Translations under genes and position numbers: made by a program | Notes under the pieces: generated by a model | What the model was told of the DNA's origin: nothing | Seen by the model: the letters and a program-made list of their open reading frames with translations, nothing else | Databases searched by the model: none | Shown: piece after piece, positions 1 through 64,000 of the stretch | Numbering within the stretch: the stretch's first letter is position 1 | Layout of the letters: every line of letters begins with the position of its first letter | Assembly: GCA_009841185.1 (NCBI GenBank) | Contig: VXMG01000121.1 | Location: 20,271 to 84,270, forward strand | Reading direction: 5' to 3' | DNA length: 64,000 bases | Origin: Gammaproteobacteria bacterium | Lineage (GTDB): Bacteria; Gemmatimonadota; Gemmatimonadetes; Longimicrobiales; Gaopeijiaceae

Positions 1-1
1 C

Positions 2-3000
2 CGTGCCGTTCCGGGCAGCAGGGCGGTCACGGCGCGCCGCTTCACTTCCGGAAGTCTCGACCAGCATCCCGAGTGGCACGCGGAGACGCTTTTCATCGAC
101 GGACTGGACGAAGTCCGCGCGGGCCGTCCGGACGCCCTCAGGCCCATGGACCTGATCCTCGATCGACTCGGACACCTCGGGCGCCCCAATCTCAGACTCT
201 CGTGTCGAGCGGCGGACTGGCTGGGTCGGAATGACCTGCAAGATATCGCCTCGACTGCGGGGTACGAGGACGTCCGCGTCCTGCACCTCGAACCGCTCCG
301 GGGCGAGGACATCGTGCGCATCCTCGCCGACCTCGGCGTTCCGGATCCGCGCGGTTTCATACGTGAAGCCGGTGAGCGCGGCCTGGGGGGGCTGCTCGCC
401 AACCCGCACTCGCTCGAGCTGCTGGTCAAGGCCAAGGGGGGTGACGAATGGCCCCGCGACCGCCGCGCTACCTTCGTTCAGGCGTGCCGCAGACTCGCTC
501 GCGAGCCCAATCCGAAGCACCGCGCGGCTCAGCGCTCCGCGCCGATGGTCTCGCTCGACCGTATCATGGCCGCGGCCGGGCATCTCTCGGCACTCCTCCT
601 GCTGTCCGACAAGGAGCACGTCTCCATCGATGGATCGGAAGACCCTGACAGCCTCTGGCTCGAAGACATTCCCGTAGGTGACCACCCCGCGTTGCTGCGG
701 GCCCTGAAGTCCAACCTGTTCAGCGTGGATCCCGACGGCGGCTTCGTACCCCCGCATCGCCAACTGGCCGAGTTCCTCGGCGCGCGCTTCCTGCACACCC
801 GCATCGACTCCGGAGTCCCGGCGAGCCGGGTTCTCGCACTCATGACCGGTGAAGACGGCGTGGTCGTGACCGAGTTGCGCGGACTGTCCGCGTGGCTAGC
901 GGCCTTCGACGGATTGTCGCGACGGTGCCTCATCCGGACGGATCCCGTCGGAATTGCGCTATACGGGGACGTCCAGGGCTTCCGCAGCGACAAAAAGGAG
1001 AGTCTCCTTCGCGCGTTCGCGGAACGGGCCGACGAGATCAGGGCGTGGTCGTGGCCCCCGGTCGCGCTGGCGTCGTTGATCGACAGTCACACGGTCAGGC
1101 TGCTTCACGGCTATCTCGGGGATGAAGACAGAGGAGAGGGCCGGCAGGCCGTCGTCGGCTTACTCCTTAGCGGATTCGCTCATGCGAGCGGAGTCCAGCC
1201 GTCCCGCACCGTGCTGGAGCAGGCGGTCCGGGACGTGACCTGGCAGCCCCGGGTGCGACACTTGGCGCTGCGCGCGCTGCTCCACCACTCCGGAAGCCGG
1301 GAAGACGGGGTGCCAAGCCTGAGGGCGCTGCTCGACGACATCCGCGACGGACGTGTCGAGGATCGTGACGGTGAGCTGGCCGGCACCCTGCTGAGCGCGC
1401 TCTACCCGGATCATGTCGGGCCCGATGAGATCTGGGACTATCTGCTGCCCCGAAGGCCCTCCATGGTCGGAGCCTACATCCTGTTCTGGTCCACTCGCCT
1501 CCTGCGGAAGACACCGGGGAACGATGTCATTGCACTGATCCAGGCTTTGTTGGCGAAAGGGGAGGACTTCCGCCAGCAGCTCTCGGACCAGGGGTTCGGA
1601 GACGTGGTCCTGGCTCTCCTCGCCAACGCGCTGGCTGCCGCCGGTGACGACACTCGAGTCGCGACGCTCTACGACTGGCTCGAGTTGATGGATTTTGAGG
1701 AGTTCGGAGCTGCGCGGATGCGCGCGGCCGGGCATTCGGAAGTAAGCGGATGGCTTGCGCAGCGACCCAATCTGCAGAAGAAGCTTGCATTGGAGGGTTT
1801 GGGCCGACGGCTGCGTCACGACGATTCCGAGGTGAGCGGTGAAGGTCTCTACCGTGCGTGGATGGTCAGATCGACCATCTTCGGCGCCGGTGCCCCGGAA
1901 GACTTCGCCGAATGGTGTCTTACCCGCGCGGTCGAGGTGGCCGAGACTCGTCTCGAGGTCGCTCTTGCTCTCTTGGAGTGGAGCCGCCCCTGGCATGAAG
2001 AGCACGGCGTCTCAGGTGTTTCGATTGAAGATGTTCGGGAGGCGACGAAAGACGTGCCGGCGTTGCACGCCGAAGTCGAGCTGATCCTCGCCCCACCGAG
2101 GGAGCCGAAGAAACTGATGCTACTCCGGGAGGAAGACCGTGCGTACGCCCGCGAACGGAGACGGAAGAAAGCTGGATTCATTGCGCAAGTTCGAGAAAGC
2201 GCGCCGGAGCTAAGACAGGGCCGGTGTGCGCCCGGACTGCTGCACCGCATGGCCCAACCCTACCACGACTTCTTTCTCAGACAGCGGGTGGAATCACCCT
2301 TGATGCGGGTCGCGGACTTGCTCGACGGGGACGTTGACTTGGCCGAGACCGCAATCGAGGGGTTCCGTAAAGTCACCGAGCGCCCGGATCTCCCCACGCT
2401 GCGGGAATTCATACGCTTGGCCGAGCGCGATCGGATGTCCTACTTCGCGCTCCCGCTACTGGCCGGGTTCGCCGAGATGCCTCCCGAGTCCGTGGATTCC
2501 CTCAGTCCTGTCGAAATCGCGCGGGCGGTCGGGCTCTACTATCTCATTCCCCTCAACGTCGAGGGACATCCTGCGTGGTATCGGCGCGCCCTCGAGTCCC
2601 ATCCATCAGCCGTCGCCGAGGCCGCGATCAAGGTGTCGCGTTCACGCATCCGCGCTCGGCGTGATTGTCTGCACCTCTGGGAGTTCGCGCGCGAACCGTC
2701 CCATCGCGTGGTGGCTGGCCTGACGGTGCCATCGTTGCTGAGAGCGTTTCCGACGCGCTGCACCGAGCCTCAGGTCGCGGCGCTGCACGATGTGCTGCTG
2801 GCGGCAGTCCGATGGCAGCCCGACGGGATCGAGGAAGCCATTCGGATTCGTGCTGCCAGACCCGGCATGGACGTCTCGCAGGAAGCACTTTGGCTCGCTG
2901 CCGGGTTGTTCCTTTCGCCGGAGGAATTCCTTCCCGCGCTCGTGGCGTTCGTGGGAGAGGGTGAAGAGGTGCGGCTGAGGCAGATTGTGCGGTTTCTTGC

Positions 3001-3907
3001 TCCGGGCGACATGTCTCCATTGCCCATGCCCTGGGACACCGAAGTTCTGAAGACTCTGATCGAGCTCTTGGGCGGCCAATACACGCCCTGGCGGCCCGGG
3101 TACTCCGGAATGCTCTCCAGGGCCGAAGAGGATCGGCTGAAGGTGGAAGGTCTGGTAGCGCGTTGGGCAACCACTTTGGCGAACCGCACGGACCGCAAGT
3201 CCTGCGAGGCTCTTCAATCACTTGTCGAAAACCCTGCACTCCAGCCATGGCACTCCACGCTTGGCACTGAGCACGCCGAGCAGGTGGTAGCTCGCCGAAA
3301 CGCCACCTTCTCGGTGCCGGATCTGCTCGCGATTCAGAACACTCTGACCAACGATCGACCCGCCAGTCCCGTGGACCTGGCTGCGCTCGTGGCGGACAGG
3401 CTCGAAATCCTCGCTGCGCAGATCCAGCACGGAAATACGGATGACTGGCGTCAGTACTGGAACGAAGGCAGCAGCAGCTCGTTGCCAAGACCAAAGCACG
3501 AAGATGCGTGCCGGGACGCGCTTCTATCCGATCTACGGCAACTTCTGCCGGATGGCGTCGACGCTCAGCCCGAAGGGCAATACGCCAGGGATAAGCGGGC
3601 GGACATCCGCGTCTCCTTCAACGGCTCCGCCATCCCGGTGGAAATCAAGAAGAACTCCCATCGGAACCTCTGGAGTGCCGTCGCCAGCCAGCTTGTGCGG
3701 CAGTACACGATCGATCCCGACTCGTCCGGCTACGGCATCTATCTCGTGCTATGGTTCGGCCTCGGGAAGATGCCCGTTCCCCCCACCGGTCGCAGTCCAA
3801 AGACGCCGGACGCTCTGCGGGAGCGCCTCGAAGAGCAACTCGAGGGGCCCTACCGGCACAAGGTCACGGTGATCGTGATCGACGTGAGTGGATCGTCCGA
3901 CATCTGA
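2..3907 (+). CDS. STAND/NACHT-like NTPase, 5'-truncated by the window edge. Long helical-repeat middle region and a C-terminal PD-(D/E)xK-like nuclease module.
   Basis: The frame of ORF 146..3907 stays open back to nt 2 (RAVPGS...HAETLFIDGLDEVRAGRPDALRPMDL). 'LFIDGLDE' is a NACHT/STAND Walker-B motif. It is followed by 'LRLSCRAADW', 'LHLEPLRGEDIVRIL' and 'LANPHSLELL', typical of the post-Walker-B and winged-helix part. About 800 aa of L/A/R-rich helical repeats follow. The last ~130 aa carry E (KHEDACRD), D (ADIRVSF), ExK (PVEIKK) and Q (QLVRQY) with restriction-endonuclease-fold spacing. Confidence 0.75.
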   Translation, partial: RAVPGSRAVTARRFTSGSLDQHPEWHAETLFIDGLDEVRAGRPDALRPMDLILDRLGHLGRPNLRLSCRAADWLGRNDLQDIASTAGYEDVRVLHLEPLRGEDIVRILADLGVPDPRGFIREAGERGLGGLLANPHSLELLVKAKGGDEWPRDRRATFVQACRRLAREPNPKHRAAQRSAPMVSLDRIMAAAGHLSALLLLSDKEHVSIDGSEDPDSLWLEDIPVGDHPALLRALKSNLFSVDPDGGFVPPHRQLAEFLGARFLHTRIDSGVPASRVLALMTGEDGVVVTELRGLSAWLAAFDGLSRRCLIRTDPVGIALYGDVQGFRSDKKESLLRAFAERADEIRAWSWPPVALASLIDSHTVRLLHGYLGDEDRGEGRQAVVGLLLSGFAHASGVQPSRTVLEQAVRDVTWQPRVRHLALRALLHHSGSREDGVPSLRALLDDIRDGRVEDRDGELAGTLLSALYPDHVGPDEIWDYLLPRRPSMVGAYILFWSTRLLRKTPGNDVIALIQALLAKGEDFRQQLSDQGFGDVVLALLANALAAAGDDTRVATLYDWLELMDFEEFGAARMRAAGHSEVSGWLAQRPNLQKKLALEGLGRRLRHDDSEVSGEGLYRAWMVRSTIFGAGAPEDFAEWCLTRAVEVAETRLEVALALLEWSRPWHEEHGVSGVSIEDVREATKDVPALHAEVELILAPPREPKKLMLLREEDRAYARERRRKKAGFIAQVRESAPELRQGRCAPGLLHRMAQPYHDFFLRQRVESPLMRVADLLDGDVDLAETAIEGFRKVTERPDLPTLREFIRLAERDRMSYFALPLLAGFAEMPPESVDSLSPVEIARAVGLYYLIPLNVEGHPAWYRRALESHPSAVAEAAIKVSRSRIRARRDCLHLWEFAREPSHRVVAGLTVPSLLRAFPTRCTEPQVAALHDVLLAAVRWQPDGIEEAIRIRAARPGMDVSQEALWLAAGLFLSPEEFLPALVAFVGEGEEVRLRQIVRFLAPGDMSPLPMPWDTEVLKTLIELLGGQYTPWRPGYSGMLSRAEEDRLKVEGLVARWATTLANRTDRKSCEALQSLVENPALQPWHSTLGTEHAEQVVARRNATFSVPDLLAIQNTLTNDRPASPVDLAALVADRLEILAAQIQHGNTDDWRQYWNEGSSSSLPRPKHEDACRDALLSDLRQLLPDGVDAQPEGQYARDKRADIRVSFNGSAIPVEIKKNSHRNLWSAVASQLVRQYTIDPDSSGYGIYLVLWFGLGKMPVPPTGRSPKTPDALRERLEEQLEGPYRHKVTVIVIDVSGSSDI

Positions 3908-3910
3908 CGC

Positions 3911-5731
3911 TCACCTCACCTCCACCTCGTCCACCTCGAACGAAAAGGATCCCACCGGCCCCTCCGCCACAAACGCCAGCCCCGCAATGATTTCCGGCGT
4001 GGCCGTCGGGAAATCCTCCAGCCGGATCTCCACCTGCGTCCACTCCCCGGGCGCGATGAACGTCACGGTGGGCGGCGGCCCGGCCGGCTCCGCGCTGCTG
4101 ATCAGCATCACCGAGTACTGCCGCCCATCCCCGCGCGTCCGGAAGCGGATCGCCTCCCGGCCGGAGAAGTCCACGGGCTGCATGGGTTGCGCGCCGGGCA
4201 TCCAGATCACGCCCGCCCACGGGAAGGCGGCTCCCGGAGCGATCTCGCCGGTGACCGTCAGCGCACCGTCCCGCACGGCCACGTCGGCGGTGGAGGAGCC
4301 CCCGGCTAGCTGGTCCGTCGTCACGTCCCATGCGCCGAAGCTCGCCTCGAAGCCGTCCTCGAAGTCCGCGACCAGGGTTTCCGCGGGAGCGGGCTCGATC
4401 TCGGCCTGAGGCCCGGCGCCGGCGGAGCCGACCGCGCGATCCACCAGGTACCCGTCCTTCCAGATCCCGACGATCTCATGGCTGCTCGACGCGTCCTCCT
4501 CGAGGTCGCCGCGCACCAGCACCAGGTCGGCGAGATGGCCCTCGGCGATCCGGCCGCGCTCCTGAACGCCGAACGCGTCCGCCGCCACCGAAGTCGCAGC
4601 CGCCAGCGCCTCCGCGCTCCCCATGCCGGCGCGTGCGAGCAGGCGCAGCTCCCCGTGCATGGAGATTCCCGCCCCGGTTCCCGGGTTCGGGGCGTCCGTG
4701 CCCGCGACCAGCCGCACTCCGGCCGCGCGCAGCCTGCGGACGTTCTCCATCGCCACGTCTCCGCCCTCCGCGAGCCCGCCCGGGAAGCGGCCGTCGAGCG
4801 TCTGCCGCTGGATCGGCGAGAGCATCGCGTCGTCGGTCTCGCGCACCAGTTGCGCCACGGCGGGATCGTCGGCCGAAACCATGACCGAGAGCGTCGGGAC
4901 CACGAAGATGTCCGCCTCCGCGAAGCGCCGGGCATCCTCCTCGGAGACGACCTCGTCGCGCCACACGTGCACCAGCCCGTCGGCACCGAAGGCCATCGCC
5001 TCGAGAGCCGTCTCGAGGGTGCTCACGTGCACCACGGCTGCGAGTCCCTCCGCGTGCGCGGCCGCGATGACCGCGGCGACCGTCTCTCCCTCGAGCGACG
5101 CGATCTCCATGCCGAAGGCGCTGCCGTCCTCGTAGATGATCTTGATCCAGTCGGAGCCCTCGGCCTTGCGCGCCCTCACCCACTGAGCGGCCTCGTCCGG
5201 GCCGGTCAGGGTCTCCACGGGCATCCCGTACTGCGTGCCGTGCCCCTCCGGGGCGGTCGCGGTCATGCCGGCGGAGAAGAGGTCCGCCTGGGCGCCGCGC
5301 GCCACCTCCTCGCGCGCGGGCCGCATCGCCGCGGCGAAGGCCGGGTCCGTGGACTGGTCCAGCACCGTCGTCACCCCGAAGCGGAGCGCGTCTCTCAGCG
5401 AGGAGAGGAAGCTGTGCACGTGGCCGTCGATCAGCCCCGGGATCAGCGTGTGGCCCCGCCCGTCCACGCGCGGGAGGTCCTCGGGCAGGTCCAGCCTCTG
5501 GCCGGCGTGCCGGATCCTTCCGTCCTCGATCCACACGTCCCAGCCCTGCCGGAACGCCTCGCCGTCGAACGCCGTGACGTCCACGATCGCGAACGTTTCC
5601 TCGGGAACGCCCTGGGCCGGGCCCTCCGCGGCCTCCGGCACCGGCAGCGTCGCGAGCACGCCGGTGAAGACCGCGACTCCGACCACGAGCCAGGTCAGGC
5701 TGCGGCCCACGAGATAACGAGCACTCCTCAT
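3911..5731 (-). CDS. Membrane-anchored metal-dependent amidohydrolase with a C-terminal CIA30-like domain
   Basis: This is the internal ATG (MRSARYLVGRSLTWLVVGVAVF..., TM anchor) of the 894-aa track ORF, forming an ATGA overlap with the upstream permease stop. 'GLIDGHVHSF' is the amidohydrolase metal motif. The C-terminal ~150 aa (FRTRGDGRQYSVML...) resemble CIA30. Confidence 0.85.
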   Translation of the reverse strand: MRSARYLVGRSLTWLVVGVAVFTGVLATLPVPEAAEGPAQGVPEETFAIVDVTAFDGEAFRQGWDVWIEDGRIRHAGQRLDLPEDLPRVDGRGHTLIPGLIDGHVHSFLSSLRDALRFGVTTVLDQSTDPAFAAAMRPAREEVARGAQADLFSAGMTATAPEGHGTQYGMPVETLTGPDEAAQWVRARKAEGSDWIKIIYEDGSAFGMEIASLEGETVAAVIAAAHAEGLAAVVHVSTLETALEAMAFGADGLVHVWRDEVVSEEDARRFAEADIFVVPTLSVMVSADDPAVAQLVRETDDAMLSPIQRQTLDGRFPGGLAEGGDVAMENVRRLRAAGVRLVAGTDAPNPGTGAGISMHGELRLLARAGMGSAEALAAATSVAADAFGVQERGRIAEGHLADLVLVRGDLEEDASSSHEIVGIWKDGYLVDRAVGSAGAGPQAEIEPAPAETLVADFEDGFEASFGAWDVTTDQLAGGSSTADVAVRDGALTVTGEIAPGAAFPWAGVIWMPGAQPMQPVDFSGREAIRFRTRGDGRQYSVMLISSAEPAGPPPTVTFIAPGEWTQVEIRLEDFPTATPEIIAGLAFVAEGPVGSFSFEVDEVEVR

Positions 5732-6576
5732 CGGGATCTCCTCATCGAGAAACTGTCCGCGCGGCGGAATCCCAGCGCCGCCACGGCGAGGAAGACGAGC
5801 GTTTCGGCCACCAGAACCGCTAGGTGCATCGGGACCGGCTGCCCGGCGTCCATCGCGATGACCTTGAGCGCGAGCTGCGCGTGGTGATAGGCGGGAAGCG
5901 CCAGCGCGATGTCCTGCATGACATCCGGAAACATGTAGATGGGGAGCCAGAGCCCGGAGAGCATGGCCATGGGCAGGAAGACGAGGTTGACCACGGCGAC
6001 GGCCGAGCGGCCCCTGGCCCACGCGCCGATCGTCAGGCCCAGGGCACAGAACGGGATCACGCCGGCGAGCAGTACTCCGGCCAGCGCGAACCACTGCCAG
6101 CGGTAGAGCGCCACCCCCGCCGCGTGCGCGGCCATCAGGAACAGCGCCGCTACGACGACCGCGCCGAAGATGAGCGCCGCCATGACCTTGGCGAACAGGT
6201 AGGCGCCCGCGGGCATGGGCGTGGTCTGCTTCAGAAGCAGGACGCCGGTGTCGCGTTCGTTCGCGAGCCCGGCTCCGAAGCCGAAGAGCGCCGGACCGAG
6301 GACGCCGAAGACCCCGTAGGTCGCCAGCACGTAGGTCGGCACGGCCAGCGACACCCCGCGCGCGCCCATGATCACGCCGAAGAACAGGTAGAAGATGAGC
6401 GGGAACGCCAGCGTGGGAATGGCGAACATGGGTTCCCGCAACACCTCCACGAACTGGAAGCGCGCTTCGAGGAGGTAGATGTGGAAGCGGCGGGTAGGGG
6501 TCAGGCGATGGGCGTCGCGAGCTTGCATCGAAGCGCCCGCGCTGGGGGATGCCGCCTGTGCCGCCCTGCCGCTCAT
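5728..6576 (-). CDS. ABC-2 type transporter permease
   Basis: Multi-TM hydrophobic protein. ATGA overlaps couple it to the ABC ATPase upstream (6573-6576) and the amidohydrolase downstream (5728-5731). Confidence 0.8.
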   Translation of the reverse strand: MSGRAAQAASPSAGASMQARDAHRLTPTRRFHIYLLEARFQFVEVLREPMFAIPTLAFPLIFYLFFGVIMGARGVSLAVPTYVLATYGVFGVLGPALFGFGAGLANERDTGVLLLKQTTPMPAGAYLFAKVMAALIFGAVVVAALFLMAAHAAGVALYRWQWFALAGVLLAGVIPFCALGLTIGAWARGRSAVAVVNLVFLPMAMLSGLWLPIYMFPDVMQDIALALPAYHHAQLALKVIAMDAGQPVPMHLAVLVAETLVFLAVAALGFRRADSFSMRRSR

Positions 6577-7490
6577 TCCACGCCCTCTTCCCCATCCCGC
6601 GTCAGCTCGAGAAACGCCTCTTCGAGCCCTGCGGCCACGACGGTGAGGTCCGCCAGCGCCTCGTCACGCGCGAGCAGCACCCGCACCAGGGCCTCGGGCT
6701 GCGTCGTCAACGCCTCCAGATGCTGCCCCCGCGTCCGGGCATCGACCACGCCCGGCAGGCTTGCCACCTCATCGGGCGCGATCCGGGTGACGCAACGCAC
6801 CAGCCGCCCCGCCGTGCGCGACTTGATCTCCGCGGGGGTGCCCTCCGCGATCCGCCGCCCGTTGTGGATGACCACCACGCGGTCGGCCAGCGCGTCGGCC
6901 TCGTCCAGGTTGTGCGTGGTGAGAACGGTGGTGCGCCCGGACTCCCTGAGCGCCCGGATCTCGCTCCACAGCCGGTGCCGCGCATCGACGTCAAGCCCGG
7001 TGGTGGGTTCGTCCAGGAACAGCAGCTCCGGATCGCCCGCCAGCGCCAGCGCGAACATCACCCGCTGCTTCTGGCCTCCGGAGAGCTTCCCGTACCGGCG
7101 CCGGGCGAGATCCTCGAGGCCCGCCATGGCGAGCAGGCGCGAAGCCGGGATCGGCGCTGGATAGTAGGCGCGGAAGAGTTCGATGTGCTCGCGCACCGTC
7201 AGATTCGCGGAGATGCCCGAGATCTGGAGCATCGCGCCCCGACGAACCCGAACCTCCGGCGCTCCTGGAGCGAAGCCGAAGACCCTCGCCGCGCCCTCCT
7301 GCACCTGCAGGCTCCCGAGGAGAAGGCTGATGGCGGTGGTCTTTCCGGCGCCGTTGGGACCCAGCACCCCCAGCACCTCGCCCCGCCGGACCTCCAGATC
7401 GAGATCGTCCAGCGCCAGCACCGTTCCGTATCGATGTGTTACGCGCGAGAGGCTGGCGAGGGCAGGGCTATGCGCTGTACCGGCTTGCAT
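6573..7490 (-). CDS. ABC transporter ATP-binding protein
   Basis: Walker A 'GPNGAGKTT', ABC signature 'LSGGQKQR', Walker B 'LLFLDEPTTGLD'. Confidence 0.95.
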   Translation of the reverse strand: MQAGTAHSPALASLSRVTHRYGTVLALDDLDLEVRRGEVLGVLGPNGAGKTTAISLLLGSLQVQEGAARVFGFAPGAPEVRVRRGAMLQISGISANLTVREHIELFRAYYPAPIPASRLLAMAGLEDLARRRYGKLSGGQKQRVMFALALAGDPELLFLDEPTTGLDVDARHRLWSEIRALRESGRTTVLTTHNLDEADALADRVVVIHNGRRIAEGTPAEIKSRTAGRLVRCVTRIAPDEVASLPGVVDARTRGQHLEALTTQPEALVRVLLARDEALADLTVVAAGLEEAFLELTRDGEEGVE

Positions 7491-7587
7491 AGGGCTAGCC
7501 TACGAGCCGGCGGTCGGGGCTGTTTCGGGGGCGTCGGTGTAGCGGCCGTGACCACGCCGCCGACTCCCTGTAGTCTTAGTCACAAGA

Positions 7588-7614
7588 GCCCCGAGGGATG
7601 TCCACCCTCGGGGC
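7588..7614 (-). terminator. GC-rich hairpin directly after the HigA-like sORF
   Basis: GCCCCGAGGG-atgtcca-CCCTCGGGGC, a perfect 10-bp stem. The downstream U-tract is weak (tcttgtg). Confidence 0.3.
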
Positions 7615-7616
7615 CC

Positions 7617-7694
7617 CTACCTCAGCGTCTTGCTGCGCCCGAAGTCGTGCTTCAGCACTTCGCCGGGGTGGACCGGCTCCAGACGAGTCATCAT
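7617..7694 (-). pseudogene. 25-codon ORF resembling the N-terminus of a HigA/VapI-type antitoxin (relic or sORF)
   Basis: Minus-strand translation is MMTRLEPVHPGEVLKHDFGRSKTLR*. 'P(V/I)HPGE(I/V)L' is the characteristic HigA/VapI N-terminal motif. GGAGGGAG lies about 6 nt upstream of the ATG. The HTH part is missing. A 10-bp hairpin follows immediately. Confidence 0.35.
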
Positions 7695-7778
7695 GTAGCT
7701 CCCTCCGCGTACGCCCAACCGGGAAAATCAAAAGCGCAACTTTCGTTTTTCCCGTTTGCAGGTCGTCAATCCCCCCCC

Positions 7779-9455
7779 TCACACCCGCACCGTCGCCTGA
7801 AACGTCGGCGGGCGCCGCACGTTCGTCGCCTGCTCGAAGGCGTACGCCAGCCGGATCAGTGTCGCCTCGCTCCAGGCGCGGCCGCAGAGCGACATCCCGA
7901 CAGGGAGCCCGTGGATGAACCCCATGGGCACCGACATGTTGGGATAGGCCGCCATGGCCGGGGGCGTCGAGCATCCGCCCCCGCCTCCGCCGGACGCGTC
8001 CAGCGGGTCCTGCATGGCGGGGATGCCGGACGTGATTCCGACCAGAGCGTCCAGCTCGTGCTCGTCCATCGCGCGGTCGATCCCCTCGTCGCGCGAGAGC
8101 CGATGGCTCATCGCCAGTGCGTCGATGTAGCGCTGGTCGGTCAGCGGGCCGCGCTCCTGGGAGCGCACATGGAGCTCCTGCCCGTAAAGGGCGAGCTCCA
8201 GATCGGCATTCGCTTCGTTGTACTCGATGAGCTCCGCGAGCGACTTGATCGGCGCGTCGGGACCCAGCGAGGCGAGATAGGCGTTCAGATCCGCCTTGAA
8301 CTCGTGGTACAGCACCTCCATCTCGTATTCGTTGCCGAAGCGCAGCTCCCCGGGGAGCGTGACGGGATCGATCACCGTCGCGCCCTCCGCCCGCATGACG
8401 TCGAGCGCCTCCTCGAACAGGGCGTCGACGCGGCTGTCGAAGCCGGCATACTCGCGCAGCACGCCGACCCGGCCGCCATTCAGGCCGGCCGGGTCCAGCG
8501 CGCCGGTGTAGTCGGTGAGGAAGTTGCCCGCGCTCGCGGCGGTGAGCGGGTCGCGCGGGTCGACGCCGACCATTGTCCCGAGCATGATCGCCGCATCCCG
8601 CACGGTGCGCGCCATCGGGCCGGTGCTGTCCTGGCTGTGGGCGATGGGGATGACGCCGCCCCGGCTGTGAAGGCCGATCGTGGGCTTGATGCCGACCAGG
8701 CAGTTGCGCGAGGACGGGCCGACGATCGAGCCGTCGGTCTCGGAGCCGATCGTCGCGACCGCCAGGTTGGCCGCCGCGCCCGCTCCGGACCCGGAACTCG
8801 ACCCGCCCGGGGTGCGGTCGAGCGCGTAGGGATTCCTGCAGAAGCCGCCCCGGCCGCCGTCCCATCCGCGGCCGCTCCAGCCGGACGCCCCGAACTCGAA
8901 CGACTTCCAGCCCGCCCACTCGCTCATGTTCGCCTTGCCGAGCAGGAGCGCGCCCGCATCCCGCAGCCGCACGGCCACGAAAGCGTCCTGCGGCGCGATC
9001 GATCCGGCCAGCGCCGTCGAGCCGGCGGTGGTCGTCATCCCGTCCGCGGTATCGATGTTGTCCTTCAGCAGAAGGGGGATGCCGTGCAGCGGCCCCCGGG
9101 GCCCCGAGGCCTGGAACTCGCGGTCGAGCTCGTCGGCGATCTCTAGCGCGTCCGGGTTCACCTCGAGCACCGCGAACAGCCGCGGCCCCTGCCGGTTCAG
9201 CGCCTCGATGCGGTCGAGGTACATCTCCGTGATCGAGCGGCAGGTGTACTCGCCCGTCCGCATGCCCTCGTGGACTTCGTCGATCGTGATCTCGTCGAGA
9301 GCGAAGTCCGGCACGTTGCCCGGGGTGCTCTCCTGCCCCGCGCCACCGCGCCCCGAACCAGCGTCGCCGCCCGGAGCATCGCAGCCCCCGAGCGCGACCA
9401 GAGCGCCGGCCGCCGCGCCGGTGCCAATGAACGTGCGTCGATTCATTTCGGACAT
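7779..9455 (-). CDS. Amidase-signature family amidase, Tat/lipoprotein-type signal
   Basis: N-terminus MSEMNRRTFIGTGAAAGALVALGGC (twin-Arg plus lipobox-like Cys). 'GGSSSGSGAG' amidase signature. GAGGTGA Shine-Dalgarno sequence before the ATG at 9455. Confidence 0.9.
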   Translation of the reverse strand: MSEMNRRTFIGTGAAAGALVALGGCDAPGGDAGSGRGGAGQESTPGNVPDFALDEITIDEVHEGMRTGEYTCRSITEMYLDRIEALNRQGPRLFAVLEVNPDALEIADELDREFQASGPRGPLHGIPLLLKDNIDTADGMTTTAGSTALAGSIAPQDAFVAVRLRDAGALLLGKANMSEWAGWKSFEFGASGWSGRGWDGGRGGFCRNPYALDRTPGGSSSGSGAGAAANLAVATIGSETDGSIVGPSSRNCLVGIKPTIGLHSRGGVIPIAHSQDSTGPMARTVRDAAIMLGTMVGVDPRDPLTAASAGNFLTDYTGALDPAGLNGGRVGVLREYAGFDSRVDALFEEALDVMRAEGATVIDPVTLPGELRFGNEYEMEVLYHEFKADLNAYLASLGPDAPIKSLAELIEYNEANADLELALYGQELHVRSQERGPLTDQRYIDALAMSHRLSRDEGIDRAMDEHELDALVGITSGIPAMQDPLDASGGGGGGCSTPPAMAAYPNMSVPMGFIHGLPVGMSLCGRAWSEATLIRLAYAFEQATNVRRPPTFQATVRV

Positions 9456-9706
9456 AGGTCACCTCATACGGTCAAGCCGGTCTCGCCAGCCGCTTCCACA
9501 AGCGAGCAGCCGAACATCCACGGTGAGTGCGCCGTGCCGTTCAGGCAATATCTCCGCGGCTGATCCGGCCGATCATTCGCCAGTAATTAAGAAATCGTCG
9601 CATTTTTTCATCTTTTTGTCGCATACGCATTTGCCAAACCTCGCCCGCGGCGCGACATTTGCAGAGTCCGTAACGGCGGAAGAAAGCAGCAGTTAGCTGG
9701 AGCCAC

Positions 9707-10837
9707 ATGATCCCGAAAGCCAACGGCCGGATCCCGCGCCGCGTCGATCGACTGCCTCCGTTTCCGGAGGGGTGGTACTTCATCGCGACCCGCGACACCC
9801 TGCTGAAGGAAAAGCTCATCGAGAAGGCCTGGATGGGCGAGCAGATCGTCGCGTGGTGCGACGACGATGGCCGCGTCTGCGTGGCGGACGCGTTCTGCCC
9901 GCACCTGGGCTCGCACCTGGGGCCGACGGCTGGCGGCACCATCCGGGACGGCTGCCTCGTTTGTCCCTTCCACGGCTTCACCTTCGATGCCACCGGTCAG
10001 TGCGTCGCGACGCCCAACGCTCCGGCCCCCAGAGCCGCGAAGCTGCAACTCTACGAGACCCGGGAGATCCTGGGCATGGTCTTCGCCTGGTATGGCGCCG
10101 GCGGGCGGGCGCCGCAGTGGGATCTGCCGGAGGAGCCCCCCACGGGCGCGGACTGGAGCGGGCTGCGTTTCGCCACCATGGGCTTCCGGGGCCATCCCCA
10201 GGAGACGACAGAGAACTCGGTGGACGTCGAGCACCTGGAGTACACGCACGGCTACCGGGATGTGGAGCCGACCGCCTTTTCCATCGACGGCGCCTACCTG
10301 AAGAGCTGCTTCGAGTTCACGAACGTCCGCACCGTCGCGGGGCTGATCGACATCGTGTCCGAGGTATCGGCCGTCACCCACGTCCATGGGCTGGGATTCT
10401 CGTTCGTCGAGGTTCACGAGAAGACGATCGGCATGGACTCCAGGCTGTGGGTGCTCTCGACCCCGGTCGACGGCGAGTTGGTCGAGTTGACGCTCGTCAG
10501 CCAGGCGCGCGAAGTCGCCAGGCCCGGGCGCTACATCGCCGGGCTGGGGTTCCTGCCGAAGAAGCTCCGCAACAGGCTGATGAACCGCATCCTGATCTAC
10601 GAGGAGCGGCGGTTCGTCGCACAGGACGTGGTCATCTGGGAGCGGAAACGCTACCAGTCCCCGCCGCGTCTCTGCCGGGCTGACGGGCCCATCGGCAAGT
10701 ACCGGCTGTATTGCCGTCAGTTCTACTCCGACATAGGTATCAGTAAGACCGCCGGTCCAGCTTCGGATCGTGGGCTGCGCCGCGCGTGGGCGGATCGAAT
10801 TGGATCCGGGCATCTGCCGGAGGGGAACGGGACATGA
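9707..10837 (+). CDS. Rieske [2Fe-2S] non-heme-iron oxygenase, Neverland (cholesterol 7-desaturase)/KshA-like
   Basis: Rieske ligands 'CPHLGSHLG' and 'CPFHGFTF'. Mononuclear iron motif 'ENSVDVEHLEYTH' (D-x2-H-x4-H). Size of about 376 aa is typical of KshA/Neverland-type single-component alpha subunits. Confidence 0.9.
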   Translation: MIPKANGRIPRRVDRLPPFPEGWYFIATRDTLLKEKLIEKAWMGEQIVAWCDDDGRVCVADAFCPHLGSHLGPTAGGTIRDGCLVCPFHGFTFDATGQCVATPNAPAPRAAKLQLYETREILGMVFAWYGAGGRAPQWDLPEEPPTGADWSGLRFATMGFRGHPQETTENSVDVEHLEYTHGYRDVEPTAFSIDGAYLKSCFEFTNVRTVAGLIDIVSEVSAVTHVHGLGFSFVEVHEKTIGMDSRLWVLSTPVDGELVELTLVSQAREVARPGRYIAGLGFLPKKLRNRLMNRILIYEERRFVAQDVVIWERKRYQSPPRLCRADGPIGKYRLYCRQFYSDIGISKTAGPASDRGLRRAWADRIGSGHLPEGNGT

Positions 10838-10934
10838 TGGAACCGCAGCGTATGGTGAACGTACTGATGATGGCGCATCACTTTACGCTCGAGATGGCGC
10901 CGAAGAGCTGAGACGGATTCATCCTCGGAAGACG

Positions 10935-12146
10935 ATGATCCGCCAGCCGCCGTTGCGAGCCGGTTCGGGAGAGGATTTGGAAGTTCCCGGTGCCTACGTC
11001 GAGGGGTACGAGGCCGCCCGCCAGCACGATCCGGAGCTCGCGGAGGCCTACGTCCGCAACACGATGATCGGTGATCCGCTGGCGGATGCCGTCGTCCGGG
11101 ATCTTTCGGACCTGGATCCCGGGGAACTGCACCAGACGCTGGCGCAGGCACTGGACAATCCCCACGCACCGCAGACGGGCGCCCCCGATTCCCTCGTCGA
11201 GTTCGTCGATTACTCCACCGCCGTGCCGGACTGGTTCGACGCCGACATCGCCCGCATGGCCTCGCGCGCCTTTCTGCGCAACTCGGACATCGTTCTCGCG
11301 GCCCTGGTGGGCGGCAGCATCGTCGAGGGGTTCTCCACCCTGATCAGCAAGTCGTTCCGGATCCGGGGACGGGTCACCAACTCGGGCGTGCGGCGCCTCA
11401 AGCAGAACGGGATGCAGCTTGTCGAGCAGTACCTGCCGGGTGGAATGGAGCCCGGGGGGGACGGATGGAGGCTCACCCTGCGCGTCCGGCTGGTGCACGC
11501 CCAGTCCCGATACCTGATCAACCAGTCCGATGAATGGGATCACGACCGGCTGGGAGAACCGATCAGCGCCGCGCACGTGCTCCTGGCCGGGGCGGCCTTC
11601 TCGGGCCGGCTGATGCGGCACGTGGCCACGCTGGGGGGTGACTTCAGCAGGGAGGAGCGGGAGGCCTACATTCACGTCTGGCGCTACACCGGGCTGCTCA
11701 TGGGCATCCCGGAGGATATCATCTTCGACGACGAAGCCTCGGCTTGCCGGGCGTTCGAGATCGGCTCCATGTGCGAACCTCCCGCGGACCTGGACGCGAT
11801 CATCATGGCCAACAGCATCGTGAACAGCGCGCCCGTCATCATCGGTGTCACGGACCCCGCAGAGCGCCGGAAGATGGCCCGCGTCGTGACCCAGGCGTCG
11901 CGGGAGCTGATCGGCGAGGAGCTCGCCGATTCATTCATGTTTCCCACCCGCAGGCGGAAGGTGATCCCCTGGATGCGGATTCAGAACCGGTCCCGGGGCG
12001 TCATCCGCAAGGTGCTTCCCCGCCTGGGGGCGAAGCAGGATCGGGCCCGGTTCGACGCCCTCATGGAGTTCGCCGGCTTCGAGAAGCTGAGGTACTCGTA
12101 CCGGTTGCCGACCGCGCTGCACGACGAGCACTCGTCGGACTGGTAG
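10935..12146 (+). CDS. MpaB/DUF2236-family oxygenase (family related to rubber oxygenase Lcp)
   Basis: Internal ATG at 10935 (MIRQPP...), chosen because the track ORF start overlaps the Rieske gene. 'RLVHAQSRYL' and 'HVWRYTGLLMG' are motifs I associate with DUF2236/MpaB. Confidence 0.7.
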   Translation: MIRQPPLRAGSGEDLEVPGAYVEGYEAARQHDPELAEAYVRNTMIGDPLADAVVRDLSDLDPGELHQTLAQALDNPHAPQTGAPDSLVEFVDYSTAVPDWFDADIARMASRAFLRNSDIVLAALVGGSIVEGFSTLISKSFRIRGRVTNSGVRRLKQNGMQLVEQYLPGGMEPGGDGWRLTLRVRLVHAQSRYLINQSDEWDHDRLGEPISAAHVLLAGAAFSGRLMRHVATLGGDFSREEREAYIHVWRYTGLLMGIPEDIIFDDEASACRAFEIGSMCEPPADLDAIIMANSIVNSAPVIIGVTDPAERRKMARVVTQASRELIGEELADSFMFPTRRRKVIPWMRIQNRSRGVIRKVLPRLGAKQDRARFDALMEFAGFEKLRYSYRLPTALHDEHSSDW

Positions 12147-12179
12147 CTCAGGTCCCGGCCAGCGACACCAGGCCTGCGC

Positions 12180-13217
12180 CTAGCCCCCGACTCGCGTGAA
12201 CGTGAACGTTCCGATGGGCGCGTCCGAGAACGGGGTCATGCCGCGGAGGCTGCGGATGGGCCGCTTGGGCGAGGAGTCGGCGTTGGCGGAGGTGTAGGTG
12301 GTTCCGTCGTCGGTGCCCGAGTCGTAGGGATAGAGGGTGACCTGGAGTTCGTCCACCCACTGCCCCAGGTCGTCCATCAGCGACAGCGCGGAAACGCCCA
12401 CGAACCAGTCCGGGCTCGGCGCGATCATGGTGACCAGGGTGACGAGGGGGTAGTTCCCCCGGACGACGACGCGGGAGATGGTCGCGCTGGCCGGGCTGGT
12501 GCCGAGCCCGGGTCCGCTGATGATGGAGAGTGCGTTGGCCGGGAGGTGCGCGCGGATTTCCGACCTGAGCGTGCTGGTCCCGCCCGTTTCGGCCATGCTC
12601 TCGATGCCGGGGGTGGCCGTCTCGCCGCTCGCCCAGAAGCGGACGCCGTCGTCGTGCACCGCCCCGATGAGCGGCGAGAAGTGCGCGCCGCCCGGGTAGT
12701 CGGTCGGGTGGGTGGCGGCGCTCCAGGTGGCGTCGAAGACGACGCTGTAGACGGCCGAGTCCGGCGGGGCGGGGAGCTCCCCCGCGGCCGCACGGATGTC
12801 GGTCGACACTCCCCCGGCCACCGACGCCGTGAGGGTCTGGGCACCGGCCGCATCGCCGAGCGTCCAGGTCGTGGCGGCCAGGCCGGCCGCGTCGGTGGCC
12901 GCGGTCGCGGGGTCGGCGGATCCGTGCCCGGCGGCGGCGGAGAAGGTCACGGTGACGCCCGCGACCGGCGAGCCGCCCGCGTCGTCCACCCGCACCACCA
13001 CGGCCTCGGCGAGCGTGCTGCCCGCCATCCCTTCCTGCCCGCTCCCCGACACGACCACGATGGCCGCGGGGGCGCGTGGCGCCTCTCCGGGCGGTTCGGT
13101 GCCGGAGTCGCCGCCGCAGGCGGCCAGCGCCGCAATGACGGGGATGCTTCCGAGGAGGGCCGGGAGGCCGTGGCTGCGGACGGAGGTCGATGCCCGCCGC
13201 CCGCCCGCATCACCCAA
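12180..13217 (-). CDS. Lipoprotein with a bacterial Ig-like domain and a spondin_N domain
   Basis: Lipobox 'AALAACGG'. Big-like repeat (VVSGSGQ...TVTFSAAAGHGS...TWTLG). C-terminal half 'FDATWSAATHPTDYPGGAHFSPLIGAVH...PSPDWFVGV...YPYDSGTDDG' matches spondin_N. The only in-frame start is TTG, 5 nt after the P450 stop. Confidence 0.75.
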   Translation of the reverse strand: MGDAGGRRASTSVRSHGLPALLGSIPVIAALAACGGDSGTEPPGEAPRAPAAIVVVSGSGQEGMAGSTLAEAVVVRVDDAGGSPVAGVTVTFSAAAGHGSADPATAATDAAGLAATTWTLGDAAGAQTLTASVAGGVSTDIRAAAGELPAPPDSAVYSVVFDATWSAATHPTDYPGGAHFSPLIGAVHDDGVRFWASGETATPGIESMAETGGTSTLRSEIRAHLPANALSIISGPGLGTSPASATISRVVVRGNYPLVTLVTMIAPSPDWFVGVSALSLMDDLGQWVDELQVTLYPYDSGTDDGTTYTSANADSSPKRPIRSLRGMTPFSDAPIGTFTFTRVGG

Positions 13218-13222
13218 CGCGG

Positions 13223-15250
13223 TCAGGACGGCAGCTCACGCACCTGCTCTGCGATGCGGAACTTGAGGTCCTTGCTCGGCTTCATCGACGGAAAGGGGCT
13301 GAATCGAAACTTGTAGTTCGCCGGCGACACCTCGATCGTGAAGTAATGCGCGACCAAAAGGAGGTTGACGCCCAGTTGCAGCTCCATCCACCGGGAGCCG
13401 AGGCACCTGTGTGTGCCCAGGCCATAGGGGGCGTACCCCGGGCTGCGGTGCTCATTGCGGGGATCCTTGTAGCGGTCGATATCGAAGGTGAAGGGGTCCG
13501 GGAAAACATCCTCCATGAAATGCGAGGCCGTCTGGGCGATGGCGACCCGCGTTCCAATCGGTATCTCGTAGTTCTCGACCACCCAGGTGTTCATCACGTT
13601 CCGCATGGACATCGGGACGATCGGGTACAGCCGCAGGCATTCCTTGATGAAACGGCGGGTGACGTCCATCGCGGAAAGGTTGAGGTCGTCGCCACCCGGT
13701 TCTCCGTCTTCGAAGAAGACACCGGCCTCATCCCGGATTCTGGCATAAAGCTCGGGCTGTGACGCCATGGCATAGAGCGCGCAGTTGAATCCATCCCCGA
13801 GATACACGCTGGCAACCAGCGCGGCCGACAGGGCGAACCGCAGATTCGACTCCGGTACGAACTGTGGATCGCTCGCGTGCAGGCTCAGCCAGTCATCGGC
13901 AAGGCTGCGCGGGCAGCCGGCCCGCTGGGCGGGAGTATGGACGCTGTAGACCCGTTCCAGCAACGTCTCCACTGCCTGCGCCCGGCGCTTCATTCCCGGG
14001 GTCTTCAGCATGAACTTGGGAAGGCCGTTCAGGATGTGGACGTTGAGTGCGCGTTCCTTGAACACGATCAGATCGTCGATGATATCCTGCGAATCCACGC
14101 TCAACATGAGAGGAGAGATCTGACTGTTGATCATGCGTCGGCAAAGGCGTCTTGCCGGGTAGGTGTCACCCACCGTCCAATCCGCCATGTATGCACGGGC
14201 CTGACGAAACAACAGGTCTCCCTGTCCTGCCAGCCTCGCGCGCGAGACGCCTGGCGCCATGGACTTGCGAAGCCGGAAGTGGTCTGCGCCATCGAGGGAG
14301 GGCAGGACTCCGGACGCACCATAGACTTTCTCGAAGTCGGCGAAATAGTCCCTGGCTCTCAGATACCTGCGCCCGTGCCGATTAACCCGGCGGTTTGTCC
14401 GCGGTCCGGCGAGGAAGATCATGGGTTGCGAGAACGGCGGCCGGAGCTCGAACACCGGGCCGTACTCCCTGGCCAGATCCGCGACGAGCGCGGGCAGGTT
14501 GCCACTGCGCAGGTGAGGATTCAACAGCAACTTGCGCAGCGGGACACGCGGAATCTGCTTCGCGAGGCGGGACCGCTGAACCACCGGGCCACCGAGGTTG
14601 GTCACCACCGCAGCCGCGATCGAGCGGCCGATCAGGTCCATCCTGCAGATGAGCTCGATGCGCTCGTGAGCCTCGTCGTCCAGTTGGAATATGAAACGAA
14701 AGACATCACACGAGTTCACCAGGCAGATGATGATGATGTCTCTCGGGTCCGGGATTTCCTCGGTGAAGATGACCTTGCCGATGCGCGTCCTGATGAACTG
14801 GCGTGCGGTGCCTTCCTCGGTGTCGCCGTACAGTTCCGTCTGCCAGACCCTGCGAGCCAGGGTCCAGAACTCGCCGTCGTGATGTTGCAGGATCTTGAGT
14901 TCAACCAGGCGGTCCAGCGTCAGATCGATGATCGACTCGGCACGGTGCGCGAGGTGCTCGATCCAGTACTGGGCGTTCCGTTGAACTCGCTCGTCTGCGA
15001 TCTCCTTCAGAATGGGGTCCAGTGCGGGGTCGCCCGTTTCCGTCGCGTCCACCAGGAACAGCGACTCCATGTCCGTGTCGATGCGCGTCAGGAGTGAGAG
15101 TTCCGCGAGCACCGCGCCGATGACGGCGCAATGCAGCCGCCAGCCGGGCACCTGGTGGAAGTAGCCGTTTTCCTCGTTGAGGAGCATCAGGATGAGCTCC
15201 TCGGGCAGCGTCAGCGCCTGGGTGGAGACATTCTCTGTCGCAACAGCCAT
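13223..15250 (-). CDS. GOLPH3/GPP34-like domain fused to a cytochrome P450
   Basis: The N-terminal ~200 aa 'LTLPEELILMLLNEENGYF...' are GPP34-like. The C-terminus has the ExxR motif 'KECLRLYP' and the heme loop 'YGLGTHRCLGSRWME'. Confidence 0.85.
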   Translation of the reverse strand: MAVATENVSTQALTLPEELILMLLNEENGYFHQVPGWRLHCAVIGAVLAELSLLTRIDTDMESLFLVDATETGDPALDPILKEIADERVQRNAQYWIEHLAHRAESIIDLTLDRLVELKILQHHDGEFWTLARRVWQTELYGDTEEGTARQFIRTRIGKVIFTEEIPDPRDIIIICLVNSCDVFRFIFQLDDEAHERIELICRMDLIGRSIAAAVVTNLGGPVVQRSRLAKQIPRVPLRKLLLNPHLRSGNLPALVADLAREYGPVFELRPPFSQPMIFLAGPRTNRRVNRHGRRYLRARDYFADFEKVYGASGVLPSLDGADHFRLRKSMAPGVSRARLAGQGDLLFRQARAYMADWTVGDTYPARRLCRRMINSQISPLMLSVDSQDIIDDLIVFKERALNVHILNGLPKFMLKTPGMKRRAQAVETLLERVYSVHTPAQRAGCPRSLADDWLSLHASDPQFVPESNLRFALSAALVASVYLGDGFNCALYAMASQPELYARIRDEAGVFFEDGEPGGDDLNLSAMDVTRRFIKECLRLYPIVPMSMRNVMNTWVVENYEIPIGTRVAIAQTASHFMEDVFPDPFTFDIDRYKDPRNEHRSPGYAPYGLGTHRCLGSRWMELQLGVNLLLVAHYFTIEVSPANYKFRFSPFPSMKPSKDLKFRIAEQVRELPS

Positions 15251-15627
15251 CAGCGTTGGCCCCTCGTCTCGATACGGGAAGACTGCCTCACCAACCTCGG
15301 CAACCTCATGCTCCGTTTCTCTTCGTCAGACGCCGGGACGGAAGGTTCAGCCCCGTTTCGGCGGTCGCCCAAACCCGAGCTTCCTACAGCTAAGATACAC
15401 CTGAGCATGAGCATAGCTCCACGGGCACGGCTGCGTCAAACGGAATCTGTCGCGAGAAAGCGTCGTTGTGACGCAACACCCGGCGATTCCTCGAGAGCCG
15501 ATCCCTGGATCGCGTTCGCCGGCGGTATCGCGCGCACCGCAGGGTGCCTTGATGGTGCACGGCGAGTACCCAATTAGTATCCTGTCCGTGCGCGTCCCTC
15601 GTCCACACCCAGGCCGATCCAGCACAA

Positions 15628-18600
15628 ATGAGTCGGAACTCAAACAACCACGGCGAACCGGGCGGCCCTATCGCCTATATGGCGAGCAACAGCGTCGCCG
15701 CCAATCTGCTGATGCTCGGGATCATCGCAGCGGGTCTGGTGTCGCTGACCGGTCTCGAGCAGGAGGGATGGCCCGAGGTACCCTTCAACCAGTTCGAGAT
15801 CTCCGTGCCCTTCCCCGGCGCAACCCCCGAGGAGGTGGAGGAGGCCATCGTCGTCAAGATCGAGGACCAGGTCCGGGGACTCGCCGATGTGAAGGCGGTC
15901 AGGTCCATAGCCGCCCCGGGGATGGCGTCCGTCAGGGTTGAAGTCAACTCCGGCACGGACATGGGCGCCAAGAAGGACGAGATCGAGTCGGCGGTCGGGC
16001 GTATTCAGACGTTTCCGGGCGGAGCCGAGCGGCCACAGATACGCGAGATGACCAACGCCCAGAGCATGATTCGCCTGGTCGTCTACGGCGACGTTCCCGA
16101 GCGCTCGCTGAAGGAACTCGCGTACCGGATCGAAGACGAGCTCGCTGCGCTTCCCTCCGTCTCCCAGGTCGCGACCAGCGGAGTGCGCAACTACGAGGTT
16201 TCGATCGAGGTGCCGCTACAGCGTCTCAGGGCTCTCGGCCTGACCCTGACCGATATCGCGAACACGATTCGCCGCAACTCACTGGACCTGTCCGCGGGGA
16301 GCATCGATACGCGGGAGTCCCAGGTGCGGGTGCGCACCCTTGGCCAGAGCTACGACCAGCAGGATTTCGAGGAAATCGTTCTTCTCAGCCGGGACGACGG
16401 CACGGTCGTGCGCCTGGGTGATGTCGCCGAGGTGCGCGACGGTTTCCAGGACTCCGATCTGATCGTGCGGCACCAGGGCCAGCCCGCCGTCTTCGTCGAG
16501 GTATCCCAGGCGGAGGGCGAAAGGGTCATGAGCGTGGCCCGTGCCGTCCAGGAGCATGTGGCGAACGAGGTGGTGCCTTCACTCCCCGGTGGCGTGGGCG
16601 TGACCATCTGGAACGACGATTCCACGGCGTTCTCGGAGCGTGGCGCCCTCCTCCTCAAGAACGGGGCTCTGGGGCTGCTGCTGGTGTTGATCGCGCTGGG
16701 CCTGTTTCTGGAAGTCCGACTGGCCTTCTGGGTAGCCGTCGGCCTTGGCGTTGCGGGGATCGGCGCCCTGGCCGCCATGCTGGTGTTCGACATCCCGATC
16801 CACGCTGTCTCGCTCTTCTCTTTCGTACTCGCCATCGGAATCATCGTGGACGATGCGATCGTCGTGGCCGAACATATTCATCTGGAACGAATGCGAGGGA
16901 CGCCGGGCACCGTCGCCGCAATCCGCGGTGCGCGGCGGATCAAGGTGCCGCTGATCTTCGCGGTGCTCACCACCATCGTTGCGTTCGTCCCCCTGCTCTT
17001 CATTCCCGCAGGGTTCGGAGAAGTCTGGAAGGCGCTGCCCATCATCGTCATCGCCATGCTGGTGATCTCGCTGATCGAATCGCTGCTGGTGCTGCCCAAC
17101 CACCTGTCGCACCATCTGCACGGCCCCGGCTGGGCGCCCCGCACGGGCGCGGAACGGTTCGTCGCGCGCATCCAGGGTCGGGTCGACTCCCTGCTGAACA
17201 GCTTCATACAGGGCCCCCTGGATCACGGGATGCGGTTCGCGACCGATCGACCCGGCGTGACGCTCTCCGCAGCTATCGCTCTCTTCATACTCACCGTCTC
17301 CCTGCTGCCGGCCGGCATCGTGCCGACCACCTTCGCGACCGAGGTCGAGGGAGACTTCGTAACCGCCACCCTTCAGATGCCGGACGGAACCACCGCGCAG
17401 CAGACGGACGCGGTGGCACGGGAACTGGAGGCGGCCGGTCACCGGGTCATCCAGCGTCTTTCCGAGGGCCGGCCCGAAGATGCGGCTCCGCTTCTGTCCG
17501 GCGTTACGGTTGTCGTCGGGCAGCGGTCACGGATCGAGACCGGAGGTCTCAACCCCTCGCCCACGCTGAACCCCGAAGCCAACATCGCCACCATCGAGTT
17601 CAAGCTCCTGCCGGCGCAGCAGCGGCGCATCACTTCGGGAGAAGTCATGCAGGCCTGGCGTGAGGAGGTGGGCATCCTGCCCCATGTGCGCGGGATCACC
17701 TTCATGAGCGAGATCTACACGCTGGGCAACCCGGTGGAAGCCGTGCTGTCCCATCCGGATCCGGAGCGCCTGGTAACGATCGCATCGTCCGTGGTCGATG
17801 AGCTCCGTCGAGTGGGGGGTGTCTTCGACATTCGCTCGGACCACACGCCCGGCATCCCTGAAGTCCAGTTGGGATTGCTGCCCGAAGCACGAACCCTCGG
17901 CCTCACGCTCGACGCGCTTGCCCAGCAGACGAGAGACGCTTTCTTTGGCGCGGAGGCCCTGCGGGTCCAGCGAGGACGCGACGAAGTCCGGGTCTACGTC
18001 CGGCTGCCCGAGGAGCAGCGCAACTCGATCACCGACATCGAGAGCTACCTCGTCCGTACGGCAACCGGCGCCGAGGTGCCGGTGAGCCGTGTGGCTTCAC
18101 TGAGCGCGGCCATGTCGCCGCCGGCCATCCGTCGCCAGGACGGCCAACGCGTTGCCACGGTCACTGCCGATGTAGACGCAAGTGTGATTTCCGCCGGGGA
18201 AGCCAATGGCATTCTGGAGAGCACCATCCTCGCGGGACTGGTCGATACGGACCCTGACCTGACCTACACCTTTGGTGGCGAACAACAGCAGCAGATCGAC
18301 TCTCTGGGTGCGCTCTACCGCGGTTTCGCGATAGCGTTGCTGATTATCTTCGCGCTGCTGGCCATTCCGCTGCGTTCCTATACCAAGCCGTTCATCATCA
18401 TGGCCATCATCCCGTTCGGGTTCGTCGGCGTGATCCTGGGCCACTGGATCCTGGGAGTGGCGGTGAGCGCGGAGTCCTTTGTCGGGATATTCGGCCTGGC
18501 CGGCGTGGTGGTGAACGATTCCCTGGTCATGATGGACTTCATCGATCAGGAACTTGAGGAGGGCCTTCCGGCGCGCGAGGCGATCATCGAGGGGGCCAAG

Positions 18601-18807
18601 GGCCGTTTTCGTCCGATCATGCTGACTTCGCTCACCACCTTCCTCGGCTTTACGCCGCTGATTCTCGAAGACGCAATTCAGGCGCAGTTCTTCGTTCCTT
18701 TCTCCGCCTCGATCGGGTGCGGCATCCTCTTTACCACGGCCATCCTGATGTTCCTGGTGCCCGCGCTTTCCTCGCTGCGCCTGCACTTGACCACCCGGGG
18801 CTCCTAG
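15628..18807 (+). CDS. RND-superfamily efflux permease (AcrB/HAE-like, 12 TM), with no adaptor or OMF gene adjacent
   Basis: 1059 aa. AcrB-like N-terminus 'SNSVAANLLMLGIIAAGL', large periplasmic loops, internally duplicated TM bundles. Confidence 0.95.
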   Translation: MSRNSNNHGEPGGPIAYMASNSVAANLLMLGIIAAGLVSLTGLEQEGWPEVPFNQFEISVPFPGATPEEVEEAIVVKIEDQVRGLADVKAVRSIAAPGMASVRVEVNSGTDMGAKKDEIESAVGRIQTFPGGAERPQIREMTNAQSMIRLVVYGDVPERSLKELAYRIEDELAALPSVSQVATSGVRNYEVSIEVPLQRLRALGLTLTDIANTIRRNSLDLSAGSIDTRESQVRVRTLGQSYDQQDFEEIVLLSRDDGTVVRLGDVAEVRDGFQDSDLIVRHQGQPAVFVEVSQAEGERVMSVARAVQEHVANEVVPSLPGGVGVTIWNDDSTAFSERGALLLKNGALGLLLVLIALGLFLEVRLAFWVAVGLGVAGIGALAAMLVFDIPIHAVSLFSFVLAIGIIVDDAIVVAEHIHLERMRGTPGTVAAIRGARRIKVPLIFAVLTTIVAFVPLLFIPAGFGEVWKALPIIVIAMLVISLIESLLVLPNHLSHHLHGPGWAPRTGAERFVARIQGRVDSLLNSFIQGPLDHGMRFATDRPGVTLSAAIALFILTVSLLPAGIVPTTFATEVEGDFVTATLQMPDGTTAQQTDAVARELEAAGHRVIQRLSEGRPEDAAPLLSGVTVVVGQRSRIETGGLNPSPTLNPEANIATIEFKLLPAQQRRITSGEVMQAWREEVGILPHVRGITFMSEIYTLGNPVEAVLSHPDPERLVTIASSVVDELRRVGGVFDIRSDHTPGIPEVQLGLLPEARTLGLTLDALAQQTRDAFFGAEALRVQRGRDEVRVYVRLPEEQRNSITDIESYLVRTATGAEVPVSRVASLSAAMSPPAIRRQDGQRVATVTADVDASVISAGEANGILESTILAGLVDTDPDLTYTFGGEQQQQIDSLGALYRGFAIALLIIFALLAIPLRSYTKPFIIMAIIPFGFVGVILGHWILGVAVSAESFVGIFGLAGVVVNDSLVMMDFIDQELEEGLPAREAIIEGAKGRFRPIMLTSLTTFLGFTPLILEDAIQAQFFVPFSASIGCGILFTTAILMFLVPALSSLRLHLTTRGS

Positions 18808-19847
18808 CCCTGAAGAGGCTTGCGCGCCAGGAAGCAGTAGAGCGGCGTGAAGATCCCGGTCCTGCCGCCGGCGACATAGGCGTCTGCAGTCCGATCCATA
18901 AGTTCGACAACCTCCGCCGATCCCCTGGGGAACACCCGCAGCAACTCGGCCAGCCTGGATGCCCAGAAAAACATCCTGCGACCCATGGGAGCCTGGACGA
19001 GAGCGCTCCCGAGCCACCCGCGCCGGGCCTCCATGGGCTGATACCACGGCGTGGTCGGACCGGTCTCGTCGACAGCGAGGTCCGTCGCTTCCAGGATTTC
19101 GAATCCGGCGGTTTCGAGGGCCCGGTCTGTCTCCGCGAACGTTGCGATGTCCCGGAGCGCGATGCCGTGCATCAGGTCGCGCTTGATGGCCCGGTGGCGA
19201 TCGTCGTGGGGATTGTACACATCCGTCATGCACATTTCCTGGCCCCAGAAAAGGGCTCCGGGCTTGAGGACACGGTGGATTTCGGCAAACGCGAGTGCCT
19301 TGTCGGGAGCATGGCAGGTCGATTCGATCGCGTAGCCCCGATCGAAGGTCCCGTCCGCGATGGAACTCATATTCATGAAGCTGCAAGCGAGGAAGTCGAT
19401 CATGTGATCGAGCCCCGCCTCGGCATTCAGCGACCTGGCCCTGCTCAACTGGACTTCACTGCTGTTGATTCCCAATACCCGGACGCCGGCCTCGCGGGCG
19501 ACGCGGCGCATTGGACCTCCGATCCCGCAACCGATGTCGGCCACCGTCATGCCCTCGCGCAGTTCCAGCTTGGCGATCATCTGCCGCTGGTGCCGGATCT
19601 TGGAGTCCTTCAGGCTCTCGCCGGGCGACAGCGGCGCAAAATGCAGGGATTCTCCCCAACCGAAGACCATCAATTCGCTACAAAGGTCGTAGTATTCCGT
19701 TGCGGTCCGGGTGTGGTCGTAGTCGGCTGCGCGGCCATCCGCGGCGAACGCTCTGTCCGTCCATCCTTCGAAATTCCGCACGCGGCGGCGGACGTTCGTT
19801 TCGCCGAACGCGGCCTTCAGTCCCCTGGATAGTCGACGCAGATGCAT
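18804..19847 (-). CDS. Sterol C-24 methyltransferase (ERG6/SMT)-type SAM-dependent methyltransferase
   Basis: Collinear with yeast ERG6 as I recall it: 'YYDLCSELMVFGWGESLHFAP' (cf. [20 protein letters not shown]), SAM motif 'DIGCGIGGP', 'YAIESTCHAP' (cf. YAIEATCHAP), and the C-terminal Sterol_MT_C-like 'GIFTPLYCFLARKP' (cf. KLFTPMMLFVARKP). Confidence 0.9.
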   Translation of the reverse strand: MHLRRLSRGLKAAFGETNVRRRVRNFEGWTDRAFAADGRAADYDHTRTATEYYDLCSELMVFGWGESLHFAPLSPGESLKDSKIRHQRQMIAKLELREGMTVADIGCGIGGPMRRVAREAGVRVLGINSSEVQLSRARSLNAEAGLDHMIDFLACSFMNMSSIADGTFDRGYAIESTCHAPDKALAFAEIHRVLKPGALFWGQEMCMTDVYNPHDDRHRAIKRDLMHGIALRDIATFAETDRALETAGFEILEATDLAVDETGPTTPWYQPMEARRGWLGSALVQAPMGRRMFFWASRLAELLRVFPRGSAEVVELMDRTADAYVAGGRTGIFTPLYCFLARKPLQG

Positions 19848-19911
19848 GGCAGGTCTTGGAGAGGCACTGGCGTTAGAGTCGTCCGCAACAGTCGTTGGCG
19901 CGAACTAAGGT

Positions 19912-19930
19912 GAAGGCACACGGTGCCTTC
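19912..19930. promoter_or_regulatory. Perfect inverted repeat GAAGGCAC-N3-GTGCCTTC in the divergent SMT/OMP intergenic region
   Basis: Read directly from the sequence. 8-bp arms with a 3-nt spacer, 65-83 nt upstream of the SMT start codon. Confidence 0.3.
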
Positions 19931-19954
19931 AGGCAAGGGGGACGGCGATGAACG

Positions 19955-20074
19955 ATGGGCAGGCGGCGCAAGGGGCGGCCACAGGAGTCGCCGCTCCATG
20001 TCGGCTATTCCATTCCGCGAGGGGGCGCGTTCCGGTACGTTTCGTGTCCCAACTACCTGGGAGAGCTGCTGGAG
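19955..20074 (+). pseudogene. Relic of a 3-oxo-5-alpha-steroid 4-dehydrogenase (SRD5A/TECR) family gene, C-terminal motif only
   Basis: In-frame upstream extension of the OMP ORF reads RRRKGRPQESPLHVGYSIPRGGAFRYVSCPNYLGELLE. Compare the SRD5A/TECR signature 'LR.LRKPG..GY.IPRGGLFEYVSC(A/P)NY.GE..EW'. An in-frame stop lies immediately upstream, and the motif runs straight into the OMP signal peptide. Confidence 0.4.
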
Positions 20075-20911
20075 ATGACGACTCGACTGGCTCCGGGCGT
20101 TCTGCTGGCCGCCGTGGCGGTTGGCACGATGCTCGGGCGCCCGATGAATGGGTCCGCGCAGGAGCCCGTGAGGGCACCGGCTGCCCCGGCGTCCCGTCCC
20201 CTGACTGCCGATCGCCCCGATTTCACGGAAGCGGCATCCGCCGTGGGCCGGGGCGTCCTCCAGATCGAGTTCGGCTACACGTTCGGCGGAGACTGGTCCG
20301 GCGGCAATTCGGTCCAGACCCATACGCTGGGCGAAATGCTGCTGCGCGCGGGGGTTGCGGCGGACTGGCTGGAACTCCGGGTGGCGGCCAGCCCGGTGAC
20401 CCGCGTGGACACCGAGGGAAGCGGAGCCAGCGACAGTGGGATCGAGGACCTCTACCTGGGCGCCAAGATCGAGTTCACCCGGCAGGCGGGCCGCCTTCCG
20501 GCGCTCGCGGTCCTGCCGCAGATGACGCTGCCCACGGGCAGCACGCTGTTCTCCGGCGGACGCGCGCTGCCGGGCGTGAATCTCGTCTACAGTTGGGATG
20601 CGCCCGGAGGATTCTCCCTGGCGGGCAGCACGCAGGTCAACCTGGCCGTCGCGGATGGCGACGACAGCTACCCCGAGTGGGCCCAGTCGGCGGTCGCGGG
20701 AGCCGGCGTCGGGACGCGCGGAGGCGTGTACGGCGAATGGTATGCGTTTCTGCCCACGGGGGCGGATGCCCCGCAGGAGCATTACTTCAATGCGGGCCTG
20801 ACCTGGCTCACAGCCGACGATTCGCAGTGGGACATCCGGGTCGGCGTCGGGCTGAACGATGCCGCCGAGGACTTCTTCGCGGGCGTGGGGGCGGCCATCA
20901 GGATGCGCTGA
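20075..20911 (+). CDS. Outer-membrane beta-barrel channel, 'MetA-pathway of phenol degradation'-like family
   Basis: Signal peptide MTTRLAPGVLLAAVAVGTMLG...AQE. 'DRPDFTEAASAVGRGVLQIEFGY' matches the N-terminal motif of that family. Alternating beta-strand pattern. Confidence 0.65.
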   Translation: MTTRLAPGVLLAAVAVGTMLGRPMNGSAQEPVRAPAAPASRPLTADRPDFTEAASAVGRGVLQIEFGYTFGGDWSGGNSVQTHTLGEMLLRAGVAADWLELRVAASPVTRVDTEGSGASDSGIEDLYLGAKIEFTRQAGRLPALAVLPQMTLPTGSTLFSGGRALPGVNLVYSWDAPGGFSLAGSTQVNLAVADGDDSYPEWAQSAVAGAGVGTRGGVYGEWYAFLPTGADAPQEHYFNAGLTWLTADDSQWDIRVGVGLNDAAEDFFAGVGAAIRMR

Positions 20912-20970
20912 AACCTCGCCCGGCGTGAGTCCGGCGCGAGCGTTCGGCGGCGCAAGGCCTGAAGCGACGG

Positions 20971-22731
20971 CTACGCCCCGGCCCGGGCCGGAGCGGCGTC
21001 CACCCGCACCGTCACGATGTCGGCATCCTCGTATTTGTGGTGGTGGACCGATGTCGCGAGGTGGCGAAGGAGCCGCAGCGAGATCTCGTGCTCCCCGGGC
21101 TCCTCGGCGGCGCGCCCGCCGAGCACGGCCATGCGGTCCTCGATGTTGCCCTCGCCGCTGGCGGCCAGGAACTCCATCTCGACCCCGCCCGAATCGGTGC
21201 GCGCCGTCAGCCTCAGGCGCCGTTGTCCGGCCGACGGCTCGCCCTCGCCCTGCTCGATGAGCAGCAGCAGCGTTTCCTCGGCGGCGTGCCCCAGCCGGAG
21301 CCCGGTCTCGGCCCCGAGGCGCTTGCGGCTGGCGAAGCTCTCCAGGAACTCCTGAATCTTCGGCAGCGACTGCACATCGAGCGTCGTCTGCATGCGCACC
21401 CGCCTCGGCCCGGTCAGCTCCATGAACGCCGTCAGCACGAGTGCCGTCAGGCCGCCGGACGTCATGCCGTTGCCGAGCAGTTGCTGCAGGAAGGGGTTCA
21501 GCGCCGCCGTCGAGATCTCGCCGCTCTGGAATCCGACCCCGACCCAGAACGAGACGCCCACGATCGTGGCCTTGCGGTAATCCATGCCGTCCTGGAGGAC
21601 GATCCGGGTTCCCAGCACGAACAGCACGGCGATGATCACCATGGCGTACGCGCCGATCACGGGATCGGGGATGATGAGCAGCAGCGCCGTCAGCTTCGGC
21701 AGGAAGGCCAGCGCGCAGAAGATCAGGCCGATGCAGACGCCGACCCGCCGTGCCGCGATCCCGGTGATCTCGACGATGGAGACGCTGCTCGAGTAGGTCG
21801 TGTTGGGGACGGTGGCGAAGAGCCCCGACAGCAGGTTGCCCAGGCCATCGGCGGCAACCGCTCCCTGGACCGCGCGGTAGTCCGTGGCTTGCGGCTCCCG
21901 CCACGACACCCGCTGGATCGCGACCGCGTCGCCCACGGTCTCGATCGCGCCCACGAGCGTGACGAAGGTATAGGCGGGAAGGATCGCCCAGAAGGCGGCG
22001 CTGAAATCGAACCCCAGCCCCGGCCAGCCGGCAGCGGGCACGCCCACCCACGCGGCCTGCGCGAGCGCGGTGGTATCGATCAGATCGAACCAGGCGGCGG
22101 CCCCGCACCCGGCCGCGATGCCGATGATCGGTCCCCACAGGCGCACCGGCCCCGTGAACTTGAGCATCACCGCGAGCGTCACGGCGAGGGTGGACAGCAC
22201 GGTGACGGGCGCCGCCAGGGGCGAGGCGCCGGGCGGGGCGTTGTCCTGAAAATCGAACAGAAAGGGCATCACGTTGACGGCGATCAGCATGATCACGGTC
22301 CCGGCGACCGTCGGCGTGATGATGCGGCGCAGAATGGAGAGGCGCCCGGCGAGGAGGAACTGGAAGAGGGATGAGGCGATCACGAGCGTCGTCAGCAGGG
22401 CAGGGCCCCCCTGCACCAGCGCGGCCACCGAGACGGCGATGAAGGCGCCCGAAGTGCCCATGATGAGGACGTATCCCGACCCCAGGCGTCCCAGCCGGAT
22501 GACCTGGACGATGCTGGTCAGGCCGCTCACCATGAGCGCGCCGAACGCGCCCCAGGCGAGGTACGCGTCACTGCTCTCGGCGCTCCGAAGCACGATGGCG
22601 ACGGTGAGAACGACGCCCCCGAGCGCCAGGATGCTGTACTGGAGCGCCAGTCCGATCGCCAGCGGCCACGGCGGACTCTCGTCGGGCTGGTAGCGAACGG
22701 TGGACCCCGACCCGCCTTCGTGCGATGCCAT
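20971..22731 (-). CDS. NCS2/SLC23-type (xanthine/uracil/vitamin C) permease with an extra ~150-aa cytoplasmic C-terminal domain
   Basis: Start at the ATG preceded by GGAGGAGG (MASHEGG...). 'PPWPLAIGLALQYSILAL' and a 14-TM-like body. The soluble tail begins at 'LDVQSLPKIQEFLESF...'. Confidence 0.8.
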   Translation of the reverse strand: MASHEGGSGSTVRYQPDESPPWPLAIGLALQYSILALGGVVLTVAIVLRSAESSDAYLAWGAFGALMVSGLTSIVQVIRLGRLGSGYVLIMGTSGAFIAVSVAALVQGGPALLTTLVIASSLFQFLLAGRLSILRRIITPTVAGTVIMLIAVNVMPFLFDFQDNAPPGASPLAAPVTVLSTLAVTLAVMLKFTGPVRLWGPIIGIAAGCGAAAWFDLIDTTALAQAAWVGVPAAGWPGLGFDFSAAFWAILPAYTFVTLVGAIETVGDAVAIQRVSWREPQATDYRAVQGAVAADGLGNLLSGLFATVPNTTYSSSVSIVEITGIAARRVGVCIGLIFCALAFLPKLTALLLIIPDPVIGAYAMVIIAVLFVLGTRIVLQDGMDYRKATIVGVSFWVGVGFQSGEISTAALNPFLQQLLGNGMTSGGLTALVLTAFMELTGPRRVRMQTTLDVQSLPKIQEFLESFASRKRLGAETGLRLGHAAEETLLLLIEQGEGEPSAGQRRLRLTARTDSGGVEMEFLAASGEGNIEDRMAVLGGRAAEEPGEHEISLRLLRHLATSVHHHKYEDADIVTVRVDAAPARAGA

Positions 22732-22849
22732 GCGGTATCTCCTCCTCCCCCAAATCCCTGCCGGTTTGTTGGTGGCCGCCGCGGGCGATGCCCGGGCTCG
22801 GGCCGCGGCAGATGGTCCAGCTTCGGCCGCGGTCATGGCCGCGATGTGA

Positions 22850-25387
22850 CTAGCGCGTCGATCCTCCTTCCGACACCGGCCGCGTCTCCGCTCCCTCGCC
22901 TTTCACGTACGTGTCGAACCAGTCGACCCAGCGCGCCCACATATCGAGGTTGTTCTCGATGGCGCGCGGGGTGTGCGACTCGAACGGATACTCGAAGAGC
23001 GCCGCCGTCTTCCCCAGCCCGGTGAGCGCCTGGATCATGCGCCGCGACTGGATGGGATAGGTGCCCGAGTTGTTGTCGTCGGCGCCGTGGTACAGGAGCA
23101 GCGGCGTGTTGATCTGGTCCGCCTTGAAGAAGGGGGACATCTCCATGTAGACATGGGGCGCTTCCCAGATGTCGCGCGGCTCGGCCTGGAAGCCCATCGG
23201 CGTGAGCGAGCGGTTGTACGCGCCGTCGCCGGCGATGCCCGCGCTGAAGAAGGGAGTGTGGGCCAGGAAGTTGGCGGTCGCGAAGGCCCCGTAGCTGTGG
23301 CCGCCGTGCCCGATCCGGTCCATGTCGATCACCCCGAGGCCATCCACCGCGCGCATCGCCGCGTACATCGCGTCTACCATATTTGATATATAGTAGTCAT
23401 TATAGTTCTCGCCTACGATGGGAATATCCGGATATACGAGCGCGTATCCCTGGGTCAGCCATAGGTCGGACCAGCGGAGCCAGGTCAGGCGGGTGTACGC
23501 GTTGTGGTTGCGCGCGCGGATGGTGGCGTTGTTGAAGGCCTCCTCGCTCCTGTACTCGCGGGGATAGGTCCAGAAGATGGCCGGAACCCTGGTGCCTTCG
23601 ACATAGTCGATGGGGAGCGAAACCCGGCCCTGGATCTCGAGGCCGTCGCGGCGCGTGAACTCGAAGTCGATGCGGCGCGCGGCCGTGAGCTGGGGGAAGG
23701 GGTCAACGTTGCGAGTCAGATTCTCCATCTCGCCGCCCCCCGTCCAGAGATAGCTGTCGGGGAAGGTGTTCCTGCCCTCGCGGCTGACGATCATGCGCTC
23801 GAAGTCGCTGTCCAGCGGGACCAGCGGCCGGTCGAAGCTGTCGCGCGAGCCCTCGAAGAGCCGCTCGGTGGATCCGTCGGACAGGGAAACCCGGTCGACG
23901 AAGGGCTGGGGACGGAAGTCCTCCTTCAGGCCGCCGCCGCGCAGGTAGGCGCTCTCACCGTCGGAGGACACCCACGCATGGTCGAGCCCGTTGGCGGTGC
24001 GAGCGGTGAGCAGGTCGCCGGGGAGCGAGACCGCGTCGGCGGGATCGTGGAAGGGCACGATGATGTTGCCCTGCGACCCGTCGCCCAGTGCGAAGTGGGC
24101 GAGCGCGTTCTCCCCGTCCCGGCGGACCGACGCGAACGCGTGGCGGCCGTCCAGCGAGTACGTCACCTCGCTGATCGGGTCGTCGCTCGACGCCACTTCC
24201 TCCTCGTCGCCGTCGCCGAAGGGCGCGCGCAGCAGCATGATGCGGTCGGGACGCGGCGCGTCCGAGCCGGCGGCATCGTCGGGGGCGGCGCGATGCAGGT
24301 ACGCGACGCCGCTCCCGTCCGGGCGCCACTGCCAGTCGCGCGGGCCGTTGCCCGGGCCGCCGCCGCGGCCTTCCCGCAGGTCGCGCTCTTCGAGCGTCGC
24401 CAGCACATCGCCGCTCTCGACGTCCAGCACCTCCGTCACGCGCGGGAAGCCGGTGTAGCTGGCGATGAAGGAGAAGGGCCGCTCGATGCGGGTGGCGATC
24501 AGGTGGCGCCCGTCGGGGCTGAGCGAGACCGATTCGTACATCCCCGCGTCCCCGATGGGGCGGGGAGTCCGGCCGGGCGCCAGCTCGACGATCTGACTGC
24601 GCGTGTAGTACTCGAACAAGTCGGAGTCGTGATCGCCCTCCAGCAGGAACGGCATCGTGCGCGTGGGCGTGGCCGCCGAGCGCGTGTGCCGGATGGTGGG
24701 CCCGTCGGGCAGGGAGGGCGTGGGAGGCGCGGCGCCGCGGTCCGCTGGCTCTGCCAGCGTGATGACCGATCCCGCGGGCGTCCACTGGAGCATCCGGGAC
24801 GGCGCCGATCCCTGACCCCCCGACGAGGTGCCCAGGCTGGCGATGACGCGCGCGTCGCCCGCCGCGGTCACGCTGCCGTCCTCGGCCGACGCGACCCAGA
24901 CCTCGGTCCGCTCCTCAAGGTGCGCGAGGAACGCCAGCCGGTCACCGTCCGGAGACCACATCAGGTCGCTCACGTAGATCCCGTCGGGCAGCTCCACATC
25001 CGTAAACGAGCGCTCGCTCAGCGAATAGAAGCGGAACCCATAAAGTCCGTAGATGTCGAGGTGCCAGGGCCGGTCGGTGGCGGCCCGGAGTTCGAGCATG
25101 GCCAGGCGCAGCGTCTCCTCGCCCACCTCCTCGAGCGTCGACAGCTCGGTCGAGAGCGGAATGACGAAGTGGTCGCCGTCCGGGCTGACGTGATCCAGGG
25201 TGGCGTAGTTGGGATCGGTCGCGAAGAGATCCTGGATGGCCTGGTTGGGGAGGATGTATCCCCGGTCGATGTCGAGCCCGTCGCCGGAATCCTGGGCGAA
25301 CAGCGGCGACACGAGGCAGAACTGCATCAGGAAAAGGCCGATTGCCGGTATCCAGGTCGAAGATCGGGGGCGGCTGTGCGGGTTCAT
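22850..25387 (-). CDS. S9 (prolyl oligopeptidase family) serine peptidase with an N-terminal beta-propeller
   Basis: Signal peptide from the ATG at 25387. TolB-like repeats (SPDG...). Catalytic 'GGHSYG', 'HGADDNN', 'FESHTP'. Confidence 0.9.
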   Translation of the reverse strand: MNPHSRPRSSTWIPAIGLFLMQFCLVSPLFAQDSGDGLDIDRGYILPNQAIQDLFATDPNYATLDHVSPDGDHFVIPLSTELSTLEEVGEETLRLAMLELRAATDRPWHLDIYGLYGFRFYSLSERSFTDVELPDGIYVSDLMWSPDGDRLAFLAHLEERTEVWVASAEDGSVTAAGDARVIASLGTSSGGQGSAPSRMLQWTPAGSVITLAEPADRGAAPPTPSLPDGPTIRHTRSAATPTRTMPFLLEGDHDSDLFEYYTRSQIVELAPGRTPRPIGDAGMYESVSLSPDGRHLIATRIERPFSFIASYTGFPRVTEVLDVESGDVLATLEERDLREGRGGGPGNGPRDWQWRPDGSGVAYLHRAAPDDAAGSDAPRPDRIMLLRAPFGDGDEEEVASSDDPISEVTYSLDGRHAFASVRRDGENALAHFALGDGSQGNIIVPFHDPADAVSLPGDLLTARTANGLDHAWVSSDGESAYLRGGGLKEDFRPQPFVDRVSLSDGSTERLFEGSRDSFDRPLVPLDSDFERMIVSREGRNTFPDSYLWTGGGEMENLTRNVDPFPQLTAARRIDFEFTRRDGLEIQGRVSLPIDYVEGTRVPAIFWTYPREYRSEEAFNNATIRARNHNAYTRLTWLRWSDLWLTQGYALVYPDIPIVGENYNDYYISNMVDAMYAAMRAVDGLGVIDMDRIGHGGHSYGAFATANFLAHTPFFSAGIAGDGAYNRSLTPMGFQAEPRDIWEAPHVYMEMSPFFKADQINTPLLLYHGADDNNSGTYPIQSRRMIQALTGLGKTAALFEYPFESHTPRAIENNLDMWARWVDWFDTYVKGEGAETRPVSEGGSTR

Positions 25388-25534
25388 GGCTGGCTCCTGG
25401 GAACGGGCGCCGGTAAGGCGGGATGGCGGAATCGGCTGAAGGTGGCCCACGCGGCGAGGTCGCCGCAACCCGTTTCAGGAACCCGGAACCCTCCGTGACA
25501 TATCTTCTGTGGCGGTGTCGCGCCGGGCGCCGTG

Positions 25535-26629
25535 ATGCAGGATTCCGACGGCGTCGTTCGCAACAGGGGAGATGGCTTGCCGGAGAACTACGATGTGGTG
25601 GTGGCCGGGGCCGGCTTTGCCGGTCTCGCCTGCGCGCGCCAGGCGGCCCGGCGCGGCCTCTCCGTCCTGGTGCTGGAGCGACAGTCCGCACCCGGCGCCC
25701 GCATCCACACCACCGGCATTCTCGTGCATGAGGCCTGGACCGAGTGGCAGGTGCCGGCCCCGCTGGTGAGGCGAATCAACCGGGTCAGGGTCTACACTCC
25801 CGCGCACGACCATATCGAGCTGGAGCGGAACGGATACTTCTTCATGGCCACCGATACCGCCCGGCTCATGCACCATCTGGCCCGGGAGACCCGGCGCGCG
25901 GGTGTCGAGATCCGGTTCGGACAAGGATACCGCGGCGTGACGCCGGGACCGGGTCCATTGCTGCTCCAGGCTTCCGGGGTCACCTGCCGATTCCTCGTTG
26001 GAGCCGATGGTGCGCGCTCCGCAGTGGCCGGGAGCTTCGGCCTCGACCGCAACCGCCGCCTCCTGAAGGGGGTCGAATGGGAATTCGAGCCCGTGGACGG
26101 CGTCGCCGACTGCCTGCACTGCTTCATCGATCCCGAGTTCGCCCCCGGGTACATCGGATGGGTGGTGCCCGGGGTGGCGACGACGCAGGTCGGGCTGGCG
26201 CTGCACCGCGACCGGCAGGCCGACCTGCCGGGGTTCGTCGCAAAGCTCGACCCGCTCTTCGGGCTGTCGCGGAAGACGGTGGTGGAGAAGCGCGGCGGTG
26301 TGATCCCGTGCGGGGGACTGCTTCGCAACTTCTACGGGGAACGGGTGATGCTCATCGGGGACGCCGCCGGGATGGTGTCCCCGCTGACGGCCGGGGGCAT
26401 CCACCATGCCTGGCGGTTCGGCAAGATCGCCGGAGACGCCCTGGCCGACCATCTCGCGGGTGGAACGCATCCCGGTCCGGTGGTGCGGCGCGCATACCCG
26501 AAACTGGTCTGGAAGCACGCCGCGCGCTGGGGCTACGACCGCCTTCCGGTGGCGCGGGCGCTCGAGGCCGGGCTGCTCACCCGGAGCATGTTCCGAAAGG
26601 TGGCGGCGAAGGTCTTCTTCGGGCTGTAG
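25535..26629 (+). CDS. FAD-dependent oxidoreductase, geranylgeranyl-reductase-like
   Basis: 'YDVVVAGAGFAGLACA' dinucleotide-binding motif and 'GDAAGMVSPLTAGGIHHA'. A GTG at 25532 is an alternative start. Confidence 0.85.
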   Translation: MQDSDGVVRNRGDGLPENYDVVVAGAGFAGLACARQAARRGLSVLVLERQSAPGARIHTTGILVHEAWTEWQVPAPLVRRINRVRVYTPAHDHIELERNGYFFMATDTARLMHHLARETRRAGVEIRFGQGYRGVTPGPGPLLLQASGVTCRFLVGADGARSAVAGSFGLDRNRRLLKGVEWEFEPVDGVADCLHCFIDPEFAPGYIGWVVPGVATTQVGLALHRDRQADLPGFVAKLDPLFGLSRKTVVEKRGGVIPCGGLLRNFYGERVMLIGDAAGMVSPLTAGGIHHAWRFGKIAGDALADHLAGGTHPGPVVRRAYPKLVWKHAARWGYDRLPVARALEAGLLTRSMFRKVAAKVFFGL

Positions 26630-26661
26630 CCGGGCCTCGCCGTGCTGCGGCCCGCGGGACC

Positions 26662-28032
26662 CTACTCCCCGACCCGCCTGGCCTGCGCCCGCCCCATCCC
26701 GATGGAGAGCGCGATCCAGATGCCCGCAAGCGGCACGGTCGAGGCCGCCACCAGCGCCAGCGTCATGCCGAGGGCCGCAAAGGTGGCGTCGATCCCCGCG
26801 CCGGTGGCATCCCCCGCGCGATAGAGGAACACGTCGACCACGGGCTTCGCCTTGTACTTCTCGGAGGGTGTGACGACGCTGAACAGCGTCTCCCGCGAGG
26901 GCCTTGAGATGGCGTAACGGGTGGCCCGGTGCACCGCCTGGAAGATCAGGATGACCCCATACACGGGCCACACCGCCAGCACCGCGAACCCGGCGACCGT
27001 CACCAGCGGCAGGATCGCGAGGGTCCAGCCCACGCCCAGCTTCTTGATGATGCGCGTTGTGATGAAGATCTGGGTCAGGAGCGTCGCGAACTGGGCCAGG
27101 AAGTCGAAGTTGGCGAAGCTCTCCACCCGCTGGCTGAAGGTGTCGGTGGCCTGCTGGATGATGTTGGCCTGGGTGAAGTAGATCATGGTGTTGGAGATGG
27201 CCATGAACACCACCCACAGCCCGACGCCCAGCAGGTACGGGGAGGCCACGACCGCCTTGGCGCCCTCCCAGAAGGTGCCGCCGATCCGGGTGCTGCCGTC
27301 GGGCGCCGCGATGTCGCGGCGACCCTTCGGGAGCGCCTCCAGGCGGGACGCGCGCGACCGGAGGGCCATCCGGTCCAGCCACAGCACCGTCGCGATCGCG
27401 ATGCCGTAGCAGGCGCAGGCGAGCAGCATCAGCCCGGCGGGCAGGTAGGACGACTCCGTCATCCCGCTGATGATGCTGGTGGCCTCCGCCCCGGCCAGCG
27501 CGCCCAGGGTGCCGCCGATGCCGATGAAGGCGAACATCCTCTTCCCCTGGTCCACGTCGAAGATGTCGACCATGAAGGCCCAGAAGAGGCTGGTGGTGAA
27601 GAGGTTGATCACCGTCAGCCACACGAAGAAGGTGTAGCCCACGCCGCGTGCGAGAGCGGTTTCGGCATCGGTGCCGATGAGCCCGCCGCCGGCCCGCACG
27701 TCCTGGATGATCAGCCCCGAGAAGACGAACAGGCACGCGATCACGAAGAGGAAGGCCACCGGGATGAAGCGGCGCCGGTTCATGCGCGCTACCACTCCGC
27801 CGAAGGCCAGCACCGCCGCCAGCGAGATGATCGAGGTGACGACGAAGAGCCAGCGCAGTTCGTCCATTCCGCGGGCCACGCCCATGGCTTCGCGCACCGG
27901 CCGCAGGAAGAAGTACCCGCAGAGCACGAAGAAGAAGAAGATCGCGGAGAGGGCGGCGAGCGGGAGTTCGCCTCGTTCCATGTTGAGGAGGCGCGCCGCT
28001 ATGCCCTGATCCTGCGTCGTCGAGTCTGCCAT
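26662..28032 (-). CDS. MFS-type transporter resembling the ATP:ADP antiporter (TLC/NTT) family
   Basis: Start at MADSTTQDQG. 'LAALSAIFFFFVLCGYFFLRPVREAMGV' is like the TLC N-terminal helix. About 12 TM segments. Confidence 0.6.
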   Translation of the reverse strand: MADSTTQDQGIAARLLNMERGELPLAALSAIFFFFVLCGYFFLRPVREAMGVARGMDELRWLFVVTSIISLAAVLAFGGVVARMNRRRFIPVAFLFVIACLFVFSGLIIQDVRAGGGLIGTDAETALARGVGYTFFVWLTVINLFTTSLFWAFMVDIFDVDQGKRMFAFIGIGGTLGALAGAEATSIISGMTESSYLPAGLMLLACACYGIAIATVLWLDRMALRSRASRLEALPKGRRDIAAPDGSTRIGGTFWEGAKAVVASPYLLGVGLWVVFMAISNTMIYFTQANIIQQATDTFSQRVESFANFDFLAQFATLLTQIFITTRIIKKLGVGWTLAILPLVTVAGFAVLAVWPVYGVILIFQAVHRATRYAISRPSRETLFSVVTPSEKYKAKPVVDVFLYRAGDATGAGIDATFAALGMTLALVAASTVPLAGIWIALSIGMGRAQARRVGE

Positions 28033-28364
28033 GCGCCCCCGATCCTCCGCGACAGTGCCGCCTCGCGCCGTGCCCCATCTGGAAAACGAAGCACGCCGGG
28101 AGGCCTGGATGGCCCTCCCGGAAGGCCCCGGCGGTGATGTGGGTTCGATGTAGGCCGGGCACCGGATCAAGTCAAGCCGATGGGCGTCCTCGCGTGGCGT
28201 GTCGCCCGGTGTCACTGGGGCATCTCCTCGAGGGCTCACACCACCCCGAAAGGGCGCATTCATGTGCCGTCGGGACGACTTTGCCCGGTTCCCTTTGCGC
28301 GCGCGCTGGCTGCGGCTACCATCAGGACTGCGAGCCTTCCATCGATTATCCCGGAGGTCACCGA

Positions 28365-29543
28365 ATGAACCTGTCCGCATCGCGCCTTTCTCATGTCCGG
28401 AGCCCGCGATCGCGCGTCCGCGCCGGATCCACGAGTCCTCTTGCACTCGTCCTTCTGGCCCTTCCGCTCGCGCTCTCGTGCGCGCCGCCGGCCTCCGCAC
28501 AGGCACCGGAACTCGTGTTCCTGTCCAACATCACCGGGACCTCGGACGGCGACCGCGCCCTCACCACCATCGAGGAGCAGACCACGGCCACGCTGGATGC
28601 CTTGGGGATGGAGCTTGCCGGGCACGGGCTCGGATACGAGGATGTCGTCGCCGTCAACGTCTTCCTCCGGGACACCCGTCATTTCCAGGGGATGAACGGC
28701 GTCTATCGCACCTATTTCGCAGAGAATGCGCCCACGCGCGCGACCGTGAGGGCAGACCTGCCCGACGTGGGCGCGCTGATTCAGATCTCGGCGGTGGCCA
28801 CCCCGGACGACACCGAAGTCATTTCTCCGTCGGGGCTGCAGTCTCCGGCGCTTCCCTACTCGTGGGGAATCCGGGCGGGCGACGTCCTCTTCATCGCGGG
28901 CGCCACGAGCCGCGATCCCGACACCTACCAGCCGGTGCGGGGCGACGTGCAGGTGCAGACCCGGCGCGTGTTCGGCAACATCGGGATGATCCTCGGGTCG
29001 GCGGGCATGGACTACGGGGACCTGGTCAGCTGTCAGGTCTTCCTCGACGACGTGCGTCTCTGGGGCGACATGAACGAGGCCTACCGCGAGTTCGTGACCG
29101 CGGACGATCCTCCGGCCCGCGCGGCCGTGCGCGGCGGGCTCATGAACTCCGACTTCCTGGTCGAGATCCAGTGCATCGCGGAGGCTTCCGACGCGCGCGC
29201 GGTGGTCCGTCCCGCCGGACAGGGCCCCGGCCGGGCGCCGCTTTCGCCGGCGATCGATACGGGCGAGCGGCTGTGGCTGTCGGGGATGCTTGCGGCGGGC
29301 GAGGACATTCCCGCGGAGACGCGCAACACGCTGAGCAGGTTGAATGCAACATTGGAAGCTGCCGAGTTGGATTTTTCCAACGTAGCCAACGTCTGGGTGT
29401 ACCTCACGGACGTGCGTGACGCCGAAGCGGTGCTGGAGGTTCTGGGCGAAGTGATGCCCGAGGGAGCCCCGGAGCCGACGGTGGCGGGCCTGCCGCTCGT
29501 GGGGCGCCTCGGCGTGGAGATCCAGATGATGGCGGTCCGCTGA
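28365..29543 (+). CDS. Secreted protein made of three tandem RidA/YjgF/Endoribonuclease L-PSP domains
   Basis: GGAGG Shine-Dalgarno sequence, then MNLSAS... signal peptide (...SCAPPASAQA). There are three ~115-aa repeats. They end 'PTRATVRADLPDVGALIQISAVA', 'PARAAVRGGLMNSDFLVEIQCIA' and 'PTVAGLPLVGRLGVEIQMMAV' (RidA C-terminal signature). Confidence 0.8.
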   Translation: MNLSASRLSHVRSPRSRVRAGSTSPLALVLLALPLALSCAPPASAQAPELVFLSNITGTSDGDRALTTIEEQTTATLDALGMELAGHGLGYEDVVAVNVFLRDTRHFQGMNGVYRTYFAENAPTRATVRADLPDVGALIQISAVATPDDTEVISPSGLQSPALPYSWGIRAGDVLFIAGATSRDPDTYQPVRGDVQVQTRRVFGNIGMILGSAGMDYGDLVSCQVFLDDVRLWGDMNEAYREFVTADDPPARAAVRGGLMNSDFLVEIQCIAEASDARAVVRPAGQGPGRAPLSPAIDTGERLWLSGMLAAGEDIPAETRNTLSRLNATLEAAELDFSNVANVWVYLTDVRDAEAVLEVLGEVMPEGAPEPTVAGLPLVGRLGVEIQMMAVR

Positions 29544-29544
29544 C

Positions 29545-30519
29545 ATGGGCATGAAGCCGAAGCCGCTCAGCGTTGCGTTGCTGGGCACCGGCCGGATCTC
29601 CGAGACCCAGTTGGCCCCGGCCCTGGCTGCGGCCTCCGGGCTTCGTCTGTGGAGCGTGCTGAGCCGTGACCGTGGGCGCGCCGCCGGCTTTGCGCGACGC
29701 CATCGGGCGAGATCGCCGGACCCGGGCTACGCCCGCCTGGATGAAATGCTGGCCGATCCGAAGCTCGACGCCGTGCTGATTGCCACGCCGGACGCGCTGC
29801 ACGCCGAGCAGGCGCTGGCGGCCATCGCGGCGGGCAAGCACGTCTTCGCGGAGAAGCCGATGGTGACCTCCTCGGCCGACGGACGGCGGGTGGTGGAGGC
29901 CGCCGAGGCCGCCGGCGTCACCGTGGGGGTCGCCTACCACCTGCGCTGGCACGGGGGCCACCGCGCCATGGAGCGGCTCATCAGGGGCGGGGCGCTCGGG
30001 GCGCTCAGGCACATGCGGGTGCAGTGGACCTGGCCAGCCCCCGACGACTCCAACTGGCGCGCCGGGTCGGATGTGGGGCGCTGGTGGAGCCTCGCCGGAG
30101 TGGGCACCCACTGCCTCGACATGATCCGCTGGTTCATGGTGCCGGGCTGCGGCGAGGTTGTGGAGGTGCGGTCCGCTACCAGCAACGCGGTGTGGGGCGG
30201 GCCCCGTGACGAGACCGCCCTGGTGGCGCTCACCTTCGAGTCGGGAGCCACCGCGGAGTTCTGCTCCTCGGTGCAGTTCGAGTCGCCCTCGCGGGTGGAG
30301 GTCTACGGCGACCAGGGATACGTCATCGGCAACCACACCCTGGGACCGCGGGGTGCGGGGACGGTCTTCACCAGGGCCGGGATGGTGCCCTACGTGGTCC
30401 AGAACCCCTACGTGGGCGAGCTGGTGGACTTTGCTGCGGCGGTGCGCAGCGGGCGCCCCCCGGCGGTGGACGCGCGCGAGGGCCTCCGAAATGTGGAACT
30501 GCTGGAGGAGATCAACTGA
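29545..30519 (+). CDS. Gfo/Idh/MocA family NAD(P)-dependent oxidoreductase
   Basis: 'LSVALLGTGRISE' Rossmann start and 'HVFAEKPM' motif. One nucleotide separates it from the RidA gene stop. Confidence 0.9.
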   Translation: MGMKPKPLSVALLGTGRISETQLAPALAAASGLRLWSVLSRDRGRAAGFARRHRARSPDPGYARLDEMLADPKLDAVLIATPDALHAEQALAAIAAGKHVFAEKPMVTSSADGRRVVEAAEAAGVTVGVAYHLRWHGGHRAMERLIRGGALGALRHMRVQWTWPAPDDSNWRAGSDVGRWWSLAGVGTHCLDMIRWFMVPGCGEVVEVRSATSNAVWGGPRDETALVALTFESGATAEFCSSVQFESPSRVEVYGDQGYVIGNHTLGPRGAGTVFTRAGMVPYVVQNPYVGELVDFAAAVRSGRPPAVDAREGLRNVELLEEIN

Positions 30520-32162
30520 TGGCAGTGGAGCAACCGATCGCAGGAAAGACACGAGGCGCCCGCCCGCGCGCGAGGGCGAGGGCAGGGCAGGTGAAGGTAC
30601 CCCCTCTCGCACCCTCGGCCGCCGCTCTGGCGGCCGCACTGGCCGCGACTGCCTGCGATGCCCCCGCCCCCGCCCCCATCGACGTGGTGGAAGCCACCAT
30701 CGCGGGGGTGCAGGAGGCCGTCTTCTCGGGCGCGACCACCTGCCGCCTGGTGGTGCAGGCCCACCTCGACCGCATCGAGGCCTATGAGAACCGCATCAAC
30801 GCGATCACGGTGGTGAACCCCGCCGCGCTCGACCGCGCCGACGAACTGGACGCGGCGCTGGCCGCCGGCGAGGAGCCGGGCCCCCTCTTCTGCGTGCCCG
30901 TCCTGGTGAAGGACAACTTCGACACCCACGACATGGTGACCACGGCCGGCTCGATCGGCCTAGCCGAGAGCGTGCCGCCCGACGACGCCTTCATGGTGCG
31001 CCGCATCCGCGAGGAGGGCGCCATCGTGGTGGCCAAGACCAACATGGCGGAGTGGGCCTTCAGCCCGCGCCAGTCGGTGAGTTCGTCGTTCGACACCACC
31101 CGCAACGCCTACGCGCTGGACCGGGTGCCCGCCGGGTCGAGCGGAGGCACCGCCTCGGGAGTCGCGGCCAGCTTCGGCCTGATCGGGCTCGGAAGCGATA
31201 CCGGCAACTCCATCCGCGGCCCCTCTTCGCGCCTGGCGCTGGTGGGCATCCGTTCGACCATCGGCCTCACCAGCCGGGACGGCGTGGTGCCGCTCGCCTT
31301 CGATCGCGACATCGCCGGCCCGATGGGGCGCACCGTGGAGGACGTCGCCCGGCTCTTCAACGTGGTGGCGGGCTACGACCCGGCCGATCCCTACACGGAG
31401 GCGGGGCGCGGGCGCAAGGAGGCCGACTACACGAGCTTCCTCGACCCGAACGGCCTCGAGGGCGCGCGCATCGGGGTCCTGCGGGCCCTGGTCGACACCG
31501 AAGAAGCGGACGAGGAGGTCGTCGCCGTCTTCGGGAACGCGCTGGAGGAACTTGAGGGGCTGGGCGCGGAGATCGTCGATCCCCTCGGCTTCGACCTGCA
31601 GGCGCAACTGGAGCGCGAGGGCATGTCGTGCCGCCGCTTCCGCTACGACATGCATGTCTACCTTCGGTCGCTAGGAGACGCGGCCCCGTTCACCGACGTG
31701 CTGGCCGTGCTCGAGACCGGGGAGTTCGGGGGCGATGCGGAGAGCGGGCTGCGCCGTTCGGAGGGCATGCCGCTGGACGTTCCCCCGGCCCAGTGGGATC
31801 CCCCCTGTCCCGACTATCTCGAAAACGAGCAGCGGCAGGGTTACCTGGCCGACCTGACGGAGGCGATGGATGCCGCCGGGGTGGACGCCGTCGTCTATCC
31901 CACCTGGCTGAGCCAGCCCGCGCACATCGACCGCGGCAACGAGGAGTACAGCGGCGACAACAGCCAGCGGGTCGCGCCCGCCACCGGTATGCCCGCCATC
32001 ACGGTGCCCATGGGGTTCACAGAGGGCACGCACCCCGCGGGACTGCAGATTCTGGCACGCCCGTACGACGAGGGCCTGCTCTTCCGCCTTGCCTACGCGT
32101 ACGAGCAGGGGACGCGCCACCGGCGCCCGCCACCGGGCTTCCCGGAGCTCACGAATCCCTGA
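30519..32162 (+). CDS. Amidase-signature family amidase (lipoprotein-type signal)
   Basis: TGATG overlap with the upstream gene. 'AATACDAP' lipobox-like. 'GSSGGTASGVAA...GSDTGNSIRGPSS' amidase signature. Confidence 0.9.
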   Translation: MAVEQPIAGKTRGARPRARARAGQVKVPPLAPSAAALAAALAATACDAPAPAPIDVVEATIAGVQEAVFSGATTCRLVVQAHLDRIEAYENRINAITVVNPAALDRADELDAALAAGEEPGPLFCVPVLVKDNFDTHDMVTTAGSIGLAESVPPDDAFMVRRIREEGAIVVAKTNMAEWAFSPRQSVSSSFDTTRNAYALDRVPAGSSGGTASGVAASFGLIGLGSDTGNSIRGPSSRLALVGIRSTIGLTSRDGVVPLAFDRDIAGPMGRTVEDVARLFNVVAGYDPADPYTEAGRGRKEADYTSFLDPNGLEGARIGVLRALVDTEEADEEVVAVFGNALEELEGLGAEIVDPLGFDLQAQLEREGMSCRRFRYDMHVYLRSLGDAAPFTDVLAVLETGEFGGDAESGLRRSEGMPLDVPPAQWDPPCPDYLENEQRQGYLADLTEAMDAAGVDAVVYPTWLSQPAHIDRGNEEYSGDNSQRVAPATGMPAITVPMGFTEGTHPAGLQILARPYDEGLLFRLAYAYEQGTRHRRPPPGFPELTNP

Positions 32163-32230
32163 CCCGGGCGGGACCGGCGCATCTGGCAGCAGCGCCCACC
32201 GCAGTGTGGAAGGGTTGAGGTGAGCGCACC

Positions 32231-34045
32231 ATGATCCGCGGCGTCCTCGAGCGCACCTTCGGCTACTCCGGGTTCCGGGGGCAGCAGGAGGAAGTCATCC
32301 GCCACATGGTGGACGGTGGCGACTGCCTGGTGCTCATGCCCACCGGTGGCGGCAAGTCGCTCTGCTACCAGATTCCCGGCATCGTGCGCGAAGGGACCGG
32401 CGTGGTCGTCTCTCCGCTCATCGCCCTGATGCGCGACCAGGTCGAGGCGCTCCGCCAACTGGGGGTGCGCGCCGCCTGCCTGAACTCCTCTCTCTCCTAC
32501 CGGGAGGTGCTGGAGGCCGAGGCCGCCGTGCGCGCGGGGAAGCTGGACCTGCTCTACGTCGCGCCCGAACGCCTGCTCGGCGAGCGCACGCTGAACCTTC
32601 TGGCCGAGGCCCGGGTGTCGCTTTTCGCCATCGACGAGGCGCACTGCGTGTCGCAGTGGGGGCACGATTTTCGCCCCGAATACCTCCAGCTCTCCGCGCT
32701 GCGCGAGCACTTTCCCGACGTGCCCCGCATCGCGCTCACCGCCACCGCCGACGAACTCACGCGGCGCGAGATCGTCGACCGCCTGGGGCTCCGCGGCGCT
32801 CCCGTCTTCGTGAGCGGCTTCGACCGCCCCAACATCCGCTACAGCGTGGTCCCGAAGAACAATGCGCGTGCCCAGTTCCGGGGCTTCCTCGACCGGCATC
32901 ACCGGGGCGACGCGGGCATCGTCTACTGCCTGTCGCGCAAGAAGGTCGACGCCACGGCGGAATGGCTTCAGGGCGAGGGAGTCGACGCCCTCCCCTACCA
33001 CGCCGGGCTCGGGGCCGCCGAGCGCCGGCGCAACCAGGACCGCTTCCAGCGCGACGAGGGCGTGGTCATGGTGGCGACCATCGCCTTCGGCATGGGCATC
33101 GACAAGTCCAACGTCCGCTTCGTGGCCCATCTCGATCTGCCCAAGAGCATCGAGGCCTACTACCAGGAGACGGGACGCGGAGGGCGCGACGGGCTCCCGG
33201 CCAGCGCATGGATGGTGTACGGGTTGCGGGAGGTGGTGACCCTGCGCAACATGGTGGAGGGATCGGACGCGGGCGAGGCGCGCAAGCGGCTGGAGGTGCG
33301 CAAGCTCGATGCGATGCTGGGCTACTGCGAGCTCACCACCTGCCGCCGGCAGACCCTGCTCGCCTATTTCGGCGAGACCCACCCCGAGCCCTGCGGCAAC
33401 TGCGACAACTGCCTCACCCCCGTCGATTCCTGGGATGCGACCGAGGCGTCCCAGAAAGCGATGTCGTGCGTGTATCGCACCGGGCAGCGGTTCGGCGCCG
33501 CGTATCTCATCGATGTCCTGCGGGGCAGGGAAACGGACCGAATCCAGCGCTTCGGGCACGACCGCATTCCGACCCACGGGGTGGGCGCCGATCTGAGCCC
33601 CTACGAGTGGCGTTCGGTGTTCCGCCAACTGGTCGCGCGCGGGCTGCTCTGGGTCGACATGGAGGGGTTCGGATCGATTCGGCTCACGGACGATAGCTGG
33701 CCCGTCCTGAGGGGCGAGACGCCGGTGCACATGCGGCGGGACGTGCGCCCCCCGGCTGCCGCGCGCAAGCGCAAGCCCCGGGCCGAGCAGCCACCCCCGG
33801 ATCCCGCGAGCTGGGACGAGGGGCTGTGGGAGGCGCTGCGCGCGCATCGTCTGGAACTCGCGCGGGCGCAGGGCGTGCCCCCGTACGTCATCTTCCACGA
33901 CGCCACCCTGCGCGAGATGGTCGAGCGCCGTCCGGGAACGCCGGAGGAGCTGGCTGGCATTGCCGGGGTGGGCGAAACCAAGCTGGAGCGTTACGGTGAA
34001 GACTTCCTGGGCGTGATCGCGAAAGCGGAGCGAGGGAGCGAATGA
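32231..34045 (+). CDS. recQ: ATP-dependent DNA helicase RecQ
   Basis: '[14 protein letters not shown]', '[12 protein letters not shown]', '[17 protein letters not shown]', Zn-finger 'CGNCDNC', C-terminal HRDC ('[15 protein letters not shown]'). Confidence 0.95.
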
Positions 34046-35688
34046 GGTACGACTACCACGCGGCGAGGGGCGATTTCTTCGGCGGGGTCACCTCCGCCAT
34101 CGTGGCGCTGCCGGTGGCGCTGGCCTTCGGCGTGGCGTCGGGGCTGGGTGCGGCCGCCGGCCTCTACAGCGCGATCGCGGTGGGCTTCTTCGCGGCGGTG
34201 TTCGGCGGCACGCGCTCTCAGATCTCGGGTCCTACCGCGCCCATGACCGTCGCCATGGCGGCGATCCTCACCACGCACTCGGCCACGCTCGCGGAGGCCA
34301 TGATCGTGGTGATCATGGCCGGGCTGCTGCAGATCGCCATGGGCGCGCTCAGGATCGGCCGCTTCGTCGCATACACGCCGGCGGTGGTCGTGTCCGGCTT
34401 CATGTCCGGGATCGGCATCATCATCATCCTGATCCAGAGCATGCCGTTCCTCGGTCTGCCCCCGGTCGCAGGTGGAGCGATGGGCGCGTTTCGGGCGCTG
34501 CCGGACGCGCTGGCCAACCTCGACCCCGGCGCGGTGGCGGTCGCCGTGATCACGCTGGCGGTCGCGGTGGCCTGGCCGCCCCGGCTGAGGAAGCTGGTGC
34601 CGCCGCCGCTGGTGGCGCTGGTGGTGGGCACGACGGTCGGAGTCCTCTGGATTGGCGGCATCCCGGTCATCGGCGAGATCCCCACGGGGATGCCGACGCT
34701 TCAGTTCACGCTTCCCTCCGCGGCGTTCCTGGTGAGCGCCCTGCAGCCGGCCCTGATCCTCGCGATCCTCGGCTCCGTGGACAGCCTGCTCACGTCCCTG
34801 GTGGCCGACTCGATCACGGGCACCCGCCACAAGGCCAACCGGGAGCTGATCGGGCAGGGCATCGGCAACATCGCCTCGGGGCTCATCGGGGGGCTGCCGG
34901 GCGCCGGGGCGACCATGGGCACGGTGGTCAACATCCGGGCCGGGGGCAGCACTCCGGCTTCCGGGGCCCTGCGAGCGGTGCTGGTCCTGGCGCTACTTCT
35001 GGGGCTCGGCCAGTACGTAGAGCCGATCCCCCACGCGGTCCTCGCCGCCATCCTGGTCAAGGTGGGATGGGACATCATCGACTGGCGCGTCCTCGTCCGC
35101 GTCCATCACCTGCGCCGCGAGCACATGATCGTCATGCTGGTCACGCTCGGGCTGACGGTGTTCGTGGACCTGATGACGGGGGTCGCGATCGGACTGATCG
35201 TCGCGGGGATGGCGCATGCCAGCCAGTTGGAGCACCTGGAGCTGGACAGCGTGGTGTCCGTGCCTCTGCTCGACCAGATGTTCCTCGGCGAACACGAGGA
35301 TCCGGCGTTCCTGGACTGGTACTCGGCCCGGGTCGGGCTGGTCGCCCTCAAGGGGAGCTTCACCGTGGCCTCCGCGCACAAGCTGGTCGCCGTGATCGGG
35401 GGAGACATCAAGGAGCACGAGGTCACCATCTTCGACTTCACCGCCGTGACCTACCTCGACGACAGCGCCGCCATGCTCATACGCCAGCTCCTCGACGTCG
35501 CCGAGCGCGAGGAAACCGACGTGATCGTGATGGGCCTGTCGGGTTCGCCGGCCGAGACCCTGCGAACCCTGGACATCCTGGACGGAGTGCCCCGCAAGCA
35601 GAGGGTGAGGACGCTCGACAGCGCGCGCGATGTCGCGATCGAACTCCTCAAGAAGCGCGATTCGGGAGCCGGGCAACTGATCGGCTGA
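34042..35688 (+). CDS. SulP family anion transporter with a C-terminal STAS domain
   Basis: ATGA overlap with recQ. '[24 protein letters not shown]' SulP N-terminus. STAS tail '[21 protein letters not shown]'. Confidence 0.95.
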
Positions 35689-35695
35689 GAGTGTT

Positions 35696-38600
35696 CTAGC
35701 CCCCCGGCGGCCAGCTCGGCAGGGCGCGCCCTGTGGTCCACGGCACGCCCGCCTCCTCCAGCCGCCCCTCCAGAGCGGGAAGGTCGGTCTCCACCAGCCG
35801 CTGCAGCTCGGGATACATCGCGCTGAACGCCTCGCGCGCGACGCGGTACTGCTCCCGATGGGTGCCCGTTGGTCCGTGGGTGCCGTTCCAGTGTCCTCGC
35901 ACGACCTGGTTGACCCGCCCGGCGATCCCCGGCAAGTCGGGTTCGGCGCGCGAGGTGCGCGTGCGTGAGCCGTCGAGCGCTTCACGCAGGTCGAGCAGGC
36001 GCAGTTCCAGCGCCCGCGCATCGCCCATGAGGGCGGCCGGCGCGGCGGGCCAGCCTTCGAGCGCCTGCTTGACGGCGCCGATCCGCTGGGCGGCTCCCGC
36101 GGCCGCGCGCTGCGAACCGGTGACGGCGCGCAGGAGTTCACCCGTCTCGCGCTGGAAGGCGAGCACGACCGCCCGGTCCTGGGCGGCGATGGCGGGCTTG
36201 GTCAGCGGGGCGATCTCGAAGGGGGCGGGGCCGGCCAGTTCCTTCACCTCGCCGTCCACCCGCTGTGCCAGGGACACCGTGTAGCTGCCCGGAAGCGCCA
36301 TCGGCCCGTTGCCTCCCCCGAAGCCCCCGAAGCCGCCCCCACCTCCGCCGGTGACGGGCGTGTACGCGGGGTAGCGGTAGTTCCAGACGGCACGGTGAAC
36401 GCCCCGCGACGTCGAGCCGTTGACCACGTTCACCACCTGTCCGCCCTCATCGCGGACGGTCAGGTACACGCGCGGCGCCTCCTCGCGGTCCTCCTCGATC
36501 AGCTCTTCCCACGACGGATACGGGGTGTCCTCGCCCCGGCCCGCGGCCCGGCGCTCCTCGGCCTGCCTCTCGGCCCGCCGCGTGCGCAGCGTCTCGCCGA
36601 CCCAGTAGGTGAAGGTCACGCCCAGCTCCGGATTGTCCGCCGCATAGAAGTCGGCGCCGTTTGCCCCGCCCGGATTCCAGGGCACGTACATGTCGCCATC
36701 GGCCACCTCGAACAGGTGACCCGCGGAAGCGAGGATGGGCTCGGGTCCCCGCGCCAGCTCGCGCAGCGGCGTATAGTCGTCGATCACGTAGAAGCTGCGC
36801 CCGAAGGTCGCCGCCACCAGGTCGCCCTCCCGCTGCTGGATCTCCAGGTCGCGCACGGCAATCGTGGGCAGCCCGCTGTCGAACTCCATCCACGACTCGC
36901 CCCCGTCCACCGACACGAAGGCCCCGAATTCCGCCCCCAGGAAGAGCAGGTCGGACTCGATATGGTCCTGAACGATGGAGAAGGACGGGCTGTTGTCCGG
37001 CAGCCCGCCGGTAATCGCGGTCCAGTTGCGTCCGCGGTCCTCGGACTTCAGGACATAGGGCCGGTAGTCGCCGCGCTTGAAGTTGTTGACCACGGCGAAG
37101 ACGGCGTCGGGATCGTGCAGCGAAGCCTCGACGTCGTGCACGAAGCTGGTATCGGGAACGCCCGGAAGGCTCGCGATCTCGCGCCAGGTCTCGCCTCCGT
37201 CCTCGGTGACCTGCACCAGGCCGTCGTCCGTACCGACATAGATCAGTCCCTCGACCAGCGGCGACTCGGAGATGGCCACGATGTGCCCGAACACCGACGT
37301 CGACCGGTTCTTGCCCACCGCGTCGACGCTCCACACGCGCCCCATCACCTCCAGCTGGTTGCGGTCGAGGTTGCGCGACAGGTCCCCGGAAATGGCGCGC
37401 CAGCTCGAGCCCTGATCGTCGCTCCGGAAGAGGATCTGGGCCCCGAAATAGAGCCGGTGATTGTCGTGCGGCGACATGATCAGGCCCGCATCCCAGTACC
37501 AGCGCAGCGGCGGTCCGCCGGGATCGGCCTGGGGCTGAATATCGAGCCGCTCCTTGCTTCCCCGGTCGAAACGCGACAGTACGCCGTGCTGCAACTGCGA
37601 ATAGATGATGTCGGGATTCTCGGGATCGATCACCGGATCGAAGCCGTCGCCCCCCAGCGTCACATACCAGTCCGAGTTGCGGATGCCGCCCCCGAGCGTC
37701 TGCGACGGCCCGCCCATGGTGTTGTTGTCCTGCGTGCCCCCATAGACATAGTAGAAGGGCTCGTCGTTGGAGGTCGCGACTTTGTAGTACTGCGTGAGCG
37801 GAAGATTGGTGAAGTGACTCCAGTTCTCCCCGAAGTCGAAAGTCTCGTACAGTCCGCCGTCGTTCCCCAGTATCAGGTGCTCCGGGTCGTCCGGGTCGAA
37901 CGCGATGGCGTGATGGTCGACATGCACGCTCTGAGTGGGCAGCCGGCTCCAGGTCTCGCCGCCGTCGTCGGACATCTCCAGGAAGGTGTCCATGGCATAG
38001 ATTCGGTCGAAACGATGAGGGTCGGCATAGAGTTCGTGATAGTACATCGGCGCGGTCGACTGGTAGCGCGACGTGCGGCTCCAGTTCTCGCCCATGTTCT
38101 CCGAGCGGAAGGTCCCGCCGTCATTCCCCGACGCCTCGACGATGGCGTAGAGCACATCAGGGTTGATCGGCGAAATCGCCATCCCGATGCGCCCCTTGTC
38201 CCCGGAGGGAAGCCCGCGGTTGATGGCCCGCCAGGTCTCGCCCCCGTCGGTGGACTTGTGGATGCCCGAGCCGGGACCCCCGTCGATCATGGTCCACTGG
38301 TGCCGGCGCCGCTGCCACGAGGACGCGTACATGACGTCCGGGTTGCGCGGATCGAAGTAGACCTCGTTCACGCCCGTGTGCTCGTCGATCTCGAGCACCA
38401 GCTCCCAGCTCTCGCCGCCGTCCCGCGTGCGGTAGAGCCCGCGCTCGCCGCCCGCGTTCCAGAGCGGCCCCTGAGCCGCCACGAACACAGTGCGCGAATC
38501 GTCAGGATGCACCGCGATCATGCCGATGTGCTCGGAGGTCTCGAGTCCCATGTTCGCAAACGAGCGCCCCCCGTCCACCGACTTGTACACGCCGTCGCCG

Positions 38601-39091
38601 TAGCCCACCGAGCGCTGGCCGTTGTTCTCGCCCGTACCCACCCAGAGGGTGAGGTGGTCGTTCGGGTCGAGCGCGATGGCCCCGATGGAATACGAGCCGT
38701 AGTCGTCGAAGATGGGCGTCCAGGTGGTCCCTGCGTTCGTGGTTTTCCAGACGTTCCCGGATGAGGCCGCCACGTACCAGGTGCTGCGATCGGTCGGGTC
38801 GATGGCGATGTCGGCGATGCGGCCCGATGCGACGGCGGGGCCGATGCTCCGCCACCTGAACGACGAGAGCAGGCCGGAGTTGAGTTCCGCCGGGGCGTCC
38901 TCGTCGGACTCCTGGGCATGGAGCCCGCCGGGCAGGCCCCCCGCCGTGGACGCCGGCGGGAGCAGTGCCGCAAGCAGAACCAGAGCCGACGGCGCCGGGA
39001 TGCGGCGGAATAAGACGCAACCGAAGTGCGAGAAGGCCTGACGGCCGGAGTACGAGAACGCATGACGGGTTCGGAGACGGAGGTCGTACAT
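35696..39091 (-). CDS. Secreted BNR/sortilin (VPS10)-repeat beta-propeller protein
   Basis: Internal ATG (MYDLRL...) of the 1602-aa track ORF. Repeated 'S.DGG.TW' BNR motifs (TNAGTTW, VDGGRSF, RDGGESW, TDGGETW, DDGGETW, EDGGETW, VDGGESW). Confidence 0.85.
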   Translation of the reverse strand: MYDLRLRTRHAFSYSGRQAFSHFGCVLFRRIPAPSALVLLAALLPPASTAGGLPGGLHAQESDEDAPAELNSGLLSSFRWRSIGPAVASGRIADIAIDPTDRSTWYVAASSGNVWKTTNAGTTWTPIFDDYGSYSIGAIALDPNDHLTLWVGTGENNGQRSVGYGDGVYKSVDGGRSFANMGLETSEHIGMIAVHPDDSRTVFVAAQGPLWNAGGERGLYRTRDGGESWELVLEIDEHTGVNEVYFDPRNPDVMYASSWQRRRHQWTMIDGGPGSGIHKSTDGGETWRAINRGLPSGDKGRIGMAISPINPDVLYAIVEASGNDGGTFRSENMGENWSRTSRYQSTAPMYYHELYADPHRFDRIYAMDTFLEMSDDGGETWSRLPTQSVHVDHHAIAFDPDDPEHLILGNDGGLYETFDFGENWSHFTNLPLTQYYKVATSNDEPFYYVYGGTQDNNTMGGPSQTLGGGIRNSDWYVTLGGDGFDPVIDPENPDIIYSQLQHGVLSRFDRGSKERLDIQPQADPGGPPLRWYWDAGLIMSPHDNHRLYFGAQILFRSDDQGSSWRAISGDLSRNLDRNQLEVMGRVWSVDAVGKNRSTSVFGHIVAISESPLVEGLIYVGTDDGLVQVTEDGGETWREIASLPGVPDTSFVHDVEASLHDPDAVFAVVNNFKRGDYRPYVLKSEDRGRNWTAITGGLPDNSPSFSIVQDHIESDLLFLGAEFGAFVSVDGGESWMEFDSGLPTIAVRDLEIQQREGDLVAATFGRSFYVIDDYTPLRELARGPEPILASAGHLFEVADGDMYVPWNPGGANGADFYAADNPELGVTFTYWVGETLRTRRAERQAEERRAAGRGEDTPYPSWEELIEEDREEAPRVYLTVRDEGGQVVNVVNGSTSRGVHRAVWNYRYPAYTPVTGGGGGGFGGFGGGNGPMALPGSYTVSLAQRVDGEVKELAGPAPFEIAPLTKPAIAAQDRAVVLAFQRETGELLRAVTGSQRAAAGAAQRIGAVKQALEGWPAAPAALMGDARALELRLLDLREALDGSRTRTSRAEPDLPGIAGRVNQVVRGHWNGTHGPTGTHREQYRVAREAFSAMYPELQRLVETDLPALEGRLEEAGVPWTTGRALPSWPPGG

Positions 39092-39202
39092 CGTGTGTTC
39101 CTCGGGGCGGTAGTGTGCAGGGACGGAAAGAGTGTAGACGGGGGACGCCTCGACCGCCAAGTTGCCGGAACAGCATCCGTCTTCGACCAGGGATCGTGAA
39201 TC

Positions 39203-40621
39203 ATGTCGGCCAGAGTGTTCCGCCGCGGCGTCATCGTGCTCATTCTCGCATCTGCGAGCCCCGGCCCGTCCCTTGTCATGAGTCCCGGCGGGAGCATCGC
39301 GGCGCCGGCGGCGCCCCTGGCCGCCCAGACCCCCGAACAGCGCTACACCGACTGGACCCGGCTGGAATTCCGGGCCCAGGAGTACGCGTACCGCCGCGCG
39401 CGCATACTGGACGGACTGCGCGCCAGCGGGGGCGGGCTCCTGCTCACGCCCTCCTCCGACGGGCTCACCCGCGGCGAGACCTTCCGTCAGTTGGAGGACT
39501 TCTGGTATCTGACCGGCCTCGAAGTCGTTCATTCGATGCTGGTTCTGGACGCCCAGCGGGACCGTTCCATCCTCTTCATGCCCCGGCGGGATCCGCGCTT
39601 CGACAATCCGGGGCGGCCCAACGACTTCCCCGGGCGCCCGCTGCTCGACGACTATCAATTGCGCAGCATCGCGGGCATCGACGAGTACCGCGACATCGCC
39701 GAGATCGACGACTTCCTCCGGCTTCGGGTGCGCGGCGGAGCGACCCTGCGGGTGAACGCCGGCTCGACCGGGGAGATCACGCCCCCGGCCGTCCCCCTGA
39801 TCGGAAGCCTGGACCCGACCGCGTCGCTGATCCTCCGGCTCAGCACCGACCATCCGAATGCGGAGATCGTCAACGCCTTCGACGTCGTCGCCCGCCTGCG
39901 CATGATCAAGACCCCAGCCGAGATCGATCACATGCGCGTCGCCGCCGATGCCACCATGGCGGGGATTCAGTCGGCCGCCTGGCGCATCCGTCCCGGGGTC
40001 GACGAGCGAACGCTGCAGGGCGAGTTCGAGAACACCTGCCGCACCTTCGGGTCCCAGGCGCTGCCCTTTACACCCATCATCAAATCGGGTCCCAACAGCC
40101 TCTGGCCCTGGCGCGTGCTGGCTGCCCACTACGACCGCCGCAACCGCAGAATGGAGGACGGCGACCTGGTCATCTTCGATGTCGGATGCGAGGTGGACGG
40201 CTACATCAGCGATGTCGGCCGCACCTTCCCGGTAAACGGGACGTTCACGGACATTCAGCGGGAGAAGCTGCTGGTCAGCACGCGGGCCGCCGATGCGATC
40301 ATCGAAGCCGTCCGGCCGGGCGTCACCCTGCGCGACCTCACCAGCGTGGCCTATGCGGCCATCCCCGACGAGGAGGAGGCCCACATGCAGACCGGTTCGT
40401 TCTTCGGCCACCACATCGGCCTCTCCGCGGGTGATCCCGCGCTGATGGACGAGCCCCTCGCGCCCGGCATGGTGTTCACGGTCGAGCCGTGGTACTACAA
40501 CCACGACATCGGCATCGCGGTCTTCGTGGAGGACGTGATCCTGGTGACCGAGGACGGCGCCGAAGTGCTGACCGCCACGCTGCCGCGATCTCCCGAAGAA
40601 CTGGAAGCGCTGATGCGATGA
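39203..40621 (+). CDS. M24 family Xaa-Pro aminopeptidase (aminopeptidase P-like), secreted
   Basis: Signal peptide. AMP_N 'FRQLEDFWYLTGLE'. M24 metal ligands around 'DGDLVIFDVGCEVDGYISDVGRTF', 'HHIGL' and 'FTVEPWYY'. Confidence 0.9.
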   Translation: MSARVFRRGVIVLILASASPGPSLVMSPGGSIAAPAAPLAAQTPEQRYTDWTRLEFRAQEYAYRRARILDGLRASGGGLLLTPSSDGLTRGETFRQLEDFWYLTGLEVVHSMLVLDAQRDRSILFMPRRDPRFDNPGRPNDFPGRPLLDDYQLRSIAGIDEYRDIAEIDDFLRLRVRGGATLRVNAGSTGEITPPAVPLIGSLDPTASLILRLSTDHPNAEIVNAFDVVARLRMIKTPAEIDHMRVAADATMAGIQSAAWRIRPGVDERTLQGEFENTCRTFGSQALPFTPIIKSGPNSLWPWRVLAAHYDRRNRRMEDGDLVIFDVGCEVDGYISDVGRTFPVNGTFTDIQREKLLVSTRAADAIIEAVRPGVTLRDLTSVAYAAIPDEEEAHMQTGSFFGHHIGLSAGDPALMDEPLAPGMVFTVEPWYYNHDIGIAVFVEDVILVTEDGAEVLTATLPRSPEELEALMR

Positions 40622-40637
40622 CCGGCGCGCGACCCGC

Positions 40638-41108
40638 CTACGCTTCGCTGGCGGAGACCACCAGGAGAAGCATCAGTAGGAGTGCGGCGGGCATCCACGC
40701 GATCGCGAGGGGCCCGGGGGACGCGAGACTCGGGAGTTCCCACCCCGCGATGCCTGCGCTTGCCAGCCACTCGCGAAGCGACCTCCAGGCATTCCCGGGA
40801 AGGGGTGCGACGATCATCCCCAATCCGATGGCCGACGCCCCGCAGGCAATCAATATCGGGAGCAGTGTGCGCCATGACGCCCCGGACCGCCTGCGAATCC
40901 GGGCCTTGAGCCAGATCAGGTGGGGGTCCGGCAGAGAAGCCGGTCCCGAGTCTACCGTTTGCCCGAGCTCGATCATCCATCGAATCGCAGTGCTGGCTTC
41001 CCTGCACGAGTCGCATCGCGCCACATGAGGCGCCAACTCGTCGCTCCATCCTCCCGCCCGTGCCGCCTTAAGCACGGCTTCCTCCCTGGGACATGGATCC
41101 GCGATCAT
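40638..41108 (-). CDS. Anti-sigma factor (zf-HC2 type), membrane-anchored
   Basis: ATGA overlap with the sigma gene stop (start MIADPCPREE...). 'HVARCDSCREAS' putative zinc-finger motif. C-terminal TM segments. Confidence 0.7.
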   Translation of the reverse strand: MIADPCPREEAVLKAARAGGWSDELAPHVARCDSCREASTAIRWMIELGQTVDSGPASLPDPHLIWLKARIRRRSGASWRTLLPILIACGASAIGLGMIVAPLPGNAWRSLREWLASAGIAGWELPSLASPGPLAIAWMPAALLLMLLLVVSASEA

Positions 41109-41608
41109 GCCACCTCCTCCGGGCCCCACCCGTGGCCCTCCAGAATCCCCGCCAACCTCTTGCGCGCCCGGTACAGCAAGACACGGACGCTGTTCGCCCC
41201 GATGCCCAGCGAAGCAGCGATCTCGCGGTGGCTGGCGCCCTCCACATACGCGAGCCAGAGAAGCGTCTGCTCCTTCTCCGAGAGCAGGGCGAAGAGCCGC
41301 TGCATGTCGAGCGTCAGGTCATGTCTCGGGCTCTCCGAAACCGACGAGTTCCATCTCCGTTGCCGCCTGCGCTCGCGGCCCGCTCTCCGCCCGTGGTCCG
41401 CGACCAGGGTCCGGACCGTCTTGTACAGGTAGGACCGTACCTGACCGATTGCTGCTTCTCTCATGTCCGCGCGAAGCAGGCGGTAGTACGCTTCCTGCAG
41501 AACGTCGTCCGCCAGCGCCGCATCCTTCACCGCCAGGTGCAGGTACGCTCGAAGCCGCGGCGCCGTACACTCGTAGACCCGGCGGAACGCGGCCTCGTCC
41601 TCATGCAT
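41105..41608 (-). CDS. ECF-type RNA polymerase sigma-70 factor
   Basis: Region 2 'DDVLQEAYYRLL' and region 4 'EIAASLGIGANSVRVLLYRARKRL'. Confidence 0.9.
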   Translation of the reverse strand: MHEDEAAFRRVYECTAPRLRAYLHLAVKDAALADDVLQEAYYRLLRADMREAAIGQVRSYLYKTVRTLVADHGRRAGRERRRQRRWNSSVSESPRHDLTLDMQRLFALLSEKEQTLLWLAYVEGASHREIAASLGIGANSVRVLLYRARKRLAGILEGHGWGPEEVA

Positions 41609-41611
41609 TCG

Positions 41612-42019
41612 TTACTGACGCCACTGGTCCGACAGCTTCTTCGAGATGATGGCCGCAGCGATGAGACCGACGCCGAGCGCCGTCGTCCCGATGCCGGGGA
41701 AGAGAAAGCCGTCCTCCCATATCATGAGCACGAGGAAGCCGAGCCCCAGAACGGACGAGACGATTCCTGCGCCCAGAACGACCAGCATCATGCGATGCGG
41801 GTCGGACTCGAACTGACCCAGGAACTGCTTGCCGTCGTCCGTTTCGATGAACTCCGCGAGTTCGCGGCCCGACTGGAACTTGGCCAGCAACTGCTGCTGG
41901 GTCTCGGCCTGCCTGGCCAGCCGAGCCTGATTCACCCTGGCCCTCAGCCAGACGATCCCCACGACGGCTGCGAACAGCCCCAGCGTCATCACTATGTCCT
42001 CGAACGCGCTCCAGTTCAC
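41612..42019 (-). CDS. Small integral membrane protein co-oriented with the ECF sigma module
   Basis: 135 aa. One TM helix at the N-terminus and two or three at the C-terminus. 3-nt gap to the sigma gene. Confidence 0.6.
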   Translation of the reverse strand: MNWSAFEDIVMTLGLFAAVVGIVWLRARVNQARLARQAETQQQLLAKFQSGRELAEFIETDDGKQFLGQFESDPHRMMLVVLGAGIVSSVLGLGFLVLMIWEDGFLFPGIGTTALGVGLIAAAIISKKLSDQWRQ

Positions 42020-42252
42020 CTGTCACCTCTCTTCCAGGGGCCATCCTCCGAACCGATCCTGCCGGAGCGGCGGGACTCTGTCTCTCCACCGCCGGGGATC
42101 CTCTTACTCACCAGGTAGAACGTTCGGTGGACGCAACCGGTTAACAGCCGCGCCAGAACAGGCGGCTGGCGAGACTGCCGGATCCTGTCGGCCGTCGCGC
42201 GAGGTCAAGCCCCTGTCAGGACCGACTCGCGGACGCCACGTTCTCCATCCGA

Positions 42253-42585
42253 TCAATCAGCGTCCCAGGGCTGCTCTGCATCGTCATCGGCTGGTCCGAT
42301 CCGATGTTGCCGGGAGGTGCCCGACAGGATTCGCTTCTGTTGCGGGACGATGGCGACCGACAGGACCGCCATGGCGACCGCCGCCGCGACCACCTCCAGC
42401 ATGCCTCCGAACTCCGTTCCCAGGAATCCCCCGAAGAACCCGCCCACGCCCTGCGCCGCGCGGACCCATCCTCGGGACGGGCGGCTCTCGGGGTGGCTCG
42501 GCGGCCTGCCCGATTCCACACGGTGACGTGCGACCAGCAGCAGCCAGAGCCAGACGGCCCCCGCAAATGTCGTCACTCCGAGCAT
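42253..42585 (-). CDS. Hypothetical small membrane protein (weak call)
   Basis: Internal ATG (MLGVTTFAGAVWLWLLLV...) of track ORF 42253..42903. Two hydrophobic segments. No recognisable family. Confidence 0.3.
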   Translation of the reverse strand: MLGVTTFAGAVWLWLLLVARHRVESGRPPSHPESRPSRGWVRAAQGVGGFFGGFLGTEFGGMLEVVAAAVAMAVLSVAIVPQQKRILSGTSRQHRIGPADDDAEQPWDAD

Positions 42586-42757
42586 CGGCGTCCGCCCTAA
42601 AAGTGCCTTTGATGTCCAGTCGAGAGGGATTACCAACTCGCTCAGCCGGCCCTGCGTCCGACTCGCGATGACACCCCCAACCCCTTTACTATGCCCATCC
42701 GAGACAGCCGGGCCAACCGGCACCCGAGCATCGACCCGTTTTTTTAGGAGGAGTGGC

Positions 42758-44179
42758 ATGCTCAAGCGATCCTTGCTCTTTGGCGGAGCGATCACCCTGT
42801 TCGCTCTCGCTGGCCCCACCGAGGCCACCGCCCAGGACCCGTCCGGAAGCCTTTCCGCCGACGGCATGTTCACCGTGGCGCTCACGGGAGACGCCATCAT
42901 CACGCGGCGGCTCTCGCCCTACAAGGAGCGCGAGTACCTCGACATGATCGAGCTCGTGCGGAGCGCGGACGCCTCGTTCGTCAACCTGGAGGTGCTCTTC
43001 CACGACTACGAGCCGTATCCGGCCGCCCGCAGCGGCGGGACCTGGATGCGCGCGGACCCGAACCTGGCCAACGAACTCGTCTGGGCCGGATTCGACATGG
43101 TGTCGATGGCGAACAACCACACGGGTGACTACGCGGCGGACGGGCATCGGATCACGCGCCGGCATTCGGAAGCGGCGGGACTGCTGACCGCGGGAACCGG
43201 GGAGAACCTGGCCGAGGCCCGCGAGGCCCGCTTTCTCGAGACGCACGATGGCCGTGTCGCGCTGATCTCGGTGTCATCGGCATTCCCCGAACACTCGGTC
43301 GCCGGTCCGGCCAAGGGCGGGGTGCGCGGACGTCCCGGCCTCAACCCGCTGCACGTGCTCACCACGCACTACGTGGAGCGGGGCCAGTTGGAGCAGTTGC
43401 GCCAGTCGCTTCGGGGGATGGACCTGGAGGCTATCGGACAGCAGGGTGATCTGGGCGCTCCCGGCGAGCCCCTGAACGTGTTCGGCACGACGCTCCATCC
43501 GGCGGACGAGTCGGGCATCGACAGCGACCCCGATCCCGTAGACATGGCGGAGATCGCGGCGGTCGTAAACAACGCATCCCGGCTGGCCGAATACGTGGTG
43601 GTGACCATCCACGCCCACAACCAGGGCCCGTATCTCAAGAAGTTCGCGCACGCGATGATCGATGCCGGAGCGGACGTATTCGTGGGACACGGACCCCACT
43701 ATCTCACCGGAATCGACATCTACCAGGGCAAGCCCATCCTCTACTCGCTGGGCGACTTCATCTTCCAGAACGAGACCCTGCTGCGGCTTCCCTACGACAA
43801 CTACGCCGGCCTGGGGCTCGAGGGCGAAGCCAATGCCTGGGTCGCGGACTTCAACGCGACCCGCTACCAGAACGAGACCACCGGCTTCCCCGCGCGGGCC
43901 GAAATCTGGGAGTCGGTCGTCGCCATGCCCACGTTCCGGGGCGAGGAGCTGGTGAGCCTCGAGCTGCACCCCATCTCGCTGGGGTTCGGGCAGCCCACCA
44001 CCGTGCGCGGCCGGCCGATGTTCGCGGACCGCGAGCTGGGCAGGAAGATCATCCAGGACCTGATCGACGCCTCCGAGCCGCACGGCACCGTGGTCGAGTG
44101 GGACGACGCGCGCGGCATCGGCTTCGTGCGTCTGCCGGCGGTAGCGACGGACGGGAGCAGGTCGGGCCCGGGCGGCTGA
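42758..44179 (+). CDS. CapA/PGA-biosynthesis family metallophosphatase-like protein, secreted
   Basis: AGGAGG Shine-Dalgarno sequence, then MLKRSLLFGG... signal peptide. 'FVNLEVLF' and 'DMVSMANNHTGDY' CapA motifs. Confidence 0.85.
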   Translation: MLKRSLLFGGAITLFALAGPTEATAQDPSGSLSADGMFTVALTGDAIITRRLSPYKEREYLDMIELVRSADASFVNLEVLFHDYEPYPAARSGGTWMRADPNLANELVWAGFDMVSMANNHTGDYAADGHRITRRHSEAAGLLTAGTGENLAEAREARFLETHDGRVALISVSSAFPEHSVAGPAKGGVRGRPGLNPLHVLTTHYVERGQLEQLRQSLRGMDLEAIGQQGDLGAPGEPLNVFGTTLHPADESGIDSDPDPVDMAEIAAVVNNASRLAEYVVVTIHAHNQGPYLKKFAHAMIDAGADVFVGHGPHYLTGIDIYQGKPILYSLGDFIFQNETLLRLPYDNYAGLGLEGEANAWVADFNATRYQNETTGFPARAEIWESVVAMPTFRGEELVSLELHPISLGFGQPTTVRGRPMFADRELGRKIIQDLIDASEPHGTVVEWDDARGIGFVRLPAVATDGSRSGPGG

Positions 44180-44230
44180 TCCTTCCGGTCCGGGCAGCTG
44201 ATCCGGCAGGCCCGAGCCGCTGACATCCTT

Positions 44231-44277
44231 CGGCCCCGGGTGGGAGGTCCTTCCCGACCTTCCCCCGGGGCCGTTTT
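44231..44277 (+). terminator. Rho-independent terminator after the CapA-family gene
   Basis: CGGCCCCGGG (44231-44240) pairs perfectly with CCCGGGGCCG (44264-44273). An inner GGGAGG/CCTTCC extension is present. TTTT follows immediately. Confidence 0.65.
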
Positions 44278-44305
44278 GACAAACCGACCGCGTCCGCCGT
44301 ACTCT
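44276..44305 (+). promoter_or_regulatory. Sigma-70-like promoter candidate for the small OMP gene
   Basis: TTGACA (44276-44281), N18, TACTCT (44300-44305), about 30 nt upstream of the ATG at 44338. Confidence 0.25.
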
Positions 44306-44337
44306 GCCCGTTGGCACATTCTGGTATGGAGGGCGAT

Positions 44338-44973
44338 ATGAAGCGCTTTGTGTTGGTCACCTTCCTCTCATTCCTCGCCCTTCCCGCCAACGACCTCTCC
44401 GCCCAGATGTTCGGCTCGCTGGGCGGCGCCGAACCCGGCGAAGATGTCGTGTCCGTGGGCGTGATCTTCGGGCAGATGAACCCGACGACCCGGTTCCGGG
44501 ACGGCGGAGGCTTCGACACCGCCACGTTGCTCGGAGGCACCGTCAGCTTCTGGTTCCACCGCCACATGGGCGTGCAGGTCAACGCCCTGTCGACCGAACA
44601 CGGAACGCTGGGGGCTTCCGACGGGCGGTCATCGATCGTATCGGGGCGGGATCCGCGCATCTGGACCATTCAGAGCGATCTGGTGGTCCGTCTTCCTCTC
44701 GCGGCGGGGGCGATGACGGTTTCGCCCTACGGAGCCGTCGGTGCGGGATGGAAGTCGTACCAGTGGGTCTTCGACCCCCAGGGCGGACCGGATGCGCGCG
44801 GATTCGACGGCGCGTGGAGCTTTGCGGGCGGGGTCGAGGCCCGCTTCGGAGCGGACAGCCGCATCGGGCTCCGCGGTGAGTTCCGCCAGCTCCACACATC
44901 GTTTACCCGCTTCGGCGAAGACCTCACGCACAAGGATCGGGTCCTGACCGGGGCGCTGCTGATCAACTTCTGA
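44338..44973 (+). CDS. Small outer-membrane beta-barrel protein (OmpW/OmpA-barrel-like)
   Basis: Signal peptide MKRFVLVTFLSFLALPANDLSAQ. Alternating amphipathic strands. C-terminal '...LLINF' aromatic terminus. Confidence 0.7.
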   Translation: MKRFVLVTFLSFLALPANDLSAQMFGSLGGAEPGEDVVSVGVIFGQMNPTTRFRDGGGFDTATLLGGTVSFWFHRHMGVQVNALSTEHGTLGASDGRSSIVSGRDPRIWTIQSDLVVRLPLAAGAMTVSPYGAVGAGWKSYQWVFDPQGGPDARGFDGAWSFAGGVEARFGADSRIGLRGEFRQLHTSFTRFGEDLTHKDRVLTGALLINF

Positions 44974-44974
44974 G

Positions 44975-45928
44975 GTGCTGCGGGACATGGGCCCGCTCCT
45001 CGCGGGTCTCGCGCTCTTCGTGCTGCTTCCGAGCGGGGTATCCGCGCAGGCCCCCGGAAGCATCAACGGGCAGGTGGTCTACAGTGGTGGTCCGGTCGTG
45101 CCCGGCGTCCAGGTCCTCTTCCCCGAGTTGGGGCTGCGCGCGGATACCGACGCCGAGGGGCGATTCGAACTGGCCGTCGTGCGTCCGGGCGAGCACCGGC
45201 TGTCGGTCTACGCGCTGGGCTGCGAACTCGCGAACCGCACGGTCGAGGTCGAACCCGGAGAGACCGCCAAGGTCACCGTGCAGGTGGGCTTGCGCGCCTT
45301 TGCCCTCGATGAACTCGTGGTTACGGGCACGCCCGCGGAGCGTTCGCGCGCCGAGCTCCCGTTCTCCGTGGAGGAGCTGAGTGGTGACCGGTTGCGGACG
45401 GCGACCGCTGGCGGAAGCGTAGCGAATCTGCTCCGCGGAATTGCCGGCGGGAGAGTGATCCGCGGCAACGGCCTTCCGGGTCAGGAATCCGACATTCTCC
45501 TGCGGGGTCCCGCCACTTTGGGCGGGGCTGAGCAGCAGCCGCTGGTCGTCGTGGACGGGATCATCGCGGGCCACAGCACGGCCGGAATCGATCCCATGGA
45601 CGTCGAGCGCATCGAAGTGCTGAAGGGCGCTGCTGCCGCGGCGCACTACGGATCGCGAGCCCAGGGCGGGGTGATCGAGATCACCACCAAGCGTCGCCCG
45701 CGGGATCCGGAGCCGGTGGAAGCGCAGCCGCTGCTGGTCGTTGACGGGTACGTTTCGGACGGGGATCTGGGAGACATCGATACCCGCGAAATCGTCGACA
45801 TCCGCGTGCTCCGCGGTCCCGCCGCGACGCTGGTGGCCGGTCCCCGGGGGGGCGCGGGCATCATCCGCGTAACCACCGCCCGCGATTTCAGGAACATCGC
45901 TCAGTGCCCCGCGGATCTGCGCCGCTGA
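44975..45928 (+). CDS. CarboxypepD_reg plus TonB-plug protein lacking a beta-barrel, with a duplicated plug core
   Basis: Signal peptide. 'INGQVV...GVQVLF...TDAEGRFEL' CarboxypepD_reg. Plug core 'PLVVVDGIIAG...IDPMDVERIEVLKGAAAAAHYGSRAQGGVIEITTK', then a second degenerate copy 'PLLVVDGYVSDG...IDTREIVDIRVLRGPAATLVAGPRGGAGIIRVTT'. Alternative ATG start at 44987. Confidence 0.75.
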   Translation: MLRDMGPLLAGLALFVLLPSGVSAQAPGSINGQVVYSGGPVVPGVQVLFPELGLRADTDAEGRFELAVVRPGEHRLSVYALGCELANRTVEVEPGETAKVTVQVGLRAFALDELVVTGTPAERSRAELPFSVEELSGDRLRTATAGGSVANLLRGIAGGRVIRGNGLPGQESDILLRGPATLGGAEQQPLVVVDGIIAGHSTAGIDPMDVERIEVLKGAAAAAHYGSRAQGGVIEITTKRRPRDPEPVEAQPLLVVDGYVSDGDLGDIDTREIVDIRVLRGPAATLVAGPRGGAGIIRVTTARDFRNIAQCPADLRR

Positions 45929-45953
45929 TGGCTCTCCTGCGGGCGGGCTCTGC

Positions 45954-45983
45954 TTGACAACGGTTCGCAGCGCGGCGTAGTCT
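45954..45983 (+). promoter_or_regulatory. Sigma-70-like promoter candidate upstream of SusC
   Basis: TTGACA (45954-45959), N18, TAGTCT (45978-45983). Confidence 0.25.
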
Positions 45984-46035
45984 GGCGGTATGTAGTACAT
46001 CTGAAGAAGGATGCAGGAGCATGGCGGTACTGTAC

Positions 46036-46091
46036 GCCGCGTCGGCCCGGGGTAGGTCTACCTGCTCGGAGGGGCCTGCGCGGCTTTTTTT
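46036..46091 (+). terminator. Terminator/attenuator-like GC-rich stem-loop followed by T7
   Basis: GCCGCG (46036-46041) pairs with CGCGGC (46079-46084), and inner GGCCC pairs with GGGCC. TTTTTTT (46085-46091) is a very rare run in this GC-rich DNA. Confidence 0.5.
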
Positions 46092-46162
46092 GTTTGTCCG
46101 AGCGCCACAGGGCGCGTCCGGACCTCGCGGGTTGTCTGAAAGTTTGAACGTGGGGGCTCATC

Positions 46163-49100
46163 ATGGATGGAGCGCGCGTTAGGAAGGTTTGGTCATCGGC
46201 GGTCGTTCTGGCGGCCGCCCTGGCGATGGCCGCGAGCAGCCTCGCGGCGCAGGTGGGGACGGTGACCGGAACGGTGACGGACGCGAATACCGGCGAGCCC
46301 ATCGCCACCGTTCAGGTCCACATCCCCGACCTGCAGCTCGGCATGCTGACGAACGCCGATGGGGCCTACGCGCTCCCGAACGTGCCCGTCGGCCAGTACG
46401 AGATCCGCGCGGAACTCATCGGTCGCCAGACCGACGCCCAGGTCATCGACGTCACTTCCGGGGCCCCCGTGGTTGCGAACTTCATGCTGGAGTCGCGGGT
46501 GCTGGCGATGGACGCCGTGGTGGTGACCGGGGTCGCGGGTGCAACCCCCGAGACCGAACTGGCGTTCACCGTCGAGCAGGTCGAGGTGGAGACCGCGCAG
46601 ATCGCTTCGGCGCTCAACGTGGCGAGCTTGCTGCAGGGCCGCACGGCCGGAACCCGGGTGATCCAGGGCACGGGCCAGCCCGGGGACGAGCCCTCCGTCC
46701 AGTTCCGGGGTCCGACGAGCATCATGCAGAGCCAGGCGCCGCTCCTGATCGTCGATGGCGTGATCTCCACGGGATCCCTCGCGGACATCGACCCGAACGA
46801 CATCGAAAACATCGAAATCGTGCGCGGAGCGGCGGCGGCATCGCTGTACGGCTCGCGGGCGCAAGCCGGAGTCATGGAGGTGACCACCCGCCGGGGCGCC
46901 GCGCTCCGGGAGGGCACCCACGAGTTTACGATCCGCAGCCAGTACCAGTTCAACGACATCGAGTACGTCATGGGGCTGACCGAGTCCCACGAGTACCGCA
47001 TGAACGCCGCGGGCACGGCCATCCTCGACCGTAACGGCAACGAACTCGACCTCCATAACCGCAACCAGCAGCTCAGCACCGGGTCGTACGCGCTCAACGA
47101 CAACTTCGGTCGGCCCGGTGGTGCCGGCCGCGACCAGTGGACGACGTTCCAGGACCAGCCGATTCCGCCCAACCTCTACGGGGGTTCCGTCTGGGACCAC
47201 ATGCTGTCGTCCGGCAACTCCTACAACACCTACGTGTCCGCGTCCGGGAACGAGGGAAGCACGCAGTACCGCGCCTCGGCCGCGTACCAGCGCGACGAGG
47301 GCGTCATGCAGTTCCACAATGGCGCGGAGCAGACCAACGTTCGGCTCAACCTCGATCAGTCGGTCGGTGATCAGCTCCAGTTCTCCCTGAGTTCCTATGT
47401 CACGCTGCGGGAGCAGGACGTGATCTTCCAGCAGGAGCGGATCGGACTGAGCAACCTCACCGATCTGGTGGGCTACGAGCCGCGGGATCCCACCGCCTCC
47501 GGGGGCACGGCCAGGCGCGGGCTCTTTCTCGGCAGCGACCACTACCGCGCCGGCACCGACCTCTTTTCCCGCGACGAGGACGGCGACCTCCATGTGATCG
47601 GCGACCTGATCAGCAGGAGGACCAACCCGTTCTATCAGCTGGAGAACCAGGACTGGACCCGTGACCGGCTGCGCGTCATGGGCGCCATGGATGCACAGTA
47701 CTCCCCGTTCTCGTGGCTGTCGTTCCAGGGGAACCTGTCCTACGACCGCACCAACCTGAAGGAAGTCAACATCACGCCGAGCCCGTGGAAGCGGGCCTAC
47801 CCCCGGCCTCCCCTGGACGGCGCGATGTTCCGGCTCGAGGATCTGCGGGAGGAGCTCAACGGCAACCTCACGGCGTCGATCCAGCACAGCTTCGGAGACC
47901 TCACGATGCGGACCCGATTCCGCTGGCTGGCGGAGCAGACGTCTTCCGACAACTTCGTGGCCGGCGGCTCCACCTTCTCGGTTGTCGGAGTGCCGCAGAT
48001 GGGGCTCCTCACAACCGGCCTGTACACGCGCTCGCACGCCGAGACGGTTCGTTCGCAGGGGCTGTTCGCCATTACCGCCCTGACGTACAAGAGCAAGTAC
48101 ATCCTCGACCTCCTCGCCCGCCGCGACGGAAGCTCGCTCTTCGGTCCCGACGAGCGCTGGCAGAACTACTACCGCGTCTCCGCCGCGTGGCGCATGGCGG
48201 AGGAGGAGTGGTTCCCGCTCGACTTCTTCACCGAGTTCAGGCCCCGGTACTCGAGGGGCACCGCGGGTGGACGTCCCGGCTTCTCCTACCAGTACCAGAC
48301 CTACGCCGTCGACCGCGGGCGCATCATCCCCAAGCTGCTCGGCAATAGCGGCCTCAAGCCGGAGCTCGCGACGGAGCAGGAATACGGGATCGACATGATG
48401 CTCGTCGATCGGTATCGCGTGCAGTTGAACTACGTCGACCTCGAGGTGAGGGACCAGCTCCTGCTGGTGCCGCTCAGCTCCGCCCTCGGCTTCGAGTCGC
48501 AGTGGCGGAACGCCGGCACCGTTGCTTCCACCACCTGGGAAGCTTCGATCGAGGCGGCCTTCGTCGAGCGTCCGGACCTCGTCTGGACGGCTCGCCTCAA
48601 CCTCGACCGGACCCGTCAGGAGATCACTGAACTCAACGTTCCCCCGTTCGAGTTCCGCGATCTGCGGGCGCGCATGATGGTGCGGGAAGGCGAAGAGCTG
48701 GGCGCGTTCTACGGCTCCAACTGGCTGAGGAGCTGCAGCGAGCTTCCCGGCGGAATGGACTGCAACCTGTTCGACGTCAACGACGACGGGCTGCTCGTCT
48801 ACGTCGGTGCGGGCAACGACTACAGGGACGGGGCCGCGAAATCCCTCTGGGGCACCACGGGGAATGTCGACGGCACGACCCTCGACTGGGGCATGCCCAT
48901 CAAGCACAACCGGTTCGACAACACGCCCCGCCCGCTGGGCTCGTCCCAGCCGGATCTGAACGTTTCCTTCCTGCAGGACTTCCAGTTCCGGAACATGGGG
49001 GTCACGCTCCTGTTCGAGGGCGAGTTCGGGGCCCAGATCATGAACCAGACCCGCCAATGGGGTTCACGGAGCGGCGTCGGGGCCATCGATCAGCGCGGCA

Positions 49101-49453
49101 AGCCCGAGGAACTCAAGAAACCGCTGCCGTACTACGGGGCCGCCTTCCTCTACGACCGCAACAACCGGAACGACTGGTACGTGGAGGACGGGGACTTCAT
49201 CAAGCTGAGGGAGCTGTCGGTGCGCTACACCTTCGACCAGAGCAACCTGCCGGGGCTATTGGCGCAAATCGGGTTCGAGCGTGCCACGGTCAACCTGGCC
49301 GGCCGCAACCTGGTCACCTTCACCGGCTACCAGGGACACGATCCGGAAGTGGGCAAGACGACCTTCGGAGGCTCCGCCGCCATCGGGCGGATCGACGAGT
49401 ACTTCTACCCGAACTACCGGCAGATCGGCCTCGACGTCGAGCTCGTGTTCTGA
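46163..49453 (+). CDS. SusC/RagA-family TonB-linked outer-membrane protein
   Basis: Signal peptide, CarboxypepD_reg, plug 'PLLIVDGVISTGSLADIDPNDIENIEIVRGAAAASLYGSRAQAGVMEVTTRRG', ~1100 aa barrel, C-terminal '...DVELVF'. Confidence 0.95.
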   Translation: MDGARVRKVWSSAVVLAAALAMAASSLAAQVGTVTGTVTDANTGEPIATVQVHIPDLQLGMLTNADGAYALPNVPVGQYEIRAELIGRQTDAQVIDVTSGAPVVANFMLESRVLAMDAVVVTGVAGATPETELAFTVEQVEVETAQIASALNVASLLQGRTAGTRVIQGTGQPGDEPSVQFRGPTSIMQSQAPLLIVDGVISTGSLADIDPNDIENIEIVRGAAAASLYGSRAQAGVMEVTTRRGAALREGTHEFTIRSQYQFNDIEYVMGLTESHEYRMNAAGTAILDRNGNELDLHNRNQQLSTGSYALNDNFGRPGGAGRDQWTTFQDQPIPPNLYGGSVWDHMLSSGNSYNTYVSASGNEGSTQYRASAAYQRDEGVMQFHNGAEQTNVRLNLDQSVGDQLQFSLSSYVTLREQDVIFQQERIGLSNLTDLVGYEPRDPTASGGTARRGLFLGSDHYRAGTDLFSRDEDGDLHVIGDLISRRTNPFYQLENQDWTRDRLRVMGAMDAQYSPFSWLSFQGNLSYDRTNLKEVNITPSPWKRAYPRPPLDGAMFRLEDLREELNGNLTASIQHSFGDLTMRTRFRWLAEQTSSDNFVAGGSTFSVVGVPQMGLLTTGLYTRSHAETVRSQGLFAITALTYKSKYILDLLARRDGSSLFGPDERWQNYYRVSAAWRMAEEEWFPLDFFTEFRPRYSRGTAGGRPGFSYQYQTYAVDRGRIIPKLLGNSGLKPELATEQEYGIDMMLVDRYRVQLNYVDLEVRDQLLLVPLSSALGFESQWRNAGTVASTTWEASIEAAFVERPDLVWTARLNLDRTRQEITELNVPPFEFRDLRARMMVREGEELGAFYGSNWLRSCSELPGGMDCNLFDVNDDGLLVYVGAGNDYRDGAAKSLWGTTGNVDGTTLDWGMPIKHNRFDNTPRPLGSSQPDLNVSFLQDFQFRNMGVTLLFEGEFGAQIMNQTRQWGSRSGVGAIDQRGKPEELKKPLPYYGAAFLYDRNNRNDWYVEDGDFIKLRELSVRYTFDQSNLPGLLAQIGFERATVNLAGRNLVTFTGYQGHDPEVGKTTFGGSAAIGRIDEYFYPNYRQIGLDVELVF

Positions 49454-49526
49454 TGCGGCACCCGAGCAACGGAGCCGCCACGGAAGCGCGTGCGACACAC
49501 GGACTCGTAGGGCAGGAGGGTGAGAC

Positions 49527-51074
49527 GTGAGATTCCTACCGTCAAAACTGCAGACCCTGGCGGTTGCCGGGGCCGTGAGTCTGGTCGGGGTTTCGGCCTG
49601 CGACCTGGAAGTGGTGAACCCTAACGAGCCCGATCGCGACCGGGCGCTTTCCGAGCCCGGAGACATCGAGTCCCTCATTGCGGGCACCTACTCGACCTGG
49701 TGGGACCAGGTGCACGGGGCCGGCGACGAGCTCGCCATGGTCCGGGCCCTCAGCAGCGCCTCCGAGGTCCTCGCGTCCGCGGCCGCGAACCATTTCGCCT
49801 CCGACAACAACCAGCAGCCCCGGATCAACCTGACGAACGCCATCGGTTACCAGTGGGGCCGTTCGCTGCGGGCTCCCTGGATGGAGCTGAACCAGGCGCT
49901 CGCCGCGATCCGCGACGGGGTTCTGGTCATTGAGGGGAGCAACCTCGAGATCGGGGCGGGCGGTCAGGACACTCCACGTACCCTGGCATTCGCGAAGCTC
50001 ATGCAGGGGCTGATCCACGCGTACATCGCGAACGTCTTCAATCAGGGGTTCATCATCGACGAAACCGTGGACACGGAGGCGGCGGTGGAGAGCGCCGACC
50101 TGCGTTCCTATGGCGAGGTCGCGCAGGCCGCGAGGGGCTATCTGCAAGCGGCCCGGCAGATCGCGGGATCGAACTCGTTCACGATCCCGGCGGGCTGGAT
50201 GGGCACCAGCGTCTCGAGCGACGACCTGGTCCGGATGATCAACTCCTGGGAGGCCCGTCTGATGACGACGGTGGCGCGGACTCCCGAGGAGCGCGCCAGC
50301 GTGAACTGGAGCGAGGTGATGAGTCTTGCTCAAGCTGGAGTTACGTCCGACTACGGCATCAACACCGTGCCGGGAGACGTCTGGGACGACGCCTACAACC
50401 TGCCCCATAACCTCGCCATACGCTTCCTCGGCCCCTCGGATCAGTCCGGCGGCTGGCAGGCCTACGAGGCGGCGGGTCCGAGGGACAGGTTCCCCTTCCA
50501 CGTGGAGACGGACGACCAGCGGGTCCACGCGCCCGGCGACCCCCATGCCTCCGGAACGCTCGTCGAGATTCCGGGCACGCTCTTCGGGGACGCCCAGCGC
50601 GGGATCTGGTTCGTCACCCCCTACCGCACCTGGAAGTGGCGGGACAAGGCGGACACCGGCTTCGGGTTCATCAACGAGCTGACGGTGCGGGAGATGGAGT
50701 TCCTGATTGCGGAGGCCCACATCAGGATGGGCAACCCGGCGATGGCGCTCCCCTACATCAATTCGAGCCGTGAAGCTGCAGGGCTTCCGCCTGCCACGGT
50801 CGACGGGGTATCCGGCGACCGCTGCGTGCCCCGGACCATCACGGGCGAGTGCGGCAGCGTGCTCTTCGCCATGTGGTACGAAAAGGGAATGGAGCTCCTC
50901 TTCGACTCGGGCGGCGTCGACTACTTCGACCAGCGCGGCTTCGGCACATTGCGGGAGGGGACCCCGCTGCACATGCCCGTGATCGCCGAGGAGCTCGAGG
51001 CGCTCAAGCTGGACGTGTACTCGTTCGGCGGCCCGGGGAGTCCCGGCACCGCTTCCGGGTGGAGCCTCAGGTAG
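49527..51074 (+). CDS. SusD/RagB-family outer-membrane lipoprotein
   Basis: GTG start. Lipobox 'VGVSAC'. Lies immediately downstream of SusC. Helical TPR-like composition. Confidence 0.85.
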   Translation: MRFLPSKLQTLAVAGAVSLVGVSACDLEVVNPNEPDRDRALSEPGDIESLIAGTYSTWWDQVHGAGDELAMVRALSSASEVLASAAANHFASDNNQQPRINLTNAIGYQWGRSLRAPWMELNQALAAIRDGVLVIEGSNLEIGAGGQDTPRTLAFAKLMQGLIHAYIANVFNQGFIIDETVDTEAAVESADLRSYGEVAQAARGYLQAARQIAGSNSFTIPAGWMGTSVSSDDLVRMINSWEARLMTTVARTPEERASVNWSEVMSLAQAGVTSDYGINTVPGDVWDDAYNLPHNLAIRFLGPSDQSGGWQAYEAAGPRDRFPFHVETDDQRVHAPGDPHASGTLVEIPGTLFGDAQRGIWFVTPYRTWKWRDKADTGFGFINELTVREMEFLIAEAHIRMGNPAMALPYINSSREAAGLPPATVDGVSGDRCVPRTITGECGSVLFAMWYEKGMELLFDSGGVDYFDQRGFGTLREGTPLHMPVIAEELEALKLDVYSFGGPGSPGTASGWSLR

Positions 51075-51552
51075 GCTGGATCGGTCCGCGAATTCGCACG
51101 CCCGCGTTGATGTTCATCATGAGTTCGTCGGAGACGCTTCTCATGTGATCCTCGAAATCGGGGGTGGCGAGCGGTGACCAGTCTCCGCTGGGGAGGATGC
51201 CGCGGACCGCGTTCTCGACCCGGATCTCGACGTCATAGAAGTCCGAGCCCCCTCTGCGTCCCTGCACGATGAACCGGGTGCGCACCTCCTGCACGCCGCG
51301 GTCGATCTCGTCGGCGAACGGAGCCCGATAGAGCCAGCGCGTCTCGTAGTAGATGCGCGTGCGCGTCTCCCTGCGCTGATTGATCGTGTAGCCGTGATCG
51401 GCCAGAACCTCGGGAACGTGCAACTGGATGTCGCGGAGCGTCGCACGACCGATGTCGGCCCGGTTCTGGCGACCGAGGGATGCTCCGCACCCGGTGACGA
51501 GGATGGCCAGGGCCAGGACGGCCCATACTCGCCCTGCGCCTGCGATCGACAT
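51067..51552 (-). CDS. Small lipoprotein, unknown function
   Basis: AGGAGG Shine-Dalgarno sequence, then MSIAGAGRVWAVLALAILVTGC (lipobox). The 3' end overlaps SusD by 8 nt (convergent). Confidence 0.65.
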   Translation of the reverse strand: MSIAGAGRVWAVLALAILVTGCGASLGRQNRADIGRATLRDIQLHVPEVLADHGYTINQRRETRTRIYYETRWLYRAPFADEIDRGVQEVRTRFIVQGRRGGSDFYDVEIRVENAVRGILPSGDWSPLATPDFEDHMRSVSDELMMNINAGVRIRGPIQPT

Positions 51553-51685
51553 CGACACCTCCTGATCTGCAGGGGAAGGTAGGGATATACCCCGATCGCA
51601 GCGAGCAGAGCCCTTCCGTTCTCGCCGACATCGCTCGCTGTTCGTATCATGAAGACGCCAGTTTCCCCTCCCACACGAGGTCCAG

Positions 51686-53926
51686 ATGCGCTTCCTCTCC
51701 GCCGCCCTCACTGTCTCCGTCGTCGCCCTCGCGGCGTTCGCCTCGCCCCTGGCCGCTCAGCAGCGCCCCTTCACGTTCATGGATGTCCAGGAGCTGAAGC
51801 GCGCCGGCTCGTGGACGCCGAGCCCGGATGGAGCGTGGATGCTCTACACCGTCACGACCCCGGACTGGGAGGCGGCCGATTCCCAGACCGACATCCACCT
51901 GGTGTCGCTCGACGAGGGCGTCCCGTCGAGCCGGCAACTCACCTACACGGACGACAGGAACGAGACCAGCCCGGCCTGGGCCCCGGACGGCTCGTTCTTC
52001 GTCTTTTCGTCGAACCGCGACGGAGACGACAACCAGCTCTACATGATGCGCCACGACGGCGGCGAGGCCCGCAAGGTCACCGACGCCGGGGAAGGGGTGT
52101 CGGGGTTTGCGTTCAGCCCGGACGGGCAGTGGCTGGTGTACCGTTCCGGCGAGAGCGACCGGGAGCAACTGTACCGTCTTCCGGCCGGCGACCTGGTCGG
52201 AGGCGAGTCCGAGCAGCTCACCGACGGCGACGCCGGGGTCGACCAGTGGGACTTCTCCCCCGACGGAAGCCGCATCTACTTCGCGCGCCCCGACTCCTTC
52301 GACGAGGACGAGGTGAAGCGGCGCGAGCAGGGCTTCACGGTCGACATCCGCAACGCCGTCACCCCGCTCTCGAGCCTGTGGAGCGTGGACGTCGCGTCGG
52401 CCGCCGAGCGGCGCGAGACGAGCGACGCATCCTACAGCGTCAACAGCTTCACGCTCTCCGACGATGGCCGCTGGATCGGCATCACGGGCGGCTCGCCCGA
52501 GCGCTACGAGCGCAACATCACCGCGCAGCGGCTCTATGCGGATCTCTATCTGAAGGAGATCGCGACGGGTGAGATCGAACGGCTGACCGACAACTACGAG
52601 ATCGGCGAGGGCGGGATGAGTTTCTCGCCCGACGGGCGCTGGATCGCCTTCTCGGCACCGGACGACATGGAGCGCTACTCGATGACCGAGAACCGCGTCT
52701 ACATCCGCGAAGTGGATGACCGCGGGGGCGCGTTCCGGAAGCTGGGCGCGGACTTCGATCAGAGCTCGAGCGTCGGGTTCTGGTCCGATGACTCGGAGAC
52801 CATCTATTTCAACGCCGGCGTGACGGTGACCACGCAATTGCACGCGCTCGACGTGGGGAGCGGCGAAGTTCGGCAGCTCACCGAGGAGCGGGCCGCGCTC
52901 TCGGTGTCCCGCGACGACGACACGGGCACCCTCCTCATCGGCTACAGCGACCCGAAAACGCCCCCCACCGTGTTCACCGTGGCTAGCGTGGACGACGTGC
53001 CCGACCGCTCGGCCTGGACCCGGCTCGTGGACGTGAACCCGCAGATCCGCGACATCGCTCTCGGCGAGGAAGTCGAGGTGAACTGGCGCTCCTCGGACGG
53101 CAAGATGGTCGGGGGCGTGCTGGTTTATCCGGTGGGCTACGAGGAGGGGACGCGCTATCCGCTCATCGTCGCGATCCACGGGGGACCGGCGTCGGCGGAT
53201 GTGCTTCGCTTCAACGGCGGCTACAACGCGCAGGTGTACGCGGGCGCGGGCTACGCCGTCCTCAAGCCCAACTACCGCGGCTCGCGCAACTACGGAAACG
53301 CGCACCGCACCGACATCGTGGGCGACTACTTCACGATGGGCTACGAGGACATCATCACCGGCGTGGACCATCTCATCGCCGAGGGCATCGTGGACGGCGA
53401 CCGCATGGGCGCGCTGGGCTGGAGCGCGGGCGGGCATTGGTCCAACTGGATCCTCACCCAGACCGACCGCTTCAAGGCGATCAGCTCCGGCGCCGGGACG
53501 ATGAACTGGATCAGCATGTACGCGCAGAGCGACGTGCAGCGGAACCGCCAGTTCTACGTCGGCGACGGCTTCCTGTACGAGGACTTCGACACCTATTTCG
53601 ACCAGTCGCCGCTCAAGTACATCACGAACGCCGTCACCCCGACCATGATCCATGTGGTGGAAGGCGATCCGCGCGTGCCGAGCCCGCAGTCGGTCGAACT
53701 GCACATGGCGCTCAAGAAGCTGGACGTGGCGACCGAGCTGTTCATGTATCCCGGACGCAGCCACGGCATCCCGGACCCGCGCAACCGCCTGGTCAAGGCC
53801 GTAAGCGAGATGGCCTGGATGGACTACTACGTGCGCGGCATCGGCGAGAAGTTCGAGTGGCGGCAGGTGCTGGAGACGCTCGAGGGGGAGGACGGGCCGG
53901 TGGTGGTGTCGGATCCGCAACGGTAG
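51686..53926 (+). CDS. S9 family serine peptidase with a TolB-like propeller (paralog class of 22850..25387)
   Basis: Signal peptide. Repeated 'SPDG' propeller motifs. Catalytic 'GWSAGGHW', 'VEGDPRVP', 'GRSHGI'. Confidence 0.9.
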   Translation: MRFLSAALTVSVVALAAFASPLAAQQRPFTFMDVQELKRAGSWTPSPDGAWMLYTVTTPDWEAADSQTDIHLVSLDEGVPSSRQLTYTDDRNETSPAWAPDGSFFVFSSNRDGDDNQLYMMRHDGGEARKVTDAGEGVSGFAFSPDGQWLVYRSGESDREQLYRLPAGDLVGGESEQLTDGDAGVDQWDFSPDGSRIYFARPDSFDEDEVKRREQGFTVDIRNAVTPLSSLWSVDVASAAERRETSDASYSVNSFTLSDDGRWIGITGGSPERYERNITAQRLYADLYLKEIATGEIERLTDNYEIGEGGMSFSPDGRWIAFSAPDDMERYSMTENRVYIREVDDRGGAFRKLGADFDQSSSVGFWSDDSETIYFNAGVTVTTQLHALDVGSGEVRQLTEERAALSVSRDDDTGTLLIGYSDPKTPPTVFTVASVDDVPDRSAWTRLVDVNPQIRDIALGEEVEVNWRSSDGKMVGGVLVYPVGYEEGTRYPLIVAIHGGPASADVLRFNGGYNAQVYAGAGYAVLKPNYRGSRNYGNAHRTDIVGDYFTMGYEDIITGVDHLIAEGIVDGDRMGALGWSAGGHWSNWILTQTDRFKAISSGAGTMNWISMYAQSDVQRNRQFYVGDGFLYEDFDTYFDQSPLKYITNAVTPTMIHVVEGDPRVPSPQSVELHMALKKLDVATELFMYPGRSHGIPDPRNRLVKAVSEMAWMDYYVRGIGEKFEWRQVLETLEGEDGPVVVSDPQR

Positions 53927-53963
53927 TGCCGGCGGCGGGCCGCATGAACCAAGGCAGGTCGAC

Positions 53964-55052
53964 ATGATCCCGTTGGTCTGGCTGGCGGTGCGGATCGCGG
54001 CCGCCATCGGAGTCGTTGTCGCAACCTTCGGCTACGCCCTAACCGGGGTCCATACCGACGTTCTGCTTGGGGCGGGATTCGGGGTTGCCGTGGGAGTCGG
54101 CGTCGGTCTCCGCGGGGGATCGGGCAGCCATCCCTGGACCGGCATCCTGATCGGCTCGGCGGTCGGCGTCGTCGCGGCGTACCTGAGCGGAGCGATGAGT
54201 GTTGGCTGGGGCGTCATCCTGCCGCCTCTTCTGCCCCTGGCGGTCGGCCTGATCGACGGGCTCGGCCCGTCCCCTCTCTCCGGGTATCGGGATGTGATCC
54301 GGGAGACCTTCATCCTCGCCGTCCTGCTGGGCCTGGGGTTCATCCCCGCGCTGGTCGCGGGCGATTTCGATCTGGAACCACTCCTGGCGGTATTCCCTCT
54401 CCTCGCCATGCCCTGGACCGCGCTGCTGGTCGGCCTCGTCAGCCGGCGCCGTGAGGGATGGGACGGCGCAACGCCTCCGCGCCTGCTGGTCCTCGGCGCG
54501 GTTGCGCTTCCCGTCCTGATGGGTCTGGCGTTTGGTTTCGGGGTGATCCGTGAGGACGATGGACTTACAGGCGCCATGGCGGTCCTGGGGGTCGTCCTGA
54601 CCATCATCCTCTCCATCCTGGTGATTCCGCTGGTCGCGTTTCTCGGGGGGCGCGCCGCCGCCAACTGGCTCCGCCCGCGGCTTGAGGTATACGGCCAGCT
54701 CGCGGCCTACCTCCGGGTCATGTGGGTTCCGATCGGTGGGTTCGCGGTGGGCTATCTGACCATCATCTTTCTCTTTGCGGGCTTCTACGGGACGCTGGAG
54801 CGCGTTACCCCGGGCTCGTTTGCCGGGGCGGGCACGGCGATCACCGACTGGCTGTCCTTCGCGTTCTTCACCGCGCTGGGGCAGGACTTCACGGCGCTCT
54901 CTCCGGTTTCGCTCGGCGCACGGATGCTGGTCGGCGCACACCTCATCCTCTCGGCGGGATGGGCGCTGGTGCTGTTCGCGGCGGTGATGTCTTCCATCGG
55001 CCCGAAGCTGGACCGCATCGCACGACACCTCGCGGACGACGGCCGCGACTGA
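53964..55052 (+). CDS. Polytopic membrane protein with an ion-channel-pore-like C-terminus (copy 1)
   Basis: About 8 hydrophobic segments. The C-terminal helix-loop-helix 'GYLTIIFLFAGFYG...DWLSFAFFTALGQDF...LVGAHLILSAGWALVLFAAV' resembles a 2-TM pore domain with a non-canonical filter. Confidence 0.7.
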   Translation: MIPLVWLAVRIAAAIGVVVATFGYALTGVHTDVLLGAGFGVAVGVGVGLRGGSGSHPWTGILIGSAVGVVAAYLSGAMSVGWGVILPPLLPLAVGLIDGLGPSPLSGYRDVIRETFILAVLLGLGFIPALVAGDFDLEPLLAVFPLLAMPWTALLVGLVSRRREGWDGATPPRLLVLGAVALPVLMGLAFGFGVIREDDGLTGAMAVLGVVLTIILSILVIPLVAFLGGRAAANWLRPRLEVYGQLAAYLRVMWVPIGGFAVGYLTIIFLFAGFYGTLERVTPGSFAGAGTAITDWLSFAFFTALGQDFTALSPVSLGARMLVGAHLILSAGWALVLFAAVMSSIGPKLDRIARHLADDGRD

Positions 55053-55063
55053 GGAGAAGGGGA

Positions 55064-56185
55064 TTGCGCACTACGATCTTGCGTGGGTTCCGTATTGCGG
55101 CTGCCATCGCTCTCGTCGTCGTGCCCTTCGGGTACTCGATCACGGGGATCCACCCCGATGTTCTGATGGGAGCGGGATGCGGGCTCGCGGTCGGGGTAGG
55201 CGTCGGTCTTCGCGGAGGCGCGAGGGGCGGGGCGTGGACCGGCATCCTGATCGGCTCGGTGGTCGGGATCACCGTTGCGCTGATCGCCGGCTCGATTCCC
55301 GGCACCCAATGGGGACTGCTCGGTCCGCCGGCCCTTGCGCTGGCAGTCGGCATGATCGACGGTCTGGGCGGGGCAGCGCTTGCCGGCTATCGGGATGTGT
55401 GCCGCGAGACGTTCATCATGGCAGTCCTGCTGACCCTGGGGTTTTTCCCGGCCCTGGGTGCGCTGGGCATTTTGTCCGCCGTACGTGCTGAGGGAATCTT
55501 GTCCGTTGCCGGGGCAATCCTGGTCGTACCCGTCTTTGCGATGCCCTGGGTTGCGCTCCTGGCAGGCCTCCTGAGCCACCGCGGTGAGGGGTGGCGCGAC
55601 ACCCGTCCTCCTTGGCTGCTGGTGCTGGGGGCTGCGTTGCCGGTTGCCTTGCTGGTCTACCTGTTTGCAACCGGTGTATTTGAAGAGTTCCGCGGGTTCT
55701 CGGGCATCCGATTGATCGGCCGGATCGCCTCGCAGCTGTTCTGGGGAGCGTTGGTGTATCCAGGGGCCGCATTTCTTCTGGGACGCGCCGTCACCCGCTG
55801 GCTCCAGCCGCGCCTGCGCGTGTACGCCCGGCTTGCCGACTACCTGCGCGTCATGTGGGTGCCCATCGGCGGATTCGCGGTCGGCTATCTCACCATCATC
55901 GTTCTGTTCGCCGGATTCTACGGCATGCTGGAGCGCTTCCAGCCCGGGGCGTTCTCAAGCGCCGGAACCGGGGTCATCGACTGGCTCTCGTTCGCGTTCT
56001 TCAACGCCCTCGCTCAGGACTATGCGGCCATAGTCCCGGTATCGGTCGCTGCCCGGGCGCTTGTCGGCGCGCACCTGATCCTGTCGGTGGGCTGGGCGCT
56101 GGTCCTGTTCGCGGCCGTGATGTCCTCCATCCAGCCCAGACTGGACCGGATCGCGCGGAGCCACGCGGAGGAAGCCGAGGACTGA
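55064..56185 (+). CDS. Tandem paralog of 53964..55052 (copy 2)
   Basis: Probable TTG start after GAGGAG (track ORF 54722.. is a read-through artefact). Collinear with copy 1, and near-identical over 'YLRVMWVPIGGFAVGYLTII...LVGAHLILS.GWALVLFAAVMSSI'. Confidence 0.7.
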   Translation: MRTTILRGFRIAAAIALVVVPFGYSITGIHPDVLMGAGCGLAVGVGVGLRGGARGGAWTGILIGSVVGITVALIAGSIPGTQWGLLGPPALALAVGMIDGLGGAALAGYRDVCRETFIMAVLLTLGFFPALGALGILSAVRAEGILSVAGAILVVPVFAMPWVALLAGLLSHRGEGWRDTRPPWLLVLGAALPVALLVYLFATGVFEEFRGFSGIRLIGRIASQLFWGALVYPGAAFLLGRAVTRWLQPRLRVYARLADYLRVMWVPIGGFAVGYLTIIVLFAGFYGMLERFQPGAFSSAGTGVIDWLSFAFFNALAQDYAAIVPVSVAARALVGAHLILSVGWALVLFAAVMSSIQPRLDRIARSHAEEAED

Positions 56186-56406
56186 TTTGCTTCGTCTCGC
56201 TCTCGGAGGATGAAAGCATAAAGAGCGCCACGCGAGGAGGCTGCGCGTGACCCCGCCCTGTGCTGCGGGGGTCTCATTGATAGTGACAATAACGCAGTAC
56301 TGATTGCGCGTTTTTGTCGGTCGCGCGAATACCCTGAAGCGGGTGCCCGCCCTGTCGGTTGCGGAATATAAAAACAGCGAGTACGCTGGAGGCAGGGCAG
56401 TGGGGG

Positions 56407-57861
56407 ATGGGTCCCAGGGCGACACATATGAGCCCGTACCGGACAGACCAACGAGCGGCATCTCGCATGATTCGGCGGCGGGACAAGAGTGTGACTGTGG
56501 CCCGATCGGGCGAGGACACCGATACCCCCGTCTCCAGCGGAACCCCGCGTAGTTCGCACCCTCTGACCCGCCGATCCCTCCTGCGATCCGGGTTCGCCGC
56601 GCTGGCCGCCGCCCCCTTCGCGAAGCCGCTGGCCGCCTCCGCTTCGTCCATTCGCCGGAGCCGCCGCAACGTCGTCAAGCAGGCCGATGACATCGTACTC
56701 GGCGTGTCGGCTGCGTTCTCGGGCCCGTCTCGCGGTCTGGGCACCGAGCTGTATCGTGGCGCGATGGCTTGGTTCAGCTACGTCAATGACAATGGAGGAG
56801 TGAACGGCCGCCGGATCGTCCTCAAGCTCTACGACGACGGATACCAGCCCGATACGTGCGTCGCGAACACGCTCCGCCTCATGCAGGAGGACGACGTCTT
56901 CCTGCTCTTCGGGTACGTCGGCACGCCGACCGTCACCCGGGTGCTGCCGCTGCTGAAGAGATTCAGCGACCGGCAGGTTTACCTCTTCTTTCCCTTCACG
57001 GGCGCGGAGCCGCAGCGCGAACCTCCCTACGGGGAGTTCGCCTTCAACCTGCGTGCCTCGTACCGGCAGGAGACGGCCGGGCTGGTCGACAATTTCGTCC
57101 GCATCGGACGCCGGCGCGTAGCGGTCTTCTATCAGATCGACGCGTACGGGCGAAGCGGCTGGGCAGGAGTGCGAGAGGCGCTGGCACGGCACGGAGAGAC
57201 GATCGCGGGCGAGGCCACCTACACGCGCGGCACCCCGTTCGGCGCGAGCATGAGGCGACAGGTGGAGATCCTGAGGGCCGGGTCGCCGGACGCCGTGATC
57301 TGTATCGGCGCCTACGCCGCGTGCGCCGCCTTCGCGCGCGACGCCGTCGATCTGGGGCTGCACGTGCCGGTGGCCAACCTGTCGTTCGTGGGGAGCGAGA
57401 ACCTGCAGCGGGTCCTGCGCGAGAGACGCTCCGACCCGGATTCGTACACCCGGTTCCTGGTCAACTCACAGGTCGTGCCCGCCTTCGACGACGCTACGTT
57501 CCCGTCCGTGAACGAATACCATCGGCTGATGTTCCAGTACGACCCTCAACTGCCCGAGGATCTCGAGAAACTCGCCGAGGGTGAATCGTATCAACCCCTT
57601 GCCCGCGGATTCGTCAGCCTCGAGGGGTTTCTCAACGCGAAGCTGATGACGGAAATCCTGCGGCGCCTGGGCGGGCGTCCGGACAGGTCCCAATTGCAGC
57701 AGGCGGTCTTCACCGTCCGCGACTTCCCCCTGGGAATCGGCGAATCCGTGTCGTTCGGACCCGACCGCCGGCAGGGGATGCAGAGAGTCTACTATACCGT
57801 TGCCGAGGGCGACCACTTCGCGCTTCTCGACAACTGGGAAGCGAAGTTCGGCGTGTCGTGA
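56407..57861 (+). CDS. Type-I periplasmic substrate-binding protein (LivJ/Peripla_BP_6-like) with a Tat signal
   Basis: 'TRRSLLRSGFAALAAAPFA' twin-arginine signal. 'IVLGVSAAFSGPSRGLG...VNDNGGVNGRRIVLKLYDDGYQPD'. The start is uncertain (ATGs at 56407, 56428 and 56467). Confidence 0.8.
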   Translation: MGPRATHMSPYRTDQRAASRMIRRRDKSVTVARSGEDTDTPVSSGTPRSSHPLTRRSLLRSGFAALAAAPFAKPLAASASSIRRSRRNVVKQADDIVLGVSAAFSGPSRGLGTELYRGAMAWFSYVNDNGGVNGRRIVLKLYDDGYQPDTCVANTLRLMQEDDVFLLFGYVGTPTVTRVLPLLKRFSDRQVYLFFPFTGAEPQREPPYGEFAFNLRASYRQETAGLVDNFVRIGRRRVAVFYQIDAYGRSGWAGVREALARHGETIAGEATYTRGTPFGASMRRQVEILRAGSPDAVICIGAYAACAAFARDAVDLGLHVPVANLSFVGSENLQRVLRERRSDPDSYTRFLVNSQVVPAFDDATFPSVNEYHRLMFQYDPQLPEDLEKLAEGESYQPLARGFVSLEGFLNAKLMTEILRRLGGRPDRSQLQQAVFTVRDFPLGIGESVSFGPDRRQGMQRVYYTVAEGDHFALLDNWEAKFGVS

Positions 57862-57914
57862 CCAGGACGGCATTGTTGCGAAGCCACCGAAGGGCAGGAA
57901 GGGGGTGGGGTTCA

Positions 57915-60797
57915 ATGATGAGATCAGCAGCAGCCATCGCCGTGTTCTTCGCCCTCGCGCACGCGGGTCCGGCCGCCGCGCAGGGGACTTTGCGGGGAAC
58001 GGTCACTCTGGCCGGCTCGGGCAGTGCCATAGCGGGAGCCCAGGTCAGCCTGGCAGGCCTGAACATCGGGACCATAACCGGTGCCGACGGCACCTACCAG
58101 GTCGAGCCCATCCCGGCGGGAATCCACGAAGTGGTGATCGTGCTGATCGGCTACGAAACGGAACGGCGGCAGGTGACCATCGCGGATGGCCAGCCGACCA
58201 CACTGAACGTCGTGCTCAGCGAGACGGTGCTCGAACTCGAGGGCGTGGTCGCCGTCGGGAGCCGCGCGCGGCCCCGCACCGTCACGGAGTCGCCCGTCCC
58301 CGTCGACGTGATTCCGGCCCCGGAGATTCTGCAGCAGGGCGACACCGACTTCGCCAACCTGCTGCGCAACGTGGTTCCGTCGTTCAACGTCAATATTCAG
58401 CCCATCAGCGATGCGGCCACCTTCGTGCGGCCCGCGAACCTCCGCGGCCTCGCCCCGGACCACACCCTCGTCCTCGTCAACGGGAAACGGCGCCATCGCG
58501 GGGCGGTCATCACCTGGTACGGCAACGGCCTCTCCGACGGCTCGCAGGGCCCCGACATCGCGCTCATCCCGGGGCTGGTGCTGCAGCAGGCCGAGGTCCT
58601 GCGCGACGGCGCCTCCGCCCAGTACGGCTCCGACGCGATCGCAGGCGTCGTGAACTTCGTCCTCAGGAACGACCGCTCCGGCGGCTCCATCGACTTCAAG
58701 ACCGGCGGGTACGCCCTGGGGGAGACCAGCGAGCCGTTCGAGGAAGGCACGTTCCCCGGGGATGGCGAGGTGTACACGCTGTCCGGCAACGTGGGACTGC
58801 CGCTGGGGGAAACCGGCTTCCTCAACCTGACCGGCGAGTACGGCAACGCCAATCCCACGGACCGCAGCACGCAGCGCAACGATGCCCTGGCGCTGCTGGC
58901 GTCGGGCAACTCGAGCGTCCGGGCGCCGGCGCAGGTCTGGGGCGCTCCCCAAGTGTCCAACGAGCTCAAGCTGTGGGCGAACATGGGGTATCTGTTCAAC
59001 GACAACCTGCAGCTCTATTCCCACGGCAACTACGTGAGCAAGCAGGTCGAGGGCGGCTTCTACTTCCGCAACCCGGGCACGCGCAGCGGGGTGTTCGGGA
59101 CGAGGAACGCCGATGGCGAGCGGATCCTCCTCATCGGCGACATGCTCGACGCGCGCGACGGCGTGCTGGACGGATCGGCGGGCTGCCCCGAGGTGCGGGT
59201 CGACGATGACGGTGTCGTGCTCGACCAGGGGGCGCTCGACCAGGTCCTCGCCGACCCCGACTGCTTCACCTTCCAGAAGCTCTTCCCCGGGGGATTCACC
59301 CCGCAGTTCGGCTCATACCTTCTCGACGCATCCGCGGTGGCCGGGCTGAAAGGCGCCAGCGGCGATCTGAGCTGGGACGCGAGCGCGTCCTGGGGCCGGT
59401 CCAACCTCGACTTCTACATGTACAACACGGTGAACGCCTCGCTTGGACCCGACCAGCCCTGTGCCGACGCGAGCCGGGACATCTCCTTCGTCGTGCCGGA
59501 TCAACCCTGCACGCCCTGGTTCAACCCGGGGATCTACGATCAGCAGGAGACCAACTTCAACGCGGACCTCTCCTACGCCCTCAATGAGCGGACCAACCTC
59601 GCGGGCGGCGCCGAGTGGCGCAACGAGCGCTTCGAGATCATCCGGGGCAGCACGGAATCGTGGACCGAGGGCCCGCTCGCGACGCAGGGATTCACCCCCG
59701 GCTCCAACGGGTTCACCGGATTCGGCCCCCTTACCGAGGGAGCCTGGAACCGGAACAACTTCGCCGCCTACGGCGACCTGGAGGTCCGTGAACCCGAGGG
59801 CGCATGGACGTTCGGTGCGGCGGGCCGCGTCGAGCGGTTTTCGGACTTCGGGACGACGGTCAACGGGAAGCTCGCAGGACGCGTGAGTGCGTCGGAGAAC
59901 CTGGGGCTCCGAGCCAGCGTCAGCACCGGCTTCCGCGCCCCCTCGCCGGGACAGCAGAACGCGTTCAACATCTCGACGATCTACGATCCCGCCATCATGG
60001 ACCTGACCAACAACGGCACGATCCCGTCGACGTCACCGCTGGCGCGGGAGTTCGGCGGCGAGCCGCTCAAGCCGGAGACATCCGTCAACCTGGCCCTGGG
60101 GACGGTGTACGACGATGGCCCGTTCAGCCTTTCGCTGGACTTCTTCCAGATCAGGGTTTCGGACCGCCTGACGACCAGCGCCGACCGGGAGCTGACCCCG
60201 GCGGAGATCGAGCAGCTCATCGCCCAGGACATCATCCGGCCGGGCGGCGTGCTCGCGCGCTTCCGCTTCTTCATCAACGACTTCGCGACCCGGACGGACG
60301 GCATCGACCTGGTGGGCGCGTACGATGTTCGGGGAGCGGGCGGTTCCACGACAACCTTCAGCAGCGCGTGGAACTGGACCCGGACCACGGTGACCGACTT
60401 CAACCCGAATACGCTCACCTCACACCGGATCCGCATACTCGAGCAAGGACTCCCCGGCGTGCGCGGCAACCTCGCCATGAATCACGCCTTCACGGGCGGA
60501 TCCCGCCTCCTGGTGCGCGCCAGCTACTGGGGCGGCTACTTCGACGGCGAGCAGCCCTACTACGAGTCGAACCCGGAAAACACCATGGACTACCCGGCCC
60601 GCATCCTCTTCGATGTGGAGGCGTCCCGAAAGCTCGCCGAGCGCTGGACGCTCACGGCCGGCGCCCAGAACCTGCTCAACACCTATCCCGAGGAGTATCC
60701 GGGCGCCGCGGCCGGCGTCGGCAACCGCTTCGGCCAGTTCACCCCCTTCGGCTTCAACGGCGGCTTCTACTACACTCGACTCGGCTACAGCTGGTAG
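57915..60797 (+). CDS. TonB-dependent receptor with a CarboxypepD_reg N-terminal domain
   Basis: Signal peptide MMRSAAAIAVFFALAHAGPAAAQ. Plug 'LVLVNGKRRH' and 'AEVLRDGASAQYGSDAIAGVVNFVLR'. C-terminal '...YTRLGYSW'. Confidence 0.95.
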   Translation: MMRSAAAIAVFFALAHAGPAAAQGTLRGTVTLAGSGSAIAGAQVSLAGLNIGTITGADGTYQVEPIPAGIHEVVIVLIGYETERRQVTIADGQPTTLNVVLSETVLELEGVVAVGSRARPRTVTESPVPVDVIPAPEILQQGDTDFANLLRNVVPSFNVNIQPISDAATFVRPANLRGLAPDHTLVLVNGKRRHRGAVITWYGNGLSDGSQGPDIALIPGLVLQQAEVLRDGASAQYGSDAIAGVVNFVLRNDRSGGSIDFKTGGYALGETSEPFEEGTFPGDGEVYTLSGNVGLPLGETGFLNLTGEYGNANPTDRSTQRNDALALLASGNSSVRAPAQVWGAPQVSNELKLWANMGYLFNDNLQLYSHGNYVSKQVEGGFYFRNPGTRSGVFGTRNADGERILLIGDMLDARDGVLDGSAGCPEVRVDDDGVVLDQGALDQVLADPDCFTFQKLFPGGFTPQFGSYLLDASAVAGLKGASGDLSWDASASWGRSNLDFYMYNTVNASLGPDQPCADASRDISFVVPDQPCTPWFNPGIYDQQETNFNADLSYALNERTNLAGGAEWRNERFEIIRGSTESWTEGPLATQGFTPGSNGFTGFGPLTEGAWNRNNFAAYGDLEVREPEGAWTFGAAGRVERFSDFGTTVNGKLAGRVSASENLGLRASVSTGFRAPSPGQQNAFNISTIYDPAIMDLTNNGTIPSTSPLAREFGGEPLKPETSVNLALGTVYDDGPFSLSLDFFQIRVSDRLTTSADRELTPAEIEQLIAQDIIRPGGVLARFRFFINDFATRTDGIDLVGAYDVRGAGGSTTTFSSAWNWTRTTVTDFNPNTLTSHRIRILEQGLPGVRGNLAMNHAFTGGSRLLVRASYWGGYFDGEQPYYESNPENTMDYPARILFDVEASRKLAERWTLTAGAQNLLNTYPEEYPGAAAGVGNRFGQFTPFGFNGGFYYTRLGYSW

Positions 60798-60873
60798 GCT
60801 GAGGCGGCGGGCTGTTCTGCCCGCGTGATCCAGCCCCTCGCGCTATCCGGCGCCCGCGCGTTTTGCCGCCCCG

Positions 60874-60909
60874 CCGCGTCTTCCAATACCGGCGCGTCTT
60901 CCAGTTCCG
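60874..60909. repeat. 18-bp tandem repeat x2
   Basis: cgcgtcttccaataccgg / cgcgtcttccagttccgt, 15 of 18 identical. Read directly. Confidence 0.8.
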
Positions 60910-60934
60910 TCGCGCGGCGGAGGGCGGGAACCAG

Positions 60935-60988
60935 AACTCACTCCAGCGACTCCTCCATCGCAACTCACCCCAGGGACTCTTCCATCGC
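60935..60988. repeat. 27-bp tandem repeat x2 spanning the HNH gene stop codon
   Basis: aactcactccagcgactcctccatcgc / aactcaccccagggactcttccatcgc, 24 of 27 identical. The second copy encodes the C-terminal residues of the HNH protein. Confidence 0.8.
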
Positions 60989-62593
60989 TTCGCGCGCCGC
61001 AGCCTCGATTCTCCAGGGGATGGCGGAATCACGATAGAGCGCCGCTCCGTTGGAGAGCCTGGGATCCTCGCCCACTCGCGGGGCGCCGTGATGCGCTGAT
61101 GGGACCGGTGGCAAGCCCGGACTCTCGCCACCACGAGCCGCTTTGGGCCTTCGCGGCGCGTCCACCAGCACCCTCCCCTTGGGCGTGAAGAACAGCACCG
61201 TCCCGTCACCGTTCACGGATACCTTGACCCGCCCCTCATGAACGGCGCGATGATGCCGCCGGCAGAGGAGCAGCGTGTTCCGGAGGCTGGTCTCGCCCCC
61301 GTCGGCCCAGTGCTTCACGTGATGCGCCTCGGTGAACGTGCAGCCACACCCTTGAAAGCGGCATCCCCGGTCCCGGTCCTCCAGCGCCCGGCGGATGTGC
61401 GGCGGAATCGTGCGCGTCCGTCGCCCAACGTTCAGCATCGAGCCGTCCTTCGCGTGGACCATCGCGACCACCGCCGCGTCGCACGCCATGCGCCGCGACG
61501 TTTCCGCGGAAATGCGAATCCCGTCCAGATCCGAGCGTCCGGGCTCATCCTCGGCCGCGAGCGTCGCGGCATCGCAATGGACCATGACCTGGTAGCGCTC
61601 GGCCCGAGTGCCGGACCCGACTCGGGCTGACGTGTTCGCCCCATTCTCCGCTTTGCCTCCCGGCGTTTCCGCGGGCGCTCCCCGCAGGGCTGCATTGGAT
61701 TCGGTGGTCTGAGCACCATCAAGTTCATCGAGGTCGCGACCCACTTCGTCCGCATCGCCCTCCGATTCGAGGCGCTCGCCACCTCCGAACCCGGCCGCCA
61801 GCGCCCGCTCGGCCAAGAGCCCCACGGCATCCGCGCGGCGCTGCTTCGGCTCCGGACGCGCATCGGCCGCCTCGCAACCGACGCCCCTTCCACTTCCCGC
61901 CGCGTCTTGGGCATCGCCCTCGTGACTGCCGGAACCGGGTCCCTCCTCGCGTCGGAACAGCGCATCCGACGCCGCCTCCACCGCCCGCATCAGCACGGCC
62001 CCGACCTCCGGCTCGAGCCGGCCCTTCACCACGTACATCCCGTCGCCGTCCACGAAGACCGAGAAGGTGCGGCTTCGGCGCCGGGCCTGCTCGGCCGTCA
62101 ATTCCGCGTCGCGCGACAGCTTCTTCCACATGCGCACCGTCCGCTCCAGCTTCGCCGCCGAGCCCGCGCGCGCGAACTCGAGCAGCTCCGCCTCGCGCTC
62201 CGGGGTCGCAACCCGGGTCAGCGCCCGCACCTTGGCGTAGGAGATGGTCCCGTGCTTAAGAGCGTCTGCCGTCTGCGGCAGTCGCTCGAGCGCGCGGGCG
62301 GTCCGCACCCGTTCGCGGGCCGTGCCGATCTTCGTGCCGATCCTCCAGGCCAGCCATTCGGCGCAGGAGGAGTAGCCGCCGTCCTTCCACCCGCCCCGGC
62401 GGTCGAACTCGGCGATCAGTGTCATCATGCGCGCTTCGGCGGAGTTGATGCGGGCCGCCAGCTCCGCGATGCGCTCGCCCAGTCTGCGGAGTTCGTCGTC
62501 GTCACCATCGCCCGCGGCGCGATTCGGGGCGTTCTCGGGACCGGAGGGCGCGGGGTTGGCGGCGAGTCGGAGACCGGTCGGTTCCCGCACCAT
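60965..62593 (-). CDS. DUF222-domain HNH endonuclease (13E12-repeat-family type)
   Basis: The N-terminal helical DUF222-like region includes 'ARMMTLIAEFDRRGGWKDGGYSSCAEWLAWR'. C-terminal HNH 'CRFQGCGCTFTEAHHVKHWADGGETSLRNTLLLCRRHHRAVHEG'. Confidence 0.9.
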   Translation of the reverse strand: MVREPTGLRLAANPAPSGPENAPNRAAGDGDDDELRRLGERIAELAARINSAEARMMTLIAEFDRRGGWKDGGYSSCAEWLAWRIGTKIGTARERVRTARALERLPQTADALKHGTISYAKVRALTRVATPEREAELLEFARAGSAAKLERTVRMWKKLSRDAELTAEQARRRSRTFSVFVDGDGMYVVKGRLEPEVGAVLMRAVEAASDALFRREEGPGSGSHEGDAQDAAGSGRGVGCEAADARPEPKQRRADAVGLLAERALAAGFGGGERLESEGDADEVGRDLDELDGAQTTESNAALRGAPAETPGGKAENGANTSARVGSGTRAERYQVMVHCDAATLAAEDEPGRSDLDGIRISAETSRRMACDAAVVAMVHAKDGSMLNVGRRTRTIPPHIRRALEDRDRGCRFQGCGCTFTEAHHVKHWADGGETSLRNTLLLCRRHHRAVHEGRVKVSVNGDGTVLFFTPKGRVLVDAPRRPKAARGGESPGLPPVPSAHHGAPRVGEDPRLSNGAALYRDSAIPWRIEAAAREAMEESLG

Positions 62594-62865
62594 CGCGGGC
62601 CACGAGGAGAGCTTCCGGCGAGTGTCTTAGAGAATGTCCGCAGGTGCGATCATGGATTCTCCCAACGCAAGATTGTACAATGACTTACGTATAAATATAA
62701 CGCCACTGGAATCGGCCTCTCAGGATGCCCTGTAGTGGCCGAAACGCGGTTGGGAGACCTTCGGAGCAGGAAGCCGCCTGCGAATGGCGTCAGCAAGCGC
62801 GCCAGCGCCTCTGACGGGCCGGAGAAGATGGGGTCTCGGAGTTCGCCAGATCATGGCACCCAGAT

Positions 62866-62900
62866 CCGTCAATGGCAGAATGGGACACACGCATGTGAAT
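62866..62900. repeat. 35-bp direct repeat, copy 1
   Basis: ccgtcaatggcagaatgggacacacgcatgtgaat. 32 of 35 identical to copy 2. Confidence 0.85.
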
Positions 62901-62968
62901 CTGGGACGCGGCGCGCGGGTGTCGCCGACCTCTTGACTGGACTACTGTCCAGTGGCCGACGCGACCGC

Positions 62969-63003
62969 CCGTCAATGGCAGAATGGGCCACGCACATGTG
63001 AAT
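62969..63003. repeat. 35-bp direct repeat, copy 2
   Basis: ccgtcaatggcagaatgggccacgcacatgtgaat. A 7-bp perfect hairpin/palindrome ACTGGAC-tact-GTCCAGT (62936-62953) lies between the copies. Confidence 0.85.
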
Positions 63004-63410
63004 TGAGAACGGCGCCGGGAACCGCGAGTCCATCGGCAATTCGGTGCTGTACGCTGGTCGGGATCGCGCGGGCCGCGAACTGCTGGCACCAGCCCGCCTG
63101 CGCCGCGAACGGTCGACGCCGAGGAAGACGGGAACCGTCAGGATCCTGGTGGGCGGGGGCGAGTCGTTCCCGGTCCAGGTTTCCGCGGAAACGCTCGCCG
63201 GTGCATGACCATGAGCCCGCATTCGGCGTGGCTTTGCGTGAGTGCGCTCCCGATTGCCGAACCGATGCCGCAGGCCCGTGCGCGACGCAGCCTGGTCCCG
63301 ATAGATTCCCCGAGACCGTCATCGCGGGTGAGCCGCGGCAGGCACGGTCCGGGCAGCCACTTGGCGCCCGAACGCACCACCTTCATCACACGATTTGCGG
63401 AGGACTTCCA

Positions 63411-64000
63411 ATGACCACACGAAAGCAGGCGAGCGATTTCCCCCAGGAGGTGCTGGCTCTCTTCGATGGCTACGTGCACGGGTTCATTCAGCGCCGGGAC
63501 TTCCTGGAGGGAGCCGGCAAGGTGCTGGGCGGTGGCGCGGCCGCCCTCGCGGTCCTCGAGGCGCTTCGTCCCAACTACGCCTGGGCGCGGCAGGTGGAGC
63601 TCGAGGACGCCCGAATCCAGCAGGAATACGTCACCTATCCGTCGCCGAGCGGCTCGGGGACGATGCGCGGCTACATGGCCACGCCCGCGGGCGCGACGGA
63701 AGCCAGACCCGCGGTTCTGGTCATCCACGAGAATCGCGGACTCAACCCCTACATCGAAGACGTGGTGCGCAGGTTCGCCGCGGCGGATTTCGTGGCGCTG
63801 GGGCCGGATGCGCTCACGCCCCTGGGCGGCTATCCCGGCAACGACGACGAAGGCCGGGAGATGCAGCGGCAACTCGACAGGGACGTGATGATGGAGGACT
63901 GGGTGGCCGCGTTCCGGTTCCTGCGGGATCACGATGCGACCACCGGGCGCGTCGGGGCGGTCGGGTTCTGCTACGGCGGCGGGGTCGTGAATCAGCTCGC
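63411..64000 (+). CDS. Dienelactone hydrolase family protein, 3'-truncated by the window edge
   Basis: Not in the ORF track because it runs off the end. GGAGG Shine-Dalgarno sequence, then ATG at 63411. My own translation is MTTRKQASDFPQEVLALFDGYVHG...MRGYMATPAGATEARPAVLVIHENRGLNPYIEDVVRRFAAADFVALGPD...GAVGFCYGGG, which carries DLH motifs. Confidence 0.85.
   Translation, partial: MTTRKQASDFPQEVLALFDGYVHGFIQRRDFLEGAGKVLGGGAAALAVLEALRPNYAWARQVELEDARIQQEYVTYPSPSGSGTMRGYMATPAGATEARPAVLVIHENRGLNPYIEDVVRRFAAADFVALGPDALTPLGGYPGNDDEGREMQRQLDRDVMMEDWVAAFRFLRDHDATTGRVGAVGFCYGGGVVNQL

Follow-up and report, generated by a model that had tools for sequence, protein, structure and literature searches.

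Sterol methyltransferases and gene clusters of sponge symbionts

Side-chain-alkylated steranes (24-isopropylcholestane, 26-methylstigmastane) serve as the oldest chemical evidence for animals, and the biomarker debate now concerns which organisms and enzymes can make the sterane precursors. Sterol methyltransferases (SMTs) have been described from sponge symbionts and environmental bacteria (Brown et al. 2023, PMC10070321; Brown & Welander 2025 preprint), and the gene analyzed here, located in a window of 64,000 nucleotides (the whole stretch of DNA under analysis), encodes a member of the same family with the same domain architecture, a similar identity to ERG6 (34-42%), a similar occurrence in the microbiomes of Aplysina aerophoba and other demosponges, and a similar relevance to steranes. 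Many of the active bacterial SMTs assayed in that work cluster with OSC, CYP51, ERG24 and SdmAB, whereas the present gene is accompanied by a GPP34-cytochrome P450 fusion, an RND pump and a Rieske oxygenase. Steroid clusters of the ERG24-CYP51-OSC type are also known from sponge symbionts, in which enrichment of SMT1/ERG6 genes, often at dispersed chromosomal positions, has been reported (Kelly et al. 2022; PMC9531527). GPP34-P450 fusions (GPP34_L), in turn, have been described as exclusive to sponge symbionts and proposed to modulate host phagocytosis via PI4P binding, with sterols and methyltransferases never mentioned (PMC11706023); the fusion encoded in the window has exactly that architecture and comes from the same MAG collections, but in the lineage studied here its gene lies with those of an SMT-like protein, a pump with a sterol-sensing domain and a KshA-like oxygenase, a linkage which points to lipid or sterol chemistry.

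Compared with yeast ERG6 and plant SMT1, the window protein is collinear over its full length and shares Regions II-IV, the catalytic residues H90 and E195 and the SMT-specific C-terminal domain, whereas it is bacterial, lacks the N-terminal extension, and has aliphatic side chains at positions 81 and 89 of Region I, where those enzymes have aromatic ones. The gene is an ERG6 relative of a type described before from sponge symbionts, in a separate sub-lineage with an altered substrate pocket.

Gene content of the window

The methyltransferase ORF (Table 1) is a real, intact and selectively maintained gene: its dN/dS values against four close orthologs range from 0.16 to 0.30, indicating purifying selection, and hundreds of genomes from many phyla carry the ORF at full length. 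GenBank names its product only as a "methyltransferase domain-containing protein".

Table 1. Coordinates of the methyltransferase gene and neighbouring features in the window.
Feature	Coordinates	Strand	Product	Details
Rieske [2Fe-2S] oxygenase with KshA-type (3-ketosteroid 9-alpha-hydroxylase) C-terminal domain	9707..10837	+	376 aa	Pfam KshA_C 82 bits, Rieske 58 bits
MpaB/Lcp-type oxygenase	10770..12146	+		Pfam MPAB_Lcp_cat 62 bits; start probably near 10914
Spondin_N and bacterial Ig-like domain protein (eukaryote-like domain)	12180..13217	-		Pfam Spondin_N 164 bits
GPP34-cytochrome P450 fusion (GPP34_L)	13223..15250	-	675 aa, MYD00167.1	Pfam GPP34 101 bits (aa 15-215), p450 118 bits
AcrB-type RND inner-membrane permease	15628..18807	+	1059 aa, MYD00168.1	Pfam ACR_tran 518 bits; NCBIfam RND_permease_2; convergent with the methyltransferase
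CTAG common to both convergent stop codons	18804..18807			Seen in the sequence; plus-strand TAG ends the RND gene, minus-strand TAG the methyltransferase gene
SMT-family (ERG6-like) SAM-dependent C-methyltransferase	18804..19847	-	347 aa, MYD00169.1	ATG start; M81/L89/I249 lineage
Steroid_dh-like (steroid 5-alpha-reductase) fragment	19991..20074	+	28 residues	PF02544, E=3.7e-7, 30.7 bits, profile 69-96 of 150

The P450 gene product unites GPP34 and P450 in one polypeptide of a sponge-associated bacterium, which is the defining property of GPP34_L. The best solved relatives of its P450 domain are CYP51 enzymes (E=5e-22); an assignment as CYP51 was rejected, the I-helix motif A-G-(Q/H)-H-T-S being absent and ASVYLG aligning to the AGHHTS of 6mi0. 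The Rieske protein is 57% identical to a Chloroflexota ortholog and shows a weak NCBIfam match to SdmA (4-beta-methylsterol monooxygenase). The widely conserved neighbour of about 360 aa was also considered as the MpaB/Lcp oxygenase, the two genes being adjacent in locus L001, and this was rejected, since Pfam and NCBIfam identify it as Rieske/KshA-type. No adaptor or dedicated outer-membrane factor was recognised next to the AcrB-type pump, and no redox partner was seen for the GPP34-P450 and Rieske oxygenases.

Two further neighbours are of uncertain membership in the module described below: the MpaB/Lcp oxygenase is confined to the window's own sub-lineage, with homologs, aligned from aa 49, in L001, L008 and L011 only, and the Spondin_N protein is likewise sub-lineage-specific, its synteny being shared with the same three loci only. 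The Steroid_dh-like fragment lies in the divergent intergenic region, inside a 5' extension of an outer-membrane-protein ORF (19955..20911), is common to L011, L008, L002 and L006 only, and is probably a gene relic.

Assignment to the sterol methyltransferase family

The preliminary description had presented the protein as a full-length, collinear ERG6/SMT homolog, and the comparisons agree with it. An ERG6 query aligned over residues 27-368 to aa 9-344 of the window protein with 34% identity (E=1e-68); in this query every one of the 25 published motif residues is at its published position, and the query matched a database cluster named Cladosporium ERG6 end to end with 56% identity. The alignment to a cluster named rice cycloartenol-C-24-methyltransferase 1-like was also collinear (41% identity, E=8e-73). 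The motif YAIESTCHAP (aa 172-181) and the Sterol_MT_C tail GIFTPLYCFLARKP (aa 331-344) are present as described, the latter within a match to Sterol_MT_C (PF08498) that covers aa 287-344 and profile positions 8-65 of 66 with E=4.1e-15 and 56.1 bits, compared with a gathering cutoff of 21.7. Class I methyltransferase domains were also detected (Pfam Methyltransf_11, 62 bits), and the Region II SAM motif DxGxGxxGP reads DIGCGIGGP.

Named eukaryotic SMTs matched the window protein with E values of about 1e-68 to 1e-73, against 4.5e-22 for the best non-SMT solved structure, and the protein is not a cyclopropane-fatty-acid or tocopherol methyltransferase; in the tree (all trees in this study being neighbour-joining only) the window protein nests inside the SMT family. 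The closest solved structures by sequence are RebM/MitM-type methyltransferases, with no true SMT structure among the PDB matches. No NCBIfam model names the protein, the best match, to a sarcosine/dimethylglycine N-methyltransferase, being sub-threshold (74 bits vs a cutoff of 550).

A variant lineage with a remodelled substrate pocket

The clade to which the window protein belongs splits from canonical SMTs in 58 of 60 neighbour-joining bootstraps computed with the signature columns removed. All 118 members carry Met81, Leu89 and Ile or Val at 249 (yeast numbering; Ile in 117, Val in one), in place of the canonical Tyr, Phe and Asn/Asp/Gly, so that the sterol side-chain pocket is lined by aliphatic residues at these positions; across the wider family, Y81 is found in 87 and F89 in 90 of 108 representatives. 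Residues D125, G127, G129, P133, E195, G217 and W286 are invariant in the clade, H90 is kept in 117 of 118, and the residues of the SAM motif are invariant or nearly so. Region I of the window protein reads M-V-F-GWGESLHF, with Met at 81 and Leu at 89, so that GWGESLHFAP, present at aa 63-72 as previously noted, departs from the Region I motif (GWGxxFHF with Y/F81) and does not stand as a conserved substrate motif.

In the comparison of functional and inactive SMTs by Brown & Welander, 25 signature residues are conserved among the enzymes active on desmosterol or 24-methylenecholesterol, every functional enzyme of the set keeps T78, F89 and L341, seven of 11 inactive ones deviate at one or more of the 25 residues, and other residues at these positions may, according to the authors, mean a non-functional enzyme or a different substrate need (bioRxiv 10.64898/2025.12.19.695621). 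The assayed active bacterial SMTs of Brown et al. similarly keep T78, F89 and L341 and usually Y/F81, whereas the window protein has S78, M81, L89, I249 and M341. With the residue numbering resting on the ERG6 query above, it keeps 22 of the 25 signature residues, the deviations being T78S, F89L and L341M. These deviating residues are themselves conserved in the clade, position 89 being invariant and positions 78 and 341 limited to few residues. Because three of the 25 functional residues are absent, the designation as a sterol 24-C-methyltransferase in the preliminary description is retained at the level of the ERG6/SMT family, while activity at C-24 becomes a prediction.

In the docked model reported for the reference enzyme, positions 81 and 249 come within 5 Angstroms of the side chain of the sterol, and G249I and other bulky substitutions at 249 of that enzyme kept C28 products and lost C29 and C30 (bioRxiv 10.64898/2025.12.19.695621). 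Work cited there adds that leucine in place of the Region I aromatics of soybean SMT1 blocked the second methylation and that, among the Y81 substitutions tested in ERG6, Y81F alone gave ethyl products (Nes et al., cited in bioRxiv 10.64898/2025.12.19.695621). Taken together with these mutants, I249, L89 and M81 support the prediction of a single methyl transfer. Propylating (24-isopropyl-forming) bacterial SMTs require G249 and have F81 and/or F83 in addition; the window protein has Ile249 and Met81, with Phe83 present, and ethyl or isopropyl products would be unlikely from an enzyme with this pocket.

In two loci (L085 and L124), a canonical F81/F83/G249 SMT adjoins the clade SMT, suggesting that the two are not redundant and that simple C-24 methylation may not be what the clade enzyme carries out. 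The sole assayed SMT located in a module of the kind described below (contig LXNJ01000389.1) is canonical (Y81/F89/G249) and 40% identical to the window protein. Outside the clade, a sister-group representative (P0170) is found with a P450, a PhyH protein and a TetR regulator, and the contigs of P0170 and of the deep-branching P0168 are short or uninformative.

Distribution among sponge-associated bacteria

Searches returned 1963 matches at E<=1e-10, and 264 clusters (50% identity) at E<=1e-30. With a query from the window lineage, relatives were found in at least 463 GTDB species representatives, the best 80 of the 463 being at least 69% identical; the earlier statement that bacterial SMTs are rare does not hold against such numbers, and in vitro assays of SMTs from sponge symbionts have been published (PMC10070321). 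Horizontal spread is suggested by an identity of about 70% between proteins of the lineage from Chloroflexota, Gemmatimonadota, Alphaproteobacteria, Acidobacteriota and other phyla. Aplysina aerophoba MAGs contribute many members, and others belong to symbionts of Ircinia, Petrosia, Sarcotragus, Rhopaloeides and a coral. The lineage is found chiefly in sponge-associated bacteria, which appear to share it by horizontal transfer, and it seems to rank among the most widespread SMT-like lineages of sponge microbiomes. The closest relatives of both the RND and the SMT proteins of the window are from Longimicrobiales; in GenBank, the window MAG and three synteny-sharing MAGs are labelled Gammaproteobacteria and one is labelled Gemmatimonadetes.

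A conserved gene module

Gene linkage was counted in 68 GTDB loci seeded on the methyltransferase and having at least 6 kb of flanking sequence on each side. GPP34-P450 adjoins the methyltransferase in 46 of these loci, an RND transporter of any type is present in 46 (MMPL/SSD type in 37, AcrB type in nine), and a KshA-like Rieske oxygenase lies within 6 kb of the methyltransferase in 39; an FAD amine-oxidase-type enzyme occurs in 26 and an ERG4/ERG24 reductase in three. Spacing is operon-like, with medians of 23.5 bp between the MMPL stop and the methyltransferase start and of 40 bp between the stops of the methyltransferase and P450 genes.

Among 80 loci, the RND neighbour is of AcrB type in 16 and of MMPL/SSD type in 42, the transporter with a sterol-sensing domain replacing the AcrB-type pump in most other phyla. 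The MMPL-type protein of these 42 loci is encoded directly upstream of the methyltransferase and matches, besides MMPL, the Sterol-sensing (1e-12), Patched (1e-11), HpnN (7e-32) and BstA (3e-9) models, relating it to the transporters of hopanoids (HpnN) and bacterial sterols (BstA) and to the SSD of NPC1/Patched, although all of these matches are far below the equivalog cutoffs. The pump of the window is AcrB-type, unlike these MMPL-type relatives at other loci.

A reciprocal test seeded on GPP34-P450 in metagenomes located a clade-type SMT within 400 bp in 15 of 35 loci and within about 6.3 kb in 20 of 35; about half of the GPP34-P450 loci are without an SMT, which counts against the functional reading preferred below. 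All 60 metagenomic GPP34-P450 relatives are on contigs with accession prefixes of sponge metagenomes, of which Ga0209021, LXNJ and LXNI were confirmed as sponge projects and the others are presumed to be so.

No OSC, squalene epoxidase, CYP51, ERG24 or SdmAB gene was found among the major ORFs of the 64-kb window, the KshA/SdmA-like Rieske protein being the sole related element. The methyltransferase is not in an oxidosqualene-cyclase cluster, and a sterol pathway may be encoded elsewhere in the genome, outside the window. The hosts and phyla are the same as those of the clusters of Kelly et al., but all three core genes are missing from the window and its gene content is different. A firm claim that the substrate is host sterol only was dropped, OSC-CYP51-ERG24 clusters being present in many symbiont MAGs of the same phyla (PMC9531527). 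We found no published report of an SMT linked to a GPP34-P450/RND/Rieske module.

Proposed function and alternatives

The gene probably encodes a single-methyl sterol side-chain methyltransferase acting within a horizontally shared sterol-tailoring and transport module. By analogy with canonical SMT chemistry, the methyl group of SAM, bound through the DxGxGxxGP motif, would attack a side-chain double bond of a sterol, of host or bacterial origin, and the resulting carbocation would be resolved by deprotonation, with H90 and E195 kept. One methyl would be added, most probably giving a 24-methyl or 24-methylene (C28-type) side chain and not an ethyl or isopropyl one. The conserved linkage suggests that the RND-superfamily pump (AcrB-type here, MMPL/sterol-sensing-domain type in most phyla) may carry the sterol across the envelope, that the GPP34-P450 fusion and the KshA-like Rieske enzyme may modify the same lipid, and that the enzyme would act inside this module and not in a de novo cyclase cluster.

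It is possible, if on the unlikely side, that the protein belongs to the same family but does a different job, the remodelled pocket shifting methylation to another carbon or substrate. Such a shift is suggested by the invariance of the M81, L89 and I/V249 signature in all 118 members at positions near the docked side chain (81 and 249) or in the sterol-binding Region I, by the split from canonical SMTs, by the presence of F89, T78 and L341 in all published active SMTs, and by the canonical SMTs found beside clade SMTs in L085 and L124. The alternative substrates envisaged include a sterol oxidised by the neighbouring P450 or Rieske enzymes and a triterpenoid outside the steroids, for example squalene or a hopanoid. 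Squalene is the substrate of SMT-like triterpene methyltransferases in Botryococcus braunii, and the MMPL neighbour matches the hopanoid transporter HpnN better than the sterol transporter BstA. A third variant is C-26/C-27 methylation of Delta25 sterols, for instance of (epi)codisterol to aplysterol-type 26-methyl sterols: the numerous members from Aplysina aerophoba would fit it, since the main sterol of this sponge is the 26-methyl sterol aplysterol, the responsible methyltransferase for which is yet to be identified (PMC10070321). Against a different job, the protein shares its overall architecture and its catalytic and SAM-binding residues with C-24 SMTs, the three conservative substitutions each leave C-24 mono-methylation intact when made singly in other SMTs, and the lineage extends to the symbionts of hosts not all of which are known for 26-methyl sterols. 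More specifically, that the M81/L89/I249 lineage has a new regiochemistry or substrate preference and, in particular, supplies the missing C-26 methyltransferase for aplysterol-type or 26-methylstigmastane-precursor sterols from Delta25 intermediates must be rated a long shot.

An inactive or decaying SMT paralog, that is, a pseudoenzyme or a sterol-binding protein kept beside other genes, is very unlikely. The three missing functional residues, set beside the seven of 11 published inactive SMTs with at least one deviation, and the Steroid_dh-like relic next door, a sign of gene decay at the locus, speak for it; the low dN/dS, the full-length ORF in so many genomes, the invariant or nearly invariant SAM motif, H90, E195 and W286, and the operon-like spacing to neighbouring genes speak against it, as do the deviating residues, whose conservation is the opposite of drift. 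Finally, that the protein is a generic class I enzyme (cyclopropane-fatty-acid synthase or a methyltransferase of tocopherol, sarcosine/dimethylglycine or natural-product type) with no relation to sterols and a chance resemblance to ERG6 is hardly conceivable and effectively already refuted, as the sub-threshold NCBIfam matches, the RebM/MitM-type best structures and the unspecific GenBank name are outweighed by the Sterol_MT_C score, the end-to-end alignments to ERG6 and plant SMT1-like proteins (all other matches being at 1e-22 or weaker), the nesting within the SMT family, and neighbours with sterol-type domains (SSD, KshA_C, CYP51-like, ERG4/24).

By published residue criteria, the lineage is predicted to form no ethyl or isopropyl products, and may even be inactive on the standard substrates; if such genes are counted as "SMT/ERG6", as in KEGG-type annotation, the biomarker-making potential of bacteria could be overstated. 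The linkage to GPP34-P450 offers a concrete biochemical hypothesis for a protein that ranks among the clearest genomic hallmarks of a sponge-symbiotic life, and the module points to host-symbiont sterol trafficking through RND/SSD pumps. If the C-26 variant were true, GPP34-P450 would be part of a symbiont system importing, oxidising, methylating and re-exporting host sterols, and bacterial tailoring would account for some of the "sponge" biomarker sterols.

Overlapping stop codons at the junction with the RND gene

The preliminary description had also reported a 4-nt CTAG overlap between the stops of the methyltransferase and the convergent RND gene, with no terminator separating them. Both observations were reproduced: the RND stop is the TAG at 18805-18807, the methyltransferase stop is read from 18804-18806 on the opposite strand, and no terminator-like hairpin is predicted at this junction. 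The overlap is a genuine but minor gene-packing feature, and an identical CTAG is found in eight of the 12 related loci in which an AcrB-type RND gene converges on the methyltransferase.

Assignment to the sterol methyltransferase family

The methyltransferase ORF, with an ATG start and encoding 347 aa, lies exactly where the preliminary description had placed it, and the three motifs quoted there were found at aa 63-72, 172-181 and 331-344. The protein, described as a full-length ERG6/SMT homolog, indeed aligned end to end with yeast ERG6 (34% identity, E=1e-68) and matched P0172, a database cluster named rice cycloartenol-C-24-methyltransferase 1-like (41% identity, E=8e-73). Its best solved structures were RebM/MitM-type methyltransferases (E=1e-22), and cyclopropane synthases of solved structure matched at about 1e-6 to 1e-17. 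The query, which we take to be the yeast ERG6 sequence, has the residues of Brown & Welander's published motifs at all 25 positions and shares 56% identity, end to end, with a cluster that the database names Cladosporium 'Sterol 24-C-methyltransferase erg6'. In Pfam, the proposed HMM search gave a significant Sterol_MT_C match (PF08498, 56.1 bits versus a cutoff of 21.7, E=4.1e-15, aa 287-344) and also recognised class I methyltransferase domains; no NCBIfam model scored above its cutoff. Since the ERG6 and P0172 matches far exceed those to RebM/MitM and cyclopropane synthases, and neither a missing Sterol_MT_C match nor a placement within cyclopropane-fatty-acid or tocopherol methyltransferase clades was observed, the protein is, by sequence, a member of the SMT family.

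As first described, it is a known kind of gene, correctly placed; the accompanying view that bacterial SMTs are rare does not hold, given 1963 proteins at E<=1e-10 in a word-indexed search, relatives in 463 stretches in a scan of GTDB species representatives, and published sponge-symbiont SMTs. When 1.84 billion cluster representatives were searched exhaustively with HMMER, 264 clusters had matches at E<=1e-30. Methylation of desmosterol and 24-methylenecholesterol in vitro has been shown for SMTs from sponge-symbiont metagenomes, among them those of Aplysina aerophoba, three of the enzymes forming the 24-isopropyl side chain (Brown et al. 2023, PMC10070321); Ircinia symbiont MAGs are enriched in SMT1/ERG6 (Kelly et al. 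2022, PMC9531527). The best 80 of the 463 GTDB relatives, used for the taxonomic and neighbourhood survey, all derive from MAGs, many with bin names from sponge projects and one from a coral. Among these 80, relatives from Gemmatimonadota/Longimicrobiales were 85-97% identical to the methyltransferase, and those at 69-76% identity include Dehalococcoidia/Chloroflexota, Rhodospirillaceae, Acidimicrobiales, Binatia, Bryobacterales, Terriglobia, Rhodothermales and Thermodesulfobacteriota.

A separate lineage with an altered side-chain pocket

Brown & Welander (bioRxiv 10.64898/2025.12.19.695621) reported 25 residues common to all SMTs active in their assays, found Gly249 necessary for propylation, and located residues 81 and 249 (yeast ERG6 numbering) within 5 Angstroms of the docked sterol side chain. 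In an alignment of 118 members of the clade of the methyltransferase, 108 family-wide representatives and ERG6, the window protein retains 22 of these 25 residues, the exceptions being T78S, F89L and L341M. Met81 and Leu89 occur in all 118 clade members and Ile249 in 117, with Val249 in one; the family-wide representatives mostly have Tyr81 (87/108), Phe89 (90/108) and Asn or Asp at 249 (72/108). The SAM-binding and catalytic residues D125, G127, G129, P133, E195, G217 and W286 are invariant across the clade, and H90 is present in 117 of 118 members. In the neighbour-joining tree, the clade and three deep branches (P0166, P0168, P0169) form one long-stemmed lineage, the deep branches sharing Leu89 and two of them Met81; the split was kept in 58 of 60 bootstraps after removal of six signature columns. 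The sister group, P0170 and P0223, carries canonical residues, P0170 being an Acidimicrobiia 'Ca. Poriferisocius' protein currently named 'sterol 24-C-methyltransferase family protein' at NCBI. In contrast to the clade, a published, assayed SMT (contig LXNJ01000389.1; 40% identity to the window protein) has the canonical Y81/F89/G249. Judged from these alignments, the lineage-specific pocket signature departs from all experimentally active SMTs, and is one of two points that rise above the routine, the other being an apparently unreported genomic linkage.

Conserved linkage to a GPP34-P450 fusion

Flanking ORFs were clustered for the best 80 of the 463 GTDB loci, and counted in the 68 where the methyltransferase has flanks of 6 kb or more in both directions. 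A GPP34-cytochrome P450 fusion lies within 6 kb in 46 of the 68 loci, and an RND-superfamily transporter likewise occurs in 46 (37 MMPL proteins of ~825 aa, resembling Sterol-sensing, Patched, HpnN and BstA proteins, and 9 of AcrB type), a KshA-like Rieske oxygenase in 39, a FAD amine-oxidase-type enzyme in 26, and an ERG4/ERG24 reductase in three. In a Chloroflexota subset, a sterol reductase of the latter family (L039:17475-18614, 141 bits; also L025, L027, L036, L052 and L022) follows the block of SMT, GPP34-P450, Rieske and FAD-oxidase genes a few kb downstream. Spacing is tight, with a median of 23.5 bp between the MMPL stop and the methyltransferase start on the same strand and of 40 bp between the convergent stops of methyltransferase and P450, and the partner proteins are ~64-75% identical between phyla, both of which are consistent with horizontal spread of the module.

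A reciprocal scan, which avoids ascertainment through the SMT, compared an alignment of 22 GPP34-P450 proteins with JGI/GenBank metagenome contigs and yielded 60 true relatives, all on contigs with sponge-metagenome accession prefixes. Projects on Aplysina, Petrosia and Sarcotragus were confirmed for the prefixes Ga0209021, LXNJ and LXNI; MKWU and the remaining Ga0209xxx and JGI prefixes are attributed to Aplysina. In the 35 loci where both flanks of the P450 reach 1.5 kb or more, a clade-type SMT lies within 400 bp of it in 15 and within ~6.3 kb in 20, so that the linkage is strong but not obligatory. The M81/L89 signature was present in 25 of 30 SMT-like ORFs of these loci, and I249 wherever that position was covered. 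On two sponge-metagenome contigs (L085:12065-14988 and L124:12065-14988), a clade SMT (M81/L89/I249) adjoins a canonical one, both beside GPP34-P450; the canonical enzymes lack none of the 25 'functional' residues and show F81/F83/G249, the propylation-type signature from the literature. This co-occurrence suggests that the two types are non-redundant.

The fusion, known as GPP34_L, was reported in 2025 (PMC11706023) as exclusive to sponge symbionts across many phyla and present in 92.6% of examined Gemmatimonadota symbiont genomes, with a proposed role in modulating host phagocytosis; the text contains neither 'sterol' nor 'methyltransf'. Transporters are unmentioned in the main text of Brown et al. 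2023 (PMC10070321), and P450 in its supplements. Open-access full-text searches on GPP34, sterol, sponge, Rieske, RND and sterol methyltransferase linkage returned nothing relevant, and within that literature the SMT/GPP34-P450/Rieske/RND linkage appears to be unreported. It joins two separate literatures through a hallmark of sponge symbiosis and is directly testable.

Among solved structures, the P450 domain most resembles CYP51 enzymes (E=5e-22) and, after these, other P450s that act on sterols. Identity as CYP51 was rejected because the I-helix (~aa 480-486, ASVYLGD) lacks the conserved acid/threonine pair (Methylococcus CYP51, AGHHTS). The residues replacing the pair are invariant in the 22 fusion proteins, and no ferredoxin or reductase partner was seen near the gene, which hints at atypical oxygen activation or peroxide-type chemistry.

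Predicted activity

With G249I or another bulky substitution at this position, the reference propylating enzyme still makes C28 products but no C29 or C30 products (bioRxiv 10.64898/2025.12.19.695621). As far as the citations therein relate the work of Nes and colleagues, changing Region I aromatics to leucine in soybean SMT1 stops the second methylation, and in ERG6 ethyl products arose with Y81F but with none of the other Y81 substitutions examined. Because the three natural substitutions of the clade all point in the same direction, its enzyme, if acting on Delta24 sterols, should add a single methyl group and should therefore be a poor candidate source of 24-isopropyl sterols. We consider it reasonably probable that the methyltransferase is an active single-methyl sterol side-chain enzyme of a distinct sponge-symbiont lineage, which would add one methyl and operate inside a sterol-tailoring and transport module.

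According to the same preprint, other residues at the 25 positions may signal inactive SMTs or a need for different substrates. The main rival reading is an enzyme of the same family with another acceptor carbon or substrate (C-26 methylation of Delta25 sterols, oxidised sterols, squalene or hopanoids), which seems unlikely, if still worth weighing. A pseudoenzyme is poorly supported and very improbable; dN/dS values of 0.16-0.30 against four close orthologs show that purifying selection acts on the gene. A generic methyltransferase, also poorly supported after the family assignment, is the most improbable reading.

Gene neighbourhood in the window

Selected features of the window
Feature	Coordinates	Strand	Remarks
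ORF of 1253 aa	146..3907	+	without Pfam match
Rieske/KshA_C oxygenase	9707..10837	+	KshA_C 82 bits, Rieske 58 bits; weak SdmA match
MpaB/Lcp-type oxygenase	10770..12146, probably from about 10914	+	isoprenoid-cleaving family
Spondin_N plus Ig-like protein	12180..13217	-	'eukaryote-like'
GPP34-cytochrome P450 fusion	13223..15250	-	MYD00167.1, cytochrome P450
AcrB-type RND permease	15628..18807	+	MYD00168.1, RND permease
Methyltransferase	18804..19847	-	MYD00169.1, 'methyltransferase domain-containing protein'
Steroid_dh-like stretch	19991-20074	+	28 residues, within 5' extension of ORF 19955..20911
Geranylgeranyl-reductase-family flavoprotein	25532..26629	+	TIGR02032, 149.9 bits (cutoff 158.8)
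Sortilin/BNR-repeat protein	35696..40504	-	1602 aa
DUF222-HNH endonuclease	60965..62593	-

The stop codons of the methyltransferase and the convergent RND gene share CTAG (18804-18807), as had been noted, and the junction likewise contains no predicted terminator-like structure. Of 12 related loci in which an AcrB-type RND gene is convergent, 8 have this overlap as well, one of them in a Terriglobia MAG. Neither oxidosqualene cyclase, squalene epoxidase, CYP51 nor ERG4/24 reductase was found among the major ORFs of the 64-kb window; among 537 symbiont MAGs belonging to the same phyla, 115 have OSC-CYP51-ERG24 clusters, and SMT genes frequently lie elsewhere on the chromosome (Kelly et al. 2022, PMC9531527).

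The MpaB/Lcp-type and Spondin_N genes are inserted between the Rieske oxygenase and GPP34-P450 and are restricted to the sub-lineage of the window. Longimicrobiales/Gemmatimonadota MAGs have RND and SMT genes at 91-95% identity to those of the window, but a P450 that is only ~75% identical and inverted (13223..19847 compared with loci L001-L013), a pattern of mosaic evolution as read from these sequences. The Steroid_dh-like stretch (PRGGAFRYVSCPNYLGELLE...) matched PF02544, the steroid 5-alpha-reductase family (E=3.7e-7, 30.7 bits, profile 69-96 of 150). It lies immediately ahead of the signal peptide of a MetA-type outer-membrane protein, ~145 bp away from where the methyltransferase begins. 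Outside the window it occurs in the closest relatives alone (L011, L008, L002, L006), and it has the appearance of a relic of a steroid-reductase-like gene. The flavoprotein, another isoprenoid-type enzyme 5.7 kb from the methyltransferase, is syntenic in the closest relatives only.

The MAG carrying MYD00167.1-MYD00169.1 is labelled Gammaproteobacteria in GenBank, and the full-synteny loci bear conflicting labels, Gammaproteobacteria in three MAGs and Gemmatimonadetes in one. The window also encodes three TonB-dependent receptors with CarboxypepD_reg N-terminal domains, an architecture more commonly associated with Gemmatimonadota and the FCB group than with Gammaproteobacteria.
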